From the NCBI GenBank assembly GCA_043812955.1, contig JBDRLN010000012.1, positions 12,749 through 76,748 on the forward strand: 64,000 bases of DNA. The letters are read 5' to 3'. Of the stretch, positions 1-64,000 are shown piece by piece. The position numbers were made by a program, and so were the translations under genes. Origin of the DNA: Candidatus Omnitrophota bacterium. Its GTDB lineage: Bacteria > Omnitrophota > Gorgyraeia > Gygaellales > Profunditerraquicolaceae. Position 1 is the first letter of the stretch; each line of letters begins with the position of its first letter. The notes under the pieces were generated by a model that did not search any database, was not told the DNA's origin, and saw nothing but the letters and a program-made list of their open reading frames with translations.

Positions 1-946
1 TTATGGATTTATTCTTATCCGGTATAATTAAGTCCGGGTCAAATTCCAGTTTTATTCCCAAGCCATTGCAAGAAGGACAGGCGCCGAATGGAGAATTAAA
101 TGAAAACAAACGAGGCTCAACCTCCGGTATATCAATACCGCATTTTGCGCAGGAATACTGTTCGCTGAAAATATAGTCCATAGTCGACAGTTTAGGGTTT
201 GTAGGTCTTCCCCGGATATTGGCTGCCGTCTTTGGGCCATTGACTATAACTACACCTTTGCCGGTTTTAAGTGCGGTCTCCACTGAATCAGTAAGCCGTT
301 TTTTTACCTCCGGTTTAATAATAAGCCTATCCACTACTACTTCTATATTATGTATATTATATTTCTCTAGTTTTATCTTTTGAGAGAGTTCATATAAATG
401 TCCGTCAACCCGGCAGCGCGCAAATCCGGATTTCTGGATCTGGATTAAGATATCTTTATACTCGCCCTTTCTTCCTTTAACTACAGGGGCTAATATCTGT
501 ATAGCCTCACCGGAAAAGTAAGACAAAATTCTTTCCACTATCTCCTGGGAGCTCTGCCTTTCAATTGGCTGTTGGCATTTATAACAATTAACCCGTCCGA
601 TCCTGGCAAATAAAAGCCTGAGGTAATCATAAATCTCAGTTTGAGTGCCTACGGTAGAACGGGGGTTGCCTCCGGCGCTTCTTTGTTCGATAGAAATAGC
701 CGGAGATAAACCTTCAATATACTCCACATCCGGTTTTTGCAGTTGCTCTAAAAACTGACGGGCGTAACTAGAGAGGCTTTCCACGTATCTACGCTGGCCT
801 TCGGCATAAATAGTATCAAAGGCCAGGCTGGATTTTCCCGAACCGGACAACCCGGTAACCACGATCAATTTATTTCTAGGCAAAGCCAGGTCGATATTCT
901 TTAAATTATGCTCCTTGGCCCCTTTAATTATAATATATCCGTCCAT
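1..946 (-). CDS. uvrA: excinuclease ABC subunit A (UvrA), N-terminal part; gene continues beyond window start
   Basis: Minus-strand translation from ATG (944-946) gives [65 protein letters not shown]..., a typical UvrA N-terminus with Walker [10 protein letters not shown] and CxxC zinc-finger motifs. The frame stays open to position 1, which is why it is absent from the ORF track. Confidence 0.9.
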
Positions 947-963
947 TGCTTTATACTAATAAA

Positions 964-1016
964 AACCCCGCCCTTTTGGCGTGATTGAAAAAATAAATTA
1001 CCAAAAGGGCGGGGTT
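964..1016 (-). terminator. Perfect 16-bp-stem hairpin (AACCCCGCCCTTTTGG / CCAAAAGGGCGGGGTT) followed on the minus strand by TTTTATT; putative intrinsic terminator of the 1023..1265 gene
   Basis: Inverted repeat read directly from the sequence; GC-rich stem base followed by a U-run on the coding (minus) strand. Confidence 0.5.
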
Positions 1017-1022
1017 AACTCT

Positions 1023-1265
1023 TTACTTCTTTTTCTTCTTTTTGCCGCCTCTTACCATTTTAGCGCAAGAGATATCACCCTGTTTGTCCACAAAATAGAG
1101 ATAACCCGCTTCTCTTTTGATGCCGCATTTTGCGACTTTCTTGGGCTTTCCTCCCTTATCTTTGCCCCTCGCCATCTTAGCGCAAGAGACATCACCCTGT
1201 TTGTCTACATAGTAGAGTAAGCCTTTCTGTCTCTTTATACCTACTTTGACTAATTTTTTGGCCAT
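1023..1265 (-). CDS. small lysine-rich protein built from two internal ~38-aa repeats; unknown function, possibly nucleic-acid binding
   Basis: ORF MAKKLVKVGIKRQKGLLYYVDKQGDVSCAKMARGKDKGGKPKK + VAKCGIKREAGYLYFVDKQGDISCAKMVRGGKKKKKK: two clear tandem repeats and a poly-Lys tail. No family recognised. Confidence 0.5.
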   Translation of the reverse strand: MAKKLVKVGIKRQKGLLYYVDKQGDVSCAKMARGKDKGGKPKKVAKCGIKREAGYLYFVDKQGDISCAKMVRGGKKKKKK

Positions 1266-1292
1266 TTTTTTAATTCACCTCCTTTCCTTTAG

Positions 1293-1652
1293 TTAACTTT
1301 TGTTTAAAACTCCCCTTATTGTTTCCAGTATTTTTTCTTTGGTAAATGGTTTAACTACAAAATCTATGGCCCCGATTTCGAAGGCCTCTTTTTTTAACCC
1401 TGCCAATGCCGATACGATAATTATTTTAACGCTGGGATTAATATCTAACATTTCTTCCAAAACCCTAAGGCCATTCCTCCCGGGCATAGATATATCCAAT
1501 AAAACCAAATCCGGCATTAACCCATTAAATTTTTCCAATGCCTCATCCGCATTACTAGCTGTCCCTATAACCGTAAATTCGGTTGAGATAGAATCAGTTA
1601 ATACCCGCTGCATAAAAACACTGTCTTCCACTATTAAAACCCTATGTTCCAT
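1293..1652 (-). CDS. single-domain CheY-like response regulator receiver
   Basis: VLIVEDSVFMQRVL...DLVLLDISMPGRNG...VKPF contains the D-D-K receiver signature; 119 aa with no output domain. Confidence 0.8.
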   Translation of the reverse strand: MEHRVLIVEDSVFMQRVLTDSISTEFTVIGTASNADEALEKFNGLMPDLVLLDISMPGRNGLRVLEEMLDINPSVKIIIVSALAGLKKEAFEIGAIDFVVKPFTKEKILETIRGVLNKS

Positions 1653-1663
1653 ATCTCACCTCC

Positions 1664-2485
1664 CTAGGTTCCAATTCTAACTGGTTCAAAAATTTGACCC
1701 AGAACCGCCACGGCTGATAAAAAAGCCAGATAGCTGGTTTTGGGGTTATCCGGATGCAATACATTCTCAGTCCGGCAGGAAATTTTGCCTCCATTTGAAT
1801 CAACGGTTATCTGATGTATATTCCTTTTAGTCCCGGGCGAGGCGATTATATTAACTCTTGTGTTAACCTCTCCTATGCCGGCTAGGCTTAATATGGCGGC
1901 AACATTAATATTCTGAGGAAAAAACTTTACCGCTTCTTTAGCGCTGCCTGAGAAAATAAGAGTATCTTTTTTGATCTTGCTTAAATTTATCTTTTTATCT
2001 TCAATATATTTGACTCCTTTAAAAGAAACCGGATTTTTAATCGTAGTCAGGGTAACCCTGTTTATTCCGGAGATACCGGCTGCCTTTAACGCGTCTATTC
2101 CCGAGATAGCTCCACTGGGGATATAAACTTTGGCTTTATTTGTTTTAGCCAGAGCGGATAATTCTTTAAAATTGTTAATTATTCCTCCCACGCTCATAAC
2201 CAACACATCTTTCCTGCTCTTTAAAGCCTCCCTGGAAATTTCCCAGGAGGATTTAGCTGAGGCTGATTCAATGACCAATTTTGAGCGAATGATTAACTGC
2301 TTTAAGGTTTTGGTAATTAAACCATTATCCCTTAGGGCCTGGGCTAACTTTTGGGATTTTTGCGAGTCGATATCAAAAAGGGCGGATAAAACAGCCTGGC
2401 CAGTAAAATTTTTCTTGATCTCTTTGGCTAAAGATGCGCCTATCGCCCCGCACCCCACTATTCCAATCTTCAATTTTGTGCCCAT
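1664..2485 (-). CDS. nadX: L-aspartate dehydrogenase (NadX-like, DUF108 fold)
   Basis: N-terminal Rossmann motif KIGIVGCGAIG; C-terminal FPQNINVAAIL...NPKTSYLA matches NadX signatures (FPRNINVA, NPKTS). 273 aa. Confidence 0.7.
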   Translation of the reverse strand: MGTKLKIGIVGCGAIGASLAKEIKKNFTGQAVLSALFDIDSQKSQKLAQALRDNGLITKTLKQLIIRSKLVIESASAKSSWEISREALKSRKDVLVMSVGGIINNFKELSALAKTNKAKVYIPSGAISGIDALKAAGISGINRVTLTTIKNPVSFKGVKYIEDKKINLSKIKKDTLIFSGSAKEAVKFFPQNINVAAILSLAGIGEVNTRVNIIASPGTKRNIHQITVDSNGGKISCRTENVLHPDNPKTSYLAFLSAVAVLGQIFEPVRIGT

Positions 2486-2504
2486 TTTCTTTCTCTACCT
2501 ATCG

Positions 2505-2565
2505 AAATGGGGTCAGAATTATTTTTTATTTATTTTACTAGTAAAAAATAATTCTGACCCCATTT
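2505..2565. repeat. Perfect 24-bp-stem palindrome (AAATGGGGTCAGAATTATTTTTTA ...13-nt loop... TAAAAAATAATTCTGACCCCATTT) between panC and nadX
   Basis: Read directly from the sequence. Intergenic, no U-run; possible attenuator or bidirectional terminator. Confidence 0.5.
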
Positions 2566-2595
2566 ATCTATTCCTTTACCTTCTATTATTGTAGG

Positions 2596-3444
2596 TTATC
2601 CAATCTTTACTATAATGTTATCAATCAACCTAGTTTTTCCTACAAATGCAGCCAAAGCTATCAATACCTTCCCCTTTAATGCTTTTATTGGTTTTAAATC
2701 TTTTAAATCTACAATAGAAATATACTGCGGACAGATAGTTTTGCTTTGTTTCAATAATTTACGGATTTTATTTATCGCTAAGGCGGAATTACGCTCTCCC
2801 TGCTTAATTAAACACCGGGCTAATTTTAACCCTTGATATAACAAAACTGCCTCTTTTCTCTCCTGTGGGTTTAGATAGATATTGCGCGAACTCATAGCCA
2901 GGCCATCCCGCTCCCGCTTGGTCGGCATAACCTTAACCCTAACCGGGATATTTAAATCTCTCACCATCTTATTTATGGCCAAGGCCTGCTGGCAGTCTTT
3001 TTGGCCAAAATAAGCGCTATCCGGGTGGATTAAATTGAATAACTTGTTTACAACCGTAGCTACTCCCTTAAAATGTCCTGGCCTGAATACCCCGCAAAGT
3101 GAATCAGTTAAACCCAGTACATTAACAAAAGTATTAAAACCATCAGGGTACATATTCTTTAATGACGGAAGGAAAATAAAATCAACCCCCTCTTTTTTGC
3201 ATATTGCTATATCTTTACCAATTGGCCGCGGGTATTGGTTTAAATCTTCCCTAGGCCCGAACTGAATAGGATTGACAAAAATACTGACTATAACTTCCGA
3301 ATTATCTTTACCGGCCTTACGGATCAAGCTAAGATGCCCAGCATGCATTGCCCCCATTGTGGGGACAAAACCAATGGTCCTGCCGCTTTTTTTTAGCTTA
3401 CTGGTTATTTTTTGAATTTCCCGGCTGCTACGGATAATTTTCAT
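2596..3444 (-). CDS. panC: pantoate--beta-alanine ligase
   Basis: GFVPTMGAMHAGHLSLI (HIGH-type motif) and the overall PanC pattern; 282 aa. Confidence 0.9.
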   Translation of the reverse strand: MKIIRSSREIQKITSKLKKSGRTIGFVPTMGAMHAGHLSLIRKAGKDNSEVIVSIFVNPIQFGPREDLNQYPRPIGKDIAICKKEGVDFIFLPSLKNMYPDGFNTFVNVLGLTDSLCGVFRPGHFKGVATVVNKLFNLIHPDSAYFGQKDCQQALAINKMVRDLNIPVRVKVMPTKRERDGLAMSSRNIYLNPQERKEAVLLYQGLKLARCLIKQGERNSALAINKIRKLLKQSKTICPQYISIVDLKDLKPIKALKGKVLIALAAFVGKTRLIDNIIVKIG

Positions 3445-3974
3445 TTATTCCGGCGTTTCATTTTTTTAATTTTTTCTCTACCCCTACCGCTACCTTTACC
3501 TTTACCAATACCTATACCTTTTCTTCCTTTTTTAATATCATTTTTACTTTTGGCAATCAATTTCTTAACAACCCCGGGAGCAATTTCTTTAAACGGCTCT
3601 AAAACAAAATTACGCTCGCAGATCCTTGGATGCGGCAGGCACAGCCCTTCCTCTTTAATACAAATATCCGAATAGGTCAAAATATCCAGATCAATGGTCC
3701 GCGGGGCATTAGGAATAGTGCGCACCCGGCCTAATAAAGATTCTATTTTTTGCAATTCTTGCAACAATTGATAAGGCAGAAGCTCGGTCTCAATCTCAAC
3801 CACTGCATTCAAATATTTCCCTTGCGGCGGACCGCCTTGAGGCTTAGTTTCAATTACCGACGAAATTTTAACTACCCGGGTAGAGGACAAAACCTTGATT
3901 TTTTTTATAGCGATATTGATATAGAATTGTCTTTCGCCCAGATTAGATCCGATAGCGATAAAACTAGTTACCAT
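3441..3974 (-). CDS. folK: 2-amino-4-hydroxy-6-hydroxymethyldihydropteridine pyrophosphokinase (HPPK) with Gly/Lys-rich C-terminal tail
   Basis: AIGSNLG...RTIDLDIL...LPHPR motifs of HPPK. The C-terminal KGRKGIGIGKGKGSGRGREK tail is encoded by a GGTAAA/GGTATA hexamer-repeat tract. Confidence 0.85.
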   Translation of the reverse strand: MVTSFIAIGSNLGERQFYINIAIKKIKVLSSTRVVKISSVIETKPQGGPPQGKYLNAVVEIETELLPYQLLQELQKIESLLGRVRTIPNAPRTIDLDILTYSDICIKEEGLCLPHPRICERNFVLEPFKEIAPGVVKKLIAKSKNDIKKGRKGIGIGKGKGSGRGREKIKKMKRRNK

Positions 3975-5140
3975 ATTTTCTTAAGCCTAATAAGCGCCTC
4001 TGCTATTCTTTCTTTAGGAACAGTAAGTGCAAACCTGATGTAGCCTTCGCCGTATTTACCAAAACCAACTCCGGGCGTAGCTACTATATCAGCCTTGGCC
4101 AGCAATTCCCGGCTAAAATCAATCGAACATATTTTCTTAGGTATCCTGGACCAGACATAAAAGGTTGCTTTGGGCTTTTTAATATCCCAACCTAAAGAAT
4201 TCAATCCCTCTACCAGGCTGTCGCGTCTATTTTGGTAAATTTCCGACATTTTCTTAATCTGTCCGACTGATCCTTCCAGGGCCGCAACTGCGGCAACTTG
4301 AAGAGCGGAAAATATCCCAGAATCAATATTAGACTTAACCTTAGCTAAAGCAGCAACTAAATCCTTGTTCCCGCAGGCCCAGCCCACCCGCCAGCCAGTC
4401 ATATTGCAGGTCTTGGATAATGAATGAAATTCAATGCCTACTTCCTTTGCCCCGTCAACCTCCAGAAAACTTGGAGGCTTAAATCCATCATATGACATTT
4501 CAGAATAAGCCAAATCAGAAACCACGATAAGCTTGTTCTTCCGGGCGAATTTAACGATACTCTTATAAAAATTAATATCGCAGACCGCGCCGGTAGGATT
4601 ATTAGGGTAATTAATATAGATCACTCTGGCTTTTTTAAGCACGCCTGCCGGAATTGCTTTGAGGTCAATCAAAAAATCATTCTTTTCTAATAAAGGCATT
4701 AAGTGGACCTTGCCCCCGGCAAAAATAGTTCCCCCTTTATAAGGAGGGTAACACGGATCAGGCACCAGAGTATAATCTCCCGGATTTATAATCCCTAAGG
4801 GAAAATGAGCAATACCTTCTTTTGAGCCGATTAAAGGAAGTATCTCAGTATTGATATCCAGCGTGACATTAAACCGGGAATTATACCATTGGGAAATTGC
4901 CTGGCGGAACACCGGCAGGCCCTGATCCAAGGCATAACGATGATTAGCTGGCTCAAGTGCTGCCCTATCTAAAGCCTGAATAATATAATCCGGCGTAGGT
5001 AAATCCGGGTCTCCGATGCCTAAGTCTATGATATCCCTTCCTTCAGAGCGGGCCAGGCGCTTAGCCTTATCTAACTCCAGGAATAAATAAGGCGGCAATG
5101 CCTGCAACCTTTTGGACAAAACAAAGGTGTTCTCTTTCAT
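3968..5140 (-). CDS. dapL: class I aminotransferase, most likely LL-diaminopimelate aminotransferase (DapL)
   Basis: PLP class-I aminotransferase (IIDLGIGDPDLPTP, SLSKT Lys region). The N-terminal LPPYLFLELDKAK resembles the DapL YLF motif. The gene is embedded in dapB-dapA-dapF-lysA with no dapD/dapE present. Confidence 0.65.
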   Translation of the reverse strand: MKENTFVLSKRLQALPPYLFLELDKAKRLARSEGRDIIDLGIGDPDLPTPDYIIQALDRAALEPANHRYALDQGLPVFRQAISQWYNSRFNVTLDINTEILPLIGSKEGIAHFPLGIINPGDYTLVPDPCYPPYKGGTIFAGGKVHLMPLLEKNDFLIDLKAIPAGVLKKARVIYINYPNNPTGAVCDINFYKSIVKFARKNKLIVVSDLAYSEMSYDGFKPPSFLEVDGAKEVGIEFHSLSKTCNMTGWRVGWACGNKDLVAALAKVKSNIDSGIFSALQVAAVAALEGSVGQIKKMSEIYQNRRDSLVEGLNSLGWDIKKPKATFYVWSRIPKKICSIDFSRELLAKADIVATPGVGFGKYGEGYIRFALTVPKERIAEALIRLKKIW

Positions 5141-5158
5141 TGATATTTTCCCTCTAAT

Positions 5159-5234
5159 CCCTGCCTGTCTGGCAGGCAGGCGGCAGCAAACCTACCTACT
5201 ACCTAACCCCTATCTGCTATATGCTACCTGCTAC
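5159..5234. repeat. GC-rich palindrome CCTGCCTGTCTGGCAGGCAGG plus CCTACCTAC-type short repeats (REP-like element) in the dapL upstream region
   Basis: Palindrome read directly; family members at 17745-17764, 25486-25505, 43467-43486 and a related one at 42970-42995. Confidence 0.6.
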
Positions 5235-5948
5235 CTACTGCCTTAATACATCCTGCATTGAATAAATCCCTGCGGGCTTATCAATAACCCATCTAGCTGC
5301 TTTCAACGCCCCTAAGGCAAAAAGATCGCGGGAATGAGCCTGATGCTTAATTTCTATGCGCTCAGAATTTCCGCAGAAAATAATTGTATGGTCGCCGACT
5401 ATATCACCTAATCTAACCGAATGAACCGGTATTTCTTTCCCGGTAGATTCAACTAATACCTGATGGAACTTTTTAGCTGTTCCTGAAGGCGCGTCTTTTT
5501 TAGCCTTATGGTGAGCCTCCACTATTTCAATGGCGTACTCCGGACCCAGCCTTTTAGCAATCTCAGGAAGCAGGCTGAATAAAACATTTACCCCCACCGC
5601 CATATTCGGCGAAAATACTACCGGAACAATCTTAGAGATCTCCTGAATTTTATTGATCTCCTGGTCATTAAAACCAGTAGTGCCCAGGACTAAGGCCTTT
5701 TTATAACGGGCTACGTAATCCAGATTAACAACGCTTGCCTCAGGCATGGTAAAATCCACAAATACATCCACTAAAAATAACCCGTCGGGTGAGGATGATA
5801 TTTTAATCTTACCCAGTTCCTTTCCGATTTCCGGTATACCCTTGCGCTCCAGGGCCAAGGTTATTTCAAAATCCTTGTTATTTCTCGCCAGGCTAAAAAT
5901 ACGTTTTCCCATTTTTCCGCACACACCGGCAATTCCTAATTTAATCAT
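5235..5948 (-). CDS. dapB: 4-hydroxy-tetrahydrodipicolinate reductase
   Basis: MIKLGIAGVCGKMGK Rossmann N-terminus and DapB-type C-terminal domain; 237 aa. Confidence 0.85.
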   Translation of the reverse strand: MIKLGIAGVCGKMGKRIFSLARNNKDFEITLALERKGIPEIGKELGKIKISSSPDGLFLVDVFVDFTMPEASVVNLDYVARYKKALVLGTTGFNDQEINKIQEISKIVPVVFSPNMAVGVNVLFSLLPEIAKRLGPEYAIEIVEAHHKAKKDAPSGTAKKFHQVLVESTGKEIPVHSVRLGDIVGDHTIIFCGNSERIEIKHQAHSRDLFALGALKAARWVIDKPAGIYSMQDVLRQ

Positions 5949-6066
5949 TTATTTCTCCCGAATTGATAAACAATAATATTATGTTTATATTACTAGGTAC
6001 AGGTATAGGAAAAGGTAAAGAAAAACTTTTCATTCTATACCTATACCTTTACCTCTACCTTCTCTA

Positions 6067-6981
6067 TTAATTTTTCAGTAGCCCGTAATCCTTTAAGGCC
6101 TGAGTTAATTTCTCTAAATTTTCCGGCAACATTTTACTCATCGGAAGCCTTAAATCAGGCTCGCACATACCCAATAACCCCATAGCGGTTTTAACCGGTA
6201 TCGGATTAGTCTCGATAAACATAGCCTTGATCAAAGGCAATAACCTATAATGGATCTCTTGGGCTTTTTTAATACTGCCTTTTTCAAATTCACTAACCAT
6301 CTGGGCTACATCTTTGGGGACAATATTGGCCACAACCGAAATAACCCCCGTTCCCCCTATTGCTAAAATAGGCAGGGTTAAACTGTCGTCTCCGGAAATC
6401 AAATCAAAATCTTTCCCACAGAGCGACTTAATCCTAGACATCTGGTCCAGGCTCCCGGAGGCTTCTTTCACTGCTTTTATATTCTGGCAATCTTTAGCCA
6501 ATCTGGCTATAGTCTCAGGCTCAATATTAACTCCTGTACGAGAAGCAATATTATAAAGAATTATCGGTATATCTACTGATTCGGCAATGGCTTTAAAATG
6601 TTCATAGAGCCCTTTTTGCGTAGGCCGGTTGTAATATGGCGATACCTGCAAAGAAGCGTCTGCCCCAGAAAGGGCAGCATGTTTAGTCAACATTATAGCC
6701 TCGGCAGTTGAATTTGAGCCGGTACCGGCAATAACCGGGACTCTTTTATTCGCCTGTTCAATAGCAATTTTAATAACCTGCTCATGCTCATCGAAAGTAA
6801 GGGTAGCCGATTCTCCGGTTGTGCCGCAGGGGACAATCCCGGAAACACCATTTTTGATCTGGAATTCAATAAGGTCCCTGAATTTTTTTTCATCAACCAC
6901 AAGTTTTCCGCCGGAGGCGGATCCGCCGCGATTTGTGGCGGAAAAAGGCGTTACTATTGCGGTAATCGAGCCTTTAAACAT
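6067..6981 (-). CDS. dapA: 4-hydroxy-tetrahydrodipicolinate synthase
   Basis: ITAIVTPF...GIVPCGTTGESATLT DapA/DHDPS signature; 304 aa. Confidence 0.9.
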   Translation of the reverse strand: MFKGSITAIVTPFSATNRGGSASGGKLVVDEKKFRDLIEFQIKNGVSGIVPCGTTGESATLTFDEHEQVIKIAIEQANKRVPVIAGTGSNSTAEAIMLTKHAALSGADASLQVSPYYNRPTQKGLYEHFKAIAESVDIPIILYNIASRTGVNIEPETIARLAKDCQNIKAVKEASGSLDQMSRIKSLCGKDFDLISGDDSLTLPILAIGGTGVISVVANIVPKDVAQMVSEFEKGSIKKAQEIHYRLLPLIKAMFIETNPIPVKTAMGLLGMCEPDLRLPMSKMLPENLEKLTQALKDYGLLKN

Positions 6982-7705
6982 AGTATACCCCCTTATAAAC
7001 TATACTGGCCTTTCCCTCCAGCCAGACATCCTTAAAATTGTCCCCTTCTTTCATATAATAAACCTTTAAGACTTCACCGCCTTTAGTATGTACATTGATC
7101 TTGCGATAACCGCTAACCCCTAACCGATAACCGGTAATTAAGGCGGAGGCTGCCGAGCCGGTGCCACAGGCCAAAGTCTCATCCTCAACGCCTCTTTCAT
7201 AAGTCCTGATCTTTAGGGAATTATCATTTACTATCTCTACAAAATTAACATTGGTCCCGGCAGGTGAAAATTGCAAATCATTTCGGATAAGCCTTCCTAA
7301 ATTAAATACGTCAATTTTATCCAAGCCTTCCACAAAAATAACAGCCTGGGGCACACCGGTATTTATAAAATTAATTTTAAGCTTCCTGCTATTTACCTTG
7401 ATAGGAATATCCAATCTAAAATCCTTAGGCTCAGTTAATTTTATTCTCACGCTATCTTTATTTACTACCGACTCGATTATCCCGGCTTTAGTTTGAATTA
7501 TTATCTTTTGCCGTGGGCTATGCCTGCCTGCCGCCTGCCGGCTAAAATACAATGCTGCGCAGCGAGCGCCATTTCCGCACATTTCAGCTTCCGAACCATC
7601 AGCATTAAAAATCCTCATTCTTACATCCCGGCCTTTTGATTTTTCCAAAATCAACAGACCGTCAGCCCCGATACCATATTTCCTGTCGCAGACTTCTCTG
7701 GCCAA
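6974..7705 (-). CDS. dapF: diaminopimelate epimerase, main C-terminal body; the true N-terminus (7737-7798, MKEKLEFTKIVASGNDFVVIE) lies in a different frame across a 7-bp tandem repeat
   Basis: FNADGSEAEMCGNGARC and ACGTGSAA catalytic Cys motifs. The upstream ATG at 7796-7798 encodes the canonical DapF N-terminus (GNDFVV) but is out of frame by the (TTTTGAC)x3 repeat at 7713-7736. Confidence 0.8.
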   Translation of the reverse strand: MAREVCDRKYGIGADGLLILEKSKGRDVRMRIFNADGSEAEMCGNGARCAALYFSRQAAGRHSPRQKIIIQTKAGIIESVVNKDSVRIKLTEPKDFRLDIPIKVNSRKLKINFINTGVPQAVIFVEGLDKIDVFNLGRLIRNDLQFSPAGTNVNFVEIVNDNSLKIRTYERGVEDETLACGTGSAASALITGYRLGVSGYRKINVHTKGGEVLKVYYMKEGDNFKDVWLEGKASIVYKGVYYV

Positions 7706-7712
7706 AGCTTTG

Positions 7713-7736
7713 AAATTTTTGACTTTTGACTTTTGA
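7713..7736. repeat. heptanucleotide tandem repeat (TTTTGAC)x3 inside the dapF N-terminal coding region causing an apparent frameshift
   Basis: atttttgac ttttgac ttttgac read directly. With 1 or 4 copies the DapF frame would be continuous: GNDFVVIEVKNFKALAREVCDRKYGIGADG. Confidence 0.8.
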
Positions 7737-7796
7737 CTTCGATAACGACAAAGTCGTTACCGGATGCCACTATTTTAGTAAATTCTAATTTTTCCT

Positions 7797-9047
7797 TCAT
7801 ATAATTTCCTTCATTATCAGATCCTGATAAGTATCTCTTCTTCTTATAACCCTAGATTTGTTTTTCCTGACCATTACTTCCGCAGCCTTCCGGCGGGAAT
7901 TATAGTTACTGGACATGCTAAAACCGTAAGCCCCGGCGCTCATTACCGCCAAGTAATCCCCGGCTTTTACACAAGGCAAAAGCCTGTCTTTGGCCAAGAA
8001 ATCACCGCTTTCACATATCGGCCCTACCACATCAACTTTTTCAACTTTACCTATACCTTTACCTATACCTTCCACTGGTAATATATTATGGTAGGCCTCA
8101 TATAGCGCTGGACGAATTAAATCATTCATCCCGGCATCAACTATGATAAATTTTTTTACCGGGGTGCCTTTAATATATAAAACTTTAGTAACTAGTATCC
8201 CGGCATTTCCAACAATAAACCTGCCCGGCTCAAAAATTATCTTCAGATTAATTTTCTTTAAAATGGGCAAAACCTTTGCGGCGAATTCCTGGGCCGTCTG
8301 AGGGGTCTCTTGATCATAAATAATCCCTAATCCTCCGCCCATATTCAAGAATTCTAACTTTACCCCGTTTCTTTGCAGGGCACTAATAAATGAAATAACC
8401 TTTTTTAAGGCTTGGACAAAAGGAGCTCCTTTAGTTATCTGCGAACCTATGTGCATATGTAAACCGCAGATATTTATATTTAAAAGTTTGCGCCTAAGCG
8501 ATAAAATCTTAGTGGCGTTATTTAAATCAATACCGAATTTATTGGTTATCTTGCCGGTGGTGATAAAATGATGCGTATTGGCCTCAACATCAGGATTAAT
8601 CCTAATCGCGACCTTGGTAATTTTATTTAATTTTTTAGCCACCCGGTTAATATTCTCCAGTTCAGGCAAAGATTCAACATTAAAAAGTAAAATTCCTTTT
8701 TTTATCGCTTCTTCAATTTCTCTGTCGGTTTTGCCTACCGAGGCGTATACTATTCTCTCCGGCGGGCATTTGGCCTTAAGCGCCCGGAACAGCTCTCCGC
8801 CGGAAACAATATCCAACCCGGCCCCTTTATCTACTAAGGCTTTTAATATAGCTAAATTTGAATTTGCTTTTACCGAATAGCAGATAATAGGCTTAATTTC
8901 CCGAAAAGCAGTTTTTAATTTTAAGAAATGGTCGATAAGAGTTTTATAGCTATAAACATAAAGCGGGGTGCCAAACTTTTCAGCCAAGTCCTTAACGTTT
9001 ACATTCTCGCAAAACAGTTTATTTTCTTGGTATTTAAATTCGTGCAT
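7797..9047 (-). CDS. lysA: diaminopimelate decarboxylase
   Basis: PLP fold-III decarboxylase: YSVKAN, HMHIGSQ, EPGRF, CESGD motifs; 416 aa. Confidence 0.9.
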   Translation of the reverse strand: MHEFKYQENKLFCENVNVKDLAEKFGTPLYVYSYKTLIDHFLKLKTAFREIKPIICYSVKANSNLAILKALVDKGAGLDIVSGGELFRALKAKCPPERIVYASVGKTDREIEEAIKKGILLFNVESLPELENINRVAKKLNKITKVAIRINPDVEANTHHFITTGKITNKFGIDLNNATKILSLRRKLLNINICGLHMHIGSQITKGAPFVQALKKVISFISALQRNGVKLEFLNMGGGLGIIYDQETPQTAQEFAAKVLPILKKINLKIIFEPGRFIVGNAGILVTKVLYIKGTPVKKFIIVDAGMNDLIRPALYEAYHNILPVEGIGKGIGKVEKVDVVGPICESGDFLAKDRLLPCVKAGDYLAVMSAGAYGFSMSSNYNSRRKAAEVMVRKNKSRVIRRRDTYQDLIMKEII

Positions 9048-9048
9048 A

Positions 9049-10407
9049 TTATTTGCTTCTTTTTACTGATTTCTTGGATTTTACCGAAACCAACGGATCA
9101 AAGAGTTCAATTATTTCGTCTTTTACAAATTTGACGCAGAATTCTTTCAGTAAACTATCCGGCATAGCCTTGATCTCAATAGCATTATCCAGCGAATATT
9201 TAACCAGCCTTCCTACAACGGTATGGGCTTCTTTAAAAGCCACTTTTCTATCTACCAGATAATATACCAGATCAGTGGCATACAAGGATTCGTCCTTCAG
9301 ATGTTCTTTTATTTTAGCTTCATTGAACTTAATAGTCCTGATCAATCCTGGTAAAACCTTTAATTCGCCTGAGACTATTTCCAAGGAATTAAATAAAGGC
9401 TCCTTATCCAGCTGCATATCCCGGTTATAGGTCAGGGGCAACCCTTTCATCAGAGTAAGTATACTGACTAAATTGCCGTATACCCGGGAAGAATAACCCC
9501 TGACCAGTTCCAGGACATCGGGATTTTTCTTCTGGGGCATTAATGAACTACCGGTGCAAAAAGACTCATCTATTTCAATAAAATCAAACTCTTTGCTCGA
9601 CCAGATTATGAGATCCTCGGATAGCCGGGATAAGTGCATGGCAATTATGGATAAGCAAGAGATAATTTCAATGATAAAATCCCGGTCGCTAACCGTATCC
9701 AGTGAATTAGAGGTTGCCTGGATATTAAGCATATTGCCGATCTTTAAACCTTTAAAGCAATCCAAGGCCTTAATATTATATTCCCGGCAATTTATGGGAG
9801 TCCCGGCTAATGCCCCCGAACCAAGCGTTACCTTCATATTTAGAGATATATAATCCAACCTCTCCAAATCCCGGCTTAGCATTTCAATATAGGCGCCAAG
9901 ATAATCTTTAAGATAAACCGGCTGGGCATGCTGCAGATGAGTAAAACCGGGTATTATAATATCTATGTTCTTGGCCATCAATTCATTAGTAGATTTAATG
10001 AATTTTACCACATCTGCCTTTAAACCGGCTATAGCCACTTTACAATACGCCTTAGTGGCAAATACCACCTGGTCATTTCTGGATCTGGCAGTATGTAGTT
10101 TTAAAGCCAGGCTGCCGACTTTTTTATACAGAATATTCTGGATATTAGTATGAATATCCTCAGACTTTTCATCCGGCCTAAAATTCCCCTTTACAACCTG
10201 GTTGTAAATAGAACGAATGGCCTTAGAGAGCTTCCTAGACTCAATTAGAGTCAAATATCCGACATTTTTCAAAACCTGGACATGGATCATCGAGCCGATA
10301 AGGTCATATTCAGCGATCTTGTAATCGTAATGAATAGACTTGGTAAATTCCTCGGCTATAGGATCTGTCTTCTTGCTGAATCTTCCGCCCCACAATTTCT
10401 CCGCCAT
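9049..10407 (-). CDS. argH: argininosuccinate lyase
   Basis: MAEKLWGGRFSKK N-terminus and fumarate-lyase signature GSSLMPQKKNPD; 452 aa. Confidence 0.9.
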   Translation of the reverse strand: MAEKLWGGRFSKKTDPIAEEFTKSIHYDYKIAEYDLIGSMIHVQVLKNVGYLTLIESRKLSKAIRSIYNQVVKGNFRPDEKSEDIHTNIQNILYKKVGSLALKLHTARSRNDQVVFATKAYCKVAIAGLKADVVKFIKSTNELMAKNIDIIIPGFTHLQHAQPVYLKDYLGAYIEMLSRDLERLDYISLNMKVTLGSGALAGTPINCREYNIKALDCFKGLKIGNMLNIQATSNSLDTVSDRDFIIEIISCLSIIAMHLSRLSEDLIIWSSKEFDFIEIDESFCTGSSLMPQKKNPDVLELVRGYSSRVYGNLVSILTLMKGLPLTYNRDMQLDKEPLFNSLEIVSGELKVLPGLIRTIKFNEAKIKEHLKDESLYATDLVYYLVDRKVAFKEAHTVVGRLVKYSLDNAIEIKAMPDSLLKEFCVKFVKDEIIELFDPLVSVKSKKSVKRSK

Positions 10408-10426
10408 CTCTTCTCCTAAAGTTTTT

Positions 10427-10456
10427 CTTTACCTTTACCTTTACCTTTACCTTTAC
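10427..10456. repeat. hexanucleotide tandem repeat (CTTTAC)x5 immediately upstream of the argH ribosome-binding site
   Basis: ctttacctttacctttacctttacctttac read directly, between the argG stop and argH start. Confidence 0.8.
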
Positions 10457-11638
10457 CTATCTTTGATATGGCATGCCCCAGATCTTAATAAAGCCTTCCG
10501 CTAATCTCTGGTCAAACTTATCTTCTTTTCCGTAAGTGCTCAATTCTTTTTTATAAAGCGAGTGCGCTGATTTTCGGGAAACCGGCGCGCAAACCCCTTT
10601 GGTCAATTTCAGCTTTATAGAACCGCTCACATATTTCTGAGTAGAATCAATAAAATCATCTAAAGCCTGCTTTAATGGAGAATACCATAATCCATAATAA
10701 ACCAATTCCGAATATTTTAAGCCGATAATTTCCTTAAAATGAGCTGTCTCCCGGTCCAAGACCAGACTCTCTAATTCCCGGTGAGCAATATGTAGTATAG
10801 TAGCAGCAGGCGCTTCATAGATCTCCCGGGATTTAATACCGACCAGCCTATTTTCAACCAAATCCTGTCTGCCCACTCCATACGTTCCGCCAACGACATT
10901 TAAATGACTTATTAAGTCTTTTAGCTTGTAAATCTTTCCGTCTATTTTCTTAGGTTTACCTTTTTCAAAATAAACCTCAATATATTTAGGATAGGTTGTG
11001 CCTCCTGCGGGGCTTTTAGTAATCAAATATGCGTCTTCAGGAGGTTCCTGCTCTAAATTCTCCAATATTCCGGCCTCAATGCTTACTCCCCAGATGTTCC
11101 GATCAATGCTATAAGGTTTTTTCTTAGTTACATCAATAGGTATATTTTTGGCTTTAGCATACTCTATTTCTTCTTCCCGAGACTTGAATTCCCATTCCCT
11201 GACCGGAGCCAAGATCTTCAGTTTCGAATCCAATATTCCGGCAGTAACTTCAAGCCTGACCTGATCATTTCCTTTTCCAGTACATCCATGCGCGATGCTA
11301 TCTGCCTTCTCCTTATGGGCTATCTCAACCAGATATTTAGCAATTAAAGGCCGGCCTAAAGCTGTAGCCAAAAGGTATTTGCCTTCATAAATAGCATTGG
11401 CTTTTAAAGCTGGCATGATAAAATCCTCAACAAATTCATCCTGTAGATCCTTGATATAAACCTTAGAAGCTCCGGCTGCCAAAGCCCTCTCCTCGATCGC
11501 CTCAAAACTCTCGCCTTGGCCCAGGCCCTGCCCTAAATCCGCAACAAAACAGATAACATCATAGCCTTTATCCTTTAACCATCTGACTATACAAGAAGTA
11601 TCTAAACCGCCGGAGTAAGCCAATACTACTTTATTCAT
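10457..11638 (-). CDS. argG: argininosuccinate synthase
   Basis: VVLAYSGGLDTS PP-loop and the ArgG pattern; 393 aa. Confidence 0.9.
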   Translation of the reverse strand: MNKVVLAYSGGLDTSCIVRWLKDKGYDVICFVADLGQGLGQGESFEAIEERALAAGASKVYIKDLQDEFVEDFIMPALKANAIYEGKYLLATALGRPLIAKYLVEIAHKEKADSIAHGCTGKGNDQVRLEVTAGILDSKLKILAPVREWEFKSREEEIEYAKAKNIPIDVTKKKPYSIDRNIWGVSIEAGILENLEQEPPEDAYLITKSPAGGTTYPKYIEVYFEKGKPKKIDGKIYKLKDLISHLNVVGGTYGVGRQDLVENRLVGIKSREIYEAPAATILHIAHRELESLVLDRETAHFKEIIGLKYSELVYYGLWYSPLKQALDDFIDSTQKYVSGSIKLKLTKGVCAPVSRKSAHSLYKKELSTYGKEDKFDQRLAEGFIKIWGMPYQR

Positions 11639-11660
11639 CTCCTCACCTCAACTATTGTAT

Positions 11661-11850
11661 TGGTATTGGGGACAGGTCCCTATGTGTATTGGGGACAGGT
11701 CCCTATGCTATAACACTATATAAAACAATAACTTCCAATTAGTCACTTTGCACTTTTATAGAATATAATTTATAATAAAAAGTGAAATGTGCCTTAATCT
11801 AACTAACATATATCCCAATAAGTTAGACCAAGGGGACCAGTCCCCCCCCT
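11661..11850. promoter_or_regulatory. argG upstream region with two 21-bp direct repeats (TATTGGGGACAGGTCCCTATG) each containing the palindrome GGGACAGGTCCC, plus a third palindrome GGGGACCAGTCCCC; candidate operator sites
   Basis: Repeats read directly at 11663-11710 and 11824-11842. Confidence 0.4.
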
Positions 11851-11855
11851 GCTTT

Positions 11856-12257
11856 TTACGGACAAGTCATTGCCGCACTTGGTTCTGCGTCACTACTATT
11901 AGTAAGATTAAAATACCTCTGGTCGCTGCTAAATCGCCTTGCCTGCACGCAACCGGAACTATAAACTGTATAGTTCCAATTTCGATTAGTATTATTGCTT
12001 AAGGAAACCGAAAGATTGTTATTGATTGCCATGATATCTGATACATTATTAATAGTAGAGTTAGGATAATACCTACCCATCTCCACAAAATATCCCTTTT
12101 GCGCTGACTGAAGTATTTTGAGGCTAGAAATAGCCTCTCTATCAGCTACCCTTTCAGTACTACCGGCAAAGTTCATCACGCTCAGGGTTGCCAGAATACT
12201 GATAATAACAAGAACAATATATAATTCTAAAAGAGTAAATCCTTTAGTATTCACCAT
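11856..12257 (-). CDS. prepilin-type N-terminal cleavage/methylation domain protein (type IV pilin / pseudopilin-like)
   Basis: KGFTLLELYIVLVIISILA is the class-III signal/N-methylation motif followed by a hydrophobic helix. Confidence 0.7.
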   Translation of the reverse strand: MVNTKGFTLLELYIVLVIISILATLSVMNFAGSTERVADREAISSLKILQSAQKGYFVEMGRYYPNSTINNVSDIMAINNNLSVSLSNNTNRNWNYTVYSSGCVQARRFSSDQRYFNLTNSSDAEPSAAMTCP

Positions 12258-13182
12258 TCCTCCATTTTAGTTTTAGTAATTTAATCAGTACTGCCTTTTG
12301 AATATGCATCCTGTTTTCCGCCTGATCAAATACTATAGAATTAGGACTATCCATGATCTCACTGGTAATTTCCAGGCCCCGGTGCGCTGGCAGACAATGC
12401 ATAATCAATGTCTTTTTTTTAGCTAACCTGACTAATTTACTATTCAGCTGAAATTCCTGGAAAATTTTCTGCCTTTTCTTAGTTTCTGACTCCTGGCCCA
12501 TACTTGCCCACACATCAGTATATATAACATCGGATCCCTTAACTGCTTCCCGCGGATTTAAAAAAAGCTTTATCTTAGATCCGGTCCTAGCGCCGGCATT
12601 TTTTGCCTCCCTAACAATAGCTGGATCAGGGGCATATCCTTTAGGCGTAGCGATATTCAAATTTAAACCTACCTTAGAAGCAGCATGCAGCAAAGAATGA
12701 CAAACGTTGTTTCCATCTCCTATATAAACTAAGGTTATACCTTTAAATTTAGAAAACTTCTCTTTAATAGTATAAATATCAGCTAACCCCTGACAAGGAT
12801 GGATAAGGTCAGACAGCCCATTAATTACCGGAACACTTGCATACCTAGCCATATCCAATAAACTCTTCTGGGCAAATGTCCTAAGGACTATCGCATCAAC
12901 ATACCGGCTTAGAGTCCTGGCCACATCCGGTATACTCTCCCTTACCCCTAATTTAATATGTTCAGGCCCGAGATATATCGAATTCCCTCCTAATTCATAC
13001 ATTCCTACCTGAAAAGAAACATAAGTTCTATTAGACGGCTTTTCAAATATCAAAGCCAGGGTTTTACCCTTAAGCGAATCATTAAATTTAGCTGGATCTT
13101 TTTTAAGCTCTGTGGTTAGTTCCAATATTTCATTAACCTCTTTGGTACTTAAATCGCTAATACAAATCAGGTCTTTTTTCAC
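12244..13182 (-). CDS. argF: ornithine carbamoyltransferase (GTG start)
   Basis: Carbamoyltransferase fold with the HCLPAHRGLE motif; the carbamoyl-phosphate motif appears as SNRTY. GTG start overlaps the TGA of the upstream mini-ORF. Confidence 0.85.
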   Translation of the reverse strand: MKKDLICISDLSTKEVNEILELTTELKKDPAKFNDSLKGKTLALIFEKPSNRTYVSFQVGMYELGGNSIYLGPEHIKLGVRESIPDVARTLSRYVDAIVLRTFAQKSLLDMARYASVPVINGLSDLIHPCQGLADIYTIKEKFSKFKGITLVYIGDGNNVCHSLLHAASKVGLNLNIATPKGYAPDPAIVREAKNAGARTGSKIKLFLNPREAVKGSDVIYTDVWASMGQESETKKRQKIFQEFQLNSKLVRLAKKKTLIMHCLPAHRGLEITSEIMDSPNSIVFDQAENRMHIQKAVLIKLLKLKWRNGEY

Positions 13183-14438
13183 CCCGCACCTTCTTTCCTA
13201 TTCATTATTCTAAAACCTGTCGCCTTTAAGTCATTTAATTTTTTGGAAGGTGCGGGGTCCGCGCCCCTTAAAACATTATCCAATATCTTAATCGCCTTAT
13301 TAATTTCTGTTTTACCTATATTTAAAGCCGGCATTAACCTTAATACCGTATCGTGGGTACAATTAATCAATAATCCCTGTTTTAGGCATTGCTCGACTAT
13401 TTCTCTTCCCTCCTGTTTTAATTCCAATCCCCACATTAAACCCATTCCCCTTATCTCCTTAATCAGAGGATATTTATCCTTAAGCTCCAGTAGTTTAGCC
13501 TGGAGATACTCACTCATCTTTAAAGTATTACGCAAGATCTTTTCCTTTTGTATTGACCTTAAAACCGCTACCGCTGCCTTGGCTACCAATGGCCCTCCGC
13601 CGAAAGTAGAAGCGTGAGTGCCCGGGCTAAGGCAATCGGAAATCTCTTTTTTTACCATCATAGCGCCAATAGGTAAACCCCCGCCTAAGGCCTTAGCCAT
13701 AGTAAAGATATCCGGGACAATCCCGTAATTCTGCCAGGCAAACATTTTACCGGTGCGCCCGATGCCAGTCTGAACCTCGTCAATTATCAAAAGAATATTT
13801 TCATCATCGCAAAGCTGCCGCAAATTCAGGATAAAACCCCGGGTAGCGATATTAATCCCGCCTTCACCCTGCACCAATTCCAGCATTATAGCCGCAGTCT
13901 TAGGGGTAAGCGCGCATTTTAGCGCTGAGAAATCATTAAATTTAACTGTCTTAAAACCCTCGGGCAGGGGCGCGAAGCCCTGCTGATATTTAGCCTGGCC
14001 TGTAGCTGCCAAAGCAGCCAGAGTCCTTCCATGAAAAGAATTTTCAAAAGTAATAACCTCATACTTGCCTTTGCCGAATTTACGGCTGAATTTTATTGCC
14101 GCCTCATTTGCCTCAGCCCCGGAATTGCAAAAAAAAGCCTTAAACGGATACTTGGTCCAATGATTTAATTCCCGGGCTAATTTTGCCTGGGGTAAATTAT
14201 AATAATTATTGGGCACAAAGATCAGTTTAGTAACCTGGTCTTTCACAGCTGACATCACCTTGGGATGGCAATGACCTAAATTACAGACCCCCCATCCGGG
14301 AAAAAAATCCAAATATTTATTTCCCTGGATATCCCAAAGAAAGCTGCCTTTTCCTTTAACAAATACTAGAGGCTGCTTGGTATAGGTGGGCATTACATAA
14401 TCTTTATAGATATTAAACACATCCTGGAGCTTGGTCAT
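13179..14438 (-). CDS. argD: acetylornithine aminotransferase
   Basis: Class-III PLP aminotransferase (FCNSGAEANEAAIK, DEVQTGIGRTG); 419 aa including a ~30-aa C-terminal extension encoded by the repeated intergenic element. Confidence 0.85.
   Translation of the reverse strand: MTKLQDVFNIYKDYVMPTYTKQPLVFVKGKGSFLWDIQGNKYLDFFPGWGVCNLGHCHPKVMSAVKDQVTKLIFVPNNYYNLPQAKLARELNHWTKYPFKAFFCNSGAEANEAAIKFSRKFGKGKYEVITFENSFHGRTLAALAATGQAKYQQGFAPLPEGFKTVKFNDFSALKCALTPKTAAIMLELVQGEGGINIATRGFILNLRQLCDDENILLIIDEVQTGIGRTGKMFAWQNYGIVPDIFTMAKALGGGLPIGAMMVKKEISDCLSPGTHASTFGGGPLVAKAAVAVLRSIQKEKILRNTLKMSEYLQAKLLELKDKYPLIKEIRGMGLMWGLELKQEGREIVEQCLKQGLLINCTHDTVLRLMPALNIGKTEINKAIKILDNVLRGADPAPSKKLNDLKATGFRIMNRKEGAG
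13183..13270 (-). promoter_or_regulatory. Conserved ~85-nt structured intergenic element, copy 1 (upstream of argF): 5' CCCCGCACCTTC pairs with 3' GAAGGTGCGGGG (the argF SD); contains mini-ORF MNRKEGAG whose TGA overlaps the argF GTG
   Basis: Near-identical copies at 16442-16517 and 56700-56769. The argD ORF reads through this element to its stop at 13179. Confidence 0.6.
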
Positions 14439-15289
14439 TTTATTATCTCCGTGCCGATACCCTTATCGGTAAATATCTCCAGAAGCAAGGCATGAGAGAT
14501 GCAGGCATCAATAATATGGGTCTTTTTTACGCCTTTATCCAGGGCCTCAATACAAGCCTTAACCTTGGGGATCATCCCCTGTTGAATAACCTTACTTTTA
14601 ATCAACCCCCGGGCGTCTTCTTCGTTTAAAGTCGAGATAAAAGAATGCTGATCCTCTGGGTTACGCATAATACCTTTTACATTAGTCAATAAAACTAGCT
14701 TTTCCGCCTTTAAAGAAGCTGCGACATTAGCAGCCGCCTCATCGGCATTGACATTATAAGCAAACTTATCCAATCCTACGCCCATCGGTAAAATAGCTAC
14801 TAAGGCGTTACTCCTTAATTCATCAAGGATAACCTGGCCATTTACCCCAATGATATTTCCGACCCGGCCTAAATCTATTTTGGCTTTTTTCTTCTCAGCC
14901 TGGATCAAACCTTTATGTTTGCCGTTTAACCCTACTGCCTTTACGCCCATCCCTAAAATCTCTTTAACTATTATATCGTTTAATTTTTGTAATTCTTCTT
15001 CAACCACTACCAGGGTCTCTTCATCAGTTACCCGCATGCCATCGACAAAATCAGTTTTCTTCCCTGAGGCCCGCATCCGGTCGCTGATATTCGGGCCGCC
15101 GCCATGGACTAATACCGGCTTTAAACCGATAAAACTCAAAAACACAATATCTTCTAATACGCCTTTACGTATTTTATCCTCGCCCAATATACTGCCTCCG
15201 TATTTGATCACAATAATTTTATTGTGAAATTTTCGGATATAAGGCAAGGCCTCGATCAAAACATCCGCTTTCTTAATAGCTTCTTCCAT
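14435..15289 (-). CDS. argB: acetylglutamate kinase
   Basis: Amino-acid kinase family: VIKYGGS, VLVHGGGP; 284 aa. Confidence 0.9.
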   Translation of the reverse strand: MEEAIKKADVLIEALPYIRKFHNKIIVIKYGGSILGEDKIRKGVLEDIVFLSFIGLKPVLVHGGGPNISDRMRASGKKTDFVDGMRVTDEETLVVVEEELQKLNDIIVKEILGMGVKAVGLNGKHKGLIQAEKKKAKIDLGRVGNIIGVNGQVILDELRSNALVAILPMGVGLDKFAYNVNADEAAANVAASLKAEKLVLLTNVKGIMRNPEDQHSFISTLNEEDARGLIKSKVIQQGMIPKVKACIEALDKGVKKTHIIDACISHALLLEIFTDKGIGTEIIK

Positions 15290-15304
15290 AGTTTTTTACC
15301 TCAT

Positions 15305-16441
15305 CTAGTTATAGGCTGCGTTGATCTTAATATACTCGGGGGTAAGGTCGCAGGTATAAACCGTCGAACCACAATTACCCGCAAAGAGATTAACCTTAAC
15401 CTCGATATCTTGCTTATCTAAAGGGCTTAAAAAAACTTTTAATCTATCTTCATTAAAACTTACTCCGGCCGCCCCAATGCCTGCCGCCACTCTGCCGAAA
15501 TTAGGATTTTCCCCGAAAATCGCGGTCTTAAATAAATTAGAATTTGCAATTGCCAAACCCGCCTGTTTGGCTTCCTTTTTGCTCCTGGCTCCAGTCACAT
15601 TAATCTTAATAAATTTAGTAGCCCCCTCGCCATCCCGGATTATCATCTTCGCTAATTCCAGGCAAACTAAGCTTAAAGCCTTAAGAAATAACTGGTAGCC
15701 AATCCCATCATTAATAAGTTTATTTTCAGCAGCCCCGTTAGCCAGAATGATCACGGTATCATTTGTACTCATACACCCGTCAACTGTAATGCAATTAAAA
15801 GAATCATCTACTGCCATCCTCAAGGCCTTATCCAGGCCGGGCTGGGTAATTAAAGCATCCGTAAATATAAACCCGAGCATTGTCGCCATATTCGGGGCGA
15901 TCATACCTGAACCTTTGGCAATACCGCAGATTTTTATCCGCTGGCGGCCGTAGCTAAACTCTAGAGTAACTTCTTTGGTAATGATATCCGTAGTCAGAAT
16001 CGCTAATTTAGCTTTTTCTATCCCCTTAGGCGTTAATCCGGCAATCAATTCCGGAATAAACTTTTTTATTTTATCCATAGGCAGCCTTTTACCGATAATT
16101 CCGGTAGAGGCCACCAATACACCCTCTTTTTTTAAACCCATTTCCCGGGATAATATCCGGGCAGTCTCCTGAGCATCCCTCAATCCTTGCGCACCGGTAA
16201 AACAATTGGCATTACCGCTGTTAACTATTATCGCCTGAAAAACCTTTTCTTGCTTAAGATGTCTTTGGTTTAATTTCAAGGGAGCAGCCTTAATTTTATT
16301 AGCGGTAACTACACAACTAGCCTTGGCCGGCACTAAAGAATAGAATAAGGCTAAATCCGGTTTCCCGGATCTTTTAATCCCCGCGCATAAACCATTAGCT
16401 TTAAAACCAATAGGTAAAATAGCTTTTTTAAAGATCTTCAC
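15305..16441 (-). CDS. argJ: bifunctional glutamate N-acetyltransferase / amino-acid acetyltransferase (GTG start)
   Basis: ArgJ autoproteolytic-site motif ATMLGFIFTDA; 378 aa. Confidence 0.9.
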   Translation of the reverse strand: MKIFKKAILPIGFKANGLCAGIKRSGKPDLALFYSLVPAKASCVVTANKIKAAPLKLNQRHLKQEKVFQAIIVNSGNANCFTGAQGLRDAQETARILSREMGLKKEGVLVASTGIIGKRLPMDKIKKFIPELIAGLTPKGIEKAKLAILTTDIITKEVTLEFSYGRQRIKICGIAKGSGMIAPNMATMLGFIFTDALITQPGLDKALRMAVDDSFNCITVDGCMSTNDTVIILANGAAENKLINDGIGYQLFLKALSLVCLELAKMIIRDGEGATKFIKINVTGARSKKEAKQAGLAIANSNLFKTAIFGENPNFGRVAAGIGAAGVSFNEDRLKVFLSPLDKQDIEVKVNLFAGNCGSTVYTCDLTPEYIKINAAYN

Positions 16442-16517
16442 CCTGCACCTTCTTTTATATTCATAATCTTAAAAACTTTCACCTCTAAATCATTTAATTT
16501 TTTAGAAGGTGCGGGGT
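16442..16517 (-). promoter_or_regulatory. Conserved ~85-nt structured intergenic element, copy 2 (argC stop to argJ start); mini-ORF MNIKEGAG with TGA overlapping the argJ GTG
   Basis: TGAACCCCGCACCTTCTAAAAAATTAAATGATTTAGAGGTGAAAGTTTTTAAGATTATGAATATAAAAGAAGGTGCAGGGTGAAG on the minus strand. Confidence 0.6.
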
Positions 16518-17543
16518 TCATTTTAACCCAGTCGTTTCGGACAAGCCATACATAATATTCATATTCTGGAGCGCCTGGCCGGAAGCCCCTTTGAGAAGAT
16601 TGTCAATTACCGCGATAATTATTATCTTATCGCCATCGTCTTTAACCGCGATATCGCAGAAATTCGTCCCTACCACATCTTTGAGCTTAGGAAAAACCCC
16701 TGCTTCTTTAATTCTTACGAAAGGTTCGTTTTTATAGAATTTCCTATATAGCTCTATTAAACTTTGCGCTTTGAGCTTTACGCTTTGAGCTTTATTAATA
16801 TATATAGTTTCCAAGATCCCTCTATTTAAAGGCAGAAGATGCGGCACAAAAGTAACCTCGATTTTCTTACCCGAAATCCGGGATAATTCCTGGTTGATTT
16901 CGGGTTTATGCTGATGGTTATTAATCTTGTAGGCTTTAAAATCCTCATTAATCTCCGAAAAAAGGAAATCCTCAGCGATTTTTCTGCCTGCGCCAGTTAC
17001 CCCGGATTTAGCGTCGATGATTATTGAGCCGCCTTCAATTAAATTCACGGCTAGAACAGGAGCTAAGGCTAAAATTGCCGCGGTCGGATAACACCCGGGG
17101 TTGGCGATTAATTTTGCTTTTTTAATCTTTATCCGGTAAATTTCAGGCAAGCCATAAACCGCTTCTTTTAGATATGTTTTATCTTTATGCTTAGTCTTAT
17201 AAAATTCTTCATAAACTGAAGTGCTTTTTAGCCTGTAATCAGCGCTTAAATCAATGACTTTCTTTCCGGCGGATAATAATCTCGGGACAACCTCCATAGA
17301 AACTGTATGCGGTAATGCCAAAAAAACCAGGTCGCATTTATCAGCAATTTCTTTTATATCAATCTCCTTGCAGACCAGGTCAAGTTTTTGTTTAAATTTA
17401 GGAAATATATCCGATATTATCCTGGGTTTATCTATTTTGGCATAGAGCCCGGATATCCTGACGTTAGGATGTTTTAAAAGCATCTCGATCAAGATTTCGC
17501 CGGCATAACCGGTTGCACCCACAATTCCCGCGTTTATCAACAT
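16518..17543 (-). CDS. argC: N-acetyl-gamma-glutamyl-phosphate reductase
   Basis: GIVGATGYAGE N-terminus and active-site Cys motif ANPGCYPTA; 341 aa. Confidence 0.9.
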   Translation of the reverse strand: MLINAGIVGATGYAGEILIEMLLKHPNVRISGLYAKIDKPRIISDIFPKFKQKLDLVCKEIDIKEIADKCDLVFLALPHTVSMEVVPRLLSAGKKVIDLSADYRLKSTSVYEEFYKTKHKDKTYLKEAVYGLPEIYRIKIKKAKLIANPGCYPTAAILALAPVLAVNLIEGGSIIIDAKSGVTGAGRKIAEDFLFSEINEDFKAYKINNHQHKPEINQELSRISGKKIEVTFVPHLLPLNRGILETIYINKAQSVKLKAQSLIELYRKFYKNEPFVRIKEAGVFPKLKDVVGTNFCDIAVKDDGDKIIIIAVIDNLLKGASGQALQNMNIMYGLSETTGLK

Positions 17544-17661
17544 ATTAGTGCTCCTTAAATACTCCGCTTAAAAAACCTAAAAGATTTTACCCCAAAATGA
17601 GCTGGCTCTACCGGATGCCTATATTATACATTTAACAAATTTTAAATCAAGTATTTTTCTC

Positions 17662-17702
17662 GTCGGTGTATAAAATAAAAAATCCCGCTCACTTTTTGCG
17701 GG
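17662..17702 (-). terminator. intrinsic terminator downstream of rpsI (stem CCCGC/GCGGG followed by a U-run on the minus strand)
   Basis: Minus strand reads CCCGCAAAAAGTGAGCGGGATTTTTTATTTTAT. Confidence 0.6.
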
Positions 17703-17710
17703 ACCTTTAT

Positions 17711-17764
17711 AAATCTACCTGCAACCTATCCTACCTACTATCTACCTGCCTACCGGCAGGCAGG
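17711..17764. repeat. REP-like element: CTACCT short repeats plus palindrome CCTGCCTACCGGCAGGCAGG
   Basis: Read directly; same family as 5159-5234, 25486-25505, 43467-43486 and 58901-59037. Confidence 0.6.
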
Positions 17765-17785
17765 CTACCTACTACATACTGTCTT

Positions 17786-18181
17786 TTACCTCTTGGTCCA
17801 CTGGAAGCGTTTACGGGCGCCCTTCTGCCCGGACTTCTTACGCTCTTTCATCCTAGGATCACGGGTAAGAAAACCGTTTTTACGTAAAGTCTCTTTGAGC
17901 TGTGGCTCTGCCGACATTAAAGCCCTGGCTATTCCTAAACGGATCGCCCCGGCCTGACCGGCTAACCCGCCGCCCTGAATATTAGCCGCTACGTCATATT
18001 TTCCGGCGGTATTAGTTAATTCTAACGGCTGACGGACGATGATCCTGTCTGTCTCGCGGATAAAATACTCTTCAAAAACCCGGTGATTAACCGTAATCTT
18101 TCCCTTACCAGGAATAAGATATATCCTAACCTTGGCTTCCTTACGCCTACCTATTGCCGCATATTTTATAATATCGCTCAT
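17786..18181 (-). CDS. rpsI: 30S ribosomal protein S9
   Basis: GGGLAGQAGAIRLGIARAL and C-terminal KRFQWTKR; 131 aa. Confidence 0.9.
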   Translation of the reverse strand: MSDIIKYAAIGRRKEAKVRIYLIPGKGKITVNHRVFEEYFIRETDRIIVRQPLELTNTAGKYDVAANIQGGGLAGQAGAIRLGIARALMSAEPQLKETLRKNGFLTRDPRMKERKKSGQKGARKRFQWTKR

Positions 18182-18185
18182 ATTA

Positions 18186-18617
18186 TTATAATTTAATTAA
18201 CTCCGGTTTTTGGGCCGCATGTTTATGCTTGTCATCGGCATAAACATGTAATTTAGAAAACATAGCCTCGGCTAAAGCCCCCTTAGGCAGCATTCTTCTT
18301 ACTGCCAATTGGATCACAGTAGCCGGTTTTTTAGCCAACATCTGATCTAATACCACTTCCCGCAAGCCACCCTGGTATCCGGAATACCTGCGGTAGACCT
18401 TCTGCTTCAGTTTTCTTCCGGTCACCTTGATTTTTGCGGCATTAATTACGATCACCGCATCTCCCGTATCAATATGCGGGCTGTAAATAGCCTTATGCTT
18501 ACCCTTCAGTATACTGGCAACTTTACTAGCCAGCCTTCCTAATACCTTACCTTCGGCATCTATCAGGAACCATTTACAGATTATATCTTCTTTCTTGGGA
18601 ATATACGTCTTTTGCAT
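18186..18617 (-). CDS. rplM: 50S ribosomal protein L13
   Basis: KWFLIDAEGKVLGRLAS...KVYRRYSGYQGG; 143 aa. Confidence 0.9.
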   Translation of the reverse strand: MQKTYIPKKEDIICKWFLIDAEGKVLGRLASKVASILKGKHKAIYSPHIDTGDAVIVINAAKIKVTGRKLKQKVYRRYSGYQGGLREVVLDQMLAKKPATVIQLAVRRMLPKGALAEAMFSKLHVYADDKHKHAAQKPELIKL

Positions 18618-18624
18618 AGTTTAT

Positions 18625-18652
18625 AAAATATAGCACAATTCCAGATTATGTC
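18625..18652 (-). promoter_or_regulatory. near-consensus sigma70-type promoter for rplM-rpsI (TTGACA, 16-nt spacer, TATATT)
   Basis: Minus strand: TTGACATAATCTGGAATTGTGCTATATTTTATAAACTATG. Confidence 0.55.
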
Positions 18653-18673
18653 AAATATTTTTTTAAAATAATA

Positions 18674-18727
18674 GGGGACGTTTCTATTTTTCTGTTTATC
18701 TAAATATTGAAAAATAGAAACGTCCCC
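18674..18727. repeat. 54-bp perfect hairpin (GGGGACGTTTCTATTTTTC / 16-nt loop / GAAAAATAGAAACGTCCCC), copy A, 3' of the transporter gene; terminator-like on the minus strand
   Basis: Identical to copy B at 19904-19957; the two copies bracket the 18746..19894 gene. Confidence 0.8.
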
Positions 18728-18745
18728 TATTCGTCCCCTGTTAAC

Positions 18746-19894
18746 CTAGTTTATCTTATTGATCAGGAACAGGCACAAAAAACTAGTCACCGCGGAAAAT
18801 ACAATAAGCCATTGTAATCCTACGATGGGCAAAAGAAAAGCCCCGGAGAGATTGCTGGCGATCATAGCCAGATTGCTTATGCTGCACAAAAATGCAAATG
18901 AGGTTGCCTCTAATCCGGAAATTGTGTTTCTAGCCATAAAATCCATAACCATCAAAAATATAAACATCCCGATAAAATTATAGATAATATCATAAATAAC
19001 CGCGCTAACCGGCACATAATAAAGATAACTTAAAGTAGTAAACGCGCCCAGAAAAACGGAAAAATAAAGCCATTTGCGCATATTTATCTTCTGACTGAAT
19101 TTATAATACAATAATGACCCGATAATCCCGAAAACTGTACCTATAGTGCCTAACGTGCCGATCCAGACCTTATTCCACTTAAAAATATCTCTCTGGATAA
19201 AAAAAAGCGGAGTGCCGAAAGACGGCGAGAATTTGTAAAGAAAGATAAATAGGCCTACGATCATCAATTGTTTATGGCTGAATAATTTCTTTAAATCAGA
19301 AGAAAGCGTATTTTTAGAAGACGCCAGAACTGCGCGGTCCTCTCGGTAAAAAAAATTGATGATCCCGGCTAAAGCGTAAAATGGCAGTAAACAGAAGAAG
19401 GCTCTACGATAATCCCATCTCTGGGCAATATAACCGCCGCCTATGCCGGTGATTAGACCGGCTATTAATATAGAAACCCACTGGATGCTCTGGATCTTTC
19501 CGGTAATGCTTAATTTTTTTCCTTCCACGCACATTATCCCGTCAACAGATACATCCCTGAAAGCGGAATTCGTGGAACTTAAGACTAATAAAATAACTAA
19601 AGGAAGAATTGGCAAGGCAATAAGCCCTATGACCATAACCACAATTATATCCAAGCTCAATGAGATGAAAATCCAAACCTTTTTATTGAAAAACCTATCT
19701 ATTATATAACCTATTAATGGCTTAATCAGCCAGGCAGAAATCGTAACGCTGCTTAAGACCATTATTTTCTGGGGAGAAAAACCCAAGGTTTCTTTTAAAT
19801 AATAGAATATGCCCTGGGAAGGAAGGCCTTCAAATCCCTGGATAAAATAAACAATGCTGCTTAGGGCGTAGATAGAGAATATTTTTTTATTCAT
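18746..19894 (-). CDS. folate-biopterin transporter (FBT/BT1) family MFS permease
   Basis: N-terminal VYFIQGFEGLPSQGIFYYLKETLGFSP matches the FBT-family signature; ~12 predicted TM helices; 382 aa. Confidence 0.65.
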   Translation of the reverse strand: MNKKIFSIYALSSIVYFIQGFEGLPSQGIFYYLKETLGFSPQKIMVLSSVTISAWLIKPLIGYIIDRFFNKKVWIFISLSLDIIVVMVIGLIALPILPLVILLVLSSTNSAFRDVSVDGIMCVEGKKLSITGKIQSIQWVSILIAGLITGIGGGYIAQRWDYRRAFFCLLPFYALAGIINFFYREDRAVLASSKNTLSSDLKKLFSHKQLMIVGLFIFLYKFSPSFGTPLFFIQRDIFKWNKVWIGTLGTIGTVFGIIGSLLYYKFSQKINMRKWLYFSVFLGAFTTLSYLYYVPVSAVIYDIIYNFIGMFIFLMVMDFMARNTISGLEATSFAFLCSISNLAMIASNLSGAFLLPIVGLQWLIVFSAVTSFLCLFLINKIN

Positions 19895-19903
19895 AAATAA
19901 ATG

Positions 19904-19957
19904 GGGGACGTTTCTATTTTTCTGTTTATCTAAATATTGAAAAATAGAAACGTCCCC
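19904..19957. repeat. 54-bp perfect hairpin, copy B, between the secG stop and the transporter start (9 nt upstream of its ATG)
   Basis: Sequence identical to 18674-18727. Confidence 0.8.
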
Positions 19958-19962
19958 TAGTT

Positions 19963-20295
19963 TTACGGCTTTATTGGAGCTGCTCCGGTTTGGTTGGAAA
20001 CAACTGCCGCAGCAGTTACGTTTTCAACTGCTGCCGGCTTTTCCGCCTTGACATCCCGCATTAAAGAGCGGCTCTGCCTTAAAGATAAAAACGCCAGGCT
20101 CAGACAGGTAATAAAAAACAGGACTGAAAGAACCGTAGTTGTCTTGGTAAGAAAAGCGTTAGTTTTAGTCCCCAGCATTGATTCAATACCGGAGAAATTC
20201 TCCACCAGCCCGCCACCCCTGCCGGACTGAATCAGAATAATAGTAATTAAAAGCGCGCAGATAATAATATGAATAACTATAACTAACCCCATCAT
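19963..20295 (-). CDS. secG: preprotein translocase subunit SecG
   Basis: Two TM helices with the SecG motif LIQSGRGGGL...LTKTTTVLSVLFF; 110 aa. Confidence 0.75.
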   Translation of the reverse strand: MMGLVIVIHIIICALLITIILIQSGRGGGLVENFSGIESMLGTKTNAFLTKTTTVLSVLFFITCLSLAFLSLRQSRSLMRDVKAEKPAAVENVTAAAVVSNQTGAAPIKP

Positions 20296-21068
20296 TTTTT
20301 CCTCACTTGGTTTGCTTTTTTGACTAAATCGCTAAAAGAATCAACCTTAAGGCTGGCCCCTCCTACCAAGGCGCCGTCAATATCCGGCTGATTCATTAAT
20401 TCTATGATATTATCCGGTTTTACGCTACCACCATACTGGATCCGCAACCCAGCGGCAGTATCCTGACTATACATCTTAGCCAGTAACTTACGTATATACC
20501 CATGCACCTCCTGGGCCTGGACAGGAGACGCGGTTTTTCCTGTTCCAATCGCCCAAACTGGCTCATAGGCAATAATCACATTTAAAACATCTTCGGCATT
20601 AATATCTTTTAGCCCATTTAAGACATGGTCATCTATTACCATAAAAGTCTCATTCTTTTCCCTCTGGGCTAAAGTCTCGCCAACGCACATGATTGGCTTA
20701 AGCCCGGAATTTATTGCTGCCTTAACCTTCTTATTCACCGTTTCATTGCTCTCCGAGAAATATTGCCTGCGTTCAGAATGCCCGATAATCACGAAATCGC
20801 AACCTATATCTTTCAACATCTTAGGCGATACTTCTCCGGTAAATGCCCCTTCTTCCTGCCAATATAAATCCTGACCGCCTAATTGAATATTGGATTCAGA
20901 GATAATTTCAGCTACCTCGCTTAAAGCGGTATAAGGCGGACACAATACAATCTCAATGGCCTCTTTATCCAAATTAAACAACTCCCTTTTTAAACCATTT
21001 GATAATTCAATGGCCTCAGGGATAGTTTTATACATCTTCCAGTTTCCAGCTATAATTGTTTTACGCAT
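20292..21068 (-). CDS. tpiA: triosephosphate isomerase
   Basis: IIAGNWKM, IIGHSERR, AYEPVWAIGTG motifs; 258 aa. Confidence 0.95.
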   Translation of the reverse strand: MRKTIIAGNWKMYKTIPEAIELSNGLKRELFNLDKEAIEIVLCPPYTALSEVAEIISESNIQLGGQDLYWQEEGAFTGEVSPKMLKDIGCDFVIIGHSERRQYFSESNETVNKKVKAAINSGLKPIMCVGETLAQREKNETFMVIDDHVLNGLKDINAEDVLNVIIAYEPVWAIGTGKTASPVQAQEVHGYIRKLLAKMYSQDTAAGLRIQYGGSVKPDNIIELMNQPDIDGALVGGASLKVDSFSDLVKKANQVRKK

Positions 21069-21069
21069 C

Positions 21070-22251
21070 TTATTTATCAGTTAAGGCAGCAATACCGGGA
21101 AGAATCTTCCCCTCTAAAAACTCCAGGCTCGCGCCGCCTCCGGTTGATATATGGGTCATTTTATCCTGCAGCTTAAATTTAGCTACAGCCGCAGCCGTAT
21201 CTCCTCCGCCGATTATAGTAGTTGCTTTGAGCGTGCTTAGGAATTTTGCCAGCTCAAAAGTCCCCTGGCTAAACGGCTCCATCTCAAATATGCCCAGCGG
21301 GCCATTCCAAACAACTGTCTTGGCCAATTTTAATTTCTTTTCAAACAACAAGATCGACTTTGGGCCGATATCCACAGCTATTTTACCATCGGGAATATTC
21401 TCTCCCACAATCTCGGTTTTAGCATTTAGGTCAATAGTATCCACAACCAGATGATCTATAGGCAAAATAATTTCCTTATTTAAAGCTTTAGCTTTATCCA
21501 AGATACTCTTAGCTAAATCTATTTTATCTTTTTCTAATTTAGAATTACCGATTGATTTTCCCAAAGCCTTGAGAAAAGTATAGCTCATGCCTCCGCCGAT
21601 TATAATAGCAGCACATTTGGGAAGCAGGTTTTCAATCACGCCTATTTTATCCGAAACCTTAGCCCCGCCTAAAATTACCACAAATGGTTTTTCAGGGTTA
21701 GAAACTACGCCGCCTAAATAGCGGATCTCTTTTTCCAGAAGAAAACCGGCAGCGGACTTTAAATACTTAGTTACTCCTTCGGTTGAGGCGTGGGCCCGGT
21801 GGGCAGTGCCAAAAGCGTCATTCACAAAAACCTCAGCTAAAGAAGCCAGCTGGATAGCAAACGCAGGATCATCAGCCTCTTCTTCTGGATGATACCTTAA
21901 ATTCTCTAAAAGTATTACTCTTTCCGGACAAGAAGCAATCTCTGCCTTGACCTTATCCCCAACACAATCATCCAAGAATTTCACCGGCTCTGCCAATAGC
22001 TCTTTTAACCTTAAAGCTACAGGCTGAAGGCTATACTTATCCACCCTTTTTCCATCCGGCCGGCCTAAATGGCTGATTAAGATAAGCTTCTTAACCGAGG
22101 CCTGTAAAATATATTTTATTGTAGCCAGGGTCTCCCTTATCCTAGTATCATCGGTAATATTAAGCAAATCATCCAGGGGCACATTAAAATCCGCCCGCAT
22201 TAAAACTGTTTTATCTTTAAAGTCAATATCTTTTACGGTTAATTTATCCAT
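21070..22251 (-). CDS. pgk: phosphoglycerate kinase
   Basis: RADFNVP, SHLGRP and Pgk hinge/ATP motifs; 393 aa. Confidence 0.95.
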   Translation of the reverse strand: MDKLTVKDIDFKDKTVLMRADFNVPLDDLLNITDDTRIRETLATIKYILQASVKKLILISHLGRPDGKRVDKYSLQPVALRLKELLAEPVKFLDDCVGDKVKAEIASCPERVILLENLRYHPEEEADDPAFAIQLASLAEVFVNDAFGTAHRAHASTEGVTKYLKSAAGFLLEKEIRYLGGVVSNPEKPFVVILGGAKVSDKIGVIENLLPKCAAIIIGGGMSYTFLKALGKSIGNSKLEKDKIDLAKSILDKAKALNKEIILPIDHLVVDTIDLNAKTEIVGENIPDGKIAVDIGPKSILLFEKKLKLAKTVVWNGPLGIFEMEPFSQGTFELAKFLSTLKATTIIGGGDTAAAVAKFKLQDKMTHISTGGGASLEFLEGKILPGIAALTDK

Positions 22252-22275
22252 GATCCATGTCTGCGCATACCCGTT

Positions 22276-22382
22276 TCCACCCTACCCATTCCACCCCGTA
22301 GGTGGGCTCCACCCCGTAGGTGGGCTCCACCTACGGGGTGGACATGAAGGTTTAATATAGCCTAATTTAGCTTATTTGTCAA
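22276..22382 (-). promoter_or_regulatory. pgk promoter region: consensus promoter (TTGACA-17-TATATT) followed by three tandem 15-bp sites CCACCCCGTAGGTGG separated by GCT (third copy inverted); putative repressor operator array
   Basis: Sites at 22291-22305, 22309-22323 and 22327-22341 with a degenerate fourth upstream. The same motif occurs at 55600-55632 (gap) and 63695-63727 (DegT unit). Confidence 0.6.
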
Positions 22383-24662
22383 AGAAATTTTCTTAAAAGA
22401 AATAAGTAAAACTAGACTGCTCAGCTTCAATATTACTACTATCATACAAGTATTGAATAGCCCTAATATAGGTAAGAATATTACCCCGGTTAATATACCT
22501 GCCAGCCAACTTCCGGCTAGATCGGCAAAATATAGCGCCCCTGTCGCCTTACCTATATTACCATCTCCTTTAAGGTACAACTTAGCAGCCAAAGGAAATT
22601 CCATACCACAAAGCAGGCCGGATAATAAAAATAAGGATAAATAAATCCAATAATTATAGCGGGAATCCCGGATTATTTCCTGAGCCATAAACCAGGCTAA
22701 AAATAAGGAAAACAGGATAATTGCGGCTTCCAAACCCCAAAATGGCTTAAAACTATCCTTGATCTTTTTTAGCCCAGCAGTAATCAGCAGGCTTCCCGCG
22801 GCAATACCAGCCATAAACACACTGATAAGCAACCCTAGGGCATGATATACAAACCCATAATTAATCTGAAAACTAAAAATTAAAACTAAACTTATAAGCA
22901 TACTGGAGAATCCGGTCGTAGCTATACTATAGACAACAGCTGATTTCAAACAACCATCCCCTCTGGCTTTTAATAAATAAAATAGGATTATAGATATTAA
23001 TATAATTAATAATAACAAATGCTCTATTCTTAAACCATCAAAAAGGCCTAAAACGTATGCCCCCCGGGAAGAAAACTGTTTATTCCAAAAGATCAGCATC
23101 TCAAATACGGCAATAGGGGCTAAATCGCGGTTAATCCTAAAAGTCGCGCCAACAGAAGAATCTTTAAACCACTTAACCCAAACAGGATCAAGCCTATAAT
23201 CCAGATATCGCGGCAAAAGGAGATTAGTGAAGATATTTTGCTGGCTTAACTTATTAGAAATAACCTGGGAATCAACTTTTAAGATATCCGCTGAATCCGA
23301 GGCTAAATATATATTATAATCGCCAGGGATTATCCTGACATAGGAATAAGACTTATTAGCCGCGTTTAATATCGAATAATTGAGGTCCCTTAATTCCCGG
23401 CTCAAATAAGTTAAAGAACCGGGAAGGCTAAATCCCAGAATGCCCCCGGAATTAAGATGTTTCCGGCAAAGCTTAAAGAATTCATAGCTCAGATGTCGAT
23501 TTATGGATAAATCCAAAGGTTGGGAAAATCCGATTAAAATAACATCATACTTATTTTTACTATTCTTAAGAAAGAACGAGCTATCCTGATTAATAACCTC
23601 AACCCGGCTATCACCCAGTTCTTTCCGGGTTAAATCTGACGGGTATTTATTCAACATATCTATTAGCACTGGATCAAGCTCAACATAATCAATTTTCCTC
23701 ACCCCATGCTTTAGGATCTCATTGATCACTCCTCCCGCTCCGCCGCCTATAACCAGGATATCTTTAGGGCTCTTATTAAATAATAAAGGCAGATTAGCGA
23801 ATTCTTCGCTAAAGGCTATATCCGCAAAAGGAGTGGTAATTATAGGGATGCCGTTATAAAAAAAGGTAATTTGTCCCTGCCGCTCCAGGACTACGATATT
23901 ACCATATACTGAATTACGATAATCCAAAACCTTGCCTATACTCCATTGTTTCTTTAAAGAATTATTCTGCAGATAACTCGGGGATATAAAAAAGAATAAA
24001 GACGCGCCAATCAACAATATGAAAACCAGTAAATATCTTAATCTGGTATTGCTCAAGCTCCTAACTAAGACTATACAGACAAAAATATTTATGATTGAAA
24101 CCAGTAAAACCGCCTGGAATGAATTTAAATATGGTATTAATAAATAGGTCAGGATTATACCTCCGCTAACTGTACCGATAGTCTCCCAGGCATAAACTTT
24201 ACCTAAAATAACCGATGAATCTCTTTTGGTATAGGCGGAGATGATCTTGGGGCTTAAGCCGAATAATCCACCGTGGATAAAAGCCAGCGGAAAGATTACT
24301 AATAATGAAGACCAAAATACTATTGCTAAACTTATTGTCTCACCGAAAGGTAAACCAAAATAGAACTTAAATGTACGGGATAAATAGATGGACGCCGGCA
24401 GGAATAAAGAAAATAAAAGGTTTAAGATTATAAATACGGCTTGGGGATTCCGGAATTTATAAACTATCCTGCCGATAAGAAAAACGCCCAGGCCTTCAGC
24501 TAAAAGCCAGTTGCCTAAGATTATTCCTAAGATAAGCTCGTTTCCATAAAAACTAACCAACAACTCCCTTAAAATAAATACCTGGGCAATTATGCCGCTT
24601 AATCCTACCAACCCAATTGTGAAAAATAAAAAAATAGTCATTTTAATAAAAAAACCCGCCAA
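22362..24662 (-). CDS. spermidine/spermine synthase-family (aminopropyltransferase) domain flanked by N- and C-terminal multi-pass membrane domains
   Basis: Central VIGGGAGGVINEILKHGVRKIDYVELDP...SGGILGF matches the PABS-type methyltransferase fold; >14 hydrophobic helices on both sides; 766 aa. Confidence 0.6.
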   Translation of the reverse strand: MAGFFIKMTIFLFFTIGLVGLSGIIAQVFILRELLVSFYGNELILGIILGNWLLAEGLGVFLIGRIVYKFRNPQAVFIILNLLFSLFLPASIYLSRTFKFYFGLPFGETISLAIVFWSSLLVIFPLAFIHGGLFGLSPKIISAYTKRDSSVILGKVYAWETIGTVSGGIILTYLLIPYLNSFQAVLLVSIINIFVCIVLVRSLSNTRLRYLLVFILLIGASLFFFISPSYLQNNSLKKQWSIGKVLDYRNSVYGNIVVLERQGQITFFYNGIPIITTPFADIAFSEEFANLPLLFNKSPKDILVIGGGAGGVINEILKHGVRKIDYVELDPVLIDMLNKYPSDLTRKELGDSRVEVINQDSSFFLKNSKNKYDVILIGFSQPLDLSINRHLSYEFFKLCRKHLNSGGILGFSLPGSLTYLSRELRDLNYSILNAANKSYSYVRIIPGDYNIYLASDSADILKVDSQVISNKLSQQNIFTNLLLPRYLDYRLDPVWVKWFKDSSVGATFRINRDLAPIAVFEMLIFWNKQFSSRGAYVLGLFDGLRIEHLLLLIILISIILFYLLKARGDGCLKSAVVYSIATTGFSSMLISLVLIFSFQINYGFVYHALGLLISVFMAGIAAGSLLITAGLKKIKDSFKPFWGLEAAIILFSLFLAWFMAQEIIRDSRYNYWIYLSLFLLSGLLCGMEFPLAAKLYLKGDGNIGKATGALYFADLAGSWLAGILTGVIFLPILGLFNTCMIVVILKLSSLVLLISFKKISLTNKLN

Positions 24663-24699
24663 TGTTTGATGGCGGGCCTTTTATCATATGTTGTTATAT

Positions 24700-24834
<135 letters not shown>

Positions 24835-24904
24835 TTACCGTCCAGTTATGGTTATTTAACCATTTTTGGCCTTATACCGATTTGGTACACGTTCAGATAT
24901 GTAT

Positions 24905-24932
24905 ATTATATGATTATCATCCCCTCTGTCAA
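24905..24932 (-). promoter_or_regulatory. near-consensus sigma70-type promoter (TTGACA, 16-nt spacer, TATAAT) directed towards the 22362..24662 gene
   Basis: Minus strand: TTGACAGAGGGGATGATAATCATATAATATAC. Confidence 0.45.
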
Positions 24933-25110
24933 CAACAGAAATAGAAATTGCTTTATGCTTTCTTCGTAAAAGCTATAATAGTTGGCTCTACATTCAATCT
25001 ATCTGACAGCCAATGCTCAATAACAGCTAAAGGGATTTCGTTAATGGTGTCGGCACTGGTTATTTTCTTAATTCTTTTCCGATAAACCCTGTGTTTTTGT
25101 TTCTGGGGAA

Positions 25111-25482
25111 TTACTTCGCACTGTTATCCGCGCCTATCTTAACATCTGTTTCTCTTTTTATCTTTTCGCAATAATAGACGTCTTCGGAAACGTCAATATT
25201 ATTATTGTGCCCCTGTTCTTTTAACTTAAAAATGGCATCTGAAAGATAAGATTCTGCGGTGGCATAAGATTCTTTCGCTTGGAATGGCGTTGAAGAACAT
25301 TCTGCCTTGTCTAGCCAATCTATGGCTTTTCTATAGCTCACATTCGCCTCTGCCAGCTTGGGATTATGAGATAGTTCTCTGCGGTATGGTGTCCCACACG
25401 TAGCACAAGAGCTAAGTGCAATAACGACAATTCCTAAAACCAAGATACTAAATCCTCTGATATATTTCTTCATCACATTCAC
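25111..25482 (-). CDS. hypothetical lipoprotein (signal peptide + lipobox LSSC)
   Basis: MKKYIRGFSILVLGIVVIALSSCAT... N-terminus; no domain recognised. Confidence 0.55.
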   Translation of the reverse strand: MNVMKKYIRGFSILVLGIVVIALSSCATCGTPYRRELSHNPKLAEANVSYRKAIDWLDKAECSSTPFQAKESYATAESYLSDAIFKLKEQGHNNNIDVSEDVYYCEKIKRETDVKIGADNSAK

Positions 25483-25485
25483 CTC

Positions 25486-25505
25486 CCTGCCTGCCGGCAG
25501 GCAGG
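25486..25505. repeat. perfect 20-bp palindrome CCTGCCTGCCGGCAGGCAGG immediately upstream of the lipoprotein SD
   Basis: Minus strand reads CCTGCCTGCCGGCAGGCAGGGAGGTGAATGTGATG. Confidence 0.7.
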
Positions 25506-25519
25506 CTTTACACCGTTTT

Positions 25520-25605
25520 GGGGCTGGTCATCAACAACTAAAATTACTGATTTGTCTTTGATCCTCTACCTCTTTTGAGTTTGACTTTTCAACATATTAG
25601 GGGTG
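25520..25605 (-). pseudogene. ~85-bp duplicated segment: 5' UTR + first 18 codons of the receiver gene at 31703-31790 (ATG mutated to ATC); forms the C-terminal tail of the glgP fusion ORF
   Basis: ggctggtcatcaacaactaaaattactgatttgtctttgatcctctacctcttttgagtttgacttttcaacatattag against 31703-31788: only two mismatches over 82 nt. Confidence 0.7.
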
Positions 25606-28481
25606 GCGCCTAGGGGAACGTCCCCGGAATACGCGCATGGAACATTCCAAATATCTTTTGCATATTCCCTTATTGTCCTATCACTTGAGAATCTACCTGA
25701 TTTAGCTACATTAATAATTGATTTTCTGGTCCACTCTTTCTTATCTGCATAAAGCTGGGAGGCTTTCTCCTGCTTTGCGCAATAATCATCAAAATCCGCG
25801 CAGACAAAGTAGCGGTCGCCGCAAAACAGGCTATTTAAAAGCGGGGAAAAAAGATTGGGTTGGTCCAGAGAAAAGAAATTATTCTGGATAAGCCCAATTA
25901 TCTCCTTAAGCACCATAGAGCGATTAATATAGTCCTGAGAATTATATCCGGATGCCAATATCTTCTCGATCTCTTCAAGCCTTAAGCCAAAAATAATAAT
26001 GTTGTCTTCGCCCACAGCTTCGGCTATTTCAATATTTGCCCCATCATAGGTTCCGATAGTCAGAGCGCCATTCATCATAAACTTCATACAGCCCGTTCCT
26101 GAAGCTTCGGTGCCTGCGGTTGAAATCTGCTCGGATAGGTCACTCGCAGGAATTATACGTTCCGCTAAAGTTACACGATAATTCTCCAAGAATATTACCT
26201 TTAATTTATCGCCAATCGCTTTATCGCTGTTCACTACATCCGCGATGCTGTTAATAAATTTAATTACAAGCTTGGCCATGAAATATCCAGGGGCAGCCTT
26301 ACCAGCAACAATAAAAGTCCTTGGGACAAGGCTTGCGCGCGGATTATTTTTAACCCTTAGGTACTGCGAAGCGATATAAAGCCCAAACAAAAATTGCCTT
26401 TTATATTCATGAAATCTTTTAACCTGTACATCAAACATAGAATCCGGGTTTACACGAATACCGGTACTTTCATAAATATATTCGGTGAGGTGTTTTTTGT
26501 TTGCTTTCTTTACCCCCTGCCAACTTTTGCAAAAATCACTATCATCTTTTAAGGTAGTAAGCTTTTCCAATTCGTAGAGATCAGTAACCCATTTATTACC
26601 GATTGCCGAAGTTATTAACTCAGAAAGGTGAGTATTGGATTTCTGCAGCCACCTTCTTTGGGTAATACCATTAGTCTTGTTATTGAATCTTTCCGGGAAG
26701 AACTCATAGAAATCCTTAAAGAGCTGTTCCTTAATAAGCTTTGTGTGTAATTCAGATACGCCGTTTATTGAGTGTGAACCGATTATAGCCAAATTGGCCA
26801 TACGGACTTTATTAGGATATCCCTCTTCAATAATAGACATCCTTCTTAGACGATCTGCATCTTGAGGATATCTTTTGGCCACATCTTTTAAAAAACGCAT
26901 GTTGATTTCATAAATGAGCTGCATATGCCTAGGCAGAAGACGCTCGAAACTCGGAACAGGCCAACACTCAAGGGCTTCTGACATTACCGTGTGATTTGTA
27001 TAACCAAATGTCCTCACAGCTATATCCCAAACAGTATCCCAATCTAGATTTTCTTCGTCAATTAAGATACGCATCAGCTCAACTATTGCCAAAGATGGAT
27101 GAGTATCGTTAAGTTGAATTGCTACTTTATCAGGGAAAAATTTAAAATCGGAATTGCCTTCTTTAAAACGACGGATAATATCCGCGATTGAGGCAGCGGT
27201 AAAGAAGTATTCCTGTTTTAAGCGCAGTTCCTTACCCTGGCTGCTGCTATCTCTGGGATAGAGGACCTTGGAAATATTTTCTGAAGATACCTTACTATAA
27301 ACTGCATGCTCATAATCACCTTCATTAAAATAGTTTAAATCAAAGTCAGCGCTGCTGCGCGCAGACCAAAGTTGCAATGTATTTACAATGTCAGTTTTAT
27401 ACCCTACAACTGGGATATGATAAGGTACCGCCAGAACATCTTCAGTATCAACCCATTTAACCCGCAACTTTCCCAATTCATCGTTAAACATGGAAGTGCG
27501 GCCGCCAAAACTTACCCTCACCGTACACTCAATCCTAGGAAATTCCCAGGGATTACCTTTATTAAGCCAAGCGTCAGGATATTCCGCCTGGTAACCATTT
27601 ATTATTTTTTGATTAAAAATCCCATATTCATATCGTATGCCATAGCCATGGGCCGGAATACCAAGGGTAGCCATCGAATCAAGAAAACATGCTGCCAATC
27701 TTCCTAAACCGCCATTCCCAAGACCCGCATCCTGCTCGCAGTCATACACTTCTTCAAGGTCAAGCCCCAATTCCTTAACAGCAAGTTTTGTCTCATTCCA
27801 TAGGCCTAAGTTAAGCATATTAGACCCAAGGAGGCGGCCAATTAAAAACTCCAAGGATAAATAATAAACTCTCTTTACGTTTTCTTTGTGGTATCCTTGT
27901 TGCGTATTAATCCAGCGCTCAATAAGCCTGTCTCTGATAGCGATGGCCAAAGCCATAAAATTATCATTAGGGGTTACGCTATACTGATCTTTGGCAAGCG
28001 AGTATTCGCGGGTAGCAAGAAATGAATGCTTGATACCATCCTTAGACATATCTTTGCCGATATTAAACCAAGAATTGACGTCTATTTTACTCTGCGGCAA
28101 GAATTTTATCCTAAGAAGAGATTTTATCCTGACAGAAAGCTCAGTCTTATCAAATGGCTTAGAAATAAAATCATCGCAACCTGCCTCTACCCCTTTAATC
28201 CTCTCTTCTTCTCCCGTTAAAGAAGTGATCATAACCACAGGCAAGGCTTGAGTCTCCTTTGTGGATTTTATCTTCTTGCATACTTCATATCCGTCAAGCT
28301 TAGGCATCATAACGTCTAATAGAATAAGATCCGGAGGATCTAAGGCCACCTTAGCCAGCGCTTCGCTTCCATTTACCGCCATTATGACATTGTAGCCGCG
28401 CGGGACGAGCAGCGCCTCGAGAAGTTCAAGATTCTTCGGTTCGTCGTCAACACAGAGAATCGTCAGCTTTTTATCGGTCAT
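25566..28481 (-). CDS. glgP: CheY-like receiver domain fused to glycogen/alpha-glucan phosphorylase
   Basis: The N-terminal ~130 aa (KKLTILCVDDEP...LILLDVMMPKLDGYEV...SKPF) is a receiver paralogous to that of 30777..31748. The remaining ~830 aa is a GT35 phosphorylase (AIRDRLIERW, EASGTGCMKFMMNGALTIGTYDGANIE, Lys-PLP region). ATG at 28481 has SD AAGGAGG. Confidence 0.85.
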   Translation of the reverse strand: MTDKKLTILCVDDEPKNLELLEALLVPRGYNVIMAVNGSEALAKVALDPPDLILLDVMMPKLDGYEVCKKIKSTKETQALPVVMITSLTGEEERIKGVEAGCDDFISKPFDKTELSVRIKSLLRIKFLPQSKIDVNSWFNIGKDMSKDGIKHSFLATREYSLAKDQYSVTPNDNFMALAIAIRDRLIERWINTQQGYHKENVKRVYYLSLEFLIGRLLGSNMLNLGLWNETKLAVKELGLDLEEVYDCEQDAGLGNGGLGRLAACFLDSMATLGIPAHGYGIRYEYGIFNQKIINGYQAEYPDAWLNKGNPWEFPRIECTVRVSFGGRTSMFNDELGKLRVKWVDTEDVLAVPYHIPVVGYKTDIVNTLQLWSARSSADFDLNYFNEGDYEHAVYSKVSSENISKVLYPRDSSSQGKELRLKQEYFFTAASIADIIRRFKEGNSDFKFFPDKVAIQLNDTHPSLAIVELMRILIDEENLDWDTVWDIAVRTFGYTNHTVMSEALECWPVPSFERLLPRHMQLIYEINMRFLKDVAKRYPQDADRLRRMSIIEEGYPNKVRMANLAIIGSHSINGVSELHTKLIKEQLFKDFYEFFPERFNNKTNGITQRRWLQKSNTHLSELITSAIGNKWVTDLYELEKLTTLKDDSDFCKSWQGVKKANKKHLTEYIYESTGIRVNPDSMFDVQVKRFHEYKRQFLFGLYIASQYLRVKNNPRASLVPRTFIVAGKAAPGYFMAKLVIKFINSIADVVNSDKAIGDKLKVIFLENYRVTLAERIIPASDLSEQISTAGTEASGTGCMKFMMNGALTIGTYDGANIEIAEAVGEDNIIIFGLRLEEIEKILASGYNSQDYINRSMVLKEIIGLIQNNFFSLDQPNLFSPLLNSLFCGDRYFVCADFDDYCAKQEKASQLYADKKEWTRKSIINVAKSGRFSSDRTIREYAKDIWNVPCAYSGDVPLGATPNMLKSQTQKR

Positions 28482-28597
28482 AATGCCTCCTTGAGCATCG
28501 ACCACAGTTTATGGTCGACTCACCAGACGCCGGTGTTTTTTAACTGGAAATGGCGTAACTCTTTGAAAGATAATGTAATTACGTGTATATGTAAAAA

Positions 28598-29980
28598 TTA
28601 TTCTAAATAAATATCTTTATCGCCCCTGATGCTCCCTCCTTTAATCTTACTGTGCAATTCTTCTTTAGACAACGCAAAAAGAGGGCTGATCTCTACTCTT
28701 ACCTGTGGCTCTACTTTAATTCCTGCATCATTGAGCCAATTTTTATACATGTTACTCAATATCTTTCTAACGGTTTCCGGGGAATCATCGCCCTGTTTAT
28801 TCTTCAGCGGAGCAAATTCTTCTTCGCGGGATATTTCCATACAGCAGGTGTTTTTCGCTAAAGGTATGGCGTCGAAAATAAAGGTTTCAAATTTCCATCC
28901 TTTGATTTCTGTGATTTCATCTTGCGCTCCAAATGAATCTAACATTTTAATAGCATGATGATACGGCAAAGCAAATCCGGACTCATTTAAACGCTGGATG
29001 AAAACTAGAGAAACCATATGTATTGCAGTATTACCCGCCCAATCGCGGATTTGCCCGTTATTATCTAAGATGCAGCGGTTATCCGAGTCTAACTCGCTGT
29101 ACTCAATAACTTTTGCCTTGCCATTTTCAGCGGCAAAGATCCCGACCTTTTCCTCACAGCTTCTGCGGCGCACTATTTTAGTAGACATTTCTGAATCTTC
29201 CATCTTATGATACCCGATGAAAACCGGATCCATTATCTTTACCAAGAGATTGTCGATCTGACAATAGAACAAATCGGAATATCCATCTTCAATTAGTTGT
29301 TTTAACAAACCGGAGTCACGCAACGCCTTGATACAACCACCGTGACCGTTTGGATTAACGAATAGATGAGTTTTGTCCTTTAAAATTAATTTACCATCTA
29401 CAGTTAAAGTAGGAAGCATCTCCTGCTCAAAGAAATGCACCGTTTGCGGATCGAGGGTAAAAAAATTATGGGTTTTAAAAAAGTCTTTTACTTCCGGCAG
29501 CATTTCCGTATCCGTCATTATCAGCAACGGAATAACAACTTTGTAGCGCAAAGATAAAGCCCTGACCGACTCGGCAAAAAGCTGGAATAAAGATTTGTTT
29601 TTTACGGGAGAAATCGGAAACATTCCTTTAGGGCCATTAAAACCTAAACGAGAGCCATGTCCTCCGGCTACGATCAAAACAGCTATCTTGTTCTTGGAGA
29701 TTATTGACTCACCCAATATGCGCGCCTCGTCCCTTTGCACTTGCTCATCAGAATCTTTAGGAATACTAAATATCGGTGATGGATAGATGTCTATGCGATG
29801 TTTGACGGGTAATTTTTGAACGGACGCCTTTTTATAAAGTGAGAAGACGAGCTCAAAATCAAGATTCCCGATTTCACCGATAAACTTTTCTTTCTCCAAA
29901 AGGCTTAACGACTGGTAATGCCTAAGAATATGGGTTTGGTTATATACTTTAAGCAGATTTAAAAAATATTCTTCTTTCAT
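28598..29980 (-). CDS. UDP-sugar pyrophosphorylase of the UDPGP family (UAP1/USP-like, eukaryote-type)
   Basis: VLIVAGGHGSRLGFNGPKGMFPIS matches the UDPGP nucleotide-binding loop (L-x-GG-x-G-T/S-R-L-G); 460 aa. Confidence 0.6.
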   Translation of the reverse strand: MKEEYFLNLLKVYNQTHILRHYQSLSLLEKEKFIGEIGNLDFELVFSLYKKASVQKLPVKHRIDIYPSPIFSIPKDSDEQVQRDEARILGESIISKNKIAVLIVAGGHGSRLGFNGPKGMFPISPVKNKSLFQLFAESVRALSLRYKVVIPLLIMTDTEMLPEVKDFFKTHNFFTLDPQTVHFFEQEMLPTLTVDGKLILKDKTHLFVNPNGHGGCIKALRDSGLLKQLIEDGYSDLFYCQIDNLLVKIMDPVFIGYHKMEDSEMSTKIVRRRSCEEKVGIFAAENGKAKVIEYSELDSDNRCILDNNGQIRDWAGNTAIHMVSLVFIQRLNESGFALPYHHAIKMLDSFGAQDEITEIKGWKFETFIFDAIPLAKNTCCMEISREEEFAPLKNKQGDDSPETVRKILSNMYKNWLNDAGIKVEPQVRVEISPLFALSKEELHSKIKGGSIRGDKDIYLE

Positions 29981-30033
29981 GGTTTACCTATCCGTATCGT
30001 CTAAAACCTTTAATCGCAGCATATTTTTTAAGT

Positions 30034-30738
30034 TTAATTATTATGAAGACTGTATGTTTTCATTAATAAAGCGTATTTAAAGGCGCCCTTACCCTGTATT
30101 TTAATCGGGACCCGCGGAGTCTCCTTGTTAACCCAGATCTCAAACTCATCGGGGATACTTTTAAAATGGTAAGCCTGGTATTTACCGGCAGGGACCGTTA
30201 TTTCATCTATTGAAACTAATTCTAATCTAAATTCAGCGGGGACTCTTATAGTAAAACTCCAGCCTATTTCAATATCAGGATGCCTGCGTATATAAAAAGG
30301 GATCAGGATTGTGTTCTGGATCGGGCTGCCTGCTTTGGTTATCTGCTCCTTTATTAATTTCACGCCTTTAAACTTCCTTGTTACAACTGTAAATTTCTGC
30401 TGGTCATATTCTTCTGTTATATATTCCTTACTCAAGAACCCGGAGATGGCGCGTTCTATCCTGTACGGCAATAAGCTTTCCGGGTCGCTATAAATTTTCT
30501 CCGTGTCCTCAAAAAAAAATACCTTAGTCTTAAACGTTACTAAATTAACCTTTACCCCGTTTAAATCAACCACCCCAAGGTCGTTATATTCTGATCTTCC
30601 AAAAGGGCTTATAAGATACGTTATGCTTTCTCCTGTATAATCATGACTGCCGGTTTCCCCCTTCAATAAATCATTGCCTGCAAAAACCATTAAAACTATC
30701 GCCGATACAATAAGTATTTTATTGATTTTCATATTCAT
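30034..30738 (-). CDS. secreted protein of unknown function (paralog of 33509..34222)
   Basis: Signal peptide; ~45% identity to the 33509..34222 product along the full length (DYTGE..YLI.P.G.SEY.D.G.VDLNGV...YDPES.LPY..ER...). Confidence 0.6.
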   Translation of the reverse strand: MNMKINKILIVSAIVLMVFAGNDLLKGETGSHDYTGESITYLISPFGRSEYNDLGVVDLNGVKVNLVTFKTKVFFFEDTEKIYSDPESLLPYRIERAISGFLSKEYITEEYDQQKFTVVTRKFKGVKLIKEQITKAGSPIQNTILIPFYIRRHPDIEIGWSFTIRVPAEFRLELVSIDEITVPAGKYQAYHFKSIPDEFEIWVNKETPRVPIKIQGKGAFKYALLMKTYSLHNN

Positions 30739-30776
30739 TTACCTTGGCAAATCTTGAGACTACATGCTTACATCTG

Positions 30777-31748
30777 TCATAAGGAGTGACCACCTGCTAT
30801 GGTAAGCCCAAGCAGTTCCTCCACTATTGAAACAAGCAAAGCGGATTGCTTAGAGACGCTATCAATTACTTTTTTTTGTTCCTCATTAAGAGCTCCGTAT
30901 GATCCATCCTGAAGTAATGATAGGTTTCCGTTAATCACTCCCAACGGTGTACGCAGTTTATGCGAAATAAGAGTTAAGGTATCCTGTTTTTGAAATTCTT
31001 CCGTGCGCGATAAGGTAACATCGCGTAAAACAAAAACAGTGCTTAATAGCTCTCCGGCTGAATTCTTTATCACATTCAAATTTACCTCTAAATATAATGC
31101 CTCTGTCGAATCGCTCTTTTGGCGCACTATATCAAATGTTTTATGCGTAATCGCTAAATCCATAAGAGCTTCTTTTTTTATAGAAACAGAATAATTCGTG
31201 AATAACTTTTCGACCAAATTAACATTCGCCGGATCGGTAATATTTAAATACTTTAAAATCTCCGCATTGCAATCTTTAATTAGATAATCCGGGGCGCAGA
31301 TTGCAATGCCATCGCTTACTTTATCAACCACTGCCTTAAATTTCTCCTTTTCCTCTAACTGCCGGCGGTAATAACTTATCTTGAGTATAGACTTAACTCT
31401 TGCTAATAGTTCAACCTTATCAACGGGCTTGGAGATAAAATCATCGCATCCTGCCTCAAGGGCTTTTACCTTGTCTTCGGTCTCCTTAAGTACGGTTACC
31501 ATTACCACCGGGATTTCCTTAGTCTTTTCGTCGGCACGCAAATTCTTGAGCACTTCTATGCCGGACATCTTGGGCATCATTACGTCCAGCAGAATCAGAT
31601 CGATTTGGTTATGGATAAGTTTTTCCAACGCTTCTTCACCGCTTGCCGCCTTGACAATTTCATAACCCTGCGGAACAAGATATGCTTCGAGAAGTTCAAT
31701 GTTTTGAGGCTGGTCATCAACAACTAAAATTACTGATTTGTCTTTCAT
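30777..31748 (-). CDS. receiver domain + PAS-like region + HisKA dimerisation/phosphoacceptor domain, no HATPase_c domain (Spo0B-like phosphotransfer protein or truncated hybrid kinase)
   Basis: Receiver KSVILVVDDQPQN...LILLDVMMPKMSGIEV...SKPV; H-box LISHKLRTPLGVINGN. The protein ends about 60 aa after the H-box and the next gene starts 39 nt later. Confidence 0.75.
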   Translation of the reverse strand: MKDKSVILVVDDQPQNIELLEAYLVPQGYEIVKAASGEEALEKLIHNQIDLILLDVMMPKMSGIEVLKNLRADEKTKEIPVVMVTVLKETEDKVKALEAGCDDFISKPVDKVELLARVKSILKISYYRRQLEEKEKFKAVVDKVSDGIAICAPDYLIKDCNAEILKYLNITDPANVNLVEKLFTNYSVSIKKEALMDLAITHKTFDIVRQKSDSTEALYLEVNLNVIKNSAGELLSTVFVLRDVTLSRTEEFQKQDTLTLISHKLRTPLGVINGNLSLLQDGSYGALNEEQKKVIDSVSKQSALLVSIVEELLGLTIAGGHSL

Positions 31749-31790
31749 CCTCTACCTCTTTTGAGTTTGACTTTTCAACATATTAGAAAC

Positions 31791-32156
31791 TCACTTAATA
31801 AACTGACTGACTTCTTTCGCAAAGGTGCGCGTATTTATCGGCTTGCCAATAAATCCGGAATTAGGTATGTCTTCTATCTCTTTTTTTCCTTCCGCCATAA
31901 CCGAAGCAGTCACAAAAACAATTGGGATACCGATTGTCTCTTTGTCTTCGCGCAATATTCTAGCAGCTTCGCTACCACGCATATCCGGAAGCCGCACATC
32001 CATAATTATGATATCCGGTTTTTCTCTCTTGGTAATGGCAATTCCATCGGTAGCATTTTCAGCTTCAAATACTTCAAAGCCAGCGACCTCCAAAAGGTCT
32101 TTTTCCAGCATCAGATTATTTCTATTATCATCGACAATTACAACTTTCTTCTTCAT
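31791..32156 (-). CDS. stand-alone CheY-like receiver (Spo0F-like)
   Basis: KKKVVIVDDNRNN...DIIIMDVRLPDMRGSEA...GKPI; ATG at 32156 preceded by AAAGGAGG. Confidence 0.8.
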   Translation of the reverse strand: MKKKVVIVDDNRNNLMLEKDLLEVAGFEVFEAENATDGIAITKREKPDIIIMDVRLPDMRGSEAARILREDKETIGIPIVFVTASVMAEGKKEIEDIPNSGFIGKPINTRTFAKEVSQFIK

Positions 32157-32157
32157 C

Positions 32158-33453
32158 TCAAACCTCCTTTCTTGAAGCAATGGGCAGAGTAAACTTTACT
32201 CCGGTCCCTTTATTTAGCCCTCCCGATTCTACAGAAAAATTCCCGCCGTGCAGCTCAACCAGTTTTTTCGAGAGCGGCAATCCCAGCCCTGTCCCTTCAG
32301 TTACCCGGGAATACGGAGTATCGACCCGAAAAAACCCTTCAAAGACTTTCCCTATGTTCTCCGGAGCGATACCGACTCCCGTATCCCAAACCTCTACTTC
32401 TATCTTAGAATCAACTTTCTTCGCCCGCATGCCGATTTTACCACCATCAGGGGTAAACTTGACCGCGTTGGAAAGGAGGTTGTAAATTATCTCTTTTATC
32501 TTGAGCTCATCCCCCTCAATATCTGGAAGGTCTTCGGCTATTTCAAGCAATATTTGAAGCTTCTTTTTACTGACCATATCCGCTACCAGCAGTGAAATCT
32601 CATTTAACAGGCTTTTCATAGGTAAGCTGGATAATGCCAGCTTCATCTTTCCGGATTCAACTTTTGCCATATCAAGTATCTGATTTATCAGTAAGAGGAG
32701 GTGTTTTCCGCTAGTTAAAATATTATTAATGTATTTTTTCTGCTTCTCGTTAAGCGGCCCGAAAGTCTCATCCCATAATATCTCAGAGAAACCGTTAATG
32801 GAGTTAAGCGGAGTCCTGAGCTCATGCGACATGTTGGCCAGGAACTCGGATTTTGCCCGGGTGGTACGTTTTAACTCGACGGCCAACTCCTGTAACTCTT
32901 TATGGGTCTTTTCCAGGCCTTTTTCTATCTCCCTGCGCTCGGTGATATCCTCGATAGCCAGAAGGATAACCCGCTCTTTACCCAGCACTTGTTTAATCTG
33001 CCGGGCATTCAGAAGCATTGTGCGCCTGCCAATGGTAGTAAAATCGTGTTCCACCTCATAGTTATCAAAGGTTGCTTTTTGGGGAAGGATGGTTTCCAGC
33101 AGTTCCCGCAGCTTGGGGATATTCCACTGTTTATTGCCCAGGTCATAAATAAGCTGCCCCACGGTCTCTTCAGGCTTTACCTTAAAGAATTCGTAGAAAG
33201 AACGGCTGACGGAGACCACCCTTAAGTCTTGATCCAGAGAAATCAAGGGTTCACGCACAGTGTTGATGATGCTCTCGGCGAATTCGAGGGCACCCTGAGC
33301 TACTCGCTCTGTTTTTTTACTTCCTTTAATTTCTTGGTGAAGCTGCTTGATAGTCTTTCTTCCTGGCACGGTGCGGATTTCTGCCCGATCCTGGATTTTT
33401 TTGGAGAATTTAATATTTTTCTTTTTATCTTTCATGGTTTCACCTCTATTCAT
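32158..33453 (-). CDS. cytoplasmic PAS-domain sensor histidine kinase
   Basis: PAS region (EPLISLDQDLRVVSVSRSFYEFF), H-box MSHELRTPLNSI, N/G1/G2 boxes (NLLSNAVKFT, DTGVGI, GTGLGL); 431 aa. Confidence 0.85.
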   Translation of the reverse strand: MNRGETMKDKKKNIKFSKKIQDRAEIRTVPGRKTIKQLHQEIKGSKKTERVAQGALEFAESIINTVREPLISLDQDLRVVSVSRSFYEFFKVKPEETVGQLIYDLGNKQWNIPKLRELLETILPQKATFDNYEVEHDFTTIGRRTMLLNARQIKQVLGKERVILLAIEDITERREIEKGLEKTHKELQELAVELKRTTRAKSEFLANMSHELRTPLNSINGFSEILWDETFGPLNEKQKKYINNILTSGKHLLLLINQILDMAKVESGKMKLALSSLPMKSLLNEISLLVADMVSKKKLQILLEIAEDLPDIEGDELKIKEIIYNLLSNAVKFTPDGGKIGMRAKKVDSKIEVEVWDTGVGIAPENIGKVFEGFFRVDTPYSRVTEGTGLGLPLSKKLVELHGGNFSVESGGLNKGTGVKFTLPIASRKEV

Positions 33454-33508
33454 GAGAAAGGTTATTATTTAGCCCTCTCGCTAGATTGATATATTTAGAA
33501 AACTTTTC

Positions 33509-34222
33509 TTAATTATTGCGGAGACTGTATCCTTTCATTAATAAAGAACAATTAACAATACCTTTAATTTTTATTTTAAGCGGAATTCGCGGGCTGCTTT
33601 TATCGATCCAGATTTCAAACGTATCAGGCACGCTTTTAAAATGGTAAGCTTGGAATTTTCCGCCCGGAACTATTATTTCATCTATTGAAATTAATTCTAA
33701 ATTAAATTTCACAAGTTTAAGTTCATTGAGGACCTTCGCGCTAAATTGCCAGCCTATTTTAAAGTCCGGTTGCTTACGCAGATAAAAAAGAAGCGTGTTC
33801 ATATTTTGAATCGGGCCGTCTGATTTGATTAGCCGCTCCTTTACTAACTTTTTGCCTTTGAACTTTTTTATTACAACTGTAAATTTCTTCTGATCGTATT
33901 CTTCTGTTCTATATTCTTTAATCCAAAGGCCTGAATTAGTGCGCTCTGTTTTATATGGCAACGAGCTTTCCGGATCGTAAAAAATCTTTTCCATAACTTC
34001 GACAAATAATATTTTACTCTTAAGCGTTACCAAATTCGCCGTCACTCCATTTAAATCAACCGTTCCACAATCTGTATATTCCGATTTTCCGATAGGTTCT
34101 ATAAGATATTGGATTCTTTCGCCGGTATAATCATAAATACCAGCTTCTCCCCTTAATAAATTATTATCACAAAGAATAATTAAAATTATTACCGATACAA
34201 TAATTATTATTTTAATTTTCAT
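33509..34222 (-). CDS. secreted protein of unknown function (paralog of 30034..30738)
   Basis: Signal peptide; paralogous as described for 30034..30738. The 3' flanks of both genes also share ttaattatt-gactgtat-tttcattaataaag. Confidence 0.6.
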   Translation of the reverse strand: MKIKIIIIVSVIILIILCDNNLLRGEAGIYDYTGERIQYLIEPIGKSEYTDCGTVDLNGVTANLVTLKSKILFVEVMEKIFYDPESSLPYKTERTNSGLWIKEYRTEEYDQKKFTVVIKKFKGKKLVKERLIKSDGPIQNMNTLLFYLRKQPDFKIGWQFSAKVLNELKLVKFNLELISIDEIIVPGGKFQAYHFKSVPDTFEIWIDKSSPRIPLKIKIKGIVNCSLLMKGYSLRNN

Positions 34223-35538
34223 ATTTTTGGGGTAGTCGTATCTTTAATCTTTAGGGGTTCTGTTTTCTGAAAACCGCCTTCGAGCACTGATGTAACTATG
34301 GATTTAATATAATTGCTGCAAATATCCCACTCCGCTTTCATGCGCCATTGAATGAGATACCGCGAACTATTTTTTTTGCCCAGAGAAACAGCTCTTCTTG
34401 ATCTAATTTTATCGTAAATCTCTAACGTATGTTTGGCGGCAGACATAATCGGGTATTTCTGTACCGTCATTCTTATGATCTGTTTTATGGTTTGTAACTC
34501 TTCAGGGGTTCGAGATAAAGTCCAGATAAGGGCATCAACAAAACTTTGCTGATCCATCTCATTGAGCAATCGCCCGTTGTGATAATCAACTACTACTTCC
34601 CGCGCTCCCGGAGCATTCAGCGCCACCACCGGAACTCCCGCTGCCATGGCTTCAATAAGAACTATTCCTTGTGTTTCGCTTAATGAAGCAAATGCGAAAA
34701 CATCCATGGCAAAATAAGCATCAACCAAATCCTGATAACGTAAAACCCCGGTTAAATGTAATCTTTTTTCAAGGCCAGCCTGTTCAAAGGTATCCTTGAT
34801 CAAATTTTGCGATGGGCCAAGGCCCACGATTAGAGCATGTACCTTTGGATCTTTTTTTAATAATTCAACCAGACAATTTGTCAGGAATACCAAATTCTTT
34901 TCCGGAGCCAGCCGACCGGCATGGCCAACCACTAAGGCATCGGGAGGGATCTGATGCTGCTCTCGAAAAGCAATTCCATCGCCTTTTGAAAAACGTTGTG
35001 CATCTATCCCTGTCGGAATAACCTCCATGGGAGTCTTAACGCCTCTTTTAAGTAAAATATCCTGTACGCTTTCGCTAGGCACGATTACCTGATCTACCAA
35101 ATTTGAATATCCGGCAGCAAGCTTGACCATAAATCTTTTCACTCCCTCATTTTGAACCGGCCAATCATGCACGTACTGCTCAAACATGCAGTGATAAGTA
35201 AATACAAGCGGTATGGCGTGCTGTCGACTAAGGCGTAGAGCAAAATCTCCCATGAAAAACGGGCCGTGGCTATGCACCATATCCGGCACAAATTCTTTCA
35301 TGTATCGCTTTAAGAGCCCAGAAATCGGAAAGTTAACGGAAAAAACAGTCCCGCCAAATTTTTGGAAAGCCGGAATCCGAATTACGCCTTGCTCCTCTTG
35401 CGGCGCGCCCCCAAAGGCCGGAGTAACAATCAAAACCTCATGCCCCAAACTTCTAAATGCCTCGCTAAAAGAATAAACCGATTGCTCTAATCCTCCTACC
35501 ATTGGAAAATAGGTATTCGTCATCATGAGAATATTCAT
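34219..35538 (-). CDS. family 4 glycosyltransferase (GT-B, diacylglycerol/sugar transferase-like)
   Basis: N-terminal MTNTYFPMVGGLEQSV and C-terminal E-x7-E region (ETQGIVLIEAMAAGVPVV) typical of GT4; 439 aa. Confidence 0.75.
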   Translation of the reverse strand: MNILMMTNTYFPMVGGLEQSVYSFSEAFRSLGHEVLIVTPAFGGAPQEEQGVIRIPAFQKFGGTVFSVNFPISGLLKRYMKEFVPDMVHSHGPFFMGDFALRLSRQHAIPLVFTYHCMFEQYVHDWPVQNEGVKRFMVKLAAGYSNLVDQVIVPSESVQDILLKRGVKTPMEVIPTGIDAQRFSKGDGIAFREQHQIPPDALVVGHAGRLAPEKNLVFLTNCLVELLKKDPKVHALIVGLGPSQNLIKDTFEQAGLEKRLHLTGVLRYQDLVDAYFAMDVFAFASLSETQGIVLIEAMAAGVPVVALNAPGAREVVVDYHNGRLLNEMDQQSFVDALIWTLSRTPEELQTIKQIIRMTVQKYPIMSAAKHTLEIYDKIRSRRAVSLGKKNSSRYLIQWRMKAEWDICSNYIKSIVTSVLEGGFQKTEPLKIKDTTTPKI

Positions 35539-37016
35539 TATTTATCTCCGCCTACCGTTGGACCGGCTTTTAGCTCTATAAGCGCTTTTCTCGCTGCCAC
35601 GCATATTGCTTCGTAAGAATTTTGCGCACCCATGGCCAACCCTTCCTTTTCTAGATCCTCAGTGAGAAGCGGCTTGCCGAATCTGACTCTAATCGGGTGG
35701 AGTTTGGGATACTTTGCCATACTGGGCCAGGCCTCATAAGCCCCTTCTATAGCTACAGGCACAAGCAACGCCCCTGTCTCCTTGGCTAAGATACCGAACC
35801 CTTTTTTAAATTTTCCGATTTTGCCGGTAGTACTACGCAACCCTTCCGGGAAAAAACACAAACCTTTACCGCGTTTTAATACTAAATAAGCGCTACGTAG
35901 CGCCTCCAGAAAATGCGTTGAATAATCAAAGGGAATAAGTCTCATCATCTTTACAAGATTCCTTAATAGGCGAGATTTTATAAACGGCCTAAAAAAATAC
36001 GGTATGAATAAGAAGTAAAAAAGCTGAAACACTGGCCTACGCGGCAGACTTGCGTTAATGGCCGGCCCATCAAGATCACTCGCGTGATTGGGATATAGAA
36101 TATAAGCTCCGACTTTTGGCACATTCTCTGCTCCTTCTGCCTTAATTCTGAAAAACAATCTACAAATCAAATAATCTATAGCTGTTACGCTAAATCGTAA
36201 CAGCCAGGCGGAAAAACCGGTACTGAATTCCAGCGCCCCCAAATGTTCTTCTTTCGGCAGGACTCGTAAATGTTTTTTCCAGTAGCCTGGTTCTAAAGGT
36301 AAACTTTTATCCTCCTCAGGGCGGATGCCTTTAGCTCCTTTCAACGCATCTGTTATTCCCAGGATAAGATCCTTTACAATAAAGGCTCTCGAGATTGCCT
36401 CGTCTTTTATATCAGCGTTAAAAGCTAACTCAAGGCACGAAGCCAGCTCTACCCTGCCTAATGAATCAATCCCTAAATCCAGCTCTAAAGAATCCTCGAG
36501 TATTATCGGTCTTCTAATACCAGACATCTTCTTTAAACATTCCGAAATTTTTATGCCGGTCTCGGATTCTATCAATAGATGGTCCGCAGCCGAAAGCTCT
36601 TCTAATACCGGGAGAGCGCCTTCTATTCCTGCTCTCACCCTAGGTTCATATATTTCTTTAACCGCATGTCTATCTAACTTGCCAAACAGATCATGCGGTA
36701 GCTCCTCAAGCGTAACAGTAAAACCTTTAAGCCTTTTATGAATAGGAAGCGATGGTGAGGCATTATCAAATCTCTCCTTAATGGCTAAATGCAGATTCAC
36801 TGAGGCGAATTTCCTGAATTCATCAAGATCCGGCTGAATGACAGCCCAAAGAACTTTCGATTTCCCTGCGCCTCCCATTCCGGAGACTGTAAAAACGCAC
36901 ATCTCCTTGACGGGTCCAGCCTTACTATAGAACTCCTCAATCTCTTCCGGGTAAATTTTCTTCTCCAAATTAACTATGATAAAATCTTTTAACCTAATCC
37001 TAAGGTCTTTTATCAT
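35538..37016 (-). CDS. acyl-carrier-protein-like domain fused to lysophospholipid acyltransferase (PlsC family), preceded by a vestigial AMP-binding C-terminal subdomain; N-truncated paralog of 50567..53311
   Basis: Phosphopantetheine site LDLGIDSLGRVEL; PlsC H-x4-D motif YPNHASDLDGP and FPEGLRS; N-terminus aligns to the last ~100 aa of the AMP-ligase domain of the 914-aa paralog. Confidence 0.7.
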   Translation of the reverse strand: MIKDLRIRLKDFIIVNLEKKIYPEEIEEFYSKAGPVKEMCVFTVSGMGGAGKSKVLWAVIQPDLDEFRKFASVNLHLAIKERFDNASPSLPIHKRLKGFTVTLEELPHDLFGKLDRHAVKEIYEPRVRAGIEGALPVLEELSAADHLLIESETGIKISECLKKMSGIRRPIILEDSLELDLGIDSLGRVELASCLELAFNADIKDEAISRAFIVKDLILGITDALKGAKGIRPEEDKSLPLEPGYWKKHLRVLPKEEHLGALEFSTGFSAWLLRFSVTAIDYLICRLFFRIKAEGAENVPKVGAYILYPNHASDLDGPAINASLPRRPVFQLFYFLFIPYFFRPFIKSRLLRNLVKMMRLIPFDYSTHFLEALRSAYLVLKRGKGLCFFPEGLRSTTGKIGKFKKGFGILAKETGALLVPVAIEGAYEAWPSMAKYPKLHPIRVRFGKPLLTEDLEKEGLAMGAQNSYEAICVAARKALIELKAGPTVGGDK

Positions 37017-39760
37017 TTATCCGCCTCATATTTCAATTCCAGAGAATTTGTTGCAGGTGGAATTCTTACGCTCTTTAAACCAGGCAATTGAATATCAATC
37101 GGGGGTTCTTTTGCAAACCAAAGTCCGTGCCATTCGACCAGGATATTTTGCCCCTGGGGTTTTAGGGAAATTTGAATATCTCCAAAACTTGTCGGCGCAG
37201 GCCCAAACGCAATCGTTTGATTTTTCGTAAGCCAGACCAGCGGTATTCCCGAACATAAAATTAATCGGTTGCCTTCTTCGCGCACAAAACAATTTCTTAT
37301 CATCATTACCCATTCTGCTGCGGCCCAGACTTGCTGCCCGTCTCCCATACATCCTCCGCCCGTACGCGGATGTATTGACTCAGGCCATTGTCCCGTGGGT
37401 GAAGCCAATTTTGCCACCGCTGTCATCAAACCAAAATACCTGGGATCCCCCGCACGCAAAAGCACTTGAGCCAAATGCAATGTAAGGTAAGTATTTATCC
37501 CTGAATGGGTCATGTCATGGAAAAATCCTCCGTGAACCAAACAATTTTTCATTAAAAAATCAGCTGTGTCTAAAATCCTTGGATCGTTCTCTTTAAAAAC
37601 ACGGAGCGGATAACTGGCAGCCAAAGAGCCGATCGCTCCTGAATCCAAACGCCGATAAGGAGAAGCTGGCATCGCAGGCCTTTTTAAACGAACATCTACT
37701 TGCTTTAAACTTTGATTAATACTCTCCAGTAGCGCGTTTGACTCCTTTTCAAACAAATTAGCCTCATCATTATCCTTGTAAGCAGCACACATTAAGGCCG
37801 CTGCTTTTAATCCCTCAACACCCCAAAAATCATCCCAATAATAAAAATCATTCGGCCCCAAATGCTCGGCGCTAAATCCCGAAGGTAATAAGCCTGCATG
37901 GGGAGATTGTAAATTACTAGGCAAACGCTTTTTATAAATCCACTTACCCGCCTTAGTAATTGATTCTTTCCACTCTCTTGGCGGAATATTTCCTGACATC
38001 TGGCAATACTGACGCATAATCCATAAGGCCTCGCCGTTAGAATCCCATTCCCCTTCCTGAGAGAGGAAATAACCTTGGGCTGTCTGACGGGCGCGGAAAC
38101 AATCCAAGGAGCGTCGAACACGCTCCTTGAACCCGACACATAACAAGGCATTTAATATGAAAGCGGCATCGCGAAACCAAAACTGCCGGTAAATATAAGG
38201 CCCAGGATAAACTTCCTTGGGAGAATGCAAAACCATGGTGTAGATAGCGGCTTCGTAAAGAAACTTAAAAAATTCATCAGGAATCTGCAAAGAACATACG
38301 CCTTGAAGACTTTTCTTCCATGCTAGTTTCGCAGTTTCTTGATAGCTCAAAAGGGATTTTTTTTCATATTTGTTTTTCGTTAAAGGTACGGACATAGTAA
38401 TTTCTTCTGATTTATTCGCCTCCAATATATAAACGGCTGCTGCGCTGGCCATACCCACTTTACATGAAATTTCTTTTTCATACATTCGCCCGCCGCAAGA
38501 ACCAACAGCGGGCTCAGTATTCCGCCCAAGGGACTCCTGACTTAATCCCTGATGGGCTCCATTTTCCTTGCAAGACAATCGGCTATAAACATCGCCTCGA
38601 TGATAATCCGAAAATACCCACTGATCCGGAGGCTTATCAAAATAGACAAAATTTTCTCGATTTACTTGCCAGCCTAACGAATCTTCAAAGAGTGTAATAC
38701 TATTTATAAAGCTCACCCCTTCGGGGTTATAAGGCCTGAGAGAAACAATTAACCGCGCCTTGACGCCAGCAGTTCCTGTGATTTTAACCTGGCAAAGAGG
38801 CGCTTGAATCGAACCTATAACTTGCGCTTCCAACCGGAGTTTTAATTGATCCAGACTTGATTCTGTAATCACACAAAGATTGTTATTCATAATCATCTTT
38901 TGTGATACACTTGGGCTACGCGACGGGATTAATGGCTCTCCCTCTTCTGGGATAATCCAAACATCAATAGACCAGCTATCGTAATAGGGAGTAACCAGGC
39001 CATGAGGGTCTACAAGAGAAAATTCGGCACTGTCGGGAACACCCAAAGCTGTCCAATTTCTATGGGTGAGATTAATTTGGGTCATAGAAAAAGAACGGGG
39101 GATAAACGCAACGTTACGAGGGTTATATTGACATTCGACCCAATACGGCCAGATCCAATCCAGGTTATGCTGGATGGCTAAACTATTTATCAAACCACGA
39201 GCGTGCAAGACAGCACCTAAACGCAACAGCTCCATCGGGACTGCCACCTCTGAGGGTTGGGCAAAATTCTGTAATTGAGAAAGAAGCTTAGTAGGATCTA
39301 AAAAACCGTGCTTACGCGCAGCATCTCTTACTAAAAATCTCCACGGGAACCATTTCCACCACACAAAATAACCTCCCTCTTTCTTTAAGGTTCTAAAAAC
39401 CCACCATTTAAAGCAACTATAGGTAAACAAGCCCGTTAATATCGTGGCAATGATTAAAGCTAATAAAACAGCACCGTGCCAAATTCTAAGAATAGTTTGA
39501 TTTGTTAAAACATTAATGCCTAAGGCTAAAGAATTAATCAGTGCATAGCGGCCGACTTCAGCAAACGATAACGGCTTGTTATATTTAAACGTCCAAAATT
39601 TAATAAGAAAAAACCCGGCAATACCCGCGCACGTAAACGAGATGCCTTTGGATAAGCTAAAGGGAAGAAAATGAAATAAAATATAATAAATACTAAAGTC
39701 TGTTGCATTGATAATAGCCCCCGCAATTAAAAACCGGATTATCTCTTTTTTAGTATTCAT
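37013..39760 (-). CDS. GtrA-like membrane anchor fused to a GH15-like (alpha/alpha)6 glycoside hydrolase domain
   Basis: N-terminal RFLIAGAIINATDFSIYYIL is a GtrA-family motif with 4 TM helices; the GH15-type signature YIYRQFWFRDAAF is in the C-terminal half; 915 aa. Confidence 0.55.
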   Translation of the reverse strand: MNTKKEIIRFLIAGAIINATDFSIYYILFHFLPFSLSKGISFTCAGIAGFFLIKFWTFKYNKPLSFAEVGRYALINSLALGINVLTNQTILRIWHGAVLLALIIATILTGLFTYSCFKWWVFRTLKKEGGYFVWWKWFPWRFLVRDAARKHGFLDPTKLLSQLQNFAQPSEVAVPMELLRLGAVLHARGLINSLAIQHNLDWIWPYWVECQYNPRNVAFIPRSFSMTQINLTHRNWTALGVPDSAEFSLVDPHGLVTPYYDSWSIDVWIIPEEGEPLIPSRSPSVSQKMIMNNNLCVITESSLDQLKLRLEAQVIGSIQAPLCQVKITGTAGVKARLIVSLRPYNPEGVSFINSITLFEDSLGWQVNRENFVYFDKPPDQWVFSDYHRGDVYSRLSCKENGAHQGLSQESLGRNTEPAVGSCGGRMYEKEISCKVGMASAAAVYILEANKSEEITMSVPLTKNKYEKKSLLSYQETAKLAWKKSLQGVCSLQIPDEFFKFLYEAAIYTMVLHSPKEVYPGPYIYRQFWFRDAAFILNALLCVGFKERVRRSLDCFRARQTAQGYFLSQEGEWDSNGEALWIMRQYCQMSGNIPPREWKESITKAGKWIYKKRLPSNLQSPHAGLLPSGFSAEHLGPNDFYYWDDFWGVEGLKAAALMCAAYKDNDEANLFEKESNALLESINQSLKQVDVRLKRPAMPASPYRRLDSGAIGSLAASYPLRVFKENDPRILDTADFLMKNCLVHGGFFHDMTHSGINTYLTLHLAQVLLRAGDPRYFGLMTAVAKLASPTGQWPESIHPRTGGGCMGDGQQVWAAAEWVMMIRNCFVREEGNRLILCSGIPLVWLTKNQTIAFGPAPTSFGDIQISLKPQGQNILVEWHGLWFAKEPPIDIQLPGLKSVRIPPATNSLELKYEADK

Positions 39761-39781
39761 ACTTATGTAAAATTTATCTTC

Positions 39782-41077
39782 CTAAGACGATGGGGCCTGC
39801 AACAACCCATGCTTGTCAGAGTTTAGCCTTATCCATTGCTTAATAATAAAATAACCCATGAAGCGAAAGATAGCATTTCTTAAGCGAAGCTTAAAGAGCA
39901 GTGAAATTGACCTGCGAAGAGAATAGAATTTAGTATATGCCTTAAGCACGCAAAGTTGTAATTCTTGGGCAGATAATAATTTTGGCTTAAAAACAATATG
40001 TTGGCCGTCATAAAAGCTCCAATCTTTGCTGAAAATCCTTTTTTGAGCTTCCAGTTCCTGATAAACTTTAGTCCCGGGAAAAGGAGTGAGGACTGCCATT
40101 TGAATGGTATCTATTTTATGCTTTATAGCAAACCTCAAGGTTTCCCAAACCGTATTTTTGTTATCATCTTCTCCTCCCAAAACAAACATGCCGTGGATTT
40201 TTATTCTTTTTTGATGAAAAGAGCGAATAGCATTAACAATTTCTTCGATGGTTTGGTTCTTTTGATAAGCCTTAAGAGTCCTGGGATTAATAGATTCAAA
40301 GCCTATACAGACAAGTTTACATCCTGCCCGAGCCATAAGATTTAACAGCCCATTATCTTTGGCAACGTCACAACGCACCTGGCAGCTCCAATTACTTATT
40401 TTATGTTTTAACAAAAGTTCCAATAAGCGCTTTGTACGTTTAGTATGCGCGGTAAAATTATCATCGCAGAAAAAGAAGGATTTTGTATTCCTGGATTTCA
40501 TTTCATTGACAATATTTTCAGCGCTGCGGAAACGGTATTTGCGGCCGAACATCTTTGTGACTGAACAAAAACTGCAATCAAAAGGACAGCCCCTGGAGGT
40601 AGAAATAGGGTGCAATGGAGAAGGCAGCTTAAATCCTTTAATCAATGAAAAATCCGGGATTGGCAGGATATCCAGGTCCGCAACCGGCTTACCAAAAACA
40701 ATCGGCTCTGTCCTTCTACCCTCAACCACATCAATGATAACCTCCTCAGCCTCTCCTACCACAACTTGTCTGGCAAACTCCAGCGCCTCATCAGGCATAA
40801 GACTTGCATGGACTCCGCCTATGATCACTTTTTCTTTAAGGAATCTTTTGGCTATTTCATAACCGCGCTTGGCTGTTGGAGTCAATATAGAAATACCGAT
40901 AAGATCCGCCTTTAAACTCGCATAATCAGGCGCAAGGATATTTTCGTTATATACCTCGACCTCATGACCCCTATTTTTTAAAATAGTCCCCAGATAAACA
41001 GGGCCCAATAAGGGCATGGGTATTTTACTATAGACATTTGCCTCGCACGCGCGAGGCTCAATAAGCACGATTTTCAT
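39782..41077 (-). CDS. B12-binding domain radical SAM enzyme (class B)
   Basis: N-terminal cobalamin-binding Rossmann-like domain, then CPFDCSFCS (CxxxCxxC) and a TIM-barrel region; 431 aa. Confidence 0.8.
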   Translation of the reverse strand: MKIVLIEPRACEANVYSKIPMPLLGPVYLGTILKNRGHEVEVYNENILAPDYASLKADLIGISILTPTAKRGYEIAKRFLKEKVIIGGVHASLMPDEALEFARQVVVGEAEEVIIDVVEGRRTEPIVFGKPVADLDILPIPDFSLIKGFKLPSPLHPISTSRGCPFDCSFCSVTKMFGRKYRFRSAENIVNEMKSRNTKSFFFCDDNFTAHTKRTKRLLELLLKHKISNWSCQVRCDVAKDNGLLNLMARAGCKLVCIGFESINPRTLKAYQKNQTIEEIVNAIRSFHQKRIKIHGMFVLGGEDDNKNTVWETLRFAIKHKIDTIQMAVLTPFPGTKVYQELEAQKRIFSKDWSFYDGQHIVFKPKLLSAQELQLCVLKAYTKFYSLRRSISLLFKLRLRNAIFRFMGYFIIKQWIRLNSDKHGLLQAPSS

Positions 41078-41165
41078 TTTTATAGTTTATTAGAGTGACC
41101 GTCTCTATATCAACTAACGCCCCCGCAAATCATTGGTGGGGGGCGCTAGCAAGAATATAATCCTC

Positions 41166-41285
41166 TTAAGACTTCATGATGTTTCGGCCTGCTCGACGAT
41201 TTTTAACCATTCCCTTACCGCCAGGACTCTTCTTAGCACGCCTCTTGGCTGCAGTCATTCTGCCTCCCCTGCTTTTCTTTGCCAT
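41166..41285 (-). CDS. 39-aa highly basic small protein (not in ORF track)
   Basis: MAKKSRGGRMTAAKRRAKKSPGGKGMVKNRRAGRNIMKS preceded by a strong SD (GGAGGTGATTGAAAAATG) and sited just downstream of a terminator-like hairpin. Confidence 0.4.
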   Translation of the reverse strand: MAKKSRGGRMTAAKRRAKKSPGGKGMVKNRRAGRNIMKS

Positions 41286-41316
41286 TTTTCAATCACCTCC
41301 TTCCGCAAAAAGCGTA

Positions 41317-41345
41317 ACACCGGACGATCCGATACGGCCGGGTGT
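41317..41345 (-). terminator. hairpin (ACACCGG...CCGGGTGT) followed by a T-run on the minus strand; putative terminator of the patatin gene
   Basis: Minus strand: ACACCCGGCCGTATCGGATCGTCCGGTGTTACGCTTTTTGCGG. Confidence 0.35.
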
Positions 41346-41348
41346 ATT

Positions 41349-42560
41349 TTATTTACCCTCTGCCACAAGTCCGGGCGGAGCCTTGTGCCACTTATACCCA
41401 ACTGCTGCGTCGTCATATCCGCGCTTAAAAAGCCTCTTCATTTCCTGCTTATCAAACATCTCTTTTTGATTAGGCTTAAAATCATCTGGAATATACGCTA
41501 AATTATAATCCCATCCTCTTTCCTTCGCGAATGCGTAAATCCTGTAAGTGTCCCCGGCCATTTTTGACGCTCCATTGGTTTCAATCAAACGCGAAGTTAT
41601 CGCCGGCAGATTTACTTCTATCTGTTTGGAGTGCGGCGACATATAACAACAATTTAGGATATAAACCCGAGTCCTGAATCCTTCCTGATTGATCTCGGAT
41701 GATTGAACCGTAGATCCCCCCCCTTCCATTAGCTGATGAATATAAAAAAGCCCGCCAATAACCCCGCCGTCAGCATGCATCTCGTCATAACGCCTACCGC
41801 CGGCTTCAACTTGAAAATAGACCGGAGGAAGCATAGCTGAAAACGAGCAGGAGGCCAAAATTATTTTGCGGAACATTTTCATTGAATCGAGGCTTCCTCG
41901 GGATGCCAGCGCTCCCATGTCCCATATAACAAACCCCTGGGCGTCAAGATCCGAGGTTCCTACATATAGCCTGCGCCCTTTCCTATGCTCTTCGGCGATC
42001 CGCGCCATTAAATCCTCATCCACAATATCATCGATTTTTTTAGCGAACAGGGCTGAGCTATACACAGAATCTCCGAACAGAATGCCAAAAATACTCTTTG
42101 GTCTCACAACATCTTTGGTCGATATTGAGGTAAACAGGTCCGCAAGCCGGTCTTCATAGTCTTTTCCTGAAAACGCGGCAAGAGCGATGATCGATCCACT
42201 GGAATAGCCTGTAACTATCTTAAATACCGGCCGAGAGCCTTCCTTTGACCACCCGTGCAATAGCCCTATACCGTAAGCGCTGTTGGATACACCGCCTCCG
42301 ATTATAAGCACAGGGTACGTCTTGATACCGTCAACTAAATAGTCTGATTTGCCTTCTTCTTTAAAGGAATCTACCAGGCTCTGCCGCATCAAATAGAAAG
42401 AATCGGGCTTACCTTCATAGTAGCGTATATCCGGCATACCGACAACGACGGCCTTGCCAACAAGATTTTCCGGTACAGCATGTCGCACATGGGCACACCC
42501 TGATGCTGCGAAAACACAGGTTATTATTATAAATAAATGATATAATTTCTTTTGTCTCAT
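41349..42560 (-). CDS. secreted/lipoprotein patatin-like phospholipase (paralog of 46827..48104)
   Basis: Signal peptide + Cys; GGGVSNSAYGIG oxyanion motif and GYSSGS (G-x-S-x-G) nucleophile motif. The C-terminus LFKRGYDDAAVGYKWHKAPPG is shared with the paralog. Confidence 0.75.
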   Translation of the reverse strand: MRQKKLYHLFIIITCVFAASGCAHVRHAVPENLVGKAVVVGMPDIRYYEGKPDSFYLMRQSLVDSFKEEGKSDYLVDGIKTYPVLIIGGGVSNSAYGIGLLHGWSKEGSRPVFKIVTGYSSGSIIALAAFSGKDYEDRLADLFTSISTKDVVRPKSIFGILFGDSVYSSALFAKKIDDIVDEDLMARIAEEHRKGRRLYVGTSDLDAQGFVIWDMGALASRGSLDSMKMFRKIILASCSFSAMLPPVYFQVEAGGRRYDEMHADGGVIGGLFYIHQLMEGGGSTVQSSEINQEGFRTRVYILNCCYMSPHSKQIEVNLPAITSRLIETNGASKMAGDTYRIYAFAKERGWDYNLAYIPDDFKPNQKEMFDKQEMKRLFKRGYDDAAVGYKWHKAPPGLVAEGK

Positions 42561-42618
42561 ATTGTGTATCCTTAGTGTTGGGGAACGCCTATTAAAGAAA
42601 CTCTCCTAACCTCTCGAG

Positions 42619-42786
42619 CTATGTCTTCTTGCCAATTAAAAAATAAAGCGCCATACCGACAACAGGCAGGATAAGTATCAGCATAATCCACAATGCCTTT
42701 TTACCAGTGTCCATTGAACTTTTTAGAGCATCAACAATGGCGATAATGTCTAGAACTAAAACCAGTAACCCTAATATTCCTCCCAT
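42619..42786 (-). CDS. small membrane protein with PLD/cardiolipin-synthase N-terminal-like domain (55 aa; not in ORF track)
   Basis: MGGILGLLVLVLDIIAIVDALKSSMDTGKKALWIMLILILPVVGMALYFLIGKKT; SD GGAAGG. Confidence 0.55.
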   Translation of the reverse strand: MGGILGLLVLVLDIIAIVDALKSSMDTGKKALWIMLILILPVVGMALYFLIGKKT

Positions 42787-42804
42787 AGACCTTCCTTCGA
42801 AGAA

Positions 42805-42969
42805 TTATACGGACCGTGTCCTTCCAAAAATAAAGATGATAACCGCCAAAACTAAGAAAATAAAGAACAAAATTTTAGCGATATCCATAGCCGAACCTGC
42901 AATCCGCGTAAATCCAAACAACGCCGCAACAATTGCGATAACCAAGAATGTAGCTGCCCATCGTAACAT
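42805..42969 (-). CDS. UPF0391/DUF1328 family small membrane protein (54 aa; not in ORF track)
   Basis: [54 protein letters not shown] matches the DUF1328 pattern (MLRWA...LFGFGGIAG...[11 protein letters not shown]); SD GGGGAGGG. Confidence 0.6.
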
Positions 42970-43024
42970 AGTACCCTCCCCGCCTGCCGATGAAGCAGGT
43001 CTTATTCTTATTTTATTTTACAAT

Positions 43025-43156
43025 TTATTTACCGATATTTTCAATATGCTTTCCCGTATTCTCTATATCTTTTCCTGCGCCTCTCATTGCGTTACAGCCT
43101 AAGAGTGAAGTCATTAAAATCAGGGCTAGCAAGCTCAATAAAGTAAGTTTTTTCAT
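43025..43156 (-). CDS. entericidin A/B family small lipoprotein (43 aa; not in ORF track)
   Basis: MKKLTLLSLLALILMTSLLGCNAMRGAGKDIENTGKHIENIGK: lipobox LLGC followed by the NxMRGAGxDIxNxGKxIE entericidin pattern; SD GGGAGAA. Confidence 0.6.
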   Translation of the reverse strand: MKKLTLLSLLALILMTSLLGCNAMRGAGKDIENTGKHIENIGK

Positions 43157-43190
43157 ATTGTTCTCCCTTGTGTACAAACACAACATGCAC

Positions 43191-43454
43191 CTATACGTTC
43201 CTTACGACCAAGCGTGTCAGGCCCACTAAAATCACTGCGCCAGCAAGGGCCACTAAGAATGCGCCTACCGAACTACTGGTATATATTCCCATCCCTCTGG
43301 CAATCCATCCGCCAAGCATAGCTCCCACAATCCCGACCACGATATCTGCGATAAGCCCAAACCCCCGGCCTCTGACGATCAGCCCCGCCAACCACCCGAT
43401 CACCGCACCGATAAGGAGAAACCACGCCCAATATCCTGTAGTATTATATTCCAT
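43191..43454 (-). CDS. GlsB/YeaQ/YmgE family (transglycosylase-associated) stress membrane protein
   Basis: WFLLIGAVIGWLAGLIVRGRGFGLIADIVVGIVGAMLGGWI is the family signature; 87 aa. Confidence 0.75.
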   Translation of the reverse strand: MEYNTTGYWAWFLLIGAVIGWLAGLIVRGRGFGLIADIVVGIVGAMLGGWIARGMGIYTSSSVGAFLVALAGAVILVGLTRLVVRNV

Positions 43455-43466
43455 GTTCGTTTCCTC

Positions 43467-43486
43467 CCTGCCTGCCGACAGGCAGG
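43467..43486. repeat. 20-bp palindrome CCTGCCTGCCGACAGGCAGG immediately upstream of the SD of the YeaQ-family gene
   Basis: Minus strand: CCTGCCTGTCGGCAGGCAGGGAGGAAACGAACATG. Confidence 0.7.
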
Positions 43487-43517
43487 CTTTTTGTTGTTAC
43501 CTGTTACCGTTTTTTAT

Positions 43518-43913
43518 TTATATCTCTCCTTTCTTTTTAAACGCACTATTAATAAGATCAACCAGCGCCTGGTCATTAAACGGTTTTTGTAAAAAACCTA
43601 CGGCCCCTGCATTTATAGCCTTCTTATTAAGCCTATAATTTTTATCCGCCGACATCATAATAATCGGGCGGCTAGAACCTGATTTAATAAGTTGCTGCTG
43701 CGTTTCCCATCCGTCTAATCCCGGCATATGGATATCCAGGAGTAAACAACCGGGAACGCTATTGGGCACAGCGCAAAAAAATTCTCCTGCGGAAGTAAAG
43801 GTATCCACAGTAAACCCGTACGTAGCCAGCAGGATGCTGAGCGCGCGGCATACTGAGATATCGTCATCCACAATAAAAATTTGTTTATTCCCCGGTGACA
43901 TTTTCTTTTCCAT
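43518..43913 (-). CDS. stand-alone receiver domain protein (paralog of the receiver of 44517..45137)
   Basis: IFIVDDDISVCRALSILLATYGF...LLLDIHMPGLDG...LQKPF; 131 aa. Confidence 0.8.
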   Translation of the reverse strand: MEKKMSPGNKQIFIVDDDISVCRALSILLATYGFTVDTFTSAGEFFCAVPNSVPGCLLLDIHMPGLDGWETQQQLIKSGSSRPIIMMSADKNYRLNKKAINAGAVGFLQKPFNDQALVDLINSAFKKKGEI

Positions 43914-43956
43914 CCTTACGTTACACCTTATCTTACTTGTAATGCTATTATTTGTA

Positions 43957-44355
43957 CTATTTAAGATTATTTTCTTGTTCAGTAATTTTAGCAGCCTTAA
44001 CTCCGCCTCCGGGATTGACAGTCTCTAGAAATTCATATGATGGTTGAGCATAGACCCTATTTTTATCCCGCTGGACTAACTTACCGTCAAGAAAAAATAC
44101 TTCTGAATATATAATGCCCAGCGCGTTCATTTTCTCTATTTTTGACCTATTATTATTCGGATATTCCCAAACCTCATATTTTTTATTGTCTACTACCAGC
44201 GTACTTATTTTTTGCGGCTCCCCGATCTTGCGGATCACCTCTTCTTTGGACATTCCATACGTTAAGTCCATGTGTTCGGCTTGGTCAAAATTTTGAAAGA
44301 TAAAACCGCATCCCGATAACACCATCAATAAGAAAAAAACTATTAAGTTTCTCAT
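43957..44355 (-). CDS. hypothetical lipoprotein
   Basis: MRNLIVFFLLMVLSGCGF lipobox; no domain recognised. Confidence 0.5.
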   Translation of the reverse strand: MRNLIVFFLLMVLSGCGFIFQNFDQAEHMDLTYGMSKEEVIRKIGEPQKISTLVVDNKKYEVWEYPNNNRSKIEKMNALGIIYSEVFFLDGKLVQRDKNRVYAQPSYEFLETVNPGGGVKAAKITEQENNLK

Positions 44356-44433
44356 ATCTAACCCCCCTAAAATAAGACATCGAATTAGAAATAGCTTATG
44401 ATGGCATTATAGAAATATATCAGAATAAAATCA

Positions 44434-44453
44434 ATTGTACCTGGGTATAATCG
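44434..44453. promoter_or_regulatory. 20-bp near-palindrome AATTGTACCTGGGTATAATC (copy 1 of 3) upstream of the 43957..44355 lipoprotein gene and downstream of the FixJ-type regulator
   Basis: Related copies at 48147-48166 (perfect AATTATACC-TG-GGTATAATT) and 54241-54260. Confidence 0.5.
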
Positions 44454-44516
44454 AAAGGTTTTACGGTGCTAGTAGAGAAGATTGTATCGTTGAAGTGATT
44501 GATAAGAAATTAACGC

Positions 44517-45137
44517 TCAGGAGGAAGTAATGCCGCACTTTTCGGCGAAACGGATGAGCTCAGTCACGGTTTTAGCCTGCATCTTCTGCATGACCCGGCT
44601 GCGGTGAACTTTGATCGTCTGGAGGGCTGTTCCCCGCTTTCGGGCAATCTGCTTGCTCAGCATCCCCTTGGCTACGAGTCGAAAAACCTCTAGTTCTCGC
44701 GGAGACAAGGTTTTAATGCGGCGCTTAATCTTTGATATTACGGCTTGTTCTTTATCTTGAGCTTTGCTTTTTAAGATGGCTTGCGTAATGGCACTAAGTA
44801 GCTTCTTCTTAGTAAAGGGTTTGGGAAGAAAATCAATAGCCCCTGCCTTCATGCCTTTGACGCTCATCGGAATATCACCATGTCCCGTAATAAAGACAAT
44901 AGGGATGGTGAGTTTCCGTGCTGCCATGGCATCCTGAAGCGCAAATCCATTGATATCCGGTAGCTGGATATCCAAAACCAAGCACGACGGAAATTTAAGG
45001 TGCTTAAATGCCAGGAAGTCTGCTGCACGCATAAACGTCTCGACCTCAAACCCGTGTGATTTTAACAATAAGGATAGGGCCCTGCACACGGAAACATCGT
45101 CATCAACGATATAGATAATAGGCCTGCGGTTGTTCAC
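44517..45137 (-). CDS. FixJ/NarL-family response regulator (receiver + LuxR-type HTH); GTG start coupled to the kinase stop
   Basis: Receiver IYIVDDDVSVCRAL...VLDIQLPDINGF...LPKPF; C-terminal HTH LSPRELEVFRLVAKGMLSKQIARKRGTALQTIKVHRSRVMQKM. Confidence 0.9.
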   Translation of the reverse strand: MNNRRPIIYIVDDDVSVCRALSLLLKSHGFEVETFMRAADFLAFKHLKFPSCLVLDIQLPDINGFALQDAMAARKLTIPIVFITGHGDIPMSVKGMKAGAIDFLPKPFTKKKLLSAITQAILKSKAQDKEQAVISKIKRRIKTLSPRELEVFRLVAKGMLSKQIARKRGTALQTIKVHRSRVMQKMQAKTVTELIRFAEKCGITSS

Positions 45138-46081
45138 TAAACATCCTTCTTATTAACAGGAAGGGTAAAATAAAAAGTTGCCCCGCGATCAGGATTATTT
45201 TTTACATCCAATCGCCCGCCATGCCCCTCAATAATAGAACGGCTGATAGACAACCCCATACCCAAACCATCTGGCTTGCTGGTAAAAAATCGGGTGAATA
45301 GCTTAGGCATATTGTGTATAGGTATTCCACATCCGGAATCCTTCACCTCCACGATAATCGTGTCGGTATCTAAAAGCTTTGTGCGAATCAATATGTTACG
45401 GGCACCTTTACTACTCTCCAAGGCATCGAAACTATTGCTAATAAGATTCAGGAAAACCTGCTGCAGCTGTATTCGGTCGCCACAGACAAGCGGGATATTA
45501 GTATCCAACTCAGTTTTAATGATACTGTTCCTCACGGTGGCATCAGTGGCAATAAGCACGATAGTTTCGTTAATAAGAGCATTAATATCTATGGGCTTCC
45601 TTTCAGGCTTATTCTTCTTTAACAGTGAGCGTAATCGCTGGATGACATCAGTCGCCCGCTGGCCATCATTAATGATGTACTGAAGAATCTCCTGGAGTTT
45701 AGGCTCCCTGCCTACGAGCATGCGTTTGGCAGCCTGAGCGTAGGAAAGAATGGCCGTAAGAGGCTGGCTAATCTCATGAGCCAAAGACGAAACAAATTCC
45801 GCAAGTTTTCCCACCCTCGTGACGTGCAAAAGCTCCTGGCGCTGTTCATCAATCTCTTTCATACGAATCTGGATCTGCGCTTCTGAGCATATCTGTTTCT
45901 CGGCCCCAATCCTCAATTGCCCATTTCTTACCTTCAGCTCATCGGTTTGCTGCCGGATTTTATCTTTCAAATCGCTACGGTTTTTACGTAAACTAGCGAC
46001 TACCTCCTCAAGACGCACGCTCTCCCTGTTTCGGATTTTATTTCTCAATACGGGCTTTTTCGTTTTCTTTTTAATTTTCAT
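45137..46081 (-). CDS. cytoplasmic sensor histidine kinase (coiled-coil N-terminus, HisKA + HATPase_c, no recognisable sensor domain)
   Basis: H-box LAHEISQPLTAI; N box LISNSFDAL; G boxes DSGCGI, GLGMGLSISRSI; 314 aa. Confidence 0.85.
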   Translation of the reverse strand: MKIKKKTKKPVLRNKIRNRESVRLEEVVASLRKNRSDLKDKIRQQTDELKVRNGQLRIGAEKQICSEAQIQIRMKEIDEQRQELLHVTRVGKLAEFVSSLAHEISQPLTAILSYAQAAKRMLVGREPKLQEILQYIINDGQRATDVIQRLRSLLKKNKPERKPIDINALINETIVLIATDATVRNSIIKTELDTNIPLVCGDRIQLQQVFLNLISNSFDALESSKGARNILIRTKLLDTDTIIVEVKDSGCGIPIHNMPKLFTRFFTSKPDGLGMGLSISRSIIEGHGGRLDVKNNPDRGATFYFTLPVNKKDV

Positions 46082-46232
46082 TTATTGTTGTTTGCCGATC
46101 TTTTTGCCCAATAAGAAGAATACCCTATGGCTACATAACCCTTAGGATATATTTTACTACTAAAAAAAAACTCTTCAATAAATTTTATACATAAGCTCGG
46201 GTGCTGCCGGTGCATTGCCTTCTGCAATCAAA

Positions 46233-46262
46233 AGGCTATTGATCGTATTTGATCAATAGCCT
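46233..46262 (-). terminator. perfect 12-bp-stem hairpin AGGCTATTGATC/GATCAATAGCCT followed by TTTTGATTG on the minus strand; terminator of the 46308..46763 gene
   Basis: Read directly from the sequence. Confidence 0.5.
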
Positions 46263-46307
46263 ATAAACTCTCCCAATTTTTCTACACCTTAGGTGCGGGG
46301 TTATTCC

Positions 46308-46763
46308 TTACTCAACTTCACGCAGTCTTTTTGCGGCTTCTTCGAGCGCTTTGCGCGCCTGGTCTCTTACATTAATCCAATTACCCTGATTAGCGGCACT
46401 TACCATCACTAATTGCTCGGAAAGACCTTGCTTTATATGCTCGAGCGTATTTATATCAGCCTTAACTTTTTCTGTCTGCCCTTGGCGTTGTCGTTGCGTT
46501 ATATTAGCATCTACAAGCTCGATTTTTCTTTGCAATACTTTTGTAAACTTATCCTTTTGCTTATAGGGATAGTTTTTTAGAATCTCAAACACAAGCTGAT
46601 TGGGGTCCTCTTTGTTGCCTGACGTATTTTCTTTTATACTGCATTTGCTAGAATTGGCAAGGTTATAATAATCCCGCGGTTCACAAAGTTCGATTGCATA
46701 CACTTGGCATAAAAATTGTGACCCTAAAAATAACGCTGCACCTGCCACATAGAGTATCTTCAT
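46308..46763 (-). CDS. secreted hypothetical protein
   Basis: Signal peptide MKILYVAGAALFLGSQFLCQVYA; charged/coiled C-terminal half; no domain recognised. Confidence 0.5.
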   Translation of the reverse strand: MKILYVAGAALFLGSQFLCQVYAIELCEPRDYYNLANSSKCSIKENTSGNKEDPNQLVFEILKNYPYKQKDKFTKVLQRKIELVDANITQRQRQGQTEKVKADINTLEHIKQGLSEQLVMVSAANQGNWINVRDQARKALEEAAKRLREVE

Positions 46764-46826
46764 CCTTATCTCCTTTACTTTATTGCCATATTAAAAATAT
46801 CTTTTTCATTCGGTTTTTTCTGAAAC

Positions 46827-48104
46827 TTAATCCTCCGCCGCATATCCGGGTGGTGTTTTATGCCACTCATATCCATTGAACGCATCATCATATCCGCGCT
46901 TAAAGAGCCTCTGCATTTCTTTTGTATCAAAAAACTCTTTTGGATTAGACTTAAAATCGGCCGGAATATACGCTAAATTGAAATCCAGGCCCTTTCTCTT
47001 CACAAAAGCATAGATCCTGTAGATATCCCCGCCAAACGCCGCTGCCTGCAATGTCTCAAGAGAACGCAGGCCTATACCTAGCAGACTGTCTTTTACCCGT
47101 TGCCTAATCGGCGACATGTAACTAGTACTTAAAACATAAATCTGCGTCCGGTATTTTGAGGGATCGATACCAGAAACATTAGCCGCTCCTTCCATATTTT
47201 TTGTTAATCGGTCGATATAAAATATCTGCCTCATCGACCCGCCATCGACATGCATCTCATCATAAAGCTCTCCGGTTGCAGAAGAAACTTTGAAATACAC
47301 CGGAGGAAACATCATGGGCATGGCGCTTGAGGCCAGAAGTATTTTCTGGAACATTCTCACCGAATCGGCCCCGCCCTTACACGCAAGCGCCCCCATATCC
47401 CAAACAACAAACTCCTGCGCGTCAAGATTTACGGTCCCTATAAAGAGCCTGCGGCCGCGCCTATGTTCTTTGGCAACCTTTTCTATTAATTTCACATCCA
47501 CAATGGCCGAAACCTTTTTAACCAGCGGAGCGGGGCTCATAAAGGAGTTTCCGAATAAAATGCTGAATAAATTATTTTGTTTCATTATATCTTTGGTTGA
47601 AATCGTGGTAAAAAATTTCTCAAGCTGGCCGTCATAGTCTTTTCCTAAAAAAGCATAGCACGCTATGATCGCTCCGCTGCTGACGCCTGTAATTATCTTA
47701 AAAAGCGGCCGCGAGCCTTTCCTAGACCACCCCACTAAGAACCCTGCGCCATAGGCGCCCTTAGGCCCGCCGGCTGAGACGGCTAGCACAGGATAGGTCT
47801 TTCTACCAAGCAGATCGGTGGGATAATCAAAATTAGCTTCTTCTTTAAATGAATCCGCTAAGCTCTTCTGCATAGCGATCGGATCGGGATCATCAATATC
47901 AACACGGATATCCGGCATGCCGCTCATAGTAACTTTTCCGGCAGAATCTGGCGGCACGGCGTTGCGTGGCCGCATGCTCACACACCCCTGGATTGCTAGC
48001 ACGCTCATCAATAAAATAAATATAAAAAAACTGACATTAATTTTGTTCTTGTGGCTCTCGCGCATTAACCCCCACTCTCCTTTTATCGCTTCCGCTCTCG
48101 GCAT
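46827..48104 (-). CDS. secreted patatin-like phospholipase (paralog of 41349..42560)
   Basis: SAGGPKGAYGAGFLVGW oxyanion motif and GVSSGA nucleophile motif. The DGG catalytic Asp region (MHVDGGSM) and the LFKRGYDDAFNGYEWHKTPPG C-terminus are conserved. Confidence 0.75.
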   Translation of the reverse strand: MPRAEAIKGEWGLMRESHKNKINVSFFIFILLMSVLAIQGCVSMRPRNAVPPDSAGKVTMSGMPDIRVDIDDPDPIAMQKSLADSFKEEANFDYPTDLLGRKTYPVLAVSAGGPKGAYGAGFLVGWSRKGSRPLFKIITGVSSGAIIACYAFLGKDYDGQLEKFFTTISTKDIMKQNNLFSILFGNSFMSPAPLVKKVSAIVDVKLIEKVAKEHRRGRRLFIGTVNLDAQEFVVWDMGALACKGGADSVRMFQKILLASSAMPMMFPPVYFKVSSATGELYDEMHVDGGSMRQIFYIDRLTKNMEGAANVSGIDPSKYRTQIYVLSTSYMSPIRQRVKDSLLGIGLRSLETLQAAAFGGDIYRIYAFVKRKGLDFNLAYIPADFKSNPKEFFDTKEMQRLFKRGYDDAFNGYEWHKTPPGYAAED

Positions 48105-48146
48105 CTATAGTTCCGACTCTATTATAGAGAGCGACAGAATTAAATC

Positions 48147-48166
48147 AATTATACCTGGGTATAATT
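48147..48166. promoter_or_regulatory. perfect inverted repeat AATTATACC-TG-GGTATAATT in the divergent promoter region between the patatin gene (minus) and fabF (plus)
   Basis: Read directly. Overlaps a TATAAT -10-like box; a plausible fabF promoter TTGTAA-16-TGATATAAT lies at ~48220-48250. Confidence 0.55.
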
Positions 48167-48293
48167 GACACAATATTGGAATTAAATTAGCATATAAAAT
48201 AATACAAAGGACGATGATAATTTCTTGTAAATAATGATGGCAGTGATATAATTTATTTAATAAATTCCATTACTGAAATAAAAGGATCTAAAA

Positions 48294-49532
48294 ATGCCGA
48301 AGCGCCGCGTAGTGATTACCGGTTTGGGCATAGTAGCGCCCAATACTGTGGGAAAAGATAATTTTTGGTCTGCATTAACCGAAGGTAAATCCGGAATCAG
48401 AAGGATTACCCGCTTTGACCCTACCCCTTTTCCTTCCCAAATTGCCGGAGAAGTGGATTTGGATATCTTTCAATTTATTGAGCCAAAAAAGGCCCGGAGA
48501 ATGGACCGCACCACGCATCTGGCCATTGCGGCAGCCAAGCTTGCTTCTGCAGATTCCCATTTAGACCTTGCCGCTTCTAACCCGGAAAAAATCGGCGTGA
48601 TTCTGGCAACCACTATGGCCGGCAAAGGTTTTACCTTGGAACAATATGAAAATAATTACCGCGCAAAAGGCCCGATGAAAATTAGCGCCTTTACTGCCAT
48701 TGCTTCTTTTCCAGATGCTGCGGCAAGCTGTATTTCCCTTGAATTCGGATTACAGGGGCCAAGTTTATCTTTGGCAACCGCATGTTCATCTTCTTCGGAT
48801 GCGATTAGTTTTTCCCGCAGCCTGATCCAAAATGATACTGCGGATATTATGTTCGTCGGCGGAAGCGACGCACCGCTTTTTGCGCCGGTTTTTGGCTCTT
48901 TTTGTGTGTTAAGAGCTTTATCCGAAAGAAATGACGCGCCGGAAACCGCATCACGCCCCTTTGACCTATTAAGGGACGGTTTTGTTTTAAGCGAAGGTGC
49001 CGGGGTGTTGGTCTTAGAAGAATTGGAACACGCGAAAAAGAGAAATGCTCCGATCTACGCAGAAATCTTAGGCGTAAGCTCTACCTGCGATGCATACCAT
49101 ATCACCAGCCCTGACCCAAAAGGGCAACAGGCAGAACGGGCTTTAAGGTTAGCGATTCAAGAGGCTCAAATTCAACCGCAAGACGTTGATTATATTAATG
49201 CCCACGGCACTTCAACACTCTATAATGACAGAATAGAGACAATGATAATCAAAAGAATATTTGGCAATAGAGCCAAAGAAATTCCGATTTCTTCCACAAA
49301 ATCAATGATTGGGCATACCATTGCTGCCGCAGGAGCAATAGAAACTTGCGCTGCTATCTTAGCGCTGGAAAAAGGTATTATCCATCCGACAATCAACCAA
49401 GAGGTTCCTGACCCTGAATGTGACTTAAACTATGTTCCCAATAAAGCCATTAGAGCTAACCCCAAGATAATCCTAAAAAACTCTTTTGGTTTTGGCGGCA
49501 AAAATGCGGCATTAGTAATCGGTAAAATATAA
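48294..49532 (+). CDS. fabF: 3-oxoacyl-[acyl-carrier-protein] synthase II
   Basis: Active-site Cys ATACSSSSDAI; His/His motifs (NAHGTST, GHTIAAAGA); C-terminal NSFGFGG; 412 aa. Confidence 0.9.
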   Translation: MPKRRVVITGLGIVAPNTVGKDNFWSALTEGKSGIRRITRFDPTPFPSQIAGEVDLDIFQFIEPKKARRMDRTTHLAIAAAKLASADSHLDLAASNPEKIGVILATTMAGKGFTLEQYENNYRAKGPMKISAFTAIASFPDAAASCISLEFGLQGPSLSLATACSSSSDAISFSRSLIQNDTADIMFVGGSDAPLFAPVFGSFCVLRALSERNDAPETASRPFDLLRDGFVLSEGAGVLVLEELEHAKKRNAPIYAEILGVSSTCDAYHITSPDPKGQQAERALRLAIQEAQIQPQDVDYINAHGTSTLYNDRIETMIIKRIFGNRAKEIPISSTKSMIGHTIAAAGAIETCAAILALEKGIIHPTINQEVPDPECDLNYVPNKAIRANPKIILKNSFGFGGKNAALVIGKI

Positions 49533-49599
49533 AAATAAGATTTTACCGGTAAATCTAAGAGTAAGTCGCCAAACAACATGAAATCCACCGATTCTTCCG

Positions 49600-49810
49600 C
49601 CAATTTGGAACGCCCTTGATCTTGACTGGCATAATCGTCTGCGCCTTGATCCGCGCGATCTAGAAATCCTCGAAAACTTCCCGAAAGATTCCGGCTTGAT
49701 ATTGACAGCTAACCATTCTGACGAAACGGACCCCAGAGTCTGTGTCGAGCTTTCTCGCCGTTCACATCGTCGATTCATCTACATGGTTAATGCCGATTTC
49801 TTACCTAGAT
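49600..49810 (+). pseudogene. remnant of a PlsC-family acyltransferase N-terminal region
   Basis: Frame encodes ...LILTANHSDETDPRVCVELSRRSHRRFIYMVNADFL with the H-x4-D acyltransferase motif. It has no start codon and runs into the plsC start region; similar to the PlsC domain of 35538..37016 (ILYPNHASDLDGP). Confidence 0.4.
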
Positions 49811-49852
49811 TTAGCATTGACAATCTGCTCATTAAAACTTATGATATGATAT

Positions 49853-50566
49853 ATGAAAAAAATATTTTTATCGATACTCATCTGGACAGTGGGATCCCTG
49901 CTTACCATTGCCTTGTACTTCGCAATGCTATTATGCTCTGCCCTTTTTTATCCGTTTGACAAAAAACGCGCCCTTGCGCATAGGCAGTGCTTCTGGTGGT
50001 CAGATGCAGTGATCGCGCTCAACCCTTATTGGAATATTAAAATAAGCGGCTTAAACAATATCGATAAAAACCGCACCTATATAATAATAGCCAACCACCA
50101 GAGCCTAGGCGATATCGTACTTGCCTATCAGTTAAAAATGCAGTTCAAATGGGTGGCTAAAGAAAGTTTATTCAAGATACCTTTTCTTGGATGGTCAATG
50201 GCGCTGGCCAAACACATCAAGCTCCAAAGAGACAATCTGGGCAGCATAAAGAAAGTTTACCGGGAAGCACATCATTGGTTACGTAGCGGGGTATCAATAC
50301 TTTTCTTTCCGGAGGGGACACGAAGTAAAACAACCGAGATGGGCGATTTCCGTAACGGCGCGTTTAAGCTGGCGATAAAAGAGCGGGTACCGATACTACC
50401 AATGTTGTTTGAAGGGACCGGCACAGCCATACCCAGAGGTAGCTGGATATTTACCACCAAAACTTCCGCGAAGGTAAAGATCTTCCCTCCCATAGAAACA
50501 ACTGATTATCAGCCAAAAGACTATGTTAAACTCAAGGATTTAGCGCGCTCTGTTTTAGAAAAATGA
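49853..50566 (+). CDS. plsC: 1-acyl-sn-glycerol-3-phosphate acyltransferase
   Basis: N-terminal TM helix; IIIANHQSLGDIV (H-x4-D) and FPEGTRS motifs; 237 aa. Confidence 0.85.
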   Translation: MKKIFLSILIWTVGSLLTIALYFAMLLCSALFYPFDKKRALAHRQCFWWSDAVIALNPYWNIKISGLNNIDKNRTYIIIANHQSLGDIVLAYQLKMQFKWVAKESLFKIPFLGWSMALAKHIKLQRDNLGSIKKVYREAHHWLRSGVSILFFPEGTRSKTTEMGDFRNGAFKLAIKERVPILPMLFEGTGTAIPRGSWIFTTKTSAKVKIFPPIETTDYQPKDYVKLKDLARSVLEK

Positions 50567-53311
50567 TCATGATACCAGACCTGCTACCTGCTTTTTAAGC
50601 TTTATAACCTCTTGCCTTATACCTAAGGCTATTGCTTCATATTCATCTTTGGCCCCCAATTTTAGCCCCTCTACTTTAAGTTCGTCAAAATTAAAAGGCC
50701 TTCCAAAAGTTATTTTGATCGGATAAGGCCTCGGGAGCGACTTTGTCCTAGGCCAAGATTCGTATGAACCTGTTATTAATACCGGAATTAGCGGGATATT
50801 CAGCTCTTTTGCCAATATCCCGACCCCTTTTTTGAATTCTTTAACATTCCCGTCGATAGTTCTTTGACCCTCAGGAAAGATACAGACCATCTTGTCATTC
50901 TTTAGAACATAAGAAGCTGCCTGCATAGCTTCCACGAAATGCATACCCGGATCAATGGGAATAACCCTGATATATTTTATGATATCCTTAATAAAGAACT
51001 GTTCGAAATAGGCTCTAAAACCGACAAAGAAAAGGCCCTTTCGTAAACTCGCAGGCATAGCAGCCTCAACAATAAACGCATCCAGGTAACTGCCGTGGTT
51101 AACGCACAAGATGCACTTTCCCGTTCTCGGAATATTCTCTGTTCCTAAAACCTTAAGTCCCCAGATCACCCTAGACACAAGGCGTAAAATTTCAGCGAAT
51201 AGCCACATCCCTAAAATTGTCATCCGGCTTGGAGCTAAATTTAACTTTTTTATTATATCTTTAGCTGGCTTTTCGTTTAAGATCTCATTCCATAAAGTTT
51301 GGCTCTTGAGCTCTGGAATGGGCGCGCTTTGCAGTCCTTCGCCTGGAACCAGTCTTTCTATATCGAGAATAAGCTCTTTAACAGTAAAAATCTTAGCCAT
51401 TAACTCATTCGGGATGCGGATATTAAGCGCCTGCTCTAACGCGATTATTAGTTCTACGCGGCCCAACGAATCAATACCGAGATCCAATTCGATATGATCG
51501 CTGGGGGAAATCTCTCTTTCTAACTTTGCGCTTTTTTTCAGGGCCTCGATTATCTTCCTGCCAACACCGAAAGTGAGCAGCCTGAGATCCTCATCTGTAG
51601 CGGGGATTTCCTCCATCACGCCTTTTAACTTTATACCATTAAGCTCATTTAGATATTTGTTCTTAATTTCATACCTTTTTATCTTGCCCAGCCGCGTGCG
51701 CGGCAAGTCTTCCTTTACAATAATATAGCCCTTGATGCGTTTGTAGGGAGCAAGCCCCTCAGATGAATTTTCCAACTCCCATCTGATCACACTATTAAGA
51801 TCGACCTGCCCAACCTTGCGGCAATAGTCAGCGTCGGGCACTACCACGGCGGTCAACCTCTCCTCCTGCGCCCCGCCGACACCAAGAACGCATATTTCTT
51901 TAATGTAAGGGCTCTTAGTATAATGGGATTCTACCTCTTCGGGATAGATATTTTTTCCGGAGCTTAAAACAATTATCTCTTTTTTCCTTCCTGTAATATA
52001 AAGATAACCGTCCTTATCTATAAGGCCCAGGTCGCCGGAGTAAAACCATCCGTCCTTTAAAACACTCAAGGTCTCGTCCGCTCTGTTATAGTAGCCTTTC
52101 GTGACATTAGGGCCTTTGATCACCACCTCACCCATGCCGCTAACGTCAGGATTATCGATTTTCAATTCTACATCCGGGATCACTCTGCCGACAGAACCGA
52201 TCTTCTGCTTCTTTAATGGATTAAATGTTACCACCGGAGATGTTTCGGTAAGTCCGTATCCTTCAAGTATAGTAAAACCGATCTTCATAAGAAATCTCGC
52301 CGCTTCTTCATTTAACTTAGCGCCGCCACAGGCAAAAAATCTTAAAGTTTGCCCGAATGGCCGGTGTATTTTCGGCAGGGCCAGCTTGCTTAAATTTATT
52401 CCGCTAAACCTTCTTATCTGCCACAATATCTCTATCAGCCCAAAAAGAGGCGCCTTAAGTAAAAACGGCATCTTTTTCATCTTCTCTAATATATTCGTAA
52501 AAAAGAGAGAAAAAAGTTGCGGTACCCCTACCAGTATCGTTACCCCGGACTCTCTCATCAAATTCAGCAATTCATCGCTCCTAAGGCTTGAGGTATAAAT
52601 GACCCGTGCGCGGCAAAAAAGAGGCGTGATCAACGTAATCATAAAAGGGTAGGAATGATGCAGCGGTAATATCGATATGAAAGTATCCTTATCCGAGAAG
52701 AGTTTCAGCTTGTCGATACTTTGAAAATTAGAGCAAAAATTTTTATGCGTGAGCATTACTCCTTTTGGCGAGCCTGTGGTGCCTGATGTATAGATAAGCG
52801 AAGCGATATCTTCAGGAATAACTTCGGGCCATACGAGCCCTTCGCGCAAGGTAGATTTGACCTGCGCCAGACCCAAAAGGCGCTCTTTTTCAATATCCAG
52901 GTCTAATATAACGATTTTGTTCAGCCCGGCTTTTATCTTATTAATATTCTTTGTCTGAAAAACGGCGTTGGAGACAAATATGATTTTTGCGGCGCAGTCA
53001 TTGATGAGATTCTCTATTTCTTGTTCGGTCAACTGTGGATCTAGGGGGACACAGGCCAGTCCCGCAGCCATTATGCCTAAATAGATTATTGCCCATTCCG
53101 GCCGATTCTCTAAACATAAGCCAGCGAAGTCCCCCTTTTTAAAACCCTCATTTATTAGAAATGCGCCTATCCTTAGAGAGAGATCTTGAGTTTCCCCATA
53201 TGTCCATCCCTCCCAGGTAGAGCCTTTTTTTATTTGAAGGCATATCCTATCTGAAAATTGAGAAGAAATTTGAGCAAATATCTTATGGATAACTAAATCT
53301 TCCTTCTTCAT
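50567..53311 (-). CDS. tri-domain fatty-acid--AMP ligase / acyl-carrier domain / lysophospholipid acyltransferase (Aas-like but in reversed domain order)
   Basis: AMP-binding motifs YTSGTTGSPKGV and GYGLTE; phosphopantetheine site LDLGIDSLGRVEL; PlsC motif CVNHGSYLDAF and FPEGQRT; 914 aa. Confidence 0.8.
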   Translation of the reverse strand: MKKEDLVIHKIFAQISSQFSDRICLQIKKGSTWEGWTYGETQDLSLRIGAFLINEGFKKGDFAGLCLENRPEWAIIYLGIMAAGLACVPLDPQLTEQEIENLINDCAAKIIFVSNAVFQTKNINKIKAGLNKIVILDLDIEKERLLGLAQVKSTLREGLVWPEVIPEDIASLIYTSGTTGSPKGVMLTHKNFCSNFQSIDKLKLFSDKDTFISILPLHHSYPFMITLITPLFCRARVIYTSSLRSDELLNLMRESGVTILVGVPQLFSLFFTNILEKMKKMPFLLKAPLFGLIEILWQIRRFSGINLSKLALPKIHRPFGQTLRFFACGGAKLNEEAARFLMKIGFTILEGYGLTETSPVVTFNPLKKQKIGSVGRVIPDVELKIDNPDVSGMGEVVIKGPNVTKGYYNRADETLSVLKDGWFYSGDLGLIDKDGYLYITGRKKEIIVLSSGKNIYPEEVESHYTKSPYIKEICVLGVGGAQEERLTAVVVPDADYCRKVGQVDLNSVIRWELENSSEGLAPYKRIKGYIIVKEDLPRTRLGKIKRYEIKNKYLNELNGIKLKGVMEEIPATDEDLRLLTFGVGRKIIEALKKSAKLEREISPSDHIELDLGIDSLGRVELIIALEQALNIRIPNELMAKIFTVKELILDIERLVPGEGLQSAPIPELKSQTLWNEILNEKPAKDIIKKLNLAPSRMTILGMWLFAEILRLVSRVIWGLKVLGTENIPRTGKCILCVNHGSYLDAFIVEAAMPASLRKGLFFVGFRAYFEQFFIKDIIKYIRVIPIDPGMHFVEAMQAASYVLKNDKMVCIFPEGQRTIDGNVKEFKKGVGILAKELNIPLIPVLITGSYESWPRTKSLPRPYPIKITFGRPFNFDELKVEGLKLGAKDEYEAIALGIRQEVIKLKKQVAGLVS

Positions 53312-54084
53312 AGCGTATCAAGGAACCAATTTTTTACTTCCGCGACGAATTGCCTGGGATAATCCCGCATTAAGAACTCTGCGTGCGGACCGTTTTTAAT
53401 AGAAATTATTTTCTTCATCCCGCCTGCCTTTTGGAATAGGGCCTGGGAATGCCACGGCCTAATTACCCAATCCCGGCTGCCGTGTATAAACATAATCGGA
53501 ATGGTAATTTTAGCGACGTTATCAATTGGCCTTTCCTTAGGCAACCAAAATGGCCCCGGCCGCACTCCTTTGCCGATCCATCCCCTAGGATTAAATAACA
53601 TGTATACCACGTCTCCTTTCCAGTCAAAGGCCCATACCCGGTAATCAATTCTCGACATCTCCGAAGGAGCGCTGACGCAGATAAAGCTATCCACACGTTT
53701 ATCATTGGCGAGGACATTAATGCTAATACTTGCTCCTACAGAAAAGGCGATCAATCCAATCTTTGGGTAAAGCGGCGCAATAAAATCTAATACCGCACGC
53801 AAATCATTCCCTTCCCGGCTCGTCCAGGTAAATACCCCGCTGCTTTTGCCATGCCCACGAAAATCAAACATAAAAATATCGTATTCTCCCCCAAGCGCCT
53901 GAGTCAACTGCTGCAAAACCATGCACTGTTTGCTATTATAATAACCGTGCGCAATAATGATAACGGCGAGGCCGCCATTCTTAAAATGCTGGAATGATAT
54001 TTTCTGATGGTCAACAGTGGTAAGCGTACCGCTTTCTACCGCAGGAATCGCTGATTCAGGGCCCGGCGTATTCATCGCAACCAT
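53308..54084 (-). CDS. alpha/beta-hydrolase fold esterase/lipase
   Basis: HGYYNS...FRGHGKSSG oxyanion region and IAFSVGASI nucleophile elbow; 258 aa. Confidence 0.7.
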   Translation of the reverse strand: MVAMNTPGPESAIPAVESGTLTTVDHQKISFQHFKNGGLAVIIIAHGYYNSKQCMVLQQLTQALGGEYDIFMFDFRGHGKSSGVFTWTSREGNDLRAVLDFIAPLYPKIGLIAFSVGASISINVLANDKRVDSFICVSAPSEMSRIDYRVWAFDWKGDVVYMLFNPRGWIGKGVRPGPFWLPKERPIDNVAKITIPIMFIHGSRDWVIRPWHSQALFQKAGGMKKIISIKNGPHAEFLMRDYPRQFVAEVKNWFLDTL

Positions 54085-54240
54085 CCCATCTCAATTTTAG
54101 CTAAAATATTTATTTTGCAACTCTATCTTACGCGCTTTTTCGATCCCGGCCGTTAAACTCTCCCGCATCCTAAAAAGATGCTCTTTCCCTAACTTCATGT
54201 TAGTATTATAGAATATTATAGAAGTATTCGAAATGGAATC

Positions 54241-54260
54241 AATTGTACCTAGGTATTATA
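54241..54260. promoter_or_regulatory. 20-bp near-palindrome AATTGTACCTAGGTATTATA (copy 3) in the upstream region of the hydrolase / acyl-ligase-ACP-PlsC unit
   Basis: Flanking ~170 bp is homologous to 44431-44600. Confidence 0.45.
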
Positions 54261-54299
54261 GTCCTAGGATTTTACTGTTTCTTTCGGGAAAATTTTGTC

Positions 54300-54400
54300 T
54301 TTGAAGTGATTACGAAGAAATTAGTACCGGAAGGAAGTAATGCCTATTTTTTGGGCGAAGCGGATGAGTTTAGTCGCGGCATTAGCCTGCAGCTTCCGCC
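54300..54400 (-). pseudogene. remnant of the C-terminus of a FixJ/LuxR-type response regulator gene
   Basis: Minus strand encodes ...NAATKLIRFAQKIGITSFRY* against the C-terminus of 44517..45137 (KTVTELIRFAEKCGITSS*). Downstream non-coding sequence is also conserved. Confidence 0.5.
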
Positions 54401-54524
54401 TTTTTATGCATATTTTGAGAAAGATACTTTCTTATATTTATGAAATATCTTAACCAAAAAATGTGAAGTGTTTGATGTTTTTATGCCTATTTTCGAAAAC
54501 CCTCAAAAAAGGCTTTTGTCGTAA

Positions 54525-55577
54525 CTATATGCCACACTTGAAGATATATTCGCACAAATCAACTACCCGGTTAGAATAACCCCATTCATTGTCATACCAA
54601 GCGAGGACTTTCACAAAATCATCCTGGATAACCTTGGTATTCGCGGCATCTAAGATAGAACTTAACGGATAATGGTTAAAATCAATTGAAACCAAAGGCT
54701 CTGTGCAAACCTCTAGGATTCCCTTCATCTTTCCGGCTGCGGCTTCTTTCATTGCCGCATTGATCTCTTCAGCGCTAACCTTTTTGCCTAAAAGACAGGT
54801 CAAGTCAACTACCGAAACATTTGGCGTAGGAACCCGGATAGCAAAACCATCTAGCTTACCTTTAAGTTCAGGTATAACTAACGATATCGCCTTAGCCGCT
54901 CCGGTAGAAGTCGGGATCATTGAAATGGCTGCAGCCCGGGCCCGACGGGGATCAGAATGGGCCATATCGTGTATTCTCTGGTCATTAGTATAAGAGTGGA
55001 TCGTAGTCATTAATCCCTTTTGGATGCCCCATTTATCCTGCAGCACCTTGGCTATTGGAGCCAGGCAATTAGTAGTACAAGAGGCATTAGATAAAACAAA
55101 ATGATTCTTGGGATCATATTTATCTTCATTAACTCCCATAACAATAGTGATATCTTCGCCTTCAGCCGGAGCCGAGATAACTACTTTTTTCGCCCCGCCT
55201 TTGGTTATATGATTTTCCGCCCCTTTTACCGTCTTGCCTTTTTTATTCACTCCGTCTTTCTTCACCGTAAATAACCCGGTTGACTCTATCACTATCTCAA
55301 CCCCCAGGTCCTTCCAGGGCAGCTCTGACGGATCAGTTTTGCTTAAAACCTTAATTATCTGACCATTTACCGAAATCTCATCAACGCCGGTAGCCTTAAC
55401 ATCGGCGTTAAGCCTGCCGTGCACGGAATCATATTTAAATAAATGGGCGTTGGTTTTAGCATCACAGAGATCATTAATCGCGACCAGCTCCAAATTTTTA
55501 GAATTTTTCTCAAGTATTGCCCGGGCTACCAGCCTGCCAATCCTTCCAAAACCATTAATACCTACTTTTACCGCCAT
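54525..55577 (-). CDS. gap: type I glyceraldehyde-3-phosphate dehydrogenase
   Basis: [12 protein letters not shown]; active site [10 protein letters not shown]; C-terminal WYDNEWGYS; 350 aa. Confidence 0.95.
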
Positions 55578-55599
55578 TCTACTCCTCCTTAACCTATCT

Positions 55600-55632
55600 C
55601 CACCCCGTAGGTGGGCTCCACCTACGGGGTGG
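55600..55632 (-). promoter_or_regulatory. two 15-bp sites CCACCCCGTAGGTGG-GCT-CCACCTACGGGGTGG (perfect hairpin) 10 nt upstream of the gap Shine-Dalgarno sequence; putative operator
   Basis: Read directly; the same motif is found upstream of pgk (22291-22341) and of the DegT gene (63695-63727). Confidence 0.6.
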
Positions 55633-55648
55633 AATTATGGTTGATATA

Positions 55649-56653
55649 TTAACTAACTTTTTCCTCTCTTATGAATTTTGCCGCTAATTCCGGCGGAGTA
55701 GGCACCAGATAAAAACCAGTACCCCATTCAAATCCCGCAACTTTAGTTAACTTCGGCATAAACTCCAGATGCCAGTGATAACCTTCCATTTCGCCATCGC
55801 CGTTAATAGGCGCGCTGTGAATAATAAAATTATAAGCTATATTTCCGAAAATCTTTTTCACCCTGGAGATCAACTCCTTGACGATCTCTGCTAACGCCGG
55901 AATTTCCTCCATAGACATATGGCAGAAATATTTATTATGTGCCTTGGGGATAACCCAGACCTCAAAAGGAAAACGCGAAACAAAAGGGCAAAAAGCCAGA
56001 AAATATTTATTTTCTATGACTATCCTCTCCTTCTCCTGAACTTCCTGGCGGATAACATCGCAGAATATGCACCTATCCCGGTATTCAAAATATTTACGCG
56101 CCCCCATAATCTCTTCCTTGACATTCTTGGGCACCATTGGTAAAGCAATTAATTGAGTATGTGGATGCTCCAACGAAGCCCCGGCAGCCGGGCCGTAATT
56201 CTTAAACACCATCACATATTTAAAACGGCTGTCCCGAATCAGGTCCAAGGCCCGGACGCAGCACAACGAAAAGATATTCTCGACTTCATTATTTAATAAA
56301 TCCGGTATATCCTTATGGTGGTAGGGAGAATCGATGATAACTTCATGAGCGCCTACGCCATTAGACATATCGTAAATACCCAAGCCTCTTCGGTCCAAAT
56401 CTCCCTCGATCTGAAGCGCAGGATATTTATTCGAAACCACCCTGGTAAGCCATCCGGGGGTATCAGGGGAAGTTCCGGATTCGCGGATCGCGATTATTTC
56501 CGGAGGGGTCTGGGATTCATTGCCGTAGCAAAAAGGGCAAACCCCATCTCTCCAGGCCGGAGATTCAATATCATAATCTTTAGGCAGATTAGGATGGTCA
56601 GTATCCACTATTACCCACCTGCCGGCGATCGGATCTCTTCTTAATTCTGACAT
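55649..56653 (-). CDS. galactose-1-phosphate uridylyltransferase (GalT/HIT branch III) family nucleotidyltransferase with intact H-P-H motif
   Basis: Zn site CPFCYGNE; catalytic GASLEHPHTQLIALP; 334 aa. Confidence 0.7.
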   Translation of the reverse strand: MSELRRDPIAGRWVIVDTDHPNLPKDYDIESPAWRDGVCPFCYGNESQTPPEIIAIRESGTSPDTPGWLTRVVSNKYPALQIEGDLDRRGLGIYDMSNGVGAHEVIIDSPYHHKDIPDLLNNEVENIFSLCCVRALDLIRDSRFKYVMVFKNYGPAAGASLEHPHTQLIALPMVPKNVKEEIMGARKYFEYRDRCIFCDVIRQEVQEKERIVIENKYFLAFCPFVSRFPFEVWVIPKAHNKYFCHMSMEEIPALAEIVKELISRVKKIFGNIAYNFIIHSAPINGDGEMEGYHWHLEFMPKLTKVAGFEWGTGFYLVPTPPELAAKFIREEKVS

Positions 56654-56699
56654 TAACGAGCGCCTCTATTCATTATGTTACGAGTTAACCCAACACCTT

Positions 56700-56769
56700 C
56701 TTTATTATTCATAATTCTAAAACCATTCGTCTTAAAGCCATTTAATCTTCCAGAAGGTGCTGAGTAGAT
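56700..56769 (-). promoter_or_regulatory. Conserved ~85-nt structured intergenic element, copy 3 (between the two GalT-like genes); mini-ORF MNNKEGVGLTRNIMNRGAR whose TAA overlaps the downstream ATG
   Basis: GCACCTTCTGGAAGATTAAATGGCTTTAAGACGAATGGTTTTAGAATTATGAATAATAAAGAAGGTGTTGGG on the minus strand; compare copies 1 and 2. Confidence 0.55.
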
Positions 56770-57810
56770 CTATCCTCCCTTGGAGGATATCTCTACTTCT
56801 CTTAAAAATTTAGCCGAACTCTCCGGTGGCACCGGACAGATATAAAAACCCGTTCCCCATTCAAACCCGGCTACCCGGGTCAGGCGGGGAGTAATCTCTA
56901 TATGCCAATGATAATCTTCTTCAATACTCTTCCAGTATCCCATCTTTTTCCTACGGAACGGCGCTGTATGCACAATGTAATTATAGGGCGGGTCATTTAA
57001 ACCTGTTTTTATCTTCAATAAAACTTGTTTTAATATCCGGGCTAAATTTTTCCTCTCTTGATCATCTAACCGGACAAAATCGCAGCTATGTTTCTTGGGC
57101 AGAATCCAGACTTCAAAAGGAAACCGAGAAGCAAAAGGAACTACGGCAATAAAACCGTCGATCTCCAGGATCAACCGGTCTTTTGACTCTAATTCCTGCT
57201 TGACTAAATCACAGAAAACGCACCTTTCATGATGGTCATAATATTCTTTTGCGCCCACTAATTCTTCTTTTACCCGTTTGGGATTAATCGGGGTAGCAAT
57301 TAACTGGGTCCGGGAATGCCTGACCTTTCCTCCGCCGGCAGACCAGCCATAGTTCTTAAATACTAAAACATACTTAAAGCGTTCGTCTTTTTCCAGGTCA
57401 ACGATCCGGTCGATATAACAGGCAATAACCCGTTTGATCTGTTCTTCAGGCAGATCGCAGATATTAGCCATATGTTGGTTGGTTTCAACGACTATCTCAT
57501 GGGCGCCGACACCGTTCATCAAGTCGTATAAACCCTTGCCGGTCCGGTCAAGTTCTCCCTCAATCCTCAAAAATGGGGTAAGACTAGGCACAACCCGCAA
57601 TTCCCATCCCGGGGTATTAGAAGGAGTATGGGTTGGCCTTATCGAATATATTTCATTGGGAGTTTCCAATTCCTTGCCCGGACAAAAAGGGCAGGGTTTT
57701 TCAACAGGCCCTTCCTGGGCAAAGTTAGTTAACTGATCCGGCCTTTTAGCCCGTTCAGTAGCAATAATTACCCAGCGTCCGATAATAGGATCTTTTCTTA
57801 ATTCCGGCAT
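56770..57810 (-). CDS. GalT-family paralog with the catalytic H-P-H replaced by H-S-R (probably non-catalytic or altered function)
   Basis: Zn site CPFCPGKE conserved, but the active-site region reads GGGKVRHSRTQLIATP; 346 aa. ~40% identity to the upstream paralog. Confidence 0.65.
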   Translation of the reverse strand: MPELRKDPIIGRWVIIATERAKRPDQLTNFAQEGPVEKPCPFCPGKELETPNEIYSIRPTHTPSNTPGWELRVVPSLTPFLRIEGELDRTGKGLYDLMNGVGAHEIVVETNQHMANICDLPEEQIKRVIACYIDRIVDLEKDERFKYVLVFKNYGWSAGGGKVRHSRTQLIATPINPKRVKEELVGAKEYYDHHERCVFCDLVKQELESKDRLILEIDGFIAVVPFASRFPFEVWILPKKHSCDFVRLDDQERKNLARILKQVLLKIKTGLNDPPYNYIVHTAPFRRKKMGYWKSIEEDYHWHIEITPRLTRVAGFEWGTGFYICPVPPESSAKFLREVEISSKGG

Positions 57811-57951
57811 CTATCTCTTTCAATTCGGGGACGGTTCTGAAATCAAAGCTAAAGTGTCCCTTTTTCGGGGACAGTTTAAGATCAGTTTCAGAACCGTCCC
57901 TGCTTTTATAATTTAACTTTAAGATTATAACACAAGTTCAAACCCGCGCAA

Positions 57952-58887
57952 CTATTTTTTACCTAGAATATCACCTATAGAGGGTTTATATCCGATAAGG
58001 AATTCTTGGGCACTCATCCTGCGCTTACCTTCTATTTGCAATTCCTTAACTAATAAAATACCTTTGCCGGTGCCTAGGCTTAAACCTTTACTAGAAACAT
58101 TAACCAACTCTCCGGGCGTATGTTTATTTAATGTCCTTATAACCTGGGCCTGAAAAACTTTCAGTATTTTACCTTTATAATAAGTAAACGCCCCGGGCCA
58201 TTCCAGGCAGCCCCGGATTAAATTATAAATATCCTGGGCCGGCTTCCCCCAATCAATCAATCCATCGCTTTTTTTTAAACGCGGGGCAAAAGTGACTTTA
58301 GATTCATTTTGGGCTAACAAATTATATATCCCGCTGGCAATAGCATCTATTGAAATTAATAAAAGAGCGACTCCCATATGAGATAACCTCTCCTCCAAAG
58401 AAATCACTGTTTCGTTATCAGCTATCTTGGTCTCTTCCTGAAAGAGTATCGGTCCGGCATCCATCTTCTTAACCATTTTAATAATACTGTTACCGGTTTT
58501 TTTCTCTGCGTTAATAATAGCCCAATTAATCGGAGCTGCCCCTCTATATTTAGGCAATATAGAGGCATGGAGATTAATCGGCAAAATCCTGGGTATATTT
58601 AAAATCTCCTCCGCAAGAAACTGGCCATAGGCAATAACTACAAATAAATCCGGATTGAGGTTTTTAAGCAGTTTGATTGTTTCAGGAGTGTTGATCTCAG
58701 ACGGCTGATAAATTTTGAGTTTTGAACTGATAGCAATTTTTTTAATCGGAGTAGGGGCCAGCCGCATTCCCCGGCCCTGCTTTTTATCCGGCTGGGTTAT
58801 AACGCAGGAGATTTCATGCCCGGCTCTTAATAAAGCCTCAAGCGCTGGCACTGCAAATTGTGAGCTTCCAAAAAATACTATTCTCAT
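57952..58887 (-). CDS. fmt: methionyl-tRNA formyltransferase
   Basis: MRIVFFGSSQFAVP, HASILPKYRGAAPINWAI (formyltransferase SLLP-type motif) and Fmt C-terminal domain; 311 aa. Confidence 0.9.
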   Translation of the reverse strand: MRIVFFGSSQFAVPALEALLRAGHEISCVITQPDKKQGRGMRLAPTPIKKIAISSKLKIYQPSEINTPETIKLLKNLNPDLFVVIAYGQFLAEEILNIPRILPINLHASILPKYRGAAPINWAIINAEKKTGNSIIKMVKKMDAGPILFQEETKIADNETVISLEERLSHMGVALLLISIDAIASGIYNLLAQNESKVTFAPRLKKSDGLIDWGKPAQDIYNLIRGCLEWPGAFTYYKGKILKVFQAQVIRTLNKHTPGELVNVSSKGLSLGTGKGILLVKELQIEGKRRMSAQEFLIGYKPSIGDILGKK

Positions 58888-58900
58888 AATTCAGTATATA

Positions 58901-59037
58901 GTAGGTAGTAGATAGTAGTTAGTATATAGGGTTTCCCCTATTACCTACCTACTCCATACTACCTACTGATTTAGTAAATAATAGTTATTATATAGGGTTT
59001 TCCCTGATACCTACCTGCTATCTACTACCTGCTGTAT
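58901..59037. repeat. intergenic block of GGTAGTAG / CCTACCTAC short repeats with a ~30-bp direct repeat (TATATAGGGTTTCCCCTATTACCTACCT x2)
   Basis: Read directly; same CCTACCT-type motif family as 5190-5234 and 17711-17745. Confidence 0.6.
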
Positions 59038-60888
59038 TTAAACTGGATCTATATCTACCGTAACTATTATACCCGAATGTTTAAAACCTTTTAAGTTTAT
59101 TTTTAAAAACTTAACTATTCCCTTAGGGTCATCCGAACTTAAAAGCACCTGCCAATAATAATTCCCTCTGAGTTTAGGATGGACTCCGGGACTGACCGAT
59201 ATTACCTTGGTCCCCTTTTTATTTTTAATTCTATTTAATTTATCGAATAAAATATGGGCGGATTCTTTTACCTTATTTTCTTTTTTACCTCTCAGCCTTA
59301 CCGCCCCCAGATGTTTGTAGGGCGCAAGCCCGAGAGGCTTTCTTTGTTTTAACTCTTCAGCATAAAAAATATCCGGATTACCGGTTTCAATAGCTTTGAA
59401 AACATGATGGGTTGGGTACCCGGTTTGGATTATTATCAATTTATCGGTTAATTCGCTTAAACCCGCCAGAATAGAAAATGTCTTTTCTGAGCTCCGGAAA
59501 TCAAAATGATTCAGGGAATTATCTATAGCTAATACCCCGACTAGATCAAACTTAAAAGCAGTATGCCTGATGATATCCTGGGTGGAGATAAAAATATCTG
59601 CTGATTGAATATCAATATCATTGCCGGCCTCCACTAACTTTATCCTGGCCTGGGGGAATATCCGGGAGAGCTCGCTTTCTATTTTCTCTGTCCCGATACC
59701 ACAGTAACGTATATAGCCGGAATTGCACTCCGGACAGATCTTAGGAGGCGATTCCAGCTTAAAATTACAGTAGTTGCAACTTAATAGGTTTTCTTTAAAA
59801 TGGAATACCAGACTAATATTGCAACGCGGGCATTTTAAAGCCTTACCGCAATGACGGCAGGCGACAAAAGTAGCAAAACCTTTACGGTTTAAAAATATCA
59901 AAACTTTCCCCTGCCTAGCCAAGACTTCAAGTATAGAATCCTGCAAATAACGGGTTAATAGGATATCTCCCTTTTTACTAACCGCGGGAAAATCTTTAAT
60001 ATTCATTATTTTTACTTCCGGCATTCCGCCCCTACGGATAATAGGTTCATACTTTAATCTGCCCTGTCTGGAAAAATATATACTCTCTAACGAAGGAGTC
60101 GAACTACCCAAAACAACATCTGCTTTTTCAATTGCGCCGCGCATAAAAGCTACTTCCCGGGCATTATAATGGGGCGCCTGATCCTGTTTATATGCATAAT
60201 CCTGCTCTTTATCAATGATTATCAAGCCTAAATCCGGCGTGGGCGCGAAAACTGCTGACCGGGTACCCGTAATAACAGTCATCCCGCCTTTTTTTAGCTT
60301 AATCCATTCCCCCAGTTCATCCGGCTGTTTGCGATACATGACACCAACCGGCATATTTAATCTTGAACTGATAAGGTCCCTGGTTTTTAATACAGTTTCG
60401 ATATCCGGCAATATTACGATCACCGACTTATTTATTGCTAAAACATCCTTTATCCGCTCAATATATCTATCCCAACGCGCGCTATTATCCAGACCAAGGA
60501 TCAGGGTATTGCTAGGCTTACAATCAGCACTGGGATTTTTTCTATCAATAGATCCTGCTATAAGGGCTTTTTTCCCTTTGCGCAAACCATCAGGAATAGC
60601 AGTCTCAATCGCCTCTCCCCAGGAACAGGAATAATATTCGGACAATTCCTTGGAAAGCCTAAGCAAATTTTCATCCAGGACAGGATAATCGTCGATAATT
60701 TCCAGGATGGGTTTAATATTGCGGATATTGCTTTTTAAATTAACCCCCACTACATATCCGATCATCCGTTTAGGGCCGAAAGAAACCTTAACCCTTTTTC
60801 CGATCTTTATTTGCCCGGTTAATCCTTGGGGAACCAGATAATCAAACGGGCCATCCAGAGGCAGCCCAAATACTACTTTAGCATACAT
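59038..60888 (-). CDS. priA: primosomal protein N' (PriA) homolog with degenerate Walker A and B motifs
   Basis: N-terminal 3'-DNA-binding domain (VVFGLPLDGPFDYLVP...IGYVVGV) and Cys-rich zinc-binding region (CRHCGKALKCPRCN...CNYCNF...CPECNS) are present. The helicase motif I position reads ILGLDNSARW and motif II reads IIIDKEQDY instead of GxGKT and DEEH. Confidence 0.8.
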   Translation of the reverse strand: MYAKVVFGLPLDGPFDYLVPQGLTGQIKIGKRVKVSFGPKRMIGYVVGVNLKSNIRNIKPILEIIDDYPVLDENLLRLSKELSEYYSCSWGEAIETAIPDGLRKGKKALIAGSIDRKNPSADCKPSNTLILGLDNSARWDRYIERIKDVLAINKSVIVILPDIETVLKTRDLISSRLNMPVGVMYRKQPDELGEWIKLKKGGMTVITGTRSAVFAPTPDLGLIIIDKEQDYAYKQDQAPHYNAREVAFMRGAIEKADVVLGSSTPSLESIYFSRQGRLKYEPIIRRGGMPEVKIMNIKDFPAVSKKGDILLTRYLQDSILEVLARQGKVLIFLNRKGFATFVACRHCGKALKCPRCNISLVFHFKENLLSCNYCNFKLESPPKICPECNSGYIRYCGIGTEKIESELSRIFPQARIKLVEAGNDIDIQSADIFISTQDIIRHTAFKFDLVGVLAIDNSLNHFDFRSSEKTFSILAGLSELTDKLIIIQTGYPTHHVFKAIETGNPDIFYAEELKQRKPLGLAPYKHLGAVRLRGKKENKVKESAHILFDKLNRIKNKKGTKVISVSPGVHPKLRGNYYWQVLLSSDDPKGIVKFLKINLKGFKHSGIIVTVDIDPV

Positions 60889-61982
60889 AATTTACAAATC
60901 TCCTGCGCTGCATCAGGCTTCCTGATCTTTTGAATATTACCGCGCAAAAGATCAACCCTCTGGCGGTTATTTTTCAAATCCATAACTATATCCCGGATAT
61001 CCTCGAGTCTCCTGGCCTGCCAGGCGCATCCGCTCCTTACCAATACTTCGGAATTCCCGCTCTCCTGCCCGGGTATACCGTCAATAAATATCAAAGGAAT
61101 CTGCATTACCAGGCTTTCGGAAATACTTAAACCCCCGGGCTTAGTAATCAAAAGGCTGGCTTTAGACATCAACTCCGGCATCTGGTCAGTAAAACCCAGC
61201 AAAGTTACATTAGAATAGTTTTTCTTTTTTAACCGCTTAAACAAAAATTTATTTCTACCGCAGACTATAGTCATTTTAACTTCATTATGCAGCATATCCG
61301 CTATATCTTCCATCAGCATAAAGCCCAATGAGCCGGTAGCCAGCAGAACCCTGAATTCCCCTTCTGCCGCGCTATTTTCTTTACCCATATCTCTACCTAT
61401 ACCTATACCTATACCTCTACCTTTACCTAGATCGACAAATTGCTTATCTACCGGTATGCCTAAAACCTTGATCTTGGCCTCATCCACTCCCCGGCGCAAT
61501 AAATCCCGGACAGTATAATCACAGGCTACAACATAATTATCGCATTTAGAAGTTATCCAAATAGGATGGGCCCGGAAATCGGTAATTACAGTTACTAACC
61601 GCGACGAGATCTTATTCTTAAGTTTAAGGCACGAGGCTATAAAGGGGGGCAGAAAATGAGTGGATAAGATAACGTCCGGATTTTCCCGGATAAGATAATT
61701 TACAAACCTCTGGCTGTGTACCAGAGAAATAAATTGAAAAATACCGCGGACAAAAGTATAAGAGCTTAAATAATAAAGGGCCATCCAGATAAATTTCAGA
61801 TAGATGGCCAGGATACTATAACCCACGCTATAGAAATAAGTAAAGACCGGATTATTAAATTGTAATATATCCAAAACTTCAACTTTAACATCCGGATATT
61901 TATCCTTAAAGCCGGCTGACAAAGCAATGGCTGCGGCGCGATGGCCTCCGCCTGCCGAAGCATGGACGATTAGTATTTTCAT
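60873..61982 (-). CDS. MGDG-synthase-like / UgtP-type diacylglycerol glycosyltransferase (GT28) with an internal hexamer-repeat-encoded Gly/Ile linker
   Basis: N-terminal ILIVHASAGGGHRAAAIAL (MGDG_synth motif) and C-terminal GT28 domain (LITKPGGLSISESL). An internal GKGRGIGIGIGRDMGK segment is encoded by (GGTATA)n at 61385-61430. Confidence 0.75.
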   Translation of the reverse strand: MKILIVHASAGGGHRAAAIALSAGFKDKYPDVKVEVLDILQFNNPVFTYFYSVGYSILAIYLKFIWMALYYLSSYTFVRGIFQFISLVHSQRFVNYLIRENPDVILSTHFLPPFIASCLKLKNKISSRLVTVITDFRAHPIWITSKCDNYVVACDYTVRDLLRRGVDEAKIKVLGIPVDKQFVDLGKGRGIGIGIGRDMGKENSAAEGEFRVLLATGSLGFMLMEDIADMLHNEVKMTIVCGRNKFLFKRLKKKNYSNVTLLGFTDQMPELMSKASLLITKPGGLSISESLVMQIPLIFIDGIPGQESGNSEVLVRSGCAWQARRLEDIRDIVMDLKNNRQRVDLLRGNIQKIRKPDAAQEICKLCMLK

Positions 61983-62536
61983 TATTTTTTTAAAATTATA
62001 TCCGCGGCTTGAGATAGATCTTGCGCTGTAAAGTCAGGCTGGATATCCCAATTTTTTTGATTAGCTGACTTTTCTTTTCCGGAAAAAACCATGATCGTGC
62101 GGCAGCCGGAAATCTTGCCGGCCTGGATATCTCTTTGGGTATCACCGATAAAAAAAGAATGTTTAAGCGAACTCCTCGGGATCTTATGTTCTAAAAGGGC
62201 TTTTTCAATTAATCCGGTCTTGGGCTTGCGGCAGGCGCAATTATCTTCTTCGCGGTGGATACAATAATAAACTCCCTGGATCCCGGTTTTTTCTTTGGCT
62301 AATTTATTGAGCATATTCCGGGTTATTTCATCCAGGGTTTTTTTTGAATATATCCCCTTACTCACTCCGGCCTGATTGGATATTACAAACAGCTTATAAC
62401 CGGCCTGCCTTAGGCGGCGCAGGGCTAATTTAGCTCCCCTGATAAACCGGAAACCCTTTACAGAGGTAACATAATTCCTGTCTCCGGGATATTTATTAAT
62501 TACCCCATCTCGGTCCAGAAATATCACTCTCTTCAT
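61982..62536 (-). CDS. gmhB: HAD-IIIA phosphatase, D,D-heptose 1,7-bisphosphate phosphatase (GmhB)-like
   Basis: VIFLDRDGVIN (DxDGT/V motif), ISNQAG, CxC zinc-loop REEDNCACRKP, GDTQRD; 184 aa. Confidence 0.75.
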   Translation of the reverse strand: MKRVIFLDRDGVINKYPGDRNYVTSVKGFRFIRGAKLALRRLRQAGYKLFVISNQAGVSKGIYSKKTLDEITRNMLNKLAKEKTGIQGVYYCIHREEDNCACRKPKTGLIEKALLEHKIPRSSLKHSFFIGDTQRDIQAGKISGCRTIMVFSGKEKSANQKNWDIQPDFTAQDLSQAADIILKK

Positions 62537-63672
62537 CTTCCAAAAAACTCCTTTACCGAGCCCACTATATAATCCAGCTGCCCTTGAGTTAAATCCGGAT
62601 AAACCGGTATAGACAAAACTTCTTCTGCGGCTTTCTCCGACTCCGGAAAATCGCCTATGCGGTATCCTAAATACTTAAAACACTCCTGTAGATGCAAGGG
62701 GACCGGATAATAAACCCGGGCATCAATATCCTTACTGTTTAGATGATTCATAAGCTCAGCGCTGGAAACGTCTAAACGCAGGGTATACTGATGGTAGATA
62801 TGAGTATTTCTCTCAGGCACAAAGGGAATTTTAACCATCAATGATTTAAAGTAGTGGTTGTAATAATCTGCGTTGGCCCGCCTTCTCTTATTCCAATCGT
62901 CCAGATATTTTAATTTTACCTTTAATATTGCCGCCTGGATTGTGTCTAAACGGTTATTGAAGCCTAAAACTAAATGATGATACTTATCCTTGTTGCCCTG
63001 GTTTCTTAAAATCTTCAATTTCGACTCTATATCCGGGTTATCGGTTAAAACCATGCCGGCATCGCCGAAACCGCCTAAATTTTTACCCGGAAAAAAACTT
63101 ACTGTCCCGCAATCGCCTATGGTTCCGGATTTTTTACCAAAGCCTGTCTGTCTGGCAGGCGTGTATTCCGCTCCGAATGCCTGAGCATTATCCTCAATCA
63201 CTTTTAAATTATTTTTTTTAGCGATATCTAAAACCCCATCCATATCCGCACACTGGCCGTAAAGATGCACCGGAATAATGGCTTTTATTTTTACTTTCGG
63301 ATTTTTTAGCGCATTTATAATACCCCCTAAAGAAATATTGTAAGTCATTGGATCAATATCCGCGAAAACCGGAACTGCCCCTATTGCGGCAATTGCTCCG
63401 GCAGTGGCAAAATAAGTAAAAGTCGGGCAGATCACCCCGTCTCCGGGCTTGATCCCCAGAGCTACCAGGGCTAATTTTATGGCGTCAGTGCCGTTGGAAA
63501 CGCCGACCGCGCACCTAACTTTGCAATACATTTTAACATCATTCTCGAATTCATCTACTTCCTTGCCTAAAACAAAACTGGTATTATCAATTACATTTTT
63601 GATCGCAGCGTCAATCTCCTGCCTAATGGGAGCAATCTGTTTTTTAAGGTCCAACACTGGTATCTTTTCCAC
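62533..63672 (-). CDS. DegT/DnrJ/EryC1/StrS-family sugar aminotransferase (GTG start)
   Basis: Fold-I PLP enzyme with the family's characteristic spacing: conserved Lys region FSFFPGKNLG and N-terminal VLDLKKQ; 379 aa. Confidence 0.85.
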   Translation of the reverse strand: MEKIPVLDLKKQIAPIRQEIDAAIKNVIDNTSFVLGKEVDEFENDVKMYCKVRCAVGVSNGTDAIKLALVALGIKPGDGVICPTFTYFATAGAIAAIGAVPVFADIDPMTYNISLGGIINALKNPKVKIKAIIPVHLYGQCADMDGVLDIAKKNNLKVIEDNAQAFGAEYTPARQTGFGKKSGTIGDCGTVSFFPGKNLGGFGDAGMVLTDNPDIESKLKILRNQGNKDKYHHLVLGFNNRLDTIQAAILKVKLKYLDDWNKRRRANADYYNHYFKSLMVKIPFVPERNTHIYHQYTLRLDVSSAELMNHLNSKDIDARVYYPVPLHLQECFKYLGYRIGDFPESEKAAEEVLSIPVYPDLTQGQLDYIVGSVKEFFGR

Positions 63673-63694
63673 TCTTAATCCTTTCTACCTTCCT

Positions 63695-63727
63695 CCACCT
63701 ACGGGGTGGAGCCCACCTACGGGGTGG
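63695..63727 (-). promoter_or_regulatory. two direct 15-bp sites CCACCTACGGGGTGG-AGC-CCACCTACGGGGTGG immediately upstream of the SD of the DegT aminotransferase gene
   Basis: Minus strand: CCACCCCGTAGGTGGGCTCCACCCCGTAGGTGGAGGAAGGTAGAAAGGATTAAGAGTG. Confidence 0.55.
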
Positions 63728-64000
63728 AACGGGTTTGGTGCATCTCGCGGTATTTTAAATAACTGATAAATTGATATAAAGCGGCATTAAAACCGACTAT
63801 AAAACCGATAAAGCCGTCTTTGTAACCTTTTTTTACTATATATACCCGCACAAACCGATCAATAGTCCGATAAAGAAATCTTCCTAAGCGCATAGGCTTG
63901 CCCATCCTGTTCCATTTTTGCGCCTCCCAGGTTGTCTGTTTATTCAGCTTAGCCCAAAAATCTTCCAAATCCTTGTAAGAATAATGCAACATATCCGCGC
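63717..64000 (-). CDS. C-terminal part of a family 2 glycosyltransferase (WaaE/KdtX-like); N-terminus lies beyond the window end
   Basis: C-terminal amphipathic/TM segment YKDGFIGFIVGFNAALYQFISYLKY resembles the GT2 LPS-core transferase tail. The ORF is open to the window edge; the M at 63992 is probably internal. Confidence 0.45.
   Translation of the reverse strand, partial: ADMLHYSYKDLEDFWAKLNKQTTWEAQKWNRMGKPMRLGRFLYRTIDRFVRVYIVKKGYKDGFIGFIVGFNAALYQFISYLKYREMHQTRSTP

Follow-up and report, generated by a model that had tools for sequence, protein, structure and literature searches.

An 86-nt direct repeat at the 3' end of a receiver–glycogen phosphorylase gene of Omnitrophota as a scar of operon rearrangement

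An 86-nt segment is present twice in the window (the whole 64-kb stretch of DNA analysed here), and the duplication is real, not a chance similarity. One copy is the 5' end of a live gene encoding a REC-PAS-HisKA protein, for which the working name RH is used. The other copy is a stub at the 3' end of the glycogen phosphorylase gene glgP, and this stub is not a gene, as it is truncated after codon 16 and its start codon is lost. The best explanation, which we consider likely, is that a tandem segmental duplication was followed by differential deletion and that the stub was later homogenised by conversion. The stub is an ordinary scar of genome evolution, and features of its kind are known. It is a dated fossil, showing that duplication and differential loss reshuffled the glycogen and two-component operon of an Omnitrophota clade.

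The repeat and its gene neighbourhood

A repeat search of the 64-kb window detected the direct repeat at 25515–25600 (copy 1) and 31701–31786 (copy 2), with 84 of the 86 nt identical (98%) and a spacing of 6186 nt. When up to three mismatches are tolerated, each 38-nt half of the repeat matches the window exactly twice, and matches were found in 0 of 100 shuffles. The near-identical duplicated segment reported in the preliminary description is thereby confirmed, and its location was correct. Its ends were a few bases off; the identity stops at 25600 and 31786, not at 25605 and 31790. In the gene direction, the repeat consists of CTAATATGTTGAAAAGTCAAACTCAAAAGAGGTAGAGG, ATG and 15 further codons (MKDKSVILVVDDQPQN), i.e. 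the final 38 nt of the spacer 5' of RH, including the Shine–Dalgarno (SD) sequence, and RH codons 1–16. The SD GAGGTAGAGG and the ATG at 31748 had been assigned properly to the REC-HisKA gene, but 16 codons, not 18, lie within the repeat. The two copies differ at two positions. At 25560/31746, copy 1 has ATC in place of ATG when read on the minus strand, so that its start codon (25562–25560) is mutated. At 25521/31707, CCT of Pro codon 14 is changed to CCC in copy 1. The longest exact runs common to both copies are 41 and 38 nt. The genes of the region are on the minus strand throughout, and the features are as follows, where REC' is the receiver domain fused to glgP and L numbers designate loci of relatives.

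25111–25473, minus strand: small lipoprotein-like gene, 120 aa from ATG, MFH1397057.1
25489–25506, minus strand: 7-bp GC hairpin (CCUGCCU GCCG GGCAGG), located 3' of the stub and before the lipoprotein-like gene
25515–25600, minus strand: copy 1, dead stub, 38 nt of the old glgP–RH spacer with the RH SD, and RH codons 1–16 (repeat search; break point common to relatives)
25566–28481, minus strand: REC'::GlgP fusion gene, 971 aa from ATG 28481, MFH1397058.1 (Pfam PF00072 and PF00343; fused homologues P0001–P0003)
25601–25627, minus strand: surviving 3' part of the ancestral glgP–RH spacer (GGGGACGTTCCCCTAGGCGCCACCC), now codons GDVPLGAT (comparison with L001 12685–12711, L015, L081 and L082)
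28598–30738, minus strand: UDPGP (28598–29980) and DUF3108-A (30034–30738), flanked by RH and the fusion gene and part of the 6.1 kb that the copies bracket (Pfam)
30777–31748, minus strand: RH, REC-PAS-HisKA protein, 323 aa, no HATPase; live gene with duplicated 5' end (Pfam)
31701–31786, minus strand: copy 2, live version, nearly the whole 42-nt REC–RH spacer, SD GAGGTAGAGG, ATG 31748 and RH codons 1–16
31791–32180, minus strand: REC, stand-alone receiver, 129 aa; the next gene is RH here and glgP in unfused relatives

According to Pfam, the gene order in the gene direction is GT4, DUF3108-B, HK (a PAS-HisKA-HATPase kinase), REC, RH, DUF3108-A, UDPGP, REC'::GlgP, the stub and the small lipoprotein-like gene. 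RH orthologues are 80–93% identical in L001, L015, L081, L085, L086, L168 and L171. The order RH-DUF3108-UDPGP is the same in L086/L087 and L171, and the lipoprotein-like gene comes after the stub in the window, L081, L168 and L171. By exact protein look-up, the 971-aa and 120-aa ATG-start versions were matched (MFH1397058.1 and MFH1397057.1), and no match was obtained for the 979-aa GTG-start fusion ORF, the 123-aa lipoprotein ORF, RH or UDPGP.

The two DUF3108 proteins are paralogues, as had been proposed, with 60% identity at the protein level. The conserved 3' flanks ascribed to them were not found; there is no meaningful conservation past the stop codon. The orthologues of DUF3108-B occupy their own conserved position in L015 and L085, and those of DUF3108-A likewise in L001 and L086. 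Therefore, the DUF3108 paralogy is older and lies outside the repeat event. The HK upstream of REC has an internally duplicated PAS module in L001 (7375–9432), L015 (4920–6923) and L171 (4446–6401), with lengths of 651–685 aa, and a single PAS module in the window (32158–33453, 431 aa) and L168 (422 aa).

Further repeats and another stub are present in the window. The last ~26 codons of a GAPDH gene are located at ~24716–24795 (minus strand), between the lipoprotein-like and SpeE-like genes and upstream of pgk-tpiA, and are 89% identical over 62 nt to the 3' end of the intact gap gene (~54538–55600, minus strand). REP- or MITE-like intergenic elements that are palindromic or have terminal inverted repeats form three families (36, 66 and 81 nt), located at 22289–22342, 55598–55633 and 63693–63728; at 18664–18729 and 19894–19959; and at 13178–13258, 16437–16517 and 56685–56765. 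Two paralogous stretches (41352–42176 and 46827–47654), 5.5 kb apart, have 70–75% nucleotide identity.

The stub and the end of the phosphorylase gene

Copy 1 had been described as the source of the last 11 codons and the stop codon of the glgP ORF, with its ATG changed to ATC. Both observations hold: the ORF ends inside copy 1 with ..TPNMLKSQTQKR, and the TAG is within the SD. The first 35 nt of copy 1 supply the last ~11 glgP codons and the TAG in a frame other than that of RH. The cause, however, is a separate deletion specific to the window, not the duplication itself. A stretch of exactly 39 nt (TGCTGAAGCTTTGTTGATATGAT...CGATTCC) has been lost from the window 5' of copy 1, between two ATTCC repeats. 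In L001, L015, L081 and L082, these 39 nt contain the native glgP end ..PCAYSC*, and the stop context of the relatives (..PCAYSC* TGA AGCTTTGTTGAT..) is missing from the window. The 39-nt deletion is in frame and removed the native stop codon; because of this, the glgP ORF reads 18 codons further, through the spacer and the stub, to the TAG in the stub SD. In L085, the stop codon was lost by a different deletion, and glgP reads the same frame, ending in ..MVKSQTQKR*. The odd tail of 18 residues on the phosphorylase is the product of a recent accident rather than a feature.

The dead receiver fragment noted 3' of the glgP ORF is indeed present without a start codon; the start codon of the stub is ATC in the window and ACG in L081. 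The downstream break point of the stub, CAAAAC|GGTGT (..CAGCCCCAAAAC|GGTGT..), is the same in the window, L081, L168/L169/L170 and L171. In all these loci the break point is followed on its 3' side by hairpin units and then by the same small lipoprotein-like gene. L081 and L171 are NCBI MAGs, and L168, L169 and L170 are from JGI, ENA and Logan; L169 and L170 are further assemblies of the L168 type. The identical break point in relatives indicates that the truncation of RH after codon 16 occurred once, in a common ancestor, and its recurrence in other assemblies indicates that the stub is independent of the window assembly. The hairpin units of ~45–50 nt (GGTGT.CCCTTTCTGGGCAA and a second hairpin) are arrayed between the stub and the lipoprotein-like gene, with one unit in the window (25483–25514), ~4 in L081 (5443–5633) and ~8 in L171 (12901–13290).

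The spacer just 5' of copy 1 (..ATTCCGGGGACGTTCCCCTAGGCGCCACCC) matches L001 12685–12711. As glgP lies directly before RH in the unfused relatives, the stub marks the old glgP/RH junction. The upstream boundary of copy 2 lies after TGAGTTTCTAA (TGA GTTTCTAA). The native REC–glgP spacer of L087 (TGATTTTCCTAAGAGGAG...) matches this left boundary, with a 4-nt microhomology, CTAA.

No function is evident for the repeat in itself. The stub is degraded in L081, reduced to its last ~15–23 nt in L168 and L171 by a deletion between two TTGTTGAT repeats, and absent in L082 and L083. In L081, L168 and L171, both glgP and the lipoprotein gene are retained. An Rfam search of the whole window gave no match, and a promoter and terminator scan gave no more matches than shuffles. 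The fold of the stub region is not significant against shuffles (z = −1.2), and the 7-bp GC hairpin at 25489–25506 is the sole exception.

Gene order in relatives and the receiver fusion

In the unfused relatives L001, L015, L085 and L086/L087, glgP is located directly between the stand-alone REC and RH (REC-glgP-RH). For L001 and L015, the identity in GlgP is 89–90%. L085 has the tightly packed order HK-REC-glgP-RH, and L086/L087 have REC-glgP-RH-DUF3108-UDPGP. The fused loci are HK-REC-RH-REC'::glgP-lipoprotein (L081), UDPGP-REC'::glgP (L082), RH-REC'::glgP (L083), HK-REC-RH-UDPGP-REC'::glgP-lipoprotein (L168/L169/L170) and HK-REC-RH-DUF3108-UDPGP-REC'::glgP-lipoprotein (L171), the last of which is identical in order to the window. 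Wherever glgP lies downstream of RH or UDPGP (the window, L081, L082, L083, L168 and L171), it is fused. All six fused locus types are rearranged, and all four unfused ones have REC-glgP-RH.

Small remnants are found in the unfused loci. Between REC and glgP, L015 contains the RH leader, RH codons 1–4 and a ~36-nt RH/REC'-like stretch (DVMMPK). The 5' end of this stretch is RH-like (19/19 to the window RH), and the 3' end is REC'-like (..CCTAAGCTTG). As judged from only ~36 nt with one RH-specific and three REC'-specific fixed sites, the stretch appears to have arisen by recombination across the conserved DVMMPK motif. L001 has a more decayed version of the same REC–glgP remnant, and L015 has a 37-aa UDPGP fragment after RH. 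The DNA upstream of glgP in L001 was also considered as a remnant of REC' nt 283–324 (score 27, four gaps); the comparison of L001 and L015 identified it as a DVMMPK-region remnant instead. In L001, a hairpin-rich element of ~150 nt is present in both spacers flanking glgP (9805–9960 and 12711–12850), and both insertions are at a ..TAAT|AT.. site of the RH leader sequence.

In the fusion protein, the receiver corresponds to residues 1–127, and the phosphorylase domain ends with ..IWNV, followed by a 24-aa tail. The fusion junction is ..VRIKSLLRIKF|LPQSKIDVNSW at ~28100, 2.5 kb from the repeat. The 86-nt repeat is not the fusion junction and sits at the opposite (3') end of glgP. The junction ..RIKF|(L/S)(P/A)Q.. 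is the same in all aligned fused loci (the window, L081, L082 and L083), which points to a single origin of the REC'–glgP fusion. The glgP ATG at the junction is TTG, or another codon in L081 and L083. The phospho-acceptor motifs of REC' are retained (DD, D in LLDVMMP, T/S and K in ISKPF). AGGATAAAATTCTTG at the junction was considered as the possible old SD and start of glgP; according to RH and L089, ..SLLRIK is native receiver sequence, which makes this reading uncertain.

REC' is 53–57% identical to the RH receiver. Its best unfused homologue, with 73% identity, is the receiver domain of a hybrid kinase (372 aa) in L089. L089 is a more distant locus, in which the hybrid kinase gene comes directly after HK-REC. 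According to these similarities, REC' was probably once the N-terminal domain of a hybrid histidine kinase encoded in the same cluster. When REC' alone served as the protein query, no close REC' gene without the fusion was retrieved; short high-identity fragments (P0121 and P0124) and generic receivers with at most 63% identity were obtained. When metagenomes were scanned with the 327 N-terminal residues of the fusion protein, generic receivers dominated and close relatives were not found, L089 being the useful match. Among the top 120 GlgP clusters, the REC'::GlgP architecture (PF00072 and PF00343, 953–971 aa) is observed only in a small Omnitrophota clade. P0001 belongs to a 90% cluster of 41 members, P0251 and P0254 among them. 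To our knowledge, glycogen phosphorylase (PF00343) has not been described as a receiver output, and a literature search found no paper on a receiver–phosphorylase fusion.

The preliminary description held that the duplication and recombination probably created this fusion. In favour of it, the fusion always accompanies the rearranged gene order, which is a correlation; the position of the junction speaks against the repeat as the point of fusion. On the same correlation, it is plausible that one rearrangement series put REC' in front of glgP. A farther-reaching proposal is that the stub rearrangement itself put the hybrid-kinase receiver before glgP, giving a receiver-controlled glycogen phosphorylase, and that the repeats also keep the 6.1-kb RH-DUF3108-UDPGP-REC'::glgP block recombinable by excision or amplification. 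We regard it as tentative and rather doubtful. The repeat frames the origin of this unusual fusion, which is the more interesting object.

Origin of the repeat and comparison with known systems

The copies within one genome are 97.7% identical in the window (84/86) and 77.9% identical in L081 (67/86). Orthologous comparisons of the segment give 76–80 of 85–86 identical positions (88–93%). The identity at four-fold sites is ~79% between the window and L081, and ~85% between the window and L168. Since the break point predates the divergence of the window from L168 and from L081, the repeat event is old despite the 98% identity. Within the window genome, the paralogues are more alike than the orthologues between genomes, the duplication being older. 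For a neutral stub, ~10 or more differences are expected and two were observed; the probability of at least 84/86 is ~1e-4 to 3e-3 at assumed expected identities of 0.85–0.89 with no homogenisation. An old event with copies this similar suggests that conversion took place later. Conversion by the live copy 2, or unequal recombination with it, is the most likely cause of the 98% identity in the window, provided that the stub changes neutrally and in a roughly clock-like manner. The distance matrix of the segment is additive with a near-zero window branch, and a very short branch leading to the window would be compatible with these distances as well.

The following course is proposed. In an ancestor of the small Omnitrophota clade, part of the HK-REC-glgP-RH-DUF3108-UDPGP cluster would have been tandemly duplicated, so that RH stood before and after glgP. 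The duplicated block would be REC-[RH-DUF3108-UDPGP-REC'-glgP-spacer]-[RH-DUF3108-UDPGP...]. In the window line, the downstream RH would have been deleted from codon 17 on, leaving the stub (copy 1), and the upstream RH with copy 2 would have been retained. The second RH would have been lost in the window, L081, L168 and L171, with its first 16 codons at most left. In L001 and L015, the first RH through REC' would have been lost except for small remnants, and the second RH kept, so that the order became REC-glgP-RH again. The postulated intermediate, in which both RH copies would be complete, was not found in any of the genomes.

The order before the duplication may have been either REC-glgP-RH, as in L085 and L086/L087, or window-like RH-...-REC'-glgP. 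Neighbour-joining trees of GlgP and RH have too little resolution to fix the direction of the rearrangement. In the GlgP tree, the unfused L001 and the fused L081 group together (99%), and so do the window, L168 and L082 (94%); the other support is low, including that for a basal L086 with L084 as outgroup. glgP is near the same CSD-ABC-F genes in L084 and L168, which could favour an old window-like position. The CSD-ABC-F genes come directly after glgP in L084. In L168, an IS (rve_3 transposase, 13623–14693) and a ParE toxin gene (15700–15957) are located between the lipoprotein-like and CSD-ABC-F genes. L168 is the closest relative of the window, yet it shares the stub deletion with L171, not with the window. 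To account for this common deletion, either the TTGTTGAT microhomology must have led to deletion more than once or the lineages must have recombined.

The original reading of the repeat as a scar of segmental duplication and recombination agrees with the break point common to L081, L168–L170 and L171 and with the unfused order glgP-RH. Dating by comparison with relatives gave an old event, not a recent one, with the copies of L081 only 78% identical and the stub of L168 and L171 mostly gone. If the segmental duplication had occurred recently in the window's own lineage, the similarity of the copies would reflect their young age, and the fusion would stem from that event, too. The high identity and the restriction of the fusion to the rearranged order fit this, but the stub break point and the aligned fusion junction are found in lineages that are 6–21% diverged at four-fold sites (L081, L168 and L171), and the repeat is at the end of glgP opposite to the fusion junction. 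The common break point largely refutes a recent duplication, which we regard as improbable. Selection or a very slow window branch may have kept the copies alike, for example if the stub served as the glgP 3' end and as a translation or termination signal before the lipoprotein gene. The stub of the window encodes the glgP tail and stop codon, one of its two differences kills its start codon, the distances are additive with a window branch near zero, and L085 independently reads glgP in the same frame. The coding use, however, dates only from the 39-nt deletion specific to the window, the 48 nt past the glgP stop are non-coding yet equally conserved, and no significant structure is formed. Moreover, the stub has decayed in L081 and is mostly deleted in L168 and L171, with glgP and the lipoprotein gene intact. 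As the stub is dispensable elsewhere, selection is unlikely, although it is less so than a recent duplication.

Two further possibilities concern the repeat as a join. The source is a contig of a Candidatus Omnitrophota MAG, in which a chimeric or collapsed join at a repeat may arise. The exact runs of 41 and 38 nt are below the final k-mers of the usual metagenome assemblers. The copies differ at two sites, and five further assemblies, drawn from four sources (NCBI, JGI, ENA and Logan), show both contexts again, namely REC-copy 2-RH and glgP-stub remnant-lipoprotein. The stub supports correct assembly of the contig at the glgP–lipoprotein site, and the chance of an artefact is close to negligible. 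Alternatively, the 86-nt direct repeats, which bracket 6.1 kb and could allow excision or amplification by RecA-type recombination, might be attachment or recombination sites of a mobile cassette (Campbell-type direct repeats). Against this, a Pfam search of all ORFs in 25111–35538 detected only operon genes, and there is no integrase, transposase or tRNA in or beside the segment. The bracketed genes belong to the operon itself and are ordered as in the relatives, the repeat corresponds to the start of a gene that has orthologues rather than to an att-like core, and relatives without the full stub have the same gene order. A mobile cassette is highly improbable. Tandem duplication with differential deletion and later homogenisation remains our preferred explanation.

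Three known processes can be compared with these results. Gene fusion by loss of a stop codon and spacer between neighbours, or at a duplication junction, gives rise to response regulators with enzymatic outputs. The REC'::GlgP fusion is like those arising by stop and spacer loss, in that REC' is in frame at the first codon of glgP (ATG to TTG), the receiver motifs are intact and the aligned fused loci have one junction. It is unlike the known receiver–enzyme fusions in that the output is glycogen phosphorylase and the 86-nt repeat is not the junction.

Concerted evolution of short intragenomic repeats by gene conversion is known from tufA/tufB and the rRNA operon paralogues of enterobacteria. 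As in those cases, the paralogues within one genome exceed the orthologues in identity, with the duplication predating the split. In contrast to them, the tract here is 86 nt only, one partner is a dead stub, conversion is deduced from identities and the sister L081 is without homogenisation. The window provides a clean small example of a dead gene fragment that is nearly identical to its live paralogue, apparently via gene conversion.

Tandem duplication and random (differential) loss (TDRL) changes gene order and leaves pseudogene stubs; it is best known from mitochondrial genomes and also occurs in bacteria. The present case differs from the TDRL ideal in that the two-copy intermediate was not observed and the change may have run in either direction, and from simple TDRL in that extra deletions, and possibly recombination between lineages, are needed to account for all loci. 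The likeness lies in the direct-orientation duplicate of a gene 5' end with one copy truncated and start-less, and in the short microhomologies at the junctions (CTAA, ATTCC and TTGTTGAT). It probably also lies in the opposite copies kept by sister lineages, as L001 and L015 have remnants of RH upstream of glgP and the live RH gene downstream.

Follow-up and report, generated by a model that had tools for sequence, protein, structure and literature searches.

The genes of the locus considered here, which belongs to a Candidatus Omnitrophota genome, all lie on the minus strand according to a check of the open reading frames (ORFs), and they raise the question of which neighbors form a functional unit and what this unit does. 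Within the analyzed window, a stretch of 64,000 nucleotides, the first-pass annotation had delimited a lipid-remodeling cluster of five consecutive same-strand genes at 34219–42560. The ORFs match this span exactly and all domain calls could be verified, most of them by Pfam and the GH15-like domain by its fold only (Table 1). The genes do share a strand, but they are not strictly consecutive: the gap of 270 bp between the patatin and radical SAM genes holds a conserved 39-aa ORF, a terminator-like hairpin (41335–41317) and a promoter-like site. Furthermore, a sixth gene had been left out, which encodes a DUF3108 protein and overlaps the stop of the GT4 glycosyltransferase gene by 4 bp.

Table 1. 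Features of the locus and its surroundings, with the evidence for each assignment.
Feature	Position	Strand	Evidence
Patatin-like phospholipase, 403 aa	42560..41349	-	Pfam Patatin 1.9e-16
Small basic ORF, 39 aa	41166..41285	-	Sequence and copies in relatives
B12-radical SAM protein, 431 aa	41077..39782	-	Pfam Radical_SAM 4.9e-24, B12-binding 3.6e-11
GtrA-fused X protein, 915 aa	39760..37013	-	Pfam GtrA 5.4e-13 (residues 9-122); AlphaFold2
ACP-PlsC, 492 aa	37016..35538	-	Pfam Acyltransferase 1.5e-15, PP-binding at cut-off
GT4, 439 aa	35538..34219	-	Pfam Glyco_transf_4 3.1e-35, Glycos_transf_1 1.3e-32
DUF3108 protein	33509..34222	-	Pfam DUF3108 2.5e-08
PAS histidine kinase	33453..32158	-	Pfam
Probable single-domain response regulator (putative)	about 32180..31791	-	Same gene order in relatives
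Receiver-HisKA hybrid	31748..30777	-	Pfam
UDPGP-type UTP-glucose-1-phosphate uridylyltransferase	28598..29980	-	Pfam UDPGP 1e-40
Full-length Aas-like enzyme, 914 aa (AMP-binding, ACP, PlsC)	50567..53311	-	Pfam, NCBIfam, alignment

A comparison of 170 related loci did not bear out co-conservation of the five genes; only GT4, ACP-PlsC and the glycosidase-like module of the 915-aa protein, hereafter X, travel together in relatives. GT4 adjoins X in every complete locus with a GtrA-X fusion, the form that X takes in the window's Omnitrophota clade and that is present in 22 loci including the window, and it directly follows X in 50 of the 64 loci with a stand-alone X, which span the Proteobacteria, Planctomycetota, Nitrospinota, Riflebacteria and Omnitrophota. 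X and GT4 are the invariant core of a widespread, uncharacterized module. ACP-PlsC stands directly downstream of X, between X and GT4, in 17 Omnitrophota loci. Outside the window's clade, a DedA/VTT gene precedes the X–GT4 pair in 35 loci, and 33 loci have a Phosphodiest+EEP gene directly after GT4, with flanking gaps below 50 bp; the window lacks both partners. GtrA, Aas-like acyltransferase and cardiolipin-synthase-like genes complete the set of neighbors, as in locus L026, where X, DedA, GT4, GtrA, a second GT4, EEP and cardiolipin-synthase-like genes succeed each other on one strand, or in the alphaproteobacterial locus L040, where a full-length Aas-like homolog lies directly upstream of X–GT4. 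We therefore tentatively regard GtrA::X–ACP-PlsC–GT4, perhaps with DUF3108, as the functional unit and as the Omnitrophota variant of the module, instead of the five-gene set.

In the patatin, a signal peptide that ends in ASGC and the motifs GxSxG and DGG can be recognized by eye, and the earlier description of it as a lipoprotein is probably correct. Its membership in a conserved gene set did not hold, since only about 7 of the 15 informative GtrA-X loci have it upstream (present in L002, L003, L011, L012, L015, L019, and L022; absent in L001, L004, L013, L017, L020, L021, and L025). A paralog with 52% identity is encoded at 46827–48104. Patatin lipoproteins are facultative, loosely associated upstream neighbors with a flavor of lipid turnover.

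The radical SAM protein contains a B12-binding domain, a CxxxCxxC motif (C164/C168/C171) and an amphipathic C-terminal helix, and was correctly assigned to the cobalamin-dependent class B. That it is embedded in a lipid pathway, tailoring either the tail of a glycolipid by methylation or C–C coupling or its sugar head group by a ring contraction like that of HpnJ or calditol synthase, appears very unlikely. Its gene ends only 21 bp upstream of X and is preceded by the promoter-like site, so that both are probably co-transcribed, and L091 and L002 show an identical gene order. Among its best NCBIfam matches are HpnJ (138.5 bits) and the lipid-associated family TIGR04072 (117 bits), besides BchE (139 bits) and HpnR (101 bits), the amphipathic C-terminal helix is another point in favor, and, more speculatively, a link to cold shock could fit an anaerobic adjustment of membrane fluidity. 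However, only 2 of 80 metagenomic loci with orthologs (64–97% identity) have the gene next to X, and these two orthologs are at least 93% identical and thus belong to the window's own lineage; among the GtrA-X loci, 1 of 20 has it nearby. Instead, 51 of 67 loci have a cold-shock gene upstream of the ortholog, and elsewhere its downstream neighbor is mnmA, nadA or a gene for a pseudouridine synthase. All NCBIfam scores are far below the cut-offs, by 3–6 fold for the lipid radical SAM families, and place the protein in no named family. The nearest solved folds are AprD4 (TM-score 0.71), MgmA, TsrM, OxsB and CysS, the first three of which are not lipid enzymes, and Tes is absent from the best 50 Foldseek matches. 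The protein shares the Rossmann-like B12 domain, the TIM barrel and the CxxxCxxC motif with AprD4, MgmA, and TsrM as well as with HpnJ, HpnR, GrsA/B, Tes, and Mss, but it has a conserved linkage to cold-shock genes and not to lipid genes. The 39-aa ORF also bears on this point. It is very basic (MAKKSRGGRMTAAKRRAKKSPGGKGMVKNRRAGRNIMKS), has a strong ribosome-binding site and occurs upstream of GtrA-X in relatives, with copies of 77–83% identity in L001 (9712–9828), L002 (3126–3245) and L031 (962–1072). In L001 it directly precedes GtrA-X, whereas in the window the two are kept apart by the radical SAM gene, which suggests an insertion. Co-conservation, named beforehand as the refutation test, fails, and neither linkage nor family scores nor folds support a lipid-tailoring role. 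We read the radical SAM gene as an independent gene of Omnitrophota, tied to cold shock, which came to stand upstream of X in this one narrow lineage only.

The protein at the center of the conserved unit starts with a GtrA-type membrane domain of four helices (residues 1–128), as had been recognized before. The remaining ~785 residues (~131–915) constitute X, which opens with a Trp-rich amphipathic segment (WWKWFPWRFLVR), followed by a beta-sandwich (237–459), an (alpha/alpha)6 barrel (470–825) and a C-terminal beta-sandwich. The AlphaFold2 model of the fusion protein (pLDDT 91.6, pTM 0.85) shows the four transmembrane helices, the two beta-sandwiches and the barrel. Stand-alone X proteins begin with the conserved motif MxWxKWLPWRF and have no signal peptide. 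The glucoamylase-like domain had no match in Pfam, NCBIfam or PDB sequence searches, and the family, which comprises 2,213 cluster representatives, is without a family model or a Pfam match among them; in RefSeq its members are labeled “hypothetical protein.” According to Foldseek, the model is closest to the GH15 glucodextranase 1ug9 (4.6e-18) and glucoamylase 1lf6 (1.2e-17), followed by members of GH94, GH65, GH63, and GH176, and the cyclic glucan synthase 8rf0 is also among the matches. The best PDB profile matches are the GH176 enzyme 7vma (E = 0.03, not significant), 1lf6 and 1ug9, with alignments that span the YxxxWxRD and WDxxG motifs. The fold of X is modeled with confidence, and the structures closest to it are (alpha/alpha)6 enzymes that act on alpha-glucosides; “GH15-like” is appropriate as a fold label and less certain as a family assignment.

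[quoted passage not shown] It differs by an identity of only ~11%, the lack of a match to the Pfam GH15 model, and a predicted membrane-tethered, cytoplasmic location and additional C-terminal beta-sandwich. The domain layout also resembles GH176, represented by 7VMA and by the Arthrobacter alpha-1,2-glucosidase (bioRxiv 10.64898/2026.07.01.735942), and clan GH-G (GH63, GH37), whose pattern of Asp fixer, Asp acid, and Glu base corresponds to D531, D643, and E794 of X; yet X is larger and membrane-associated, and 7VMA ranks only 48th in Foldseek. D643 and E794 are invariant in 98 of 98 X sequences, D531 is kept in 96 and E632 in 93. The candidates for the acid residue are D643 or E632, and the invariant Asp643 may replace the general-acid Glu of GH15. 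X represents a glycosidase-like family of an undescribed kind and is, by prediction, an alpha-glucosidase-like enzyme of the inverting type that faces the cytoplasm.

The partner of X is probably a retaining lipid (diacylglycerol-type) alpha-glycosyltransferase, as judged from its sequence. Its GT4 assignment stands, the EX7E motif corresponds to E288…E296, and among the NCBIfam models the protein comes closest to the Mgs alpha-MGlcDAG synthase (NF049988), with residues 1–382 aligned to model positions 1–391 of 398. Mgs is the family with the best E-value (1.2e-49) and is matched by all 38 GT4 family members scanned; GlcNAc-PG synthase and the IagA/BgsA lipid glycosyltransferases rank high as well, and the Methylobacter ortholog is named 1,2-diacylglycerol 3-alpha-glucosyltransferase in IMG. 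Fold and EX7E motif are shared with Mgs of Acholeplasma and Firmicutes and with IagA/BgsA. However, since the score of 140 bits compares with a cut-off of 400, GT4 is not an Mgs equivalog but a distinct subfamily, which has a conserved C-terminal extension and is always paired with X. Its acceptor could also be non-lipid.

ACP-PlsC, confirmed as an ACP-domain/PlsC acyltransferase, has its start within the last 4 bp of X. It combines the remnant of an ANL C-terminal subdomain with an ACP domain and a PlsC/LPLAT acyltransferase, and its sequence contains an HX4D motif (H-ASDL-D) and a DSL serine. It aligns with 39% identity to residues 442–906 of the 914-aa Aas-like enzyme and, by this alignment, is an N-terminally truncated paralog without the adenylation core. 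The full-length enzyme is the parent-type paralog and might load acyl groups onto ACP-PlsC in trans. Like E. coli Aas, an acyl-[ACP]-phospholipid O-acyltransferase, ACP-PlsC combines an LPLAT with HX4D motif and a carrier domain, but it lacks the adenylation core and has a different domain order, and the window additionally encodes the full-length adenylation–ACP–LPLAT form. The DUF3108 protein has an N-terminal signal or anchor sequence and no relative with a solved structure. Its gene is probably the last of the operon and is found in the same place in L002, L012, L015, and L018. The two-component genes further downstream are conserved in this clade, with their order kept in L002, L003, L004, L015, and L017.

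The general glycolipid or membrane-lipid theme proposed earlier is strengthened by comparative genomics, the matches of GT4 to Mgs, the membrane tethering of X and the lipid-gene neighbors. Our preferred reading, to which we assign a probability somewhat short of even, is a module for synthesis and turnover of a membrane glycolipid, with every step of its mechanism deduced. GT4 would transfer a hexose in alpha linkage, probably the glucose of UDP-glucose, to diacylglycerol or a related membrane lipid in the cytoplasm. The GtrA helices and the Trp-rich interfacial helix would hold X at the cytoplasmic face, where, as an inverting alpha-glucosidase-type enzyme with Asp531 as fixer, Asp643 or Glu632 as acid and Glu794 as base, it might trim, remove or transglucosylate alpha-glucosyl head groups and thus set glycolipid amount or head-group length. 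The truncated ACP-acyltransferase, loaded in trans for instance by the Aas-like paralog, would acylate a lyso-form or the sugar, and GtrA, or DedA in other phyla, might serve as enzyme anchor, as lipid transmembrane mover, or both. To encode a synthase and a hydrolase for one bond in one operon seems futile, unless X acts as a transglycosidase or the two activities are regulated.

Alternatively, the product of GT4 might be a soluble alpha-glucoside or alpha-glucan in the cytoplasm, such as a compatible solute like trehalose, kojibiose, or glucosylglycerol or an alpha-glucan primer, on which X acts as a GH15/GH176-type hydrolase, with membrane tethering and lipid-gene neighbors being secondary. 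In favor of this are the folds and profiles closest to X (glucoamylase, glucodextranase, trehalase-containing GH15, GH65, and the GH176 alpha-1,2-glucosidase), the many marine or halophilic hosts (Marinobacter, Thiohalophilus, Thioalkalivibrio), a TreT-like GT4 in L026, and the genes for UDPGP and a receiver-fused glycogen phosphorylase 4–8 kb downstream of the module, syntenic in L002 and L017. UDPGP may also supply UDP-glucose to GT4, which is a matter of context only. We nevertheless consider a soluble product unlikely, given that the Trp-rich interfacial N-terminus of X is conserved, that X is fused to GtrA or adjacent to DedA in the loci counted above, that the same operons hold acyltransferases, phosphodiesterase/EEP and a cardiolipin-synthase-like gene, and that the closest models of GT4 are lipid glycosyltransferases and not TreT or sucrose-phosphate synthase.

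A further difficulty for the glycolipid reading is that links of GtrA and DedA to polyprenyl-phosphate carriers, in whose flipping or recycling both families are implicated, are better documented than links to glycerolipids. In an alternative of this kind, they would handle undecaprenyl-phosphate sugars, GT4 would assemble an envelope glycan or a lipid-linked oligosaccharide, and X would trim it in the manner of BcsZ, of PslG, or of the GH94 domain in cyclic glucan synthase. Exopolysaccharide systems as a rule pair a synthase with a hydrolase, and 8rf0 is matched by X. This is quite unlikely, however, as a set of 80 loci yielded neither an initiating phosphoglycosyltransferase or polymerase gene nor Wzx/Wzy or export genes, the module is only 2–4 genes long, and its acyltransferase and phosphodiesterase partners are better suited to glycerolipids.

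For glycolipid synthesis and turnover, the PlcP-Agt lipid renovation system of marine and soil Proteobacteria, in which PlcP is a metallophosphoesterase (PMC4796936, PMC8528852), offers a comparison. Both share the logic of membrane-lipid replacement or remodeling and an operon-encoded GT4 that makes glycosyl-diacylglycerols, as predicted for the window, and in relatives of the window locus GT4 adjoins a phosphodiesterase that could supply diacylglycerol. This partner, however, is the Phosphodiest+EEP protein that the window lacks, and PlcP-Agt includes no glycosidase-like protein, DedA, GtrA, or ACP-acyltransferase. The main lead of this locus is the uncharacterized X family together with its operon, and not the radical SAM gene.

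The first-pass annotation described five consecutive same-strand genes as a locus for glycolipid or lipid remodelling in which a B12-radical SAM enzyme is embedded. All five open reading frames were recovered on the minus strand with exact ends, and Pfam matched the GT4, ACP-PlsC, GtrA, B12-radical SAM and patatin domain calls (see table). The gene count of five held less well: the four genes from the radical SAM enzyme to GT4 are tightly packed, with 21 bp between the first two and overlaps of 4 bp and 1 bp at the next two junctions, but the patatin gene stands 270 bp off and, with a 4-bp overlap at the GT4 stop, a sixth gene follows, which encodes a DUF3108 protein. Within the 270 bp between the patatin and radical SAM genes lie a conserved basic open reading frame of 39 aa, a terminator-like hairpin and a promoter-like site; promoter and terminator scans gave the same counts as in shuffled sequence, and their results are weak hints only. 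The homologs at 70-97% identity all come from Candidatus Omnitrophota metagenome-assembled genomes, and a lipid theme for the locus is reasonable.

Features of the locus and its surroundings (window positions) and conserved residues of the 915-aa protein
Feature	Position	Strand	Basis or remark
Patatin	42560..41349	-	ORF; Pfam
Basic small ORF, 39 aa	41166-41285	-	MAKKSRGGRMTAAKRRAKKSPGGKGMVKNRRAGRNIMKS; strong ribosome-binding site
B12-type radical SAM	41077..39782	-	ORF; Pfam Radical_SAM + B12-binding
915-aa GtrA::X protein	39760..37013	-	ORF; Pfam GtrA at residues 9-122
ACP-PlsC, 492 aa	37016..35538	-	ORF; Pfam Acyltransferase + PP-binding
GT4	35538..34219	-	ORF; Pfam Glyco_transf_4 / Glycos_transf_1
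DUF3108 (sixth gene)	34222..33509	-	4-bp overlap with GT4 stop
PAS histidine kinase	32158-33453		
Receiver-PAS-HisKA hybrid, no HATPase	30777-31748	-	
DUF3108 paralogue	30034-30738	-	
UDPGP UDP-glucose pyrophosphorylase	28598-29980		eukaryote-type
Glycogen/carbohydrate phosphorylase, 979 aa	25566-28505	-	N-terminal response-regulator receiver domain
766-aa protein	22362-24662	-	spermine/spermidine-synthase domain only centrally; unusually long for family
Four tiny membrane-protein genes	42619-43454	-	PLDc_N (55 aa), DUF1328 (54), entericidin-like (53), Transgly_assoc/GlsB-like (87)
Second patatin-like probable lipoprotein	46827-48104	-	52% identical to the first, 4 kb upstream of it
Aas-like, AMP-binding-ACP-PlsC, 914 aa	50567-53311	-	untruncated paralogue of ACP-PlsC
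GT28/MGDG_synth (369 aa), HAD phosphatase (184 aa), DegT aminotransferase (379 aa)	60873-63672	-	PriA adjoins
D531	residue		conserved 96/98; start of predicted alpha2
E632	residue		conserved 93/98; predicted alpha5-alpha6 loop
D643	residue		conserved 98/98; start of predicted alpha6
E794	residue		conserved 98/98; predicted alpha11-alpha12 loop

The largest part of the 915-aa protein, residues ~131-915 (module X), has no match in Pfam, NCBIfam or PDB sequences; exact look-up of the full sequence returned no record, and a PDB sequence search was also empty. The Methylobacter member is named 'hypothetical protein' in RefSeq, no Pfam or NCBIfam model exists for X, and no Pfam family was found in ten diverse homologs. 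Among 1.84 billion cluster representatives, X has 2,213 relatives at E ≤ 1e-3 (a count of representatives at 50% identity) and 447 at E ≤ 1e-30; most of the relatives are stand-alone proteins of 750-800 aa. The family is highly conserved, with identities of 70-92% across Omnitrophota and ~50% to Proteobacteria.

A confident AlphaFold2 model of the 915-aa protein (98-sequence alignment; pLDDT 91.6, pTM 0.85) begins with four transmembrane helices and linker helices, continues with a beta-sandwich and an (alpha/alpha)6 barrel and ends in a second, C-terminal beta-sandwich; it contains the layout of the GH15 fold, a beta-sandwich N-domain of the bacterial type followed by the (alpha/alpha)6 catalytic barrel. 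The best Foldseek matches in the PDB were GH15 glucodextranase 1ug9 (4.6e-18) and glucoamylase 1lf6 (1.2e-17); next came GH94 phosphorylases and a GH15 dextran dextrinase, and then GH65, cyclic glucan synthase, GH63, GH116 and GH176, with X being ~11% identical to every match listed. The GH15 HMM (Pfam PF00723) did not match the window protein and reached E=0.057 in one of ten homologs. Because the likeness to 1ug9 and 1lf6 comes without a GH15 sequence match, the original description of a GH15-like domain is right as a call of fold but does not extend to membership of the family. A profile of X gave only faint PDB matches (GH176 7VMA 0.03, 1lf6 0.053, 1ug9 0.1), in which YxxxWxRD and WDxxG motifs were aligned. 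X is most aptly regarded as a family, not described so far, of enzymes that resemble inverting alpha-glucosidases.

In GH15, a Glu in the alpha5-alpha6 loop is the acid, a Glu in the alpha11-alpha12 loop is the base and an Asp contributes to subsite -1 (PMC12446779). By their places in the predicted helices, D531 would be the subsite -1 'fixer' Asp and E794 would occupy the general-base site. For the acid there are two candidates: E632, which would correspond to GH15, and D643, which would correspond to the use of an Asp as acid in GH63, GH37 and GH176. For GH176 and clan GH-G, an acid Asp, a base Glu and a fixer Asp are described, carried by a two-domain scaffold that joins a beta-sandwich to an (alpha/alpha)6 barrel (bioRxiv 10.64898/2026.07.01.735942). 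D531, D643 and E794 fit this pattern; 7VMA, although the best profile match of X in the PDB, was matched at just E=0.03 and ranks 48th in Foldseek.

Stand-alone members of X lack a signal peptide and start with a conserved Trp-/Arg-rich segment, MxWxKWLPWRFIVR, which we read as a putative interfacial membrane helix. The 915-aa protein has the same segment after the fourth helix of its GtrA domain (PF04138, 49.6 bits vs cut-off 26.1), whose helices span residues 3-28, 34-57, 66-93 and 98-128 in the model and which may be an anchor alone. The positive-inside rule would place the catalytic part of X on the cytoplasmic side. A role of the locus in soluble alpha-glucoside or alpha-glucan metabolism, to be set beside the glucodextranase and glucoamylase folds on the one hand and the predicted membrane helix on the other, is unlikely. 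Separately, the receiver-phosphorylase of the window adjoins the UDP-glucose pyrophosphorylase gene, and this pair is syntenic in two related loci (L002, L017).

By tblastn and neighbour clustering, the neighbourhood of X in the window was compared with that in 10 loci obtained by exact protein look-up and in 80 genome loci retrieved by searching with the X alignment. Across Gamma-, Alpha- and Deltaproteobacteria, Planctomycetota, Nitrospinota, Riflebacteria and Omnitrophota, GT4 (42-56% identity) directly follows X in 50 of 64 stand-alone loci, and the pair is present in every GtrA-X locus whose contig goes on. As a DedA/VTT membrane protein is encoded immediately 5' of stand-alone X in 35 loci and an ~800-aa protein with Phosphodiest (PF01663) and EEP (PF03372) domains follows GT4 in 33, the common form is dedA-X-GT4-phosphodiesterase, with gaps of <50 bp. 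Marinobacter loci carry dedA-X without an adjoining GT4, and the window contains neither the DedA nor the phosphodiesterase member. The full four-gene arrangement (L052, 7282-13989; L070, L079, L087 and about 30 others) occurs in Proteobacteria, Planctomycetota, Nitrospinota and Riflebacteria and appears to be new to the literature. The known kind of system here is that of glycolipid synthesis and renovation operons; X itself seems undescribed, as no account of it or of the DedA-X-GT4-phosphodiesterase operon was found in the searchable literature.

In the window's own Omnitrophota clade, delimited by an X identity of ≥70%, 22 loci (the window among them) carry the GtrA-X fusion, and in 17 an ACP-PlsC gene (485-515 aa) separates X from GT4; L016 is an exception. 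Downstream, a PAS kinase, a response regulator and a receiver-HisKA protein usually follow, and sometimes DUF3108. In the window, the PAS kinase and the receiver-PAS-HisKA hybrid are both conserved downstream of the module. A DUF3108 gene lies on either side of these two-component genes, and each of the two paralogues is 55-60% identical to the orthologs of the other. A PDB sequence search found no solved structure of any DUF3108 relative, and the pair may be envelope proteins. No GtrA gene lies directly 5' of the stand-alone Omnitrophota X genes in L027-L030, where a response regulator, PEBP, Hsp20 and a rubrerythrin-VIT protein were found instead. Another Omnitrophota locus, L026 (4647-13057), encodes on one strand X, DedA, GT4, GtrA, a TreT-like GT4, EEP and a cardiolipin-synthase-like PLD, and its free-standing GtrA looks like the unfused state of GtrA::X.

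The top NCBIfam model for the window GT4, aligned over its full length, is Mgs (NF049988, alpha-monoglucosyl-diacylglycerol synthase), at 140.1 bits, where 400 are required of an equivalog. Each of the 38 X-partner GT4s scanned matches this model, none as an equivalog, with 1.2e-49 as the best E-value of any family; models for GlcNAc-phosphatidylglycerol synthase and for the glycolipid-anchor enzymes IagA/BgsA also rank high. The Methylobacter ortholog is named 1,2-diacylglycerol 3-alpha-glucosyltransferase in IMG (KO name). A lipid acceptor for GT4 is therefore likely on sequence grounds, and the best match, the KO name and the lipid-gene neighbours point to diacylglycerol as the putative acceptor and UDP-glucose as the putative donor. 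A polyprenyl-phosphate-linked glycan pathway is a rather improbable explanation of the locus. Elsewhere in the window, the domains of the GT28, DegT and HAD phosphatase group reported earlier were found; the best match of its GT28 protein is the diglucosyl-DAG synthase UgtP (174 bits, below cut-off).

ACP-PlsC retains the acyltransferase domain (PF01553, 57.6 vs cut-off 23) with its HX4D motif (H-ASDL-D) and a carrier domain (PP-binding, 20.8 bits, exactly at the cut-off of 20.8) with the serine motif LGIDSLG. It is 39% identical to residues 442-906 of the 914-aa Aas-like enzyme encoded in the same window; since the alignment is confined to these residues, the adenylation core is absent, in agreement with the lack of an AMP-binding match in Pfam, and only the C-terminal ANL subdomain is left. 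ACP-PlsC is a paralogue of this Aas-like enzyme in truncated form. A full-length AMP-binding-ACP-PlsC gene is located directly 5' of X-GT4 in the alphaproteobacterial locus L040.

The best-supported reading of the locus, to which we give somewhat less than an even chance, is glycolipid synthesis and turnover. At the cytoplasmic face of the membrane, GT4 would glycosylate diacylglycerol or a membrane lipid akin to it, with UDP-glucose that could be supplied through the UDPGP gene 4 kb downstream. Membrane-tethered X might then hydrolyse or transglycosylate alpha-glucosyl head groups and so set their amount or length, and the ACP-acyltransferase, its carrier loaded in trans, could acylate the lyso-form or the sugar. 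GtrA here, and DedA elsewhere, would anchor the enzyme and/or move the lipid across the membrane. In other phyla the phosphodiesterase/EEP protein may supply diacylglycerol from phospholipids, by analogy with the proteobacterial lipid renovation system PlcP-Agt (PMC4796936, PMC8528852). A wider and more tentative proposal joins four elements: X would be a new GH family of membrane-anchored, cytoplasm-facing alpha-glucosidases or transglucosidases acting on glycolipid head groups; together with the Mgs-like GT4, a DedA/GtrA lipid-translocating partner and a phospholipase-C-like phosphodiesterase/EEP it would form a phylum-spanning lipid-renovation operon; this operon would be a so far unrecognised alternative to PlcP-Agt; and Omnitrophota would have rewired it by the GtrA-X fusion and a self-contained ACP-acyltransferase, possibly yielding acylated glucolipids.

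The radical SAM enzyme does not share the conservation of the X-GT4 pair. Its protein is well conserved in Omnitrophota and the position of its gene varies: among 80 metagenomic loci with orthologs at 64-97% identity it adjoins X in just two, L091 (93%) and L092 (identical to L002, 97%), and among 20 GtrA-X loci it is nearby in L002 alone. Co-conservation of the five genes, the lack of which the first-pass annotation had named as refuting its reading, holds for X and GT4, which are kept together, and fails for the radical SAM gene; the patatin gene is likewise facultative. Nor was a conserved linkage of the radical SAM gene to lipid-biosynthesis genes observed in these loci. A same-strand cold-shock-domain gene lies ≤700 bp upstream in 51 of the 67 loci with enough upstream sequence, with one or two CspA-like genes preceding the ortholog in L005, L006, L009, L010 and 47 of L093-L170, so that the linkage of csp and radical SAM genes in Omnitrophota is strong. 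Downstream, mnmA, nadA and an RluA-type pseudouridine synthase gene recur, probably reflecting one sub-lineage. A 789-aa gene following the ortholog in L005 was considered as a GtrA-less X and rejected for lack of BLASTP homology.

The protein carries the domains of class B radical SAM enzymes (PF02310, 43.4 vs cut-off 32.1; PF04055, 85.8) and the CxxxCxxC motif (C164/C168/C171), and scored far below the cut-offs of HpnJ (138.5/577.6 bits), HpnR (100.6/650), BchE (139/481) and TIGR04072 (117/360). The folds nearest to its AlphaFold2 model (pLDDT 81.7) are AprD4 (TM-score 0.71), MgmA, TsrM, OxsB and CysS, none of them a lipid enzyme, and Tes structures were not among the top 50 Foldseek matches. 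AprD4 does not use B12. The model thus suggests a generic class-B fold with putative cobalamin binding. One candidate identity considered for the protein was Mss, the bacterial membrane-spanning lipid synthase, which has been reported in some Omnitrophota; a review postulated that Mss works in the manner of Tes and with the help of an auxiliary [4Fe-4S] cluster. We regard the radical SAM gene as an incidental neighbour of X, and a five-gene pathway that includes it, for which the tight packing in the window and the two adjoining loci would speak, is highly doubtful. In the lineage of the window the gene is probably co-transcribed with X, and for this reason we keep a slight chance that a cold-shock-linked radical SAM gene was recruited to the X transcript there. 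Copies of the basic 39-aa open reading frame (77-83% identical) lie 5' of GtrA-X in L001, L002 and L031, directly so in L001; in the window the radical SAM gene sits between this frame and X, which looks like a local insertion.

The patatin (61.3 bits vs cut-off 27.7) has intact G-Y-S-S-G (GxSxG) and H-A-D-G-G (DGG) motifs and is a probable lipoprotein. Of 15 informative loci, about 7 have an ortholog 5' of GtrA-X, and small membrane-protein genes often intervene; the patatin is a facultative neighbour outside the core. The four tiny membrane-protein genes upstream of the patatin gene recur as a full set in L002 and as a partial one in L001, L003 and L004.

The radical SAM link, from which most of the initial interest came, would have made the locus a candidate for novel chemistry of lipid tails in an uncultured phylum, but it failed. 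The remaining lead is an abundant, unannotated, membrane-associated glycosidase-like family that is tied to an Mgs-like GT4 and commonly also to DedA, and of which the window holds the GtrA-fused, acyltransferase-bearing Omnitrophota variant. To our knowledge, DedA and GtrA proteins have no defined lipid substrates in most bacteria, and an operon linking them to one glycosyltransferase-glycosidase pair offers a handle on these substrates. Since the carriers include cultured organisms (Methylobacter, Marinobacter, Thiohalophilus, Bowmanella), its function is directly testable. Omnitrophota have small cells, and some are thought to be host-dependent; a regulated glycolipid module near two-component genes, together with secreted patatin lipases, may bear on the remodelling of their envelope.

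Follow-up and report, generated by a model that had tools for sequence, protein, structure and literature searches.

A conserved palindromic box at the −35 element as the candidate operator of a two-component regulon in Omnitrophota

The lux box is a 20-bp inverted repeat centred at −42.5 and overlapping the −35 element, where a LuxR dimer with a GerE/LuxR-type HTH brings about class II activation. DosR/DevR of Mycobacterium is a NarL-family response regulator with a 20-bp palindromic Dos box and a dormancy regulon, while the operator of FapR in Bacillus is a TAC-rich palindrome located before fab/pls genes. FixJ binds imperfect palindromes of 16-18 bp located between −69 and −31 (PMC4999443). 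The phosphorylated StyR dimer binds the high-affinity site STY2 at about −40, which is essential for activation, and StyR also represses from other positions (PMC2442086). TodS/TodT is the sister system of StyS/StyR. The StyR box itself, ATAAACCATGGTTTAT (ATAAACC-AT-GGTTTAT), can be read between styR and styA on pSTY of Pseudomonas sp. VLB120.

The phylum Omnitrophota is both widespread and uncultured, and no transcription-factor regulon from it was found described in the searchable literature. Here, a palindrome in one Omnitrophota contig was analyzed within the window, that is, the whole stretch of DNA under study with a length of 64,000 nucleotides. The three copies reported in the initial annotation are all present, each intergenic and upstream of minus-strand genes (Table 1). 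The positions given there for copies 2 and 3 are correct, while copy 1 had been shifted by 1 nt and lies at 44433-44452, not 44434-44453. Copy 2, AATTATACC-TG-GGTATAATT, consists of two perfect 9-bp arms and a 2-bp centre that is not symmetric. Compared with this perfect 20-mer, copy 1 (AATTGTACCTGGGTATAATC) carries 2 mismatches and copy 3 (AATTGTACCTAGGTATTATA) carries 4, the latter differing from the 18-mer consensus ATTRTACCYRGGTAYAAT by 1 mismatch. Copies 1 and 2 were found by a 20-mer search with ≤3 mismatches, for which the chance expectation is 0.03 over 100 dinucleotide-preserving shuffles, 0/100 of which reached 3 matches; copy 3 was found via the core pattern. The other ~54 kb of the window contain zero extra copies at ≤2 mismatches, and no boxes lie in the window outside the 10 kb around the regulator gene.

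When the three minus-strand regions are aligned, a common block can be observed, consisting of ATTATACC-YR-GGTAyAAT, TGATT, a further 16-17 nt and TATAAT. The consensus of the box is (A/G)TTATACC-YR-GGTAyAAT, with its final T forming the first base of the −35 hexamer TTGATT. The box is composed of two inverted half-sites lying 2 bp apart, both of which are conserved, and its central dinucleotide is variable across sites, as would be expected if these two bases only separate half-sites that are each contacted. The centre of the box is located at −42.5 for a 16-nt spacer or −43.5 for a 17-nt spacer, positions that are counted from predicted starts and presume the usual 7 nt from −10 to start, all promoter coordinates being predicted. 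The copy-3 promoter also has a second TATAAT at 54210..54205. Directly upstream of copy 1 lies a distal element, and an AAAA-yCyTACG block occupies the same position in about half of all sites. Compared by eye with the half-site and with published FixJ SELEX motifs, this element (ccGTAAAAyCyTACG) has only the GTA core in common, which differs from both in orientation and spacing. A scan of the 40-58 kb region with Rfam found no known RNA families.

Table 1. Predicted regulatory elements and associated genes in the window (coordinates in window positions)
Feature	Coordinates	Strand	Evidence or remark
Operator copy 1 (predicted)	44433..44452, 18-mer core 44434-44451	-	64 nt 3' of the regulator stop codon
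Operator copy 2 (predicted)	48147..48166, 18-mer core 48148-48165	-	Reads ATTATACCCAGGTATAAT on the minus strand
Operator copy 3 (predicted)	54241..54260, 18-mer core 54242-54259	-	Left half degenerate: ATAATACC
Predicted promoter, lipoprotein + single-domain response-regulator unit	44406..44434	-	Alignment of three promoters, lipoprotein orthologues; −35 TTGATT 44434..44429, spacer 17 nt, −10 TATAAT 44411..44406
Predicted sigma70-type promoter, patatin-p151-HK-RR unit	48121..48148	-	Alignment of three promoters; −35 TTGATT 48148..48143, spacer 16 nt, −10 TATAAT 48126..48121
Predicted promoter, hydrolase + FAAL-ACP-PlsC unit	54215..54242	-	Alignment of three promoters, box at hydrolase orthologues; −35 TTGATT 54242..54237, spacer 16 nt, −10 TATAAT 54220..54215
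Distal element CCGTAAAACCTTTCG	44452..44466	-	Directly 5' of copy 1
Candidate binder: response regulator (206 aa), REC + GerE/LuxR-type HTH, FixJ/StyR subfamily	44517..45137	-	Pfam, NCBIfam, PDB
Cognate histidine kinase, HisKA + HATPase	45137..46081	-	Pfam, NCBIfam
Decayed regulator 3' end (about 54326-54399) + 3' spacer, duplicated with promoter	54261..54399	-	blastn, tblastn
132-aa lipoprotein, weak BamE-like match; copy-1 target	43957..44355	-	Orthologues carry box
Single-domain response regulator, behind lipoprotein, predicted to be co-transcribed	43518..43913	-	Pfam
p151, secreted protein; heads HK-RR operon in relatives	46308..46763	-	Orthologues with box
Patatin-like phospholipase; first gene behind copy 2	46827..48104	-	Pfam
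Alpha/beta hydrolase; copy-3 target	53308..54084	-	Pfam, orthologues
Aas-like acyl-ligase/ACP/lysophospholipid acyltransferase fusion	50567..53311	-	Overlaps the hydrolase stop codon, same operon
fabF own extended −10 promoter TGATATAAT, outside regulon	48244..48252	+	Conserved in L077, L102

The 20-mer ATACCYRGGTAYAATTGATT was used as the query against 185,579 genomes, each representing one species. It was found in 92 stretches, all but about 6 of which belong to Omnitrophota/Omnitrophica-type MAGs, a single MAG carrying as many as 5 exact sites; a few bins named 'uncultured Planctomycetales' and one Auribacterota bin are also among the non-chance matches. The 6 matches in other phyla (Bacteroidota, Idiomarina and Pedobacter) can be ascribed to chance, since roughly 9 are expected, and 0/6 have a −10 hexamer at the right spacing. 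The genome-wide motif scan proposed in the initial annotation thus reveals a box that is both restricted to one clade and associated with promoters. In 92 of the 98 scored sites a −10-like hexamer follows TTGATT after 16-18 nt, and in 49 of them it is a perfect TATAAT. Most loci had been picked with a pattern containing TGATT, so that the apparent invariance of the −35 element is inflated; in the regulator-centred loci, however, a set of 16 sites was obtained with a palindrome-only pattern that is unbiased for the −35 element, and a −35-like hexamer (TTGATT or TAGACA) begins at the last T of the box in 16/16. The register relative to the predicted −35 and −10 elements is therefore fixed and, counted from predicted starts, may correspond to class II geometry. 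The symmetric outer bases ATT or GTT, not demanded by the pattern, are present at 77/98 sites, and the left half is present in 8/8 further sites that were anchored on the right half and TGATT alone. Read at the level of sequence, these results support the palindrome as a conserved regulatory site, which would be neither a chance repeat nor an extended −10 element.

The position of the box in these genomes is linked to the regulator gene. At 41 of 100 sites an orthologue of the regulator (63-86% identity) is present in the same locus of ≤8 kb, and 26 of 100 sites lie ≤150 nt 3' of the stop codon of that orthologue, on the same strand. For a gene with 1-2 copies in a few-Mb genome, <1% of sites would be expected at its 3' side, compared with the 26% seen. 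The linkage is statistical and not absolute, as about 60% of sites are without a regulator orthologue nearby. Eight loci were also fetched by means of the regulator protein instead of the motif. L096-L098 are near-identical, and the independent regulator-centred loci number eight (L001, L002, L096, L099, L101, L102, L103 and the window). The pair of REC + GerE regulator and histidine kinase is present in all eight, with 1-4 boxes within 10 kb in each, and in 7/8 the regulator gene is followed immediately on its 3' side by a box. In L001 the box begins at the regulator stop codon. No DNA-binding gene other than that of the regulator recurs next to the box, and the regulator is also the only one of LuxR type in the window, as had been stated in the initial annotation; apart from a decayed fragment at copy 3, no other GerE-type HTH was found there. 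Consequently, the proposal that the FixJ/LuxR-type regulator binds the box gains support, as regards a candidate, from the linkage across genomes and from the similarity of the box to that of StyR, and the adjacent response regulator is most likely the binder, being by far the best candidate.

Analysis of the regulator sequence places it close to StyR. Pfam assigns Response_reg and GerE domains to the protein, and its nearest solved relative is StyR (1YIO, E=1.9e-49), with 43% identity over 196 aa in a gapless alignment, while the second-best PDB match is 5XSO (FixJ). NCBIfam FixJ is the best family match at 197.8 bits, which is under the cut-off of 255, implying that specificity is not transferable by orthology. 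The recognition helix reads TIKVHRSRVMQK in the window regulator and TVKVHRHNIMQK in StyR, with the common pattern T(V/I)KVHR..(I/V)MQK. In 30 distinct orthologues the region of this helix, LQTIKVHRSRVMQKM, is nearly invariant, and invariant positions amount to 45% in the HTH region compared with 26% in the receiver domain. The almost invariant recognition helix matches the near-invariance of the box. The regulator is 100% identical to a protein of a Candidatus Omnitrophota MAG, and the best 120 database clusters listed (82-100% identity) are Omnitrophota wherever an organism is named. Regarding the kinase, HisKA and HATPase_c domains were assigned by Pfam, and no sensor domain was detected in its 90-aa N-terminus; orthologous operons encode PAS kinases. 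The kinase core resembles FixL (NCBIfam), scoring 192.5 against an equivalog cut-off of 850.

It can be considered probable that the box, which is conserved in dozens of uncultured Omnitrophota genomes, is the operator of a two-component regulon of a large clade in this phylum, bound by this StyR/FixJ-like regulator and acting through class II activation. The fixed register in >100 promoters of unrelated genes, together with the behavior of StyR at STY2, argues for an activator of the class II type. In response to a presumed signal, the adjacent histidine kinase would phosphorylate the response regulator, and the phosphorylated dimer would then bind (A/G)TTATACC-YR-GGTAyAAT, placing one GerE-type HTH on each half-site of the 7-2-7 layout with its ACC-NN-GGT core. 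Abutting the −35 element of a sigma70-type promoter, the dimer would contact RNA polymerase directly, like StyR at STY2 and LuxR at the lux box. The predicted output in the window comprises the lipoprotein and the single-domain response regulator, as well as the hydrolase and the Aas-like acyl-ligase/acyltransferase, both units on the minus strand. Furthermore, the patatin-p151-HK-RR unit would be driven from copy 2, resulting in positive autoregulation.

The sign of regulation is the point at which the principal alternative arises. The same regulator might occupy the same box as a repressor, the dimer on −52..−35 blocking sigma region 4 and the alpha-CTD at a promoter (TTGATT/TATAAT) that is otherwise strong, with the signal relieving or imposing repression. 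The −35 TTGATT and −10 TATAAT are near consensus, which is unusual for strict activator dependence and gives room to repression: with a perfect TATAAT at 49/98 sites and a TTGATT that agrees with TTGACA at 4/6 positions, the core promoter might not need an activator, and StyR itself represses from other positions. However, a register constant within 1 bp at promoters of >100 unrelated genes is typical of activators touching RNA polymerase, whereas repressor operators are usually less constant in position and frequently overlap the −10 or +1. None of the boxes found overlaps the −10 element or lies downstream of the predicted start, and the nearest relative, StyR, activates from about −40. Repression is therefore rated as unlikely. 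A lower probability still is given to a different, non-adjacent transcription factor, FapR-like or global, for which the two-component neighbourhood would merely represent co-regulation. Such a factor would account for the roughly 60% of sites at which the fetched locus lacks a regulator orthologue, and the FapR operator of Bacillus is likewise a TAC-rich palindrome before fab/pls genes. Against this, the regulator gene alone among DNA-binding genes recurs by the box, with 26% of sites directly 3' of this gene rather than the <1% expected, the box is similar to that of StyR, the nearest relative of the regulator, and the window lacks any other GerE-type HTH. Moreover, fab genes do not recur consistently as targets, and the box keeps to the gene of the response regulator, for which reasons a FapR-like operator was rejected and the broader idea of another factor is regarded as improbable.

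Two further explanations dispense with a dedicated regulator. If RNA polymerase itself recognized the box as nothing but a promoter element, such as an extended −10, an UP element or the −35 of an alternative sigma factor, its constant fusion to the −35 element would be natural, and the TATAAT or TACAAT contained in its half-sites does provide a −10-like hexamer on the reverse strand. That hexamer, however, has no −35 at 17 nt, and the internal TATAAT is preceded by RGG, not TGn. The box lies upstream of a separate −35/−10 pair aimed at the downstream gene, the −10 of which is the housekeeping TATAAT and not of the ECF type, and two-fold symmetry around a variable 2-bp centre is characteristic of a protein that binds as a dimer. 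An extended −10 element, which the initial annotation had named as a possible simple account of the motif, is thus at odds with the separate −35 and with the RGG before TATAAT; this reading and that of an alternative sigma factor were rejected on geometry, and a pure promoter element in general is very improbable. It is scarcely credible that the copies are only remnants of repeats or mobile elements, or the result of local duplication, with no regulatory role. Duplication has contributed, as copies 1 and 3 have 187 nt in common including a fragment of the regulator gene, so that at least one copy stems from segmental duplication. The region 54215-54399 aligns by blastn (74% identity over 187 nt) with the end of the regulator gene (~24 codons), the 64-nt spacer 3' of it and the copy-1 promoter, and tblastn with the GerE (DNA-binding) domain of the regulator matches 54333-54395. 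The decayed duplicate of the regulator C-terminus beside copy 3, described in the initial annotation, is therefore real, and copy 3 evidently arose by duplication. On the other hand, unrelated sites are alike over about 50 nt of promoter alone, the box is kept before orthologous genes in many species although the flanks have diverged, and terminal repeats and transposase genes are absent. In L008 and L103 the hydrolase promoter likewise comes with this spacer, which indicates an old duplication that has since been kept.

Targets were defined as the first ORF behind each site and clustered, and the window proteins were mapped onto all loci. The commonest box-controlled gene in other genomes is the single-domain response regulator, in a cluster of 18, which also occurs there behind the lipoprotein, as in the window. 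The lipoprotein orthologues themselves have the box about 87 nt upstream in 8/8 cases, and orthologues of p151 have it upstream in 6/8. The order p151-HK-RR with a box is found in L042 and L099; with p151 at the head of such operons, the two-component system appears to be autoregulated often. The HK-RR operons of L102 and L103 are without a box, so that autoregulation is not universal. The MlaE-MlaF-MlaD operon is a recurrent target (cluster of 8). For the hydrolase, together with the Aas-like gene, the cluster comprises 4 members, with the box at orthologues in L008, L019, L022 and L103, and for patatin it comprises 2, an orthologue being located behind a perfect box in L077. Targets seen in a single instance include GGDEF, PilZ, hemerythrin, MgtA-like ATPase, DUF3309, DUF5670 and DUF2934 proteins, in addition to the low-affinity iron-permease family, a TRL lipoprotein, polysaccharide export and PAS proteins. 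Small genes (Transgly_assoc, BON, DUF1328 and PLDc_N) follow in the gene runs adjacent to the regulator. As described above, patatin, the hydrolase with the FAAL-ACP-PlsC unit and the lipoprotein are plausible targets with a box conserved in other genomes, in line with the initial annotation. Its suggestion of membrane-lipid remodelling holds for these lipid targets but is too narrow, since the predicted regulon extends far wider, for example to Mla, the single-domain regulator and small membrane and stress proteins. The regulon would accordingly be an envelope, lipid and stress set and not a dedicated regulator of lipid synthesis.

Copy 2 had been assigned to a divergent patatin/fabF promoter. 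It does lie between the two genes, but its predicted promoter fires on the minus strand and serves primarily the patatin-p151-HK-RR unit. The ATG at 48065, preceded by a Shine-Dalgarno sequence (AAAGGAG), is the probable true start codon of patatin. The control of fabF-plsC suggested earlier is not supported by comparison with relatives: in the window, L077 and L102 a separate, conserved extended −10 promoter, TGATATAAT, precedes the fabF ATG by about 45 nt, and the box is missing at fabF in L051, L102 and L103. A plus-strand TTGACA (48165-48170) followed after 17 nt by TAGCAT, beside copy 2, was also considered as a fabF promoter and found unsupported, given the gene's own extended −10 and the lack of the box in relatives. 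The comparison of upstream regions that had been suggested for both genes thus gives a divided result, in which patatin keeps its box in L077 and fabF lacks it in L051, L102 and L103. L077 repeats the divergent patatin/fabF layout with a perfect box.

Overall, the initial interpretation as an operator of the neighbouring LuxR/FixJ-type regulator was right in kind, while the strand, the inclusion of fabF-plsC and the restriction to lipid targets were wrong or overstated. New in the present analysis are the consensus of operator and promoter, a named candidate regulator and a list of recurrent targets, which make the regulon directly testable. In addition, gene starts that automatic callers had put inside the operator were corrected. 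A further-reaching reading can be put forward tentatively, and we lean slightly against it: throughout a major Omnitrophota clade, the two-component system might act as the master switch of an envelope programme of the general-stress or dormancy-like kind, exerted through a strictly phased, often leaderless promoter module. If true, this programme would embrace Mla transport, phospholipid turnover of the patatin/Aas type, lipoproteins and the small membrane stress proteins DUF3309, DUF5670 and DUF2934, as well as c-di-GMP proteins and a partner single-domain response regulator. The system would then take the place held by alternative sigma factors in better-known phyla.

Comparison with the described systems clarifies which features are familiar. 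A NarL/FixJ-family dimer on a palindrome beside the −35 element is a textbook mechanism, and the regulon itself, as predicted here, is new and well supported. The resemblance to the lux box noted initially holds only for geometry: length, position and HTH type are alike, whereas the sequences are unrelated. The regulator carries a receiver domain (Response_reg) at its N-terminus instead of an autoinducer-binding domain, and a lux box with quorum sensing was rejected on this ground; among the genes annotated at 40-61 kb, no luxI-type gene was seen. FixL/FixJ employs a response regulator of the same subfamily, but its site in the fixK/nifA promoters, TAAGTAATTTCCCTTA, is unlike the Omnitrophota box. 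A true FixJ orthologue with a FixJ box was rejected because of the score of the regulator below the family cut-off and its unrelated site; fixK/nif targets are absent, and heme-PAS was not detected in the window kinase. DosR differs in subfamily and box sequence, and USP or alpha-crystallin targets were not seen. Nevertheless, the Omnitrophota system is DosR-like in its NarL/FixJ-superfamily regulator, its autoregulation in several genomes, its palindrome of ~20 bp by the −35 element and its dispersed promoters of small stress and membrane proteins. With respect to StyS/StyR, the kinases are short or PAS-only rather than of the double-kinase StyS/TodS type, and the regulon consists of many dispersed envelope and stress promoters compared with one catabolic operon. 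The sty box is a perfect 7-2-7 palindrome that has the ACC-NN-GGT core and the A/T-rich outer parts in common with the Omnitrophota TTATACC-YR-GGTATAA. Read outward from the centre, the half-sites are CCAAATA in sty and CCATATT in Omnitrophota, which are equal at 5/7 positions, with differences at positions 5 and 8 counted from the centre, and have the 2-bp spacer in common. The order of kinase, regulator, box and target is likewise common to StyS/StyR and the Omnitrophota locus.

Leaderless mRNAs appear to be produced from many of the promoters carrying the box, the palindrome (A/G)TTATACC-YR-GGTAyAAT. In all eight of the mlaE cases the ATG is located 6-7 nt past the -10 element, and an in-frame ATG of the single-domain regulator is found at the same distance past it, leaving no space for a Shine-Dalgarno sequence in either gene. 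The start of mlaE is instead placed within the operator by some gene callers (e.g. at 11986 in L002, a locus from another genome). Regarding patatin, the predicted transcription start at about 48114 lies just 10 nt ahead of the ATG at 48104. A second ATG at 48065 is preceded by AAAGGAG and followed by a lipoprotein-type signal (..AIQGC), and the ORF annotation is probably 13 codons too long (48065-48104).

The divergent neighbor fabF possesses a promoter of its own, TGATATAAT, a textbook case of the extended -10 type. Both this promoter and the A/T-rich leader after it are conserved, and the promoter is independent of the palindrome. A variant class of box was also observed, ATTGTACC-TT-GGTAYAAT, in which the -35 element is TAGACA in place of TTGATT. 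It stands before a second operon, comprising a single-domain regulator and a PAS kinase, upstream of the regulator.

Coordinates of promoter features, box-bearing bins and neighboring genes (L numbers, loci from other genomes)
Feature	Window	Other loci
fabF extended -10	48244-48252	L077 about 775-783; L102 about 8800-8812 (minus strand)
Variant box		L002 7885-7902; L096 6158-6175; L075 ~96 nt ahead of the gene for its second single-domain regulator
ATG close behind -10, example sites		L002 11969-12025; L099 10643-10698; L101 10737-10790; L002 15308-15365
Conserved 64-nt spacer	44452-44516; 54261-54325	L008, L039, L050, L051, L054
Box in 'uncultured Planctomycetales' bins		L003, L007, L020, L042, L044, L049, L053, L064, L067, L074, L082
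Second patatin paralogue	41349-42560
B12-binding radical-SAM gene	39782-41077
GalT/HIT-like paralogues	55649-56653; 56770-57810
Further receiver domains	28170-28481; 31440-31739; 31905-32144

Immediately past the regulon genes, the window has another paralogue of patatin as well as a gene for a B12-binding radical-SAM protein, both without a box; boxes in L041, L052, and L026 precede distant radical-SAM relatives. Next to GAPDH, a GalT/HIT-like (DUF4921/DUF4931) nucleotidyl-transferase is present as two paralogues in tandem, and tblastn with the regulator's receiver domain as query located more receiver domains in other parts of the window.

The Omnitrophota-type box is also present in binchicken assemblies whose bins were submitted under the name 'uncultured Planctomycetales', and several of these bins contain a regulator orthologue as well. 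Their taxonomic labels are therefore probably too coarse or wrong.

Conservation extends to the 64-nt spacer between the regulator stop codon and the box, TAATTTCTT..ATCACTTCAA.GAyAAAATTTTC...ccGTAAAAyCyTAcG, which accompanies the box promoter even at places without a regulator gene. At approximately half of all sites, AAAA at -10..-7 and CnTACG immediately 5' of the box are found, a block that could serve as a contact of the alpha-CTD/UP type or as a second site for a protein.
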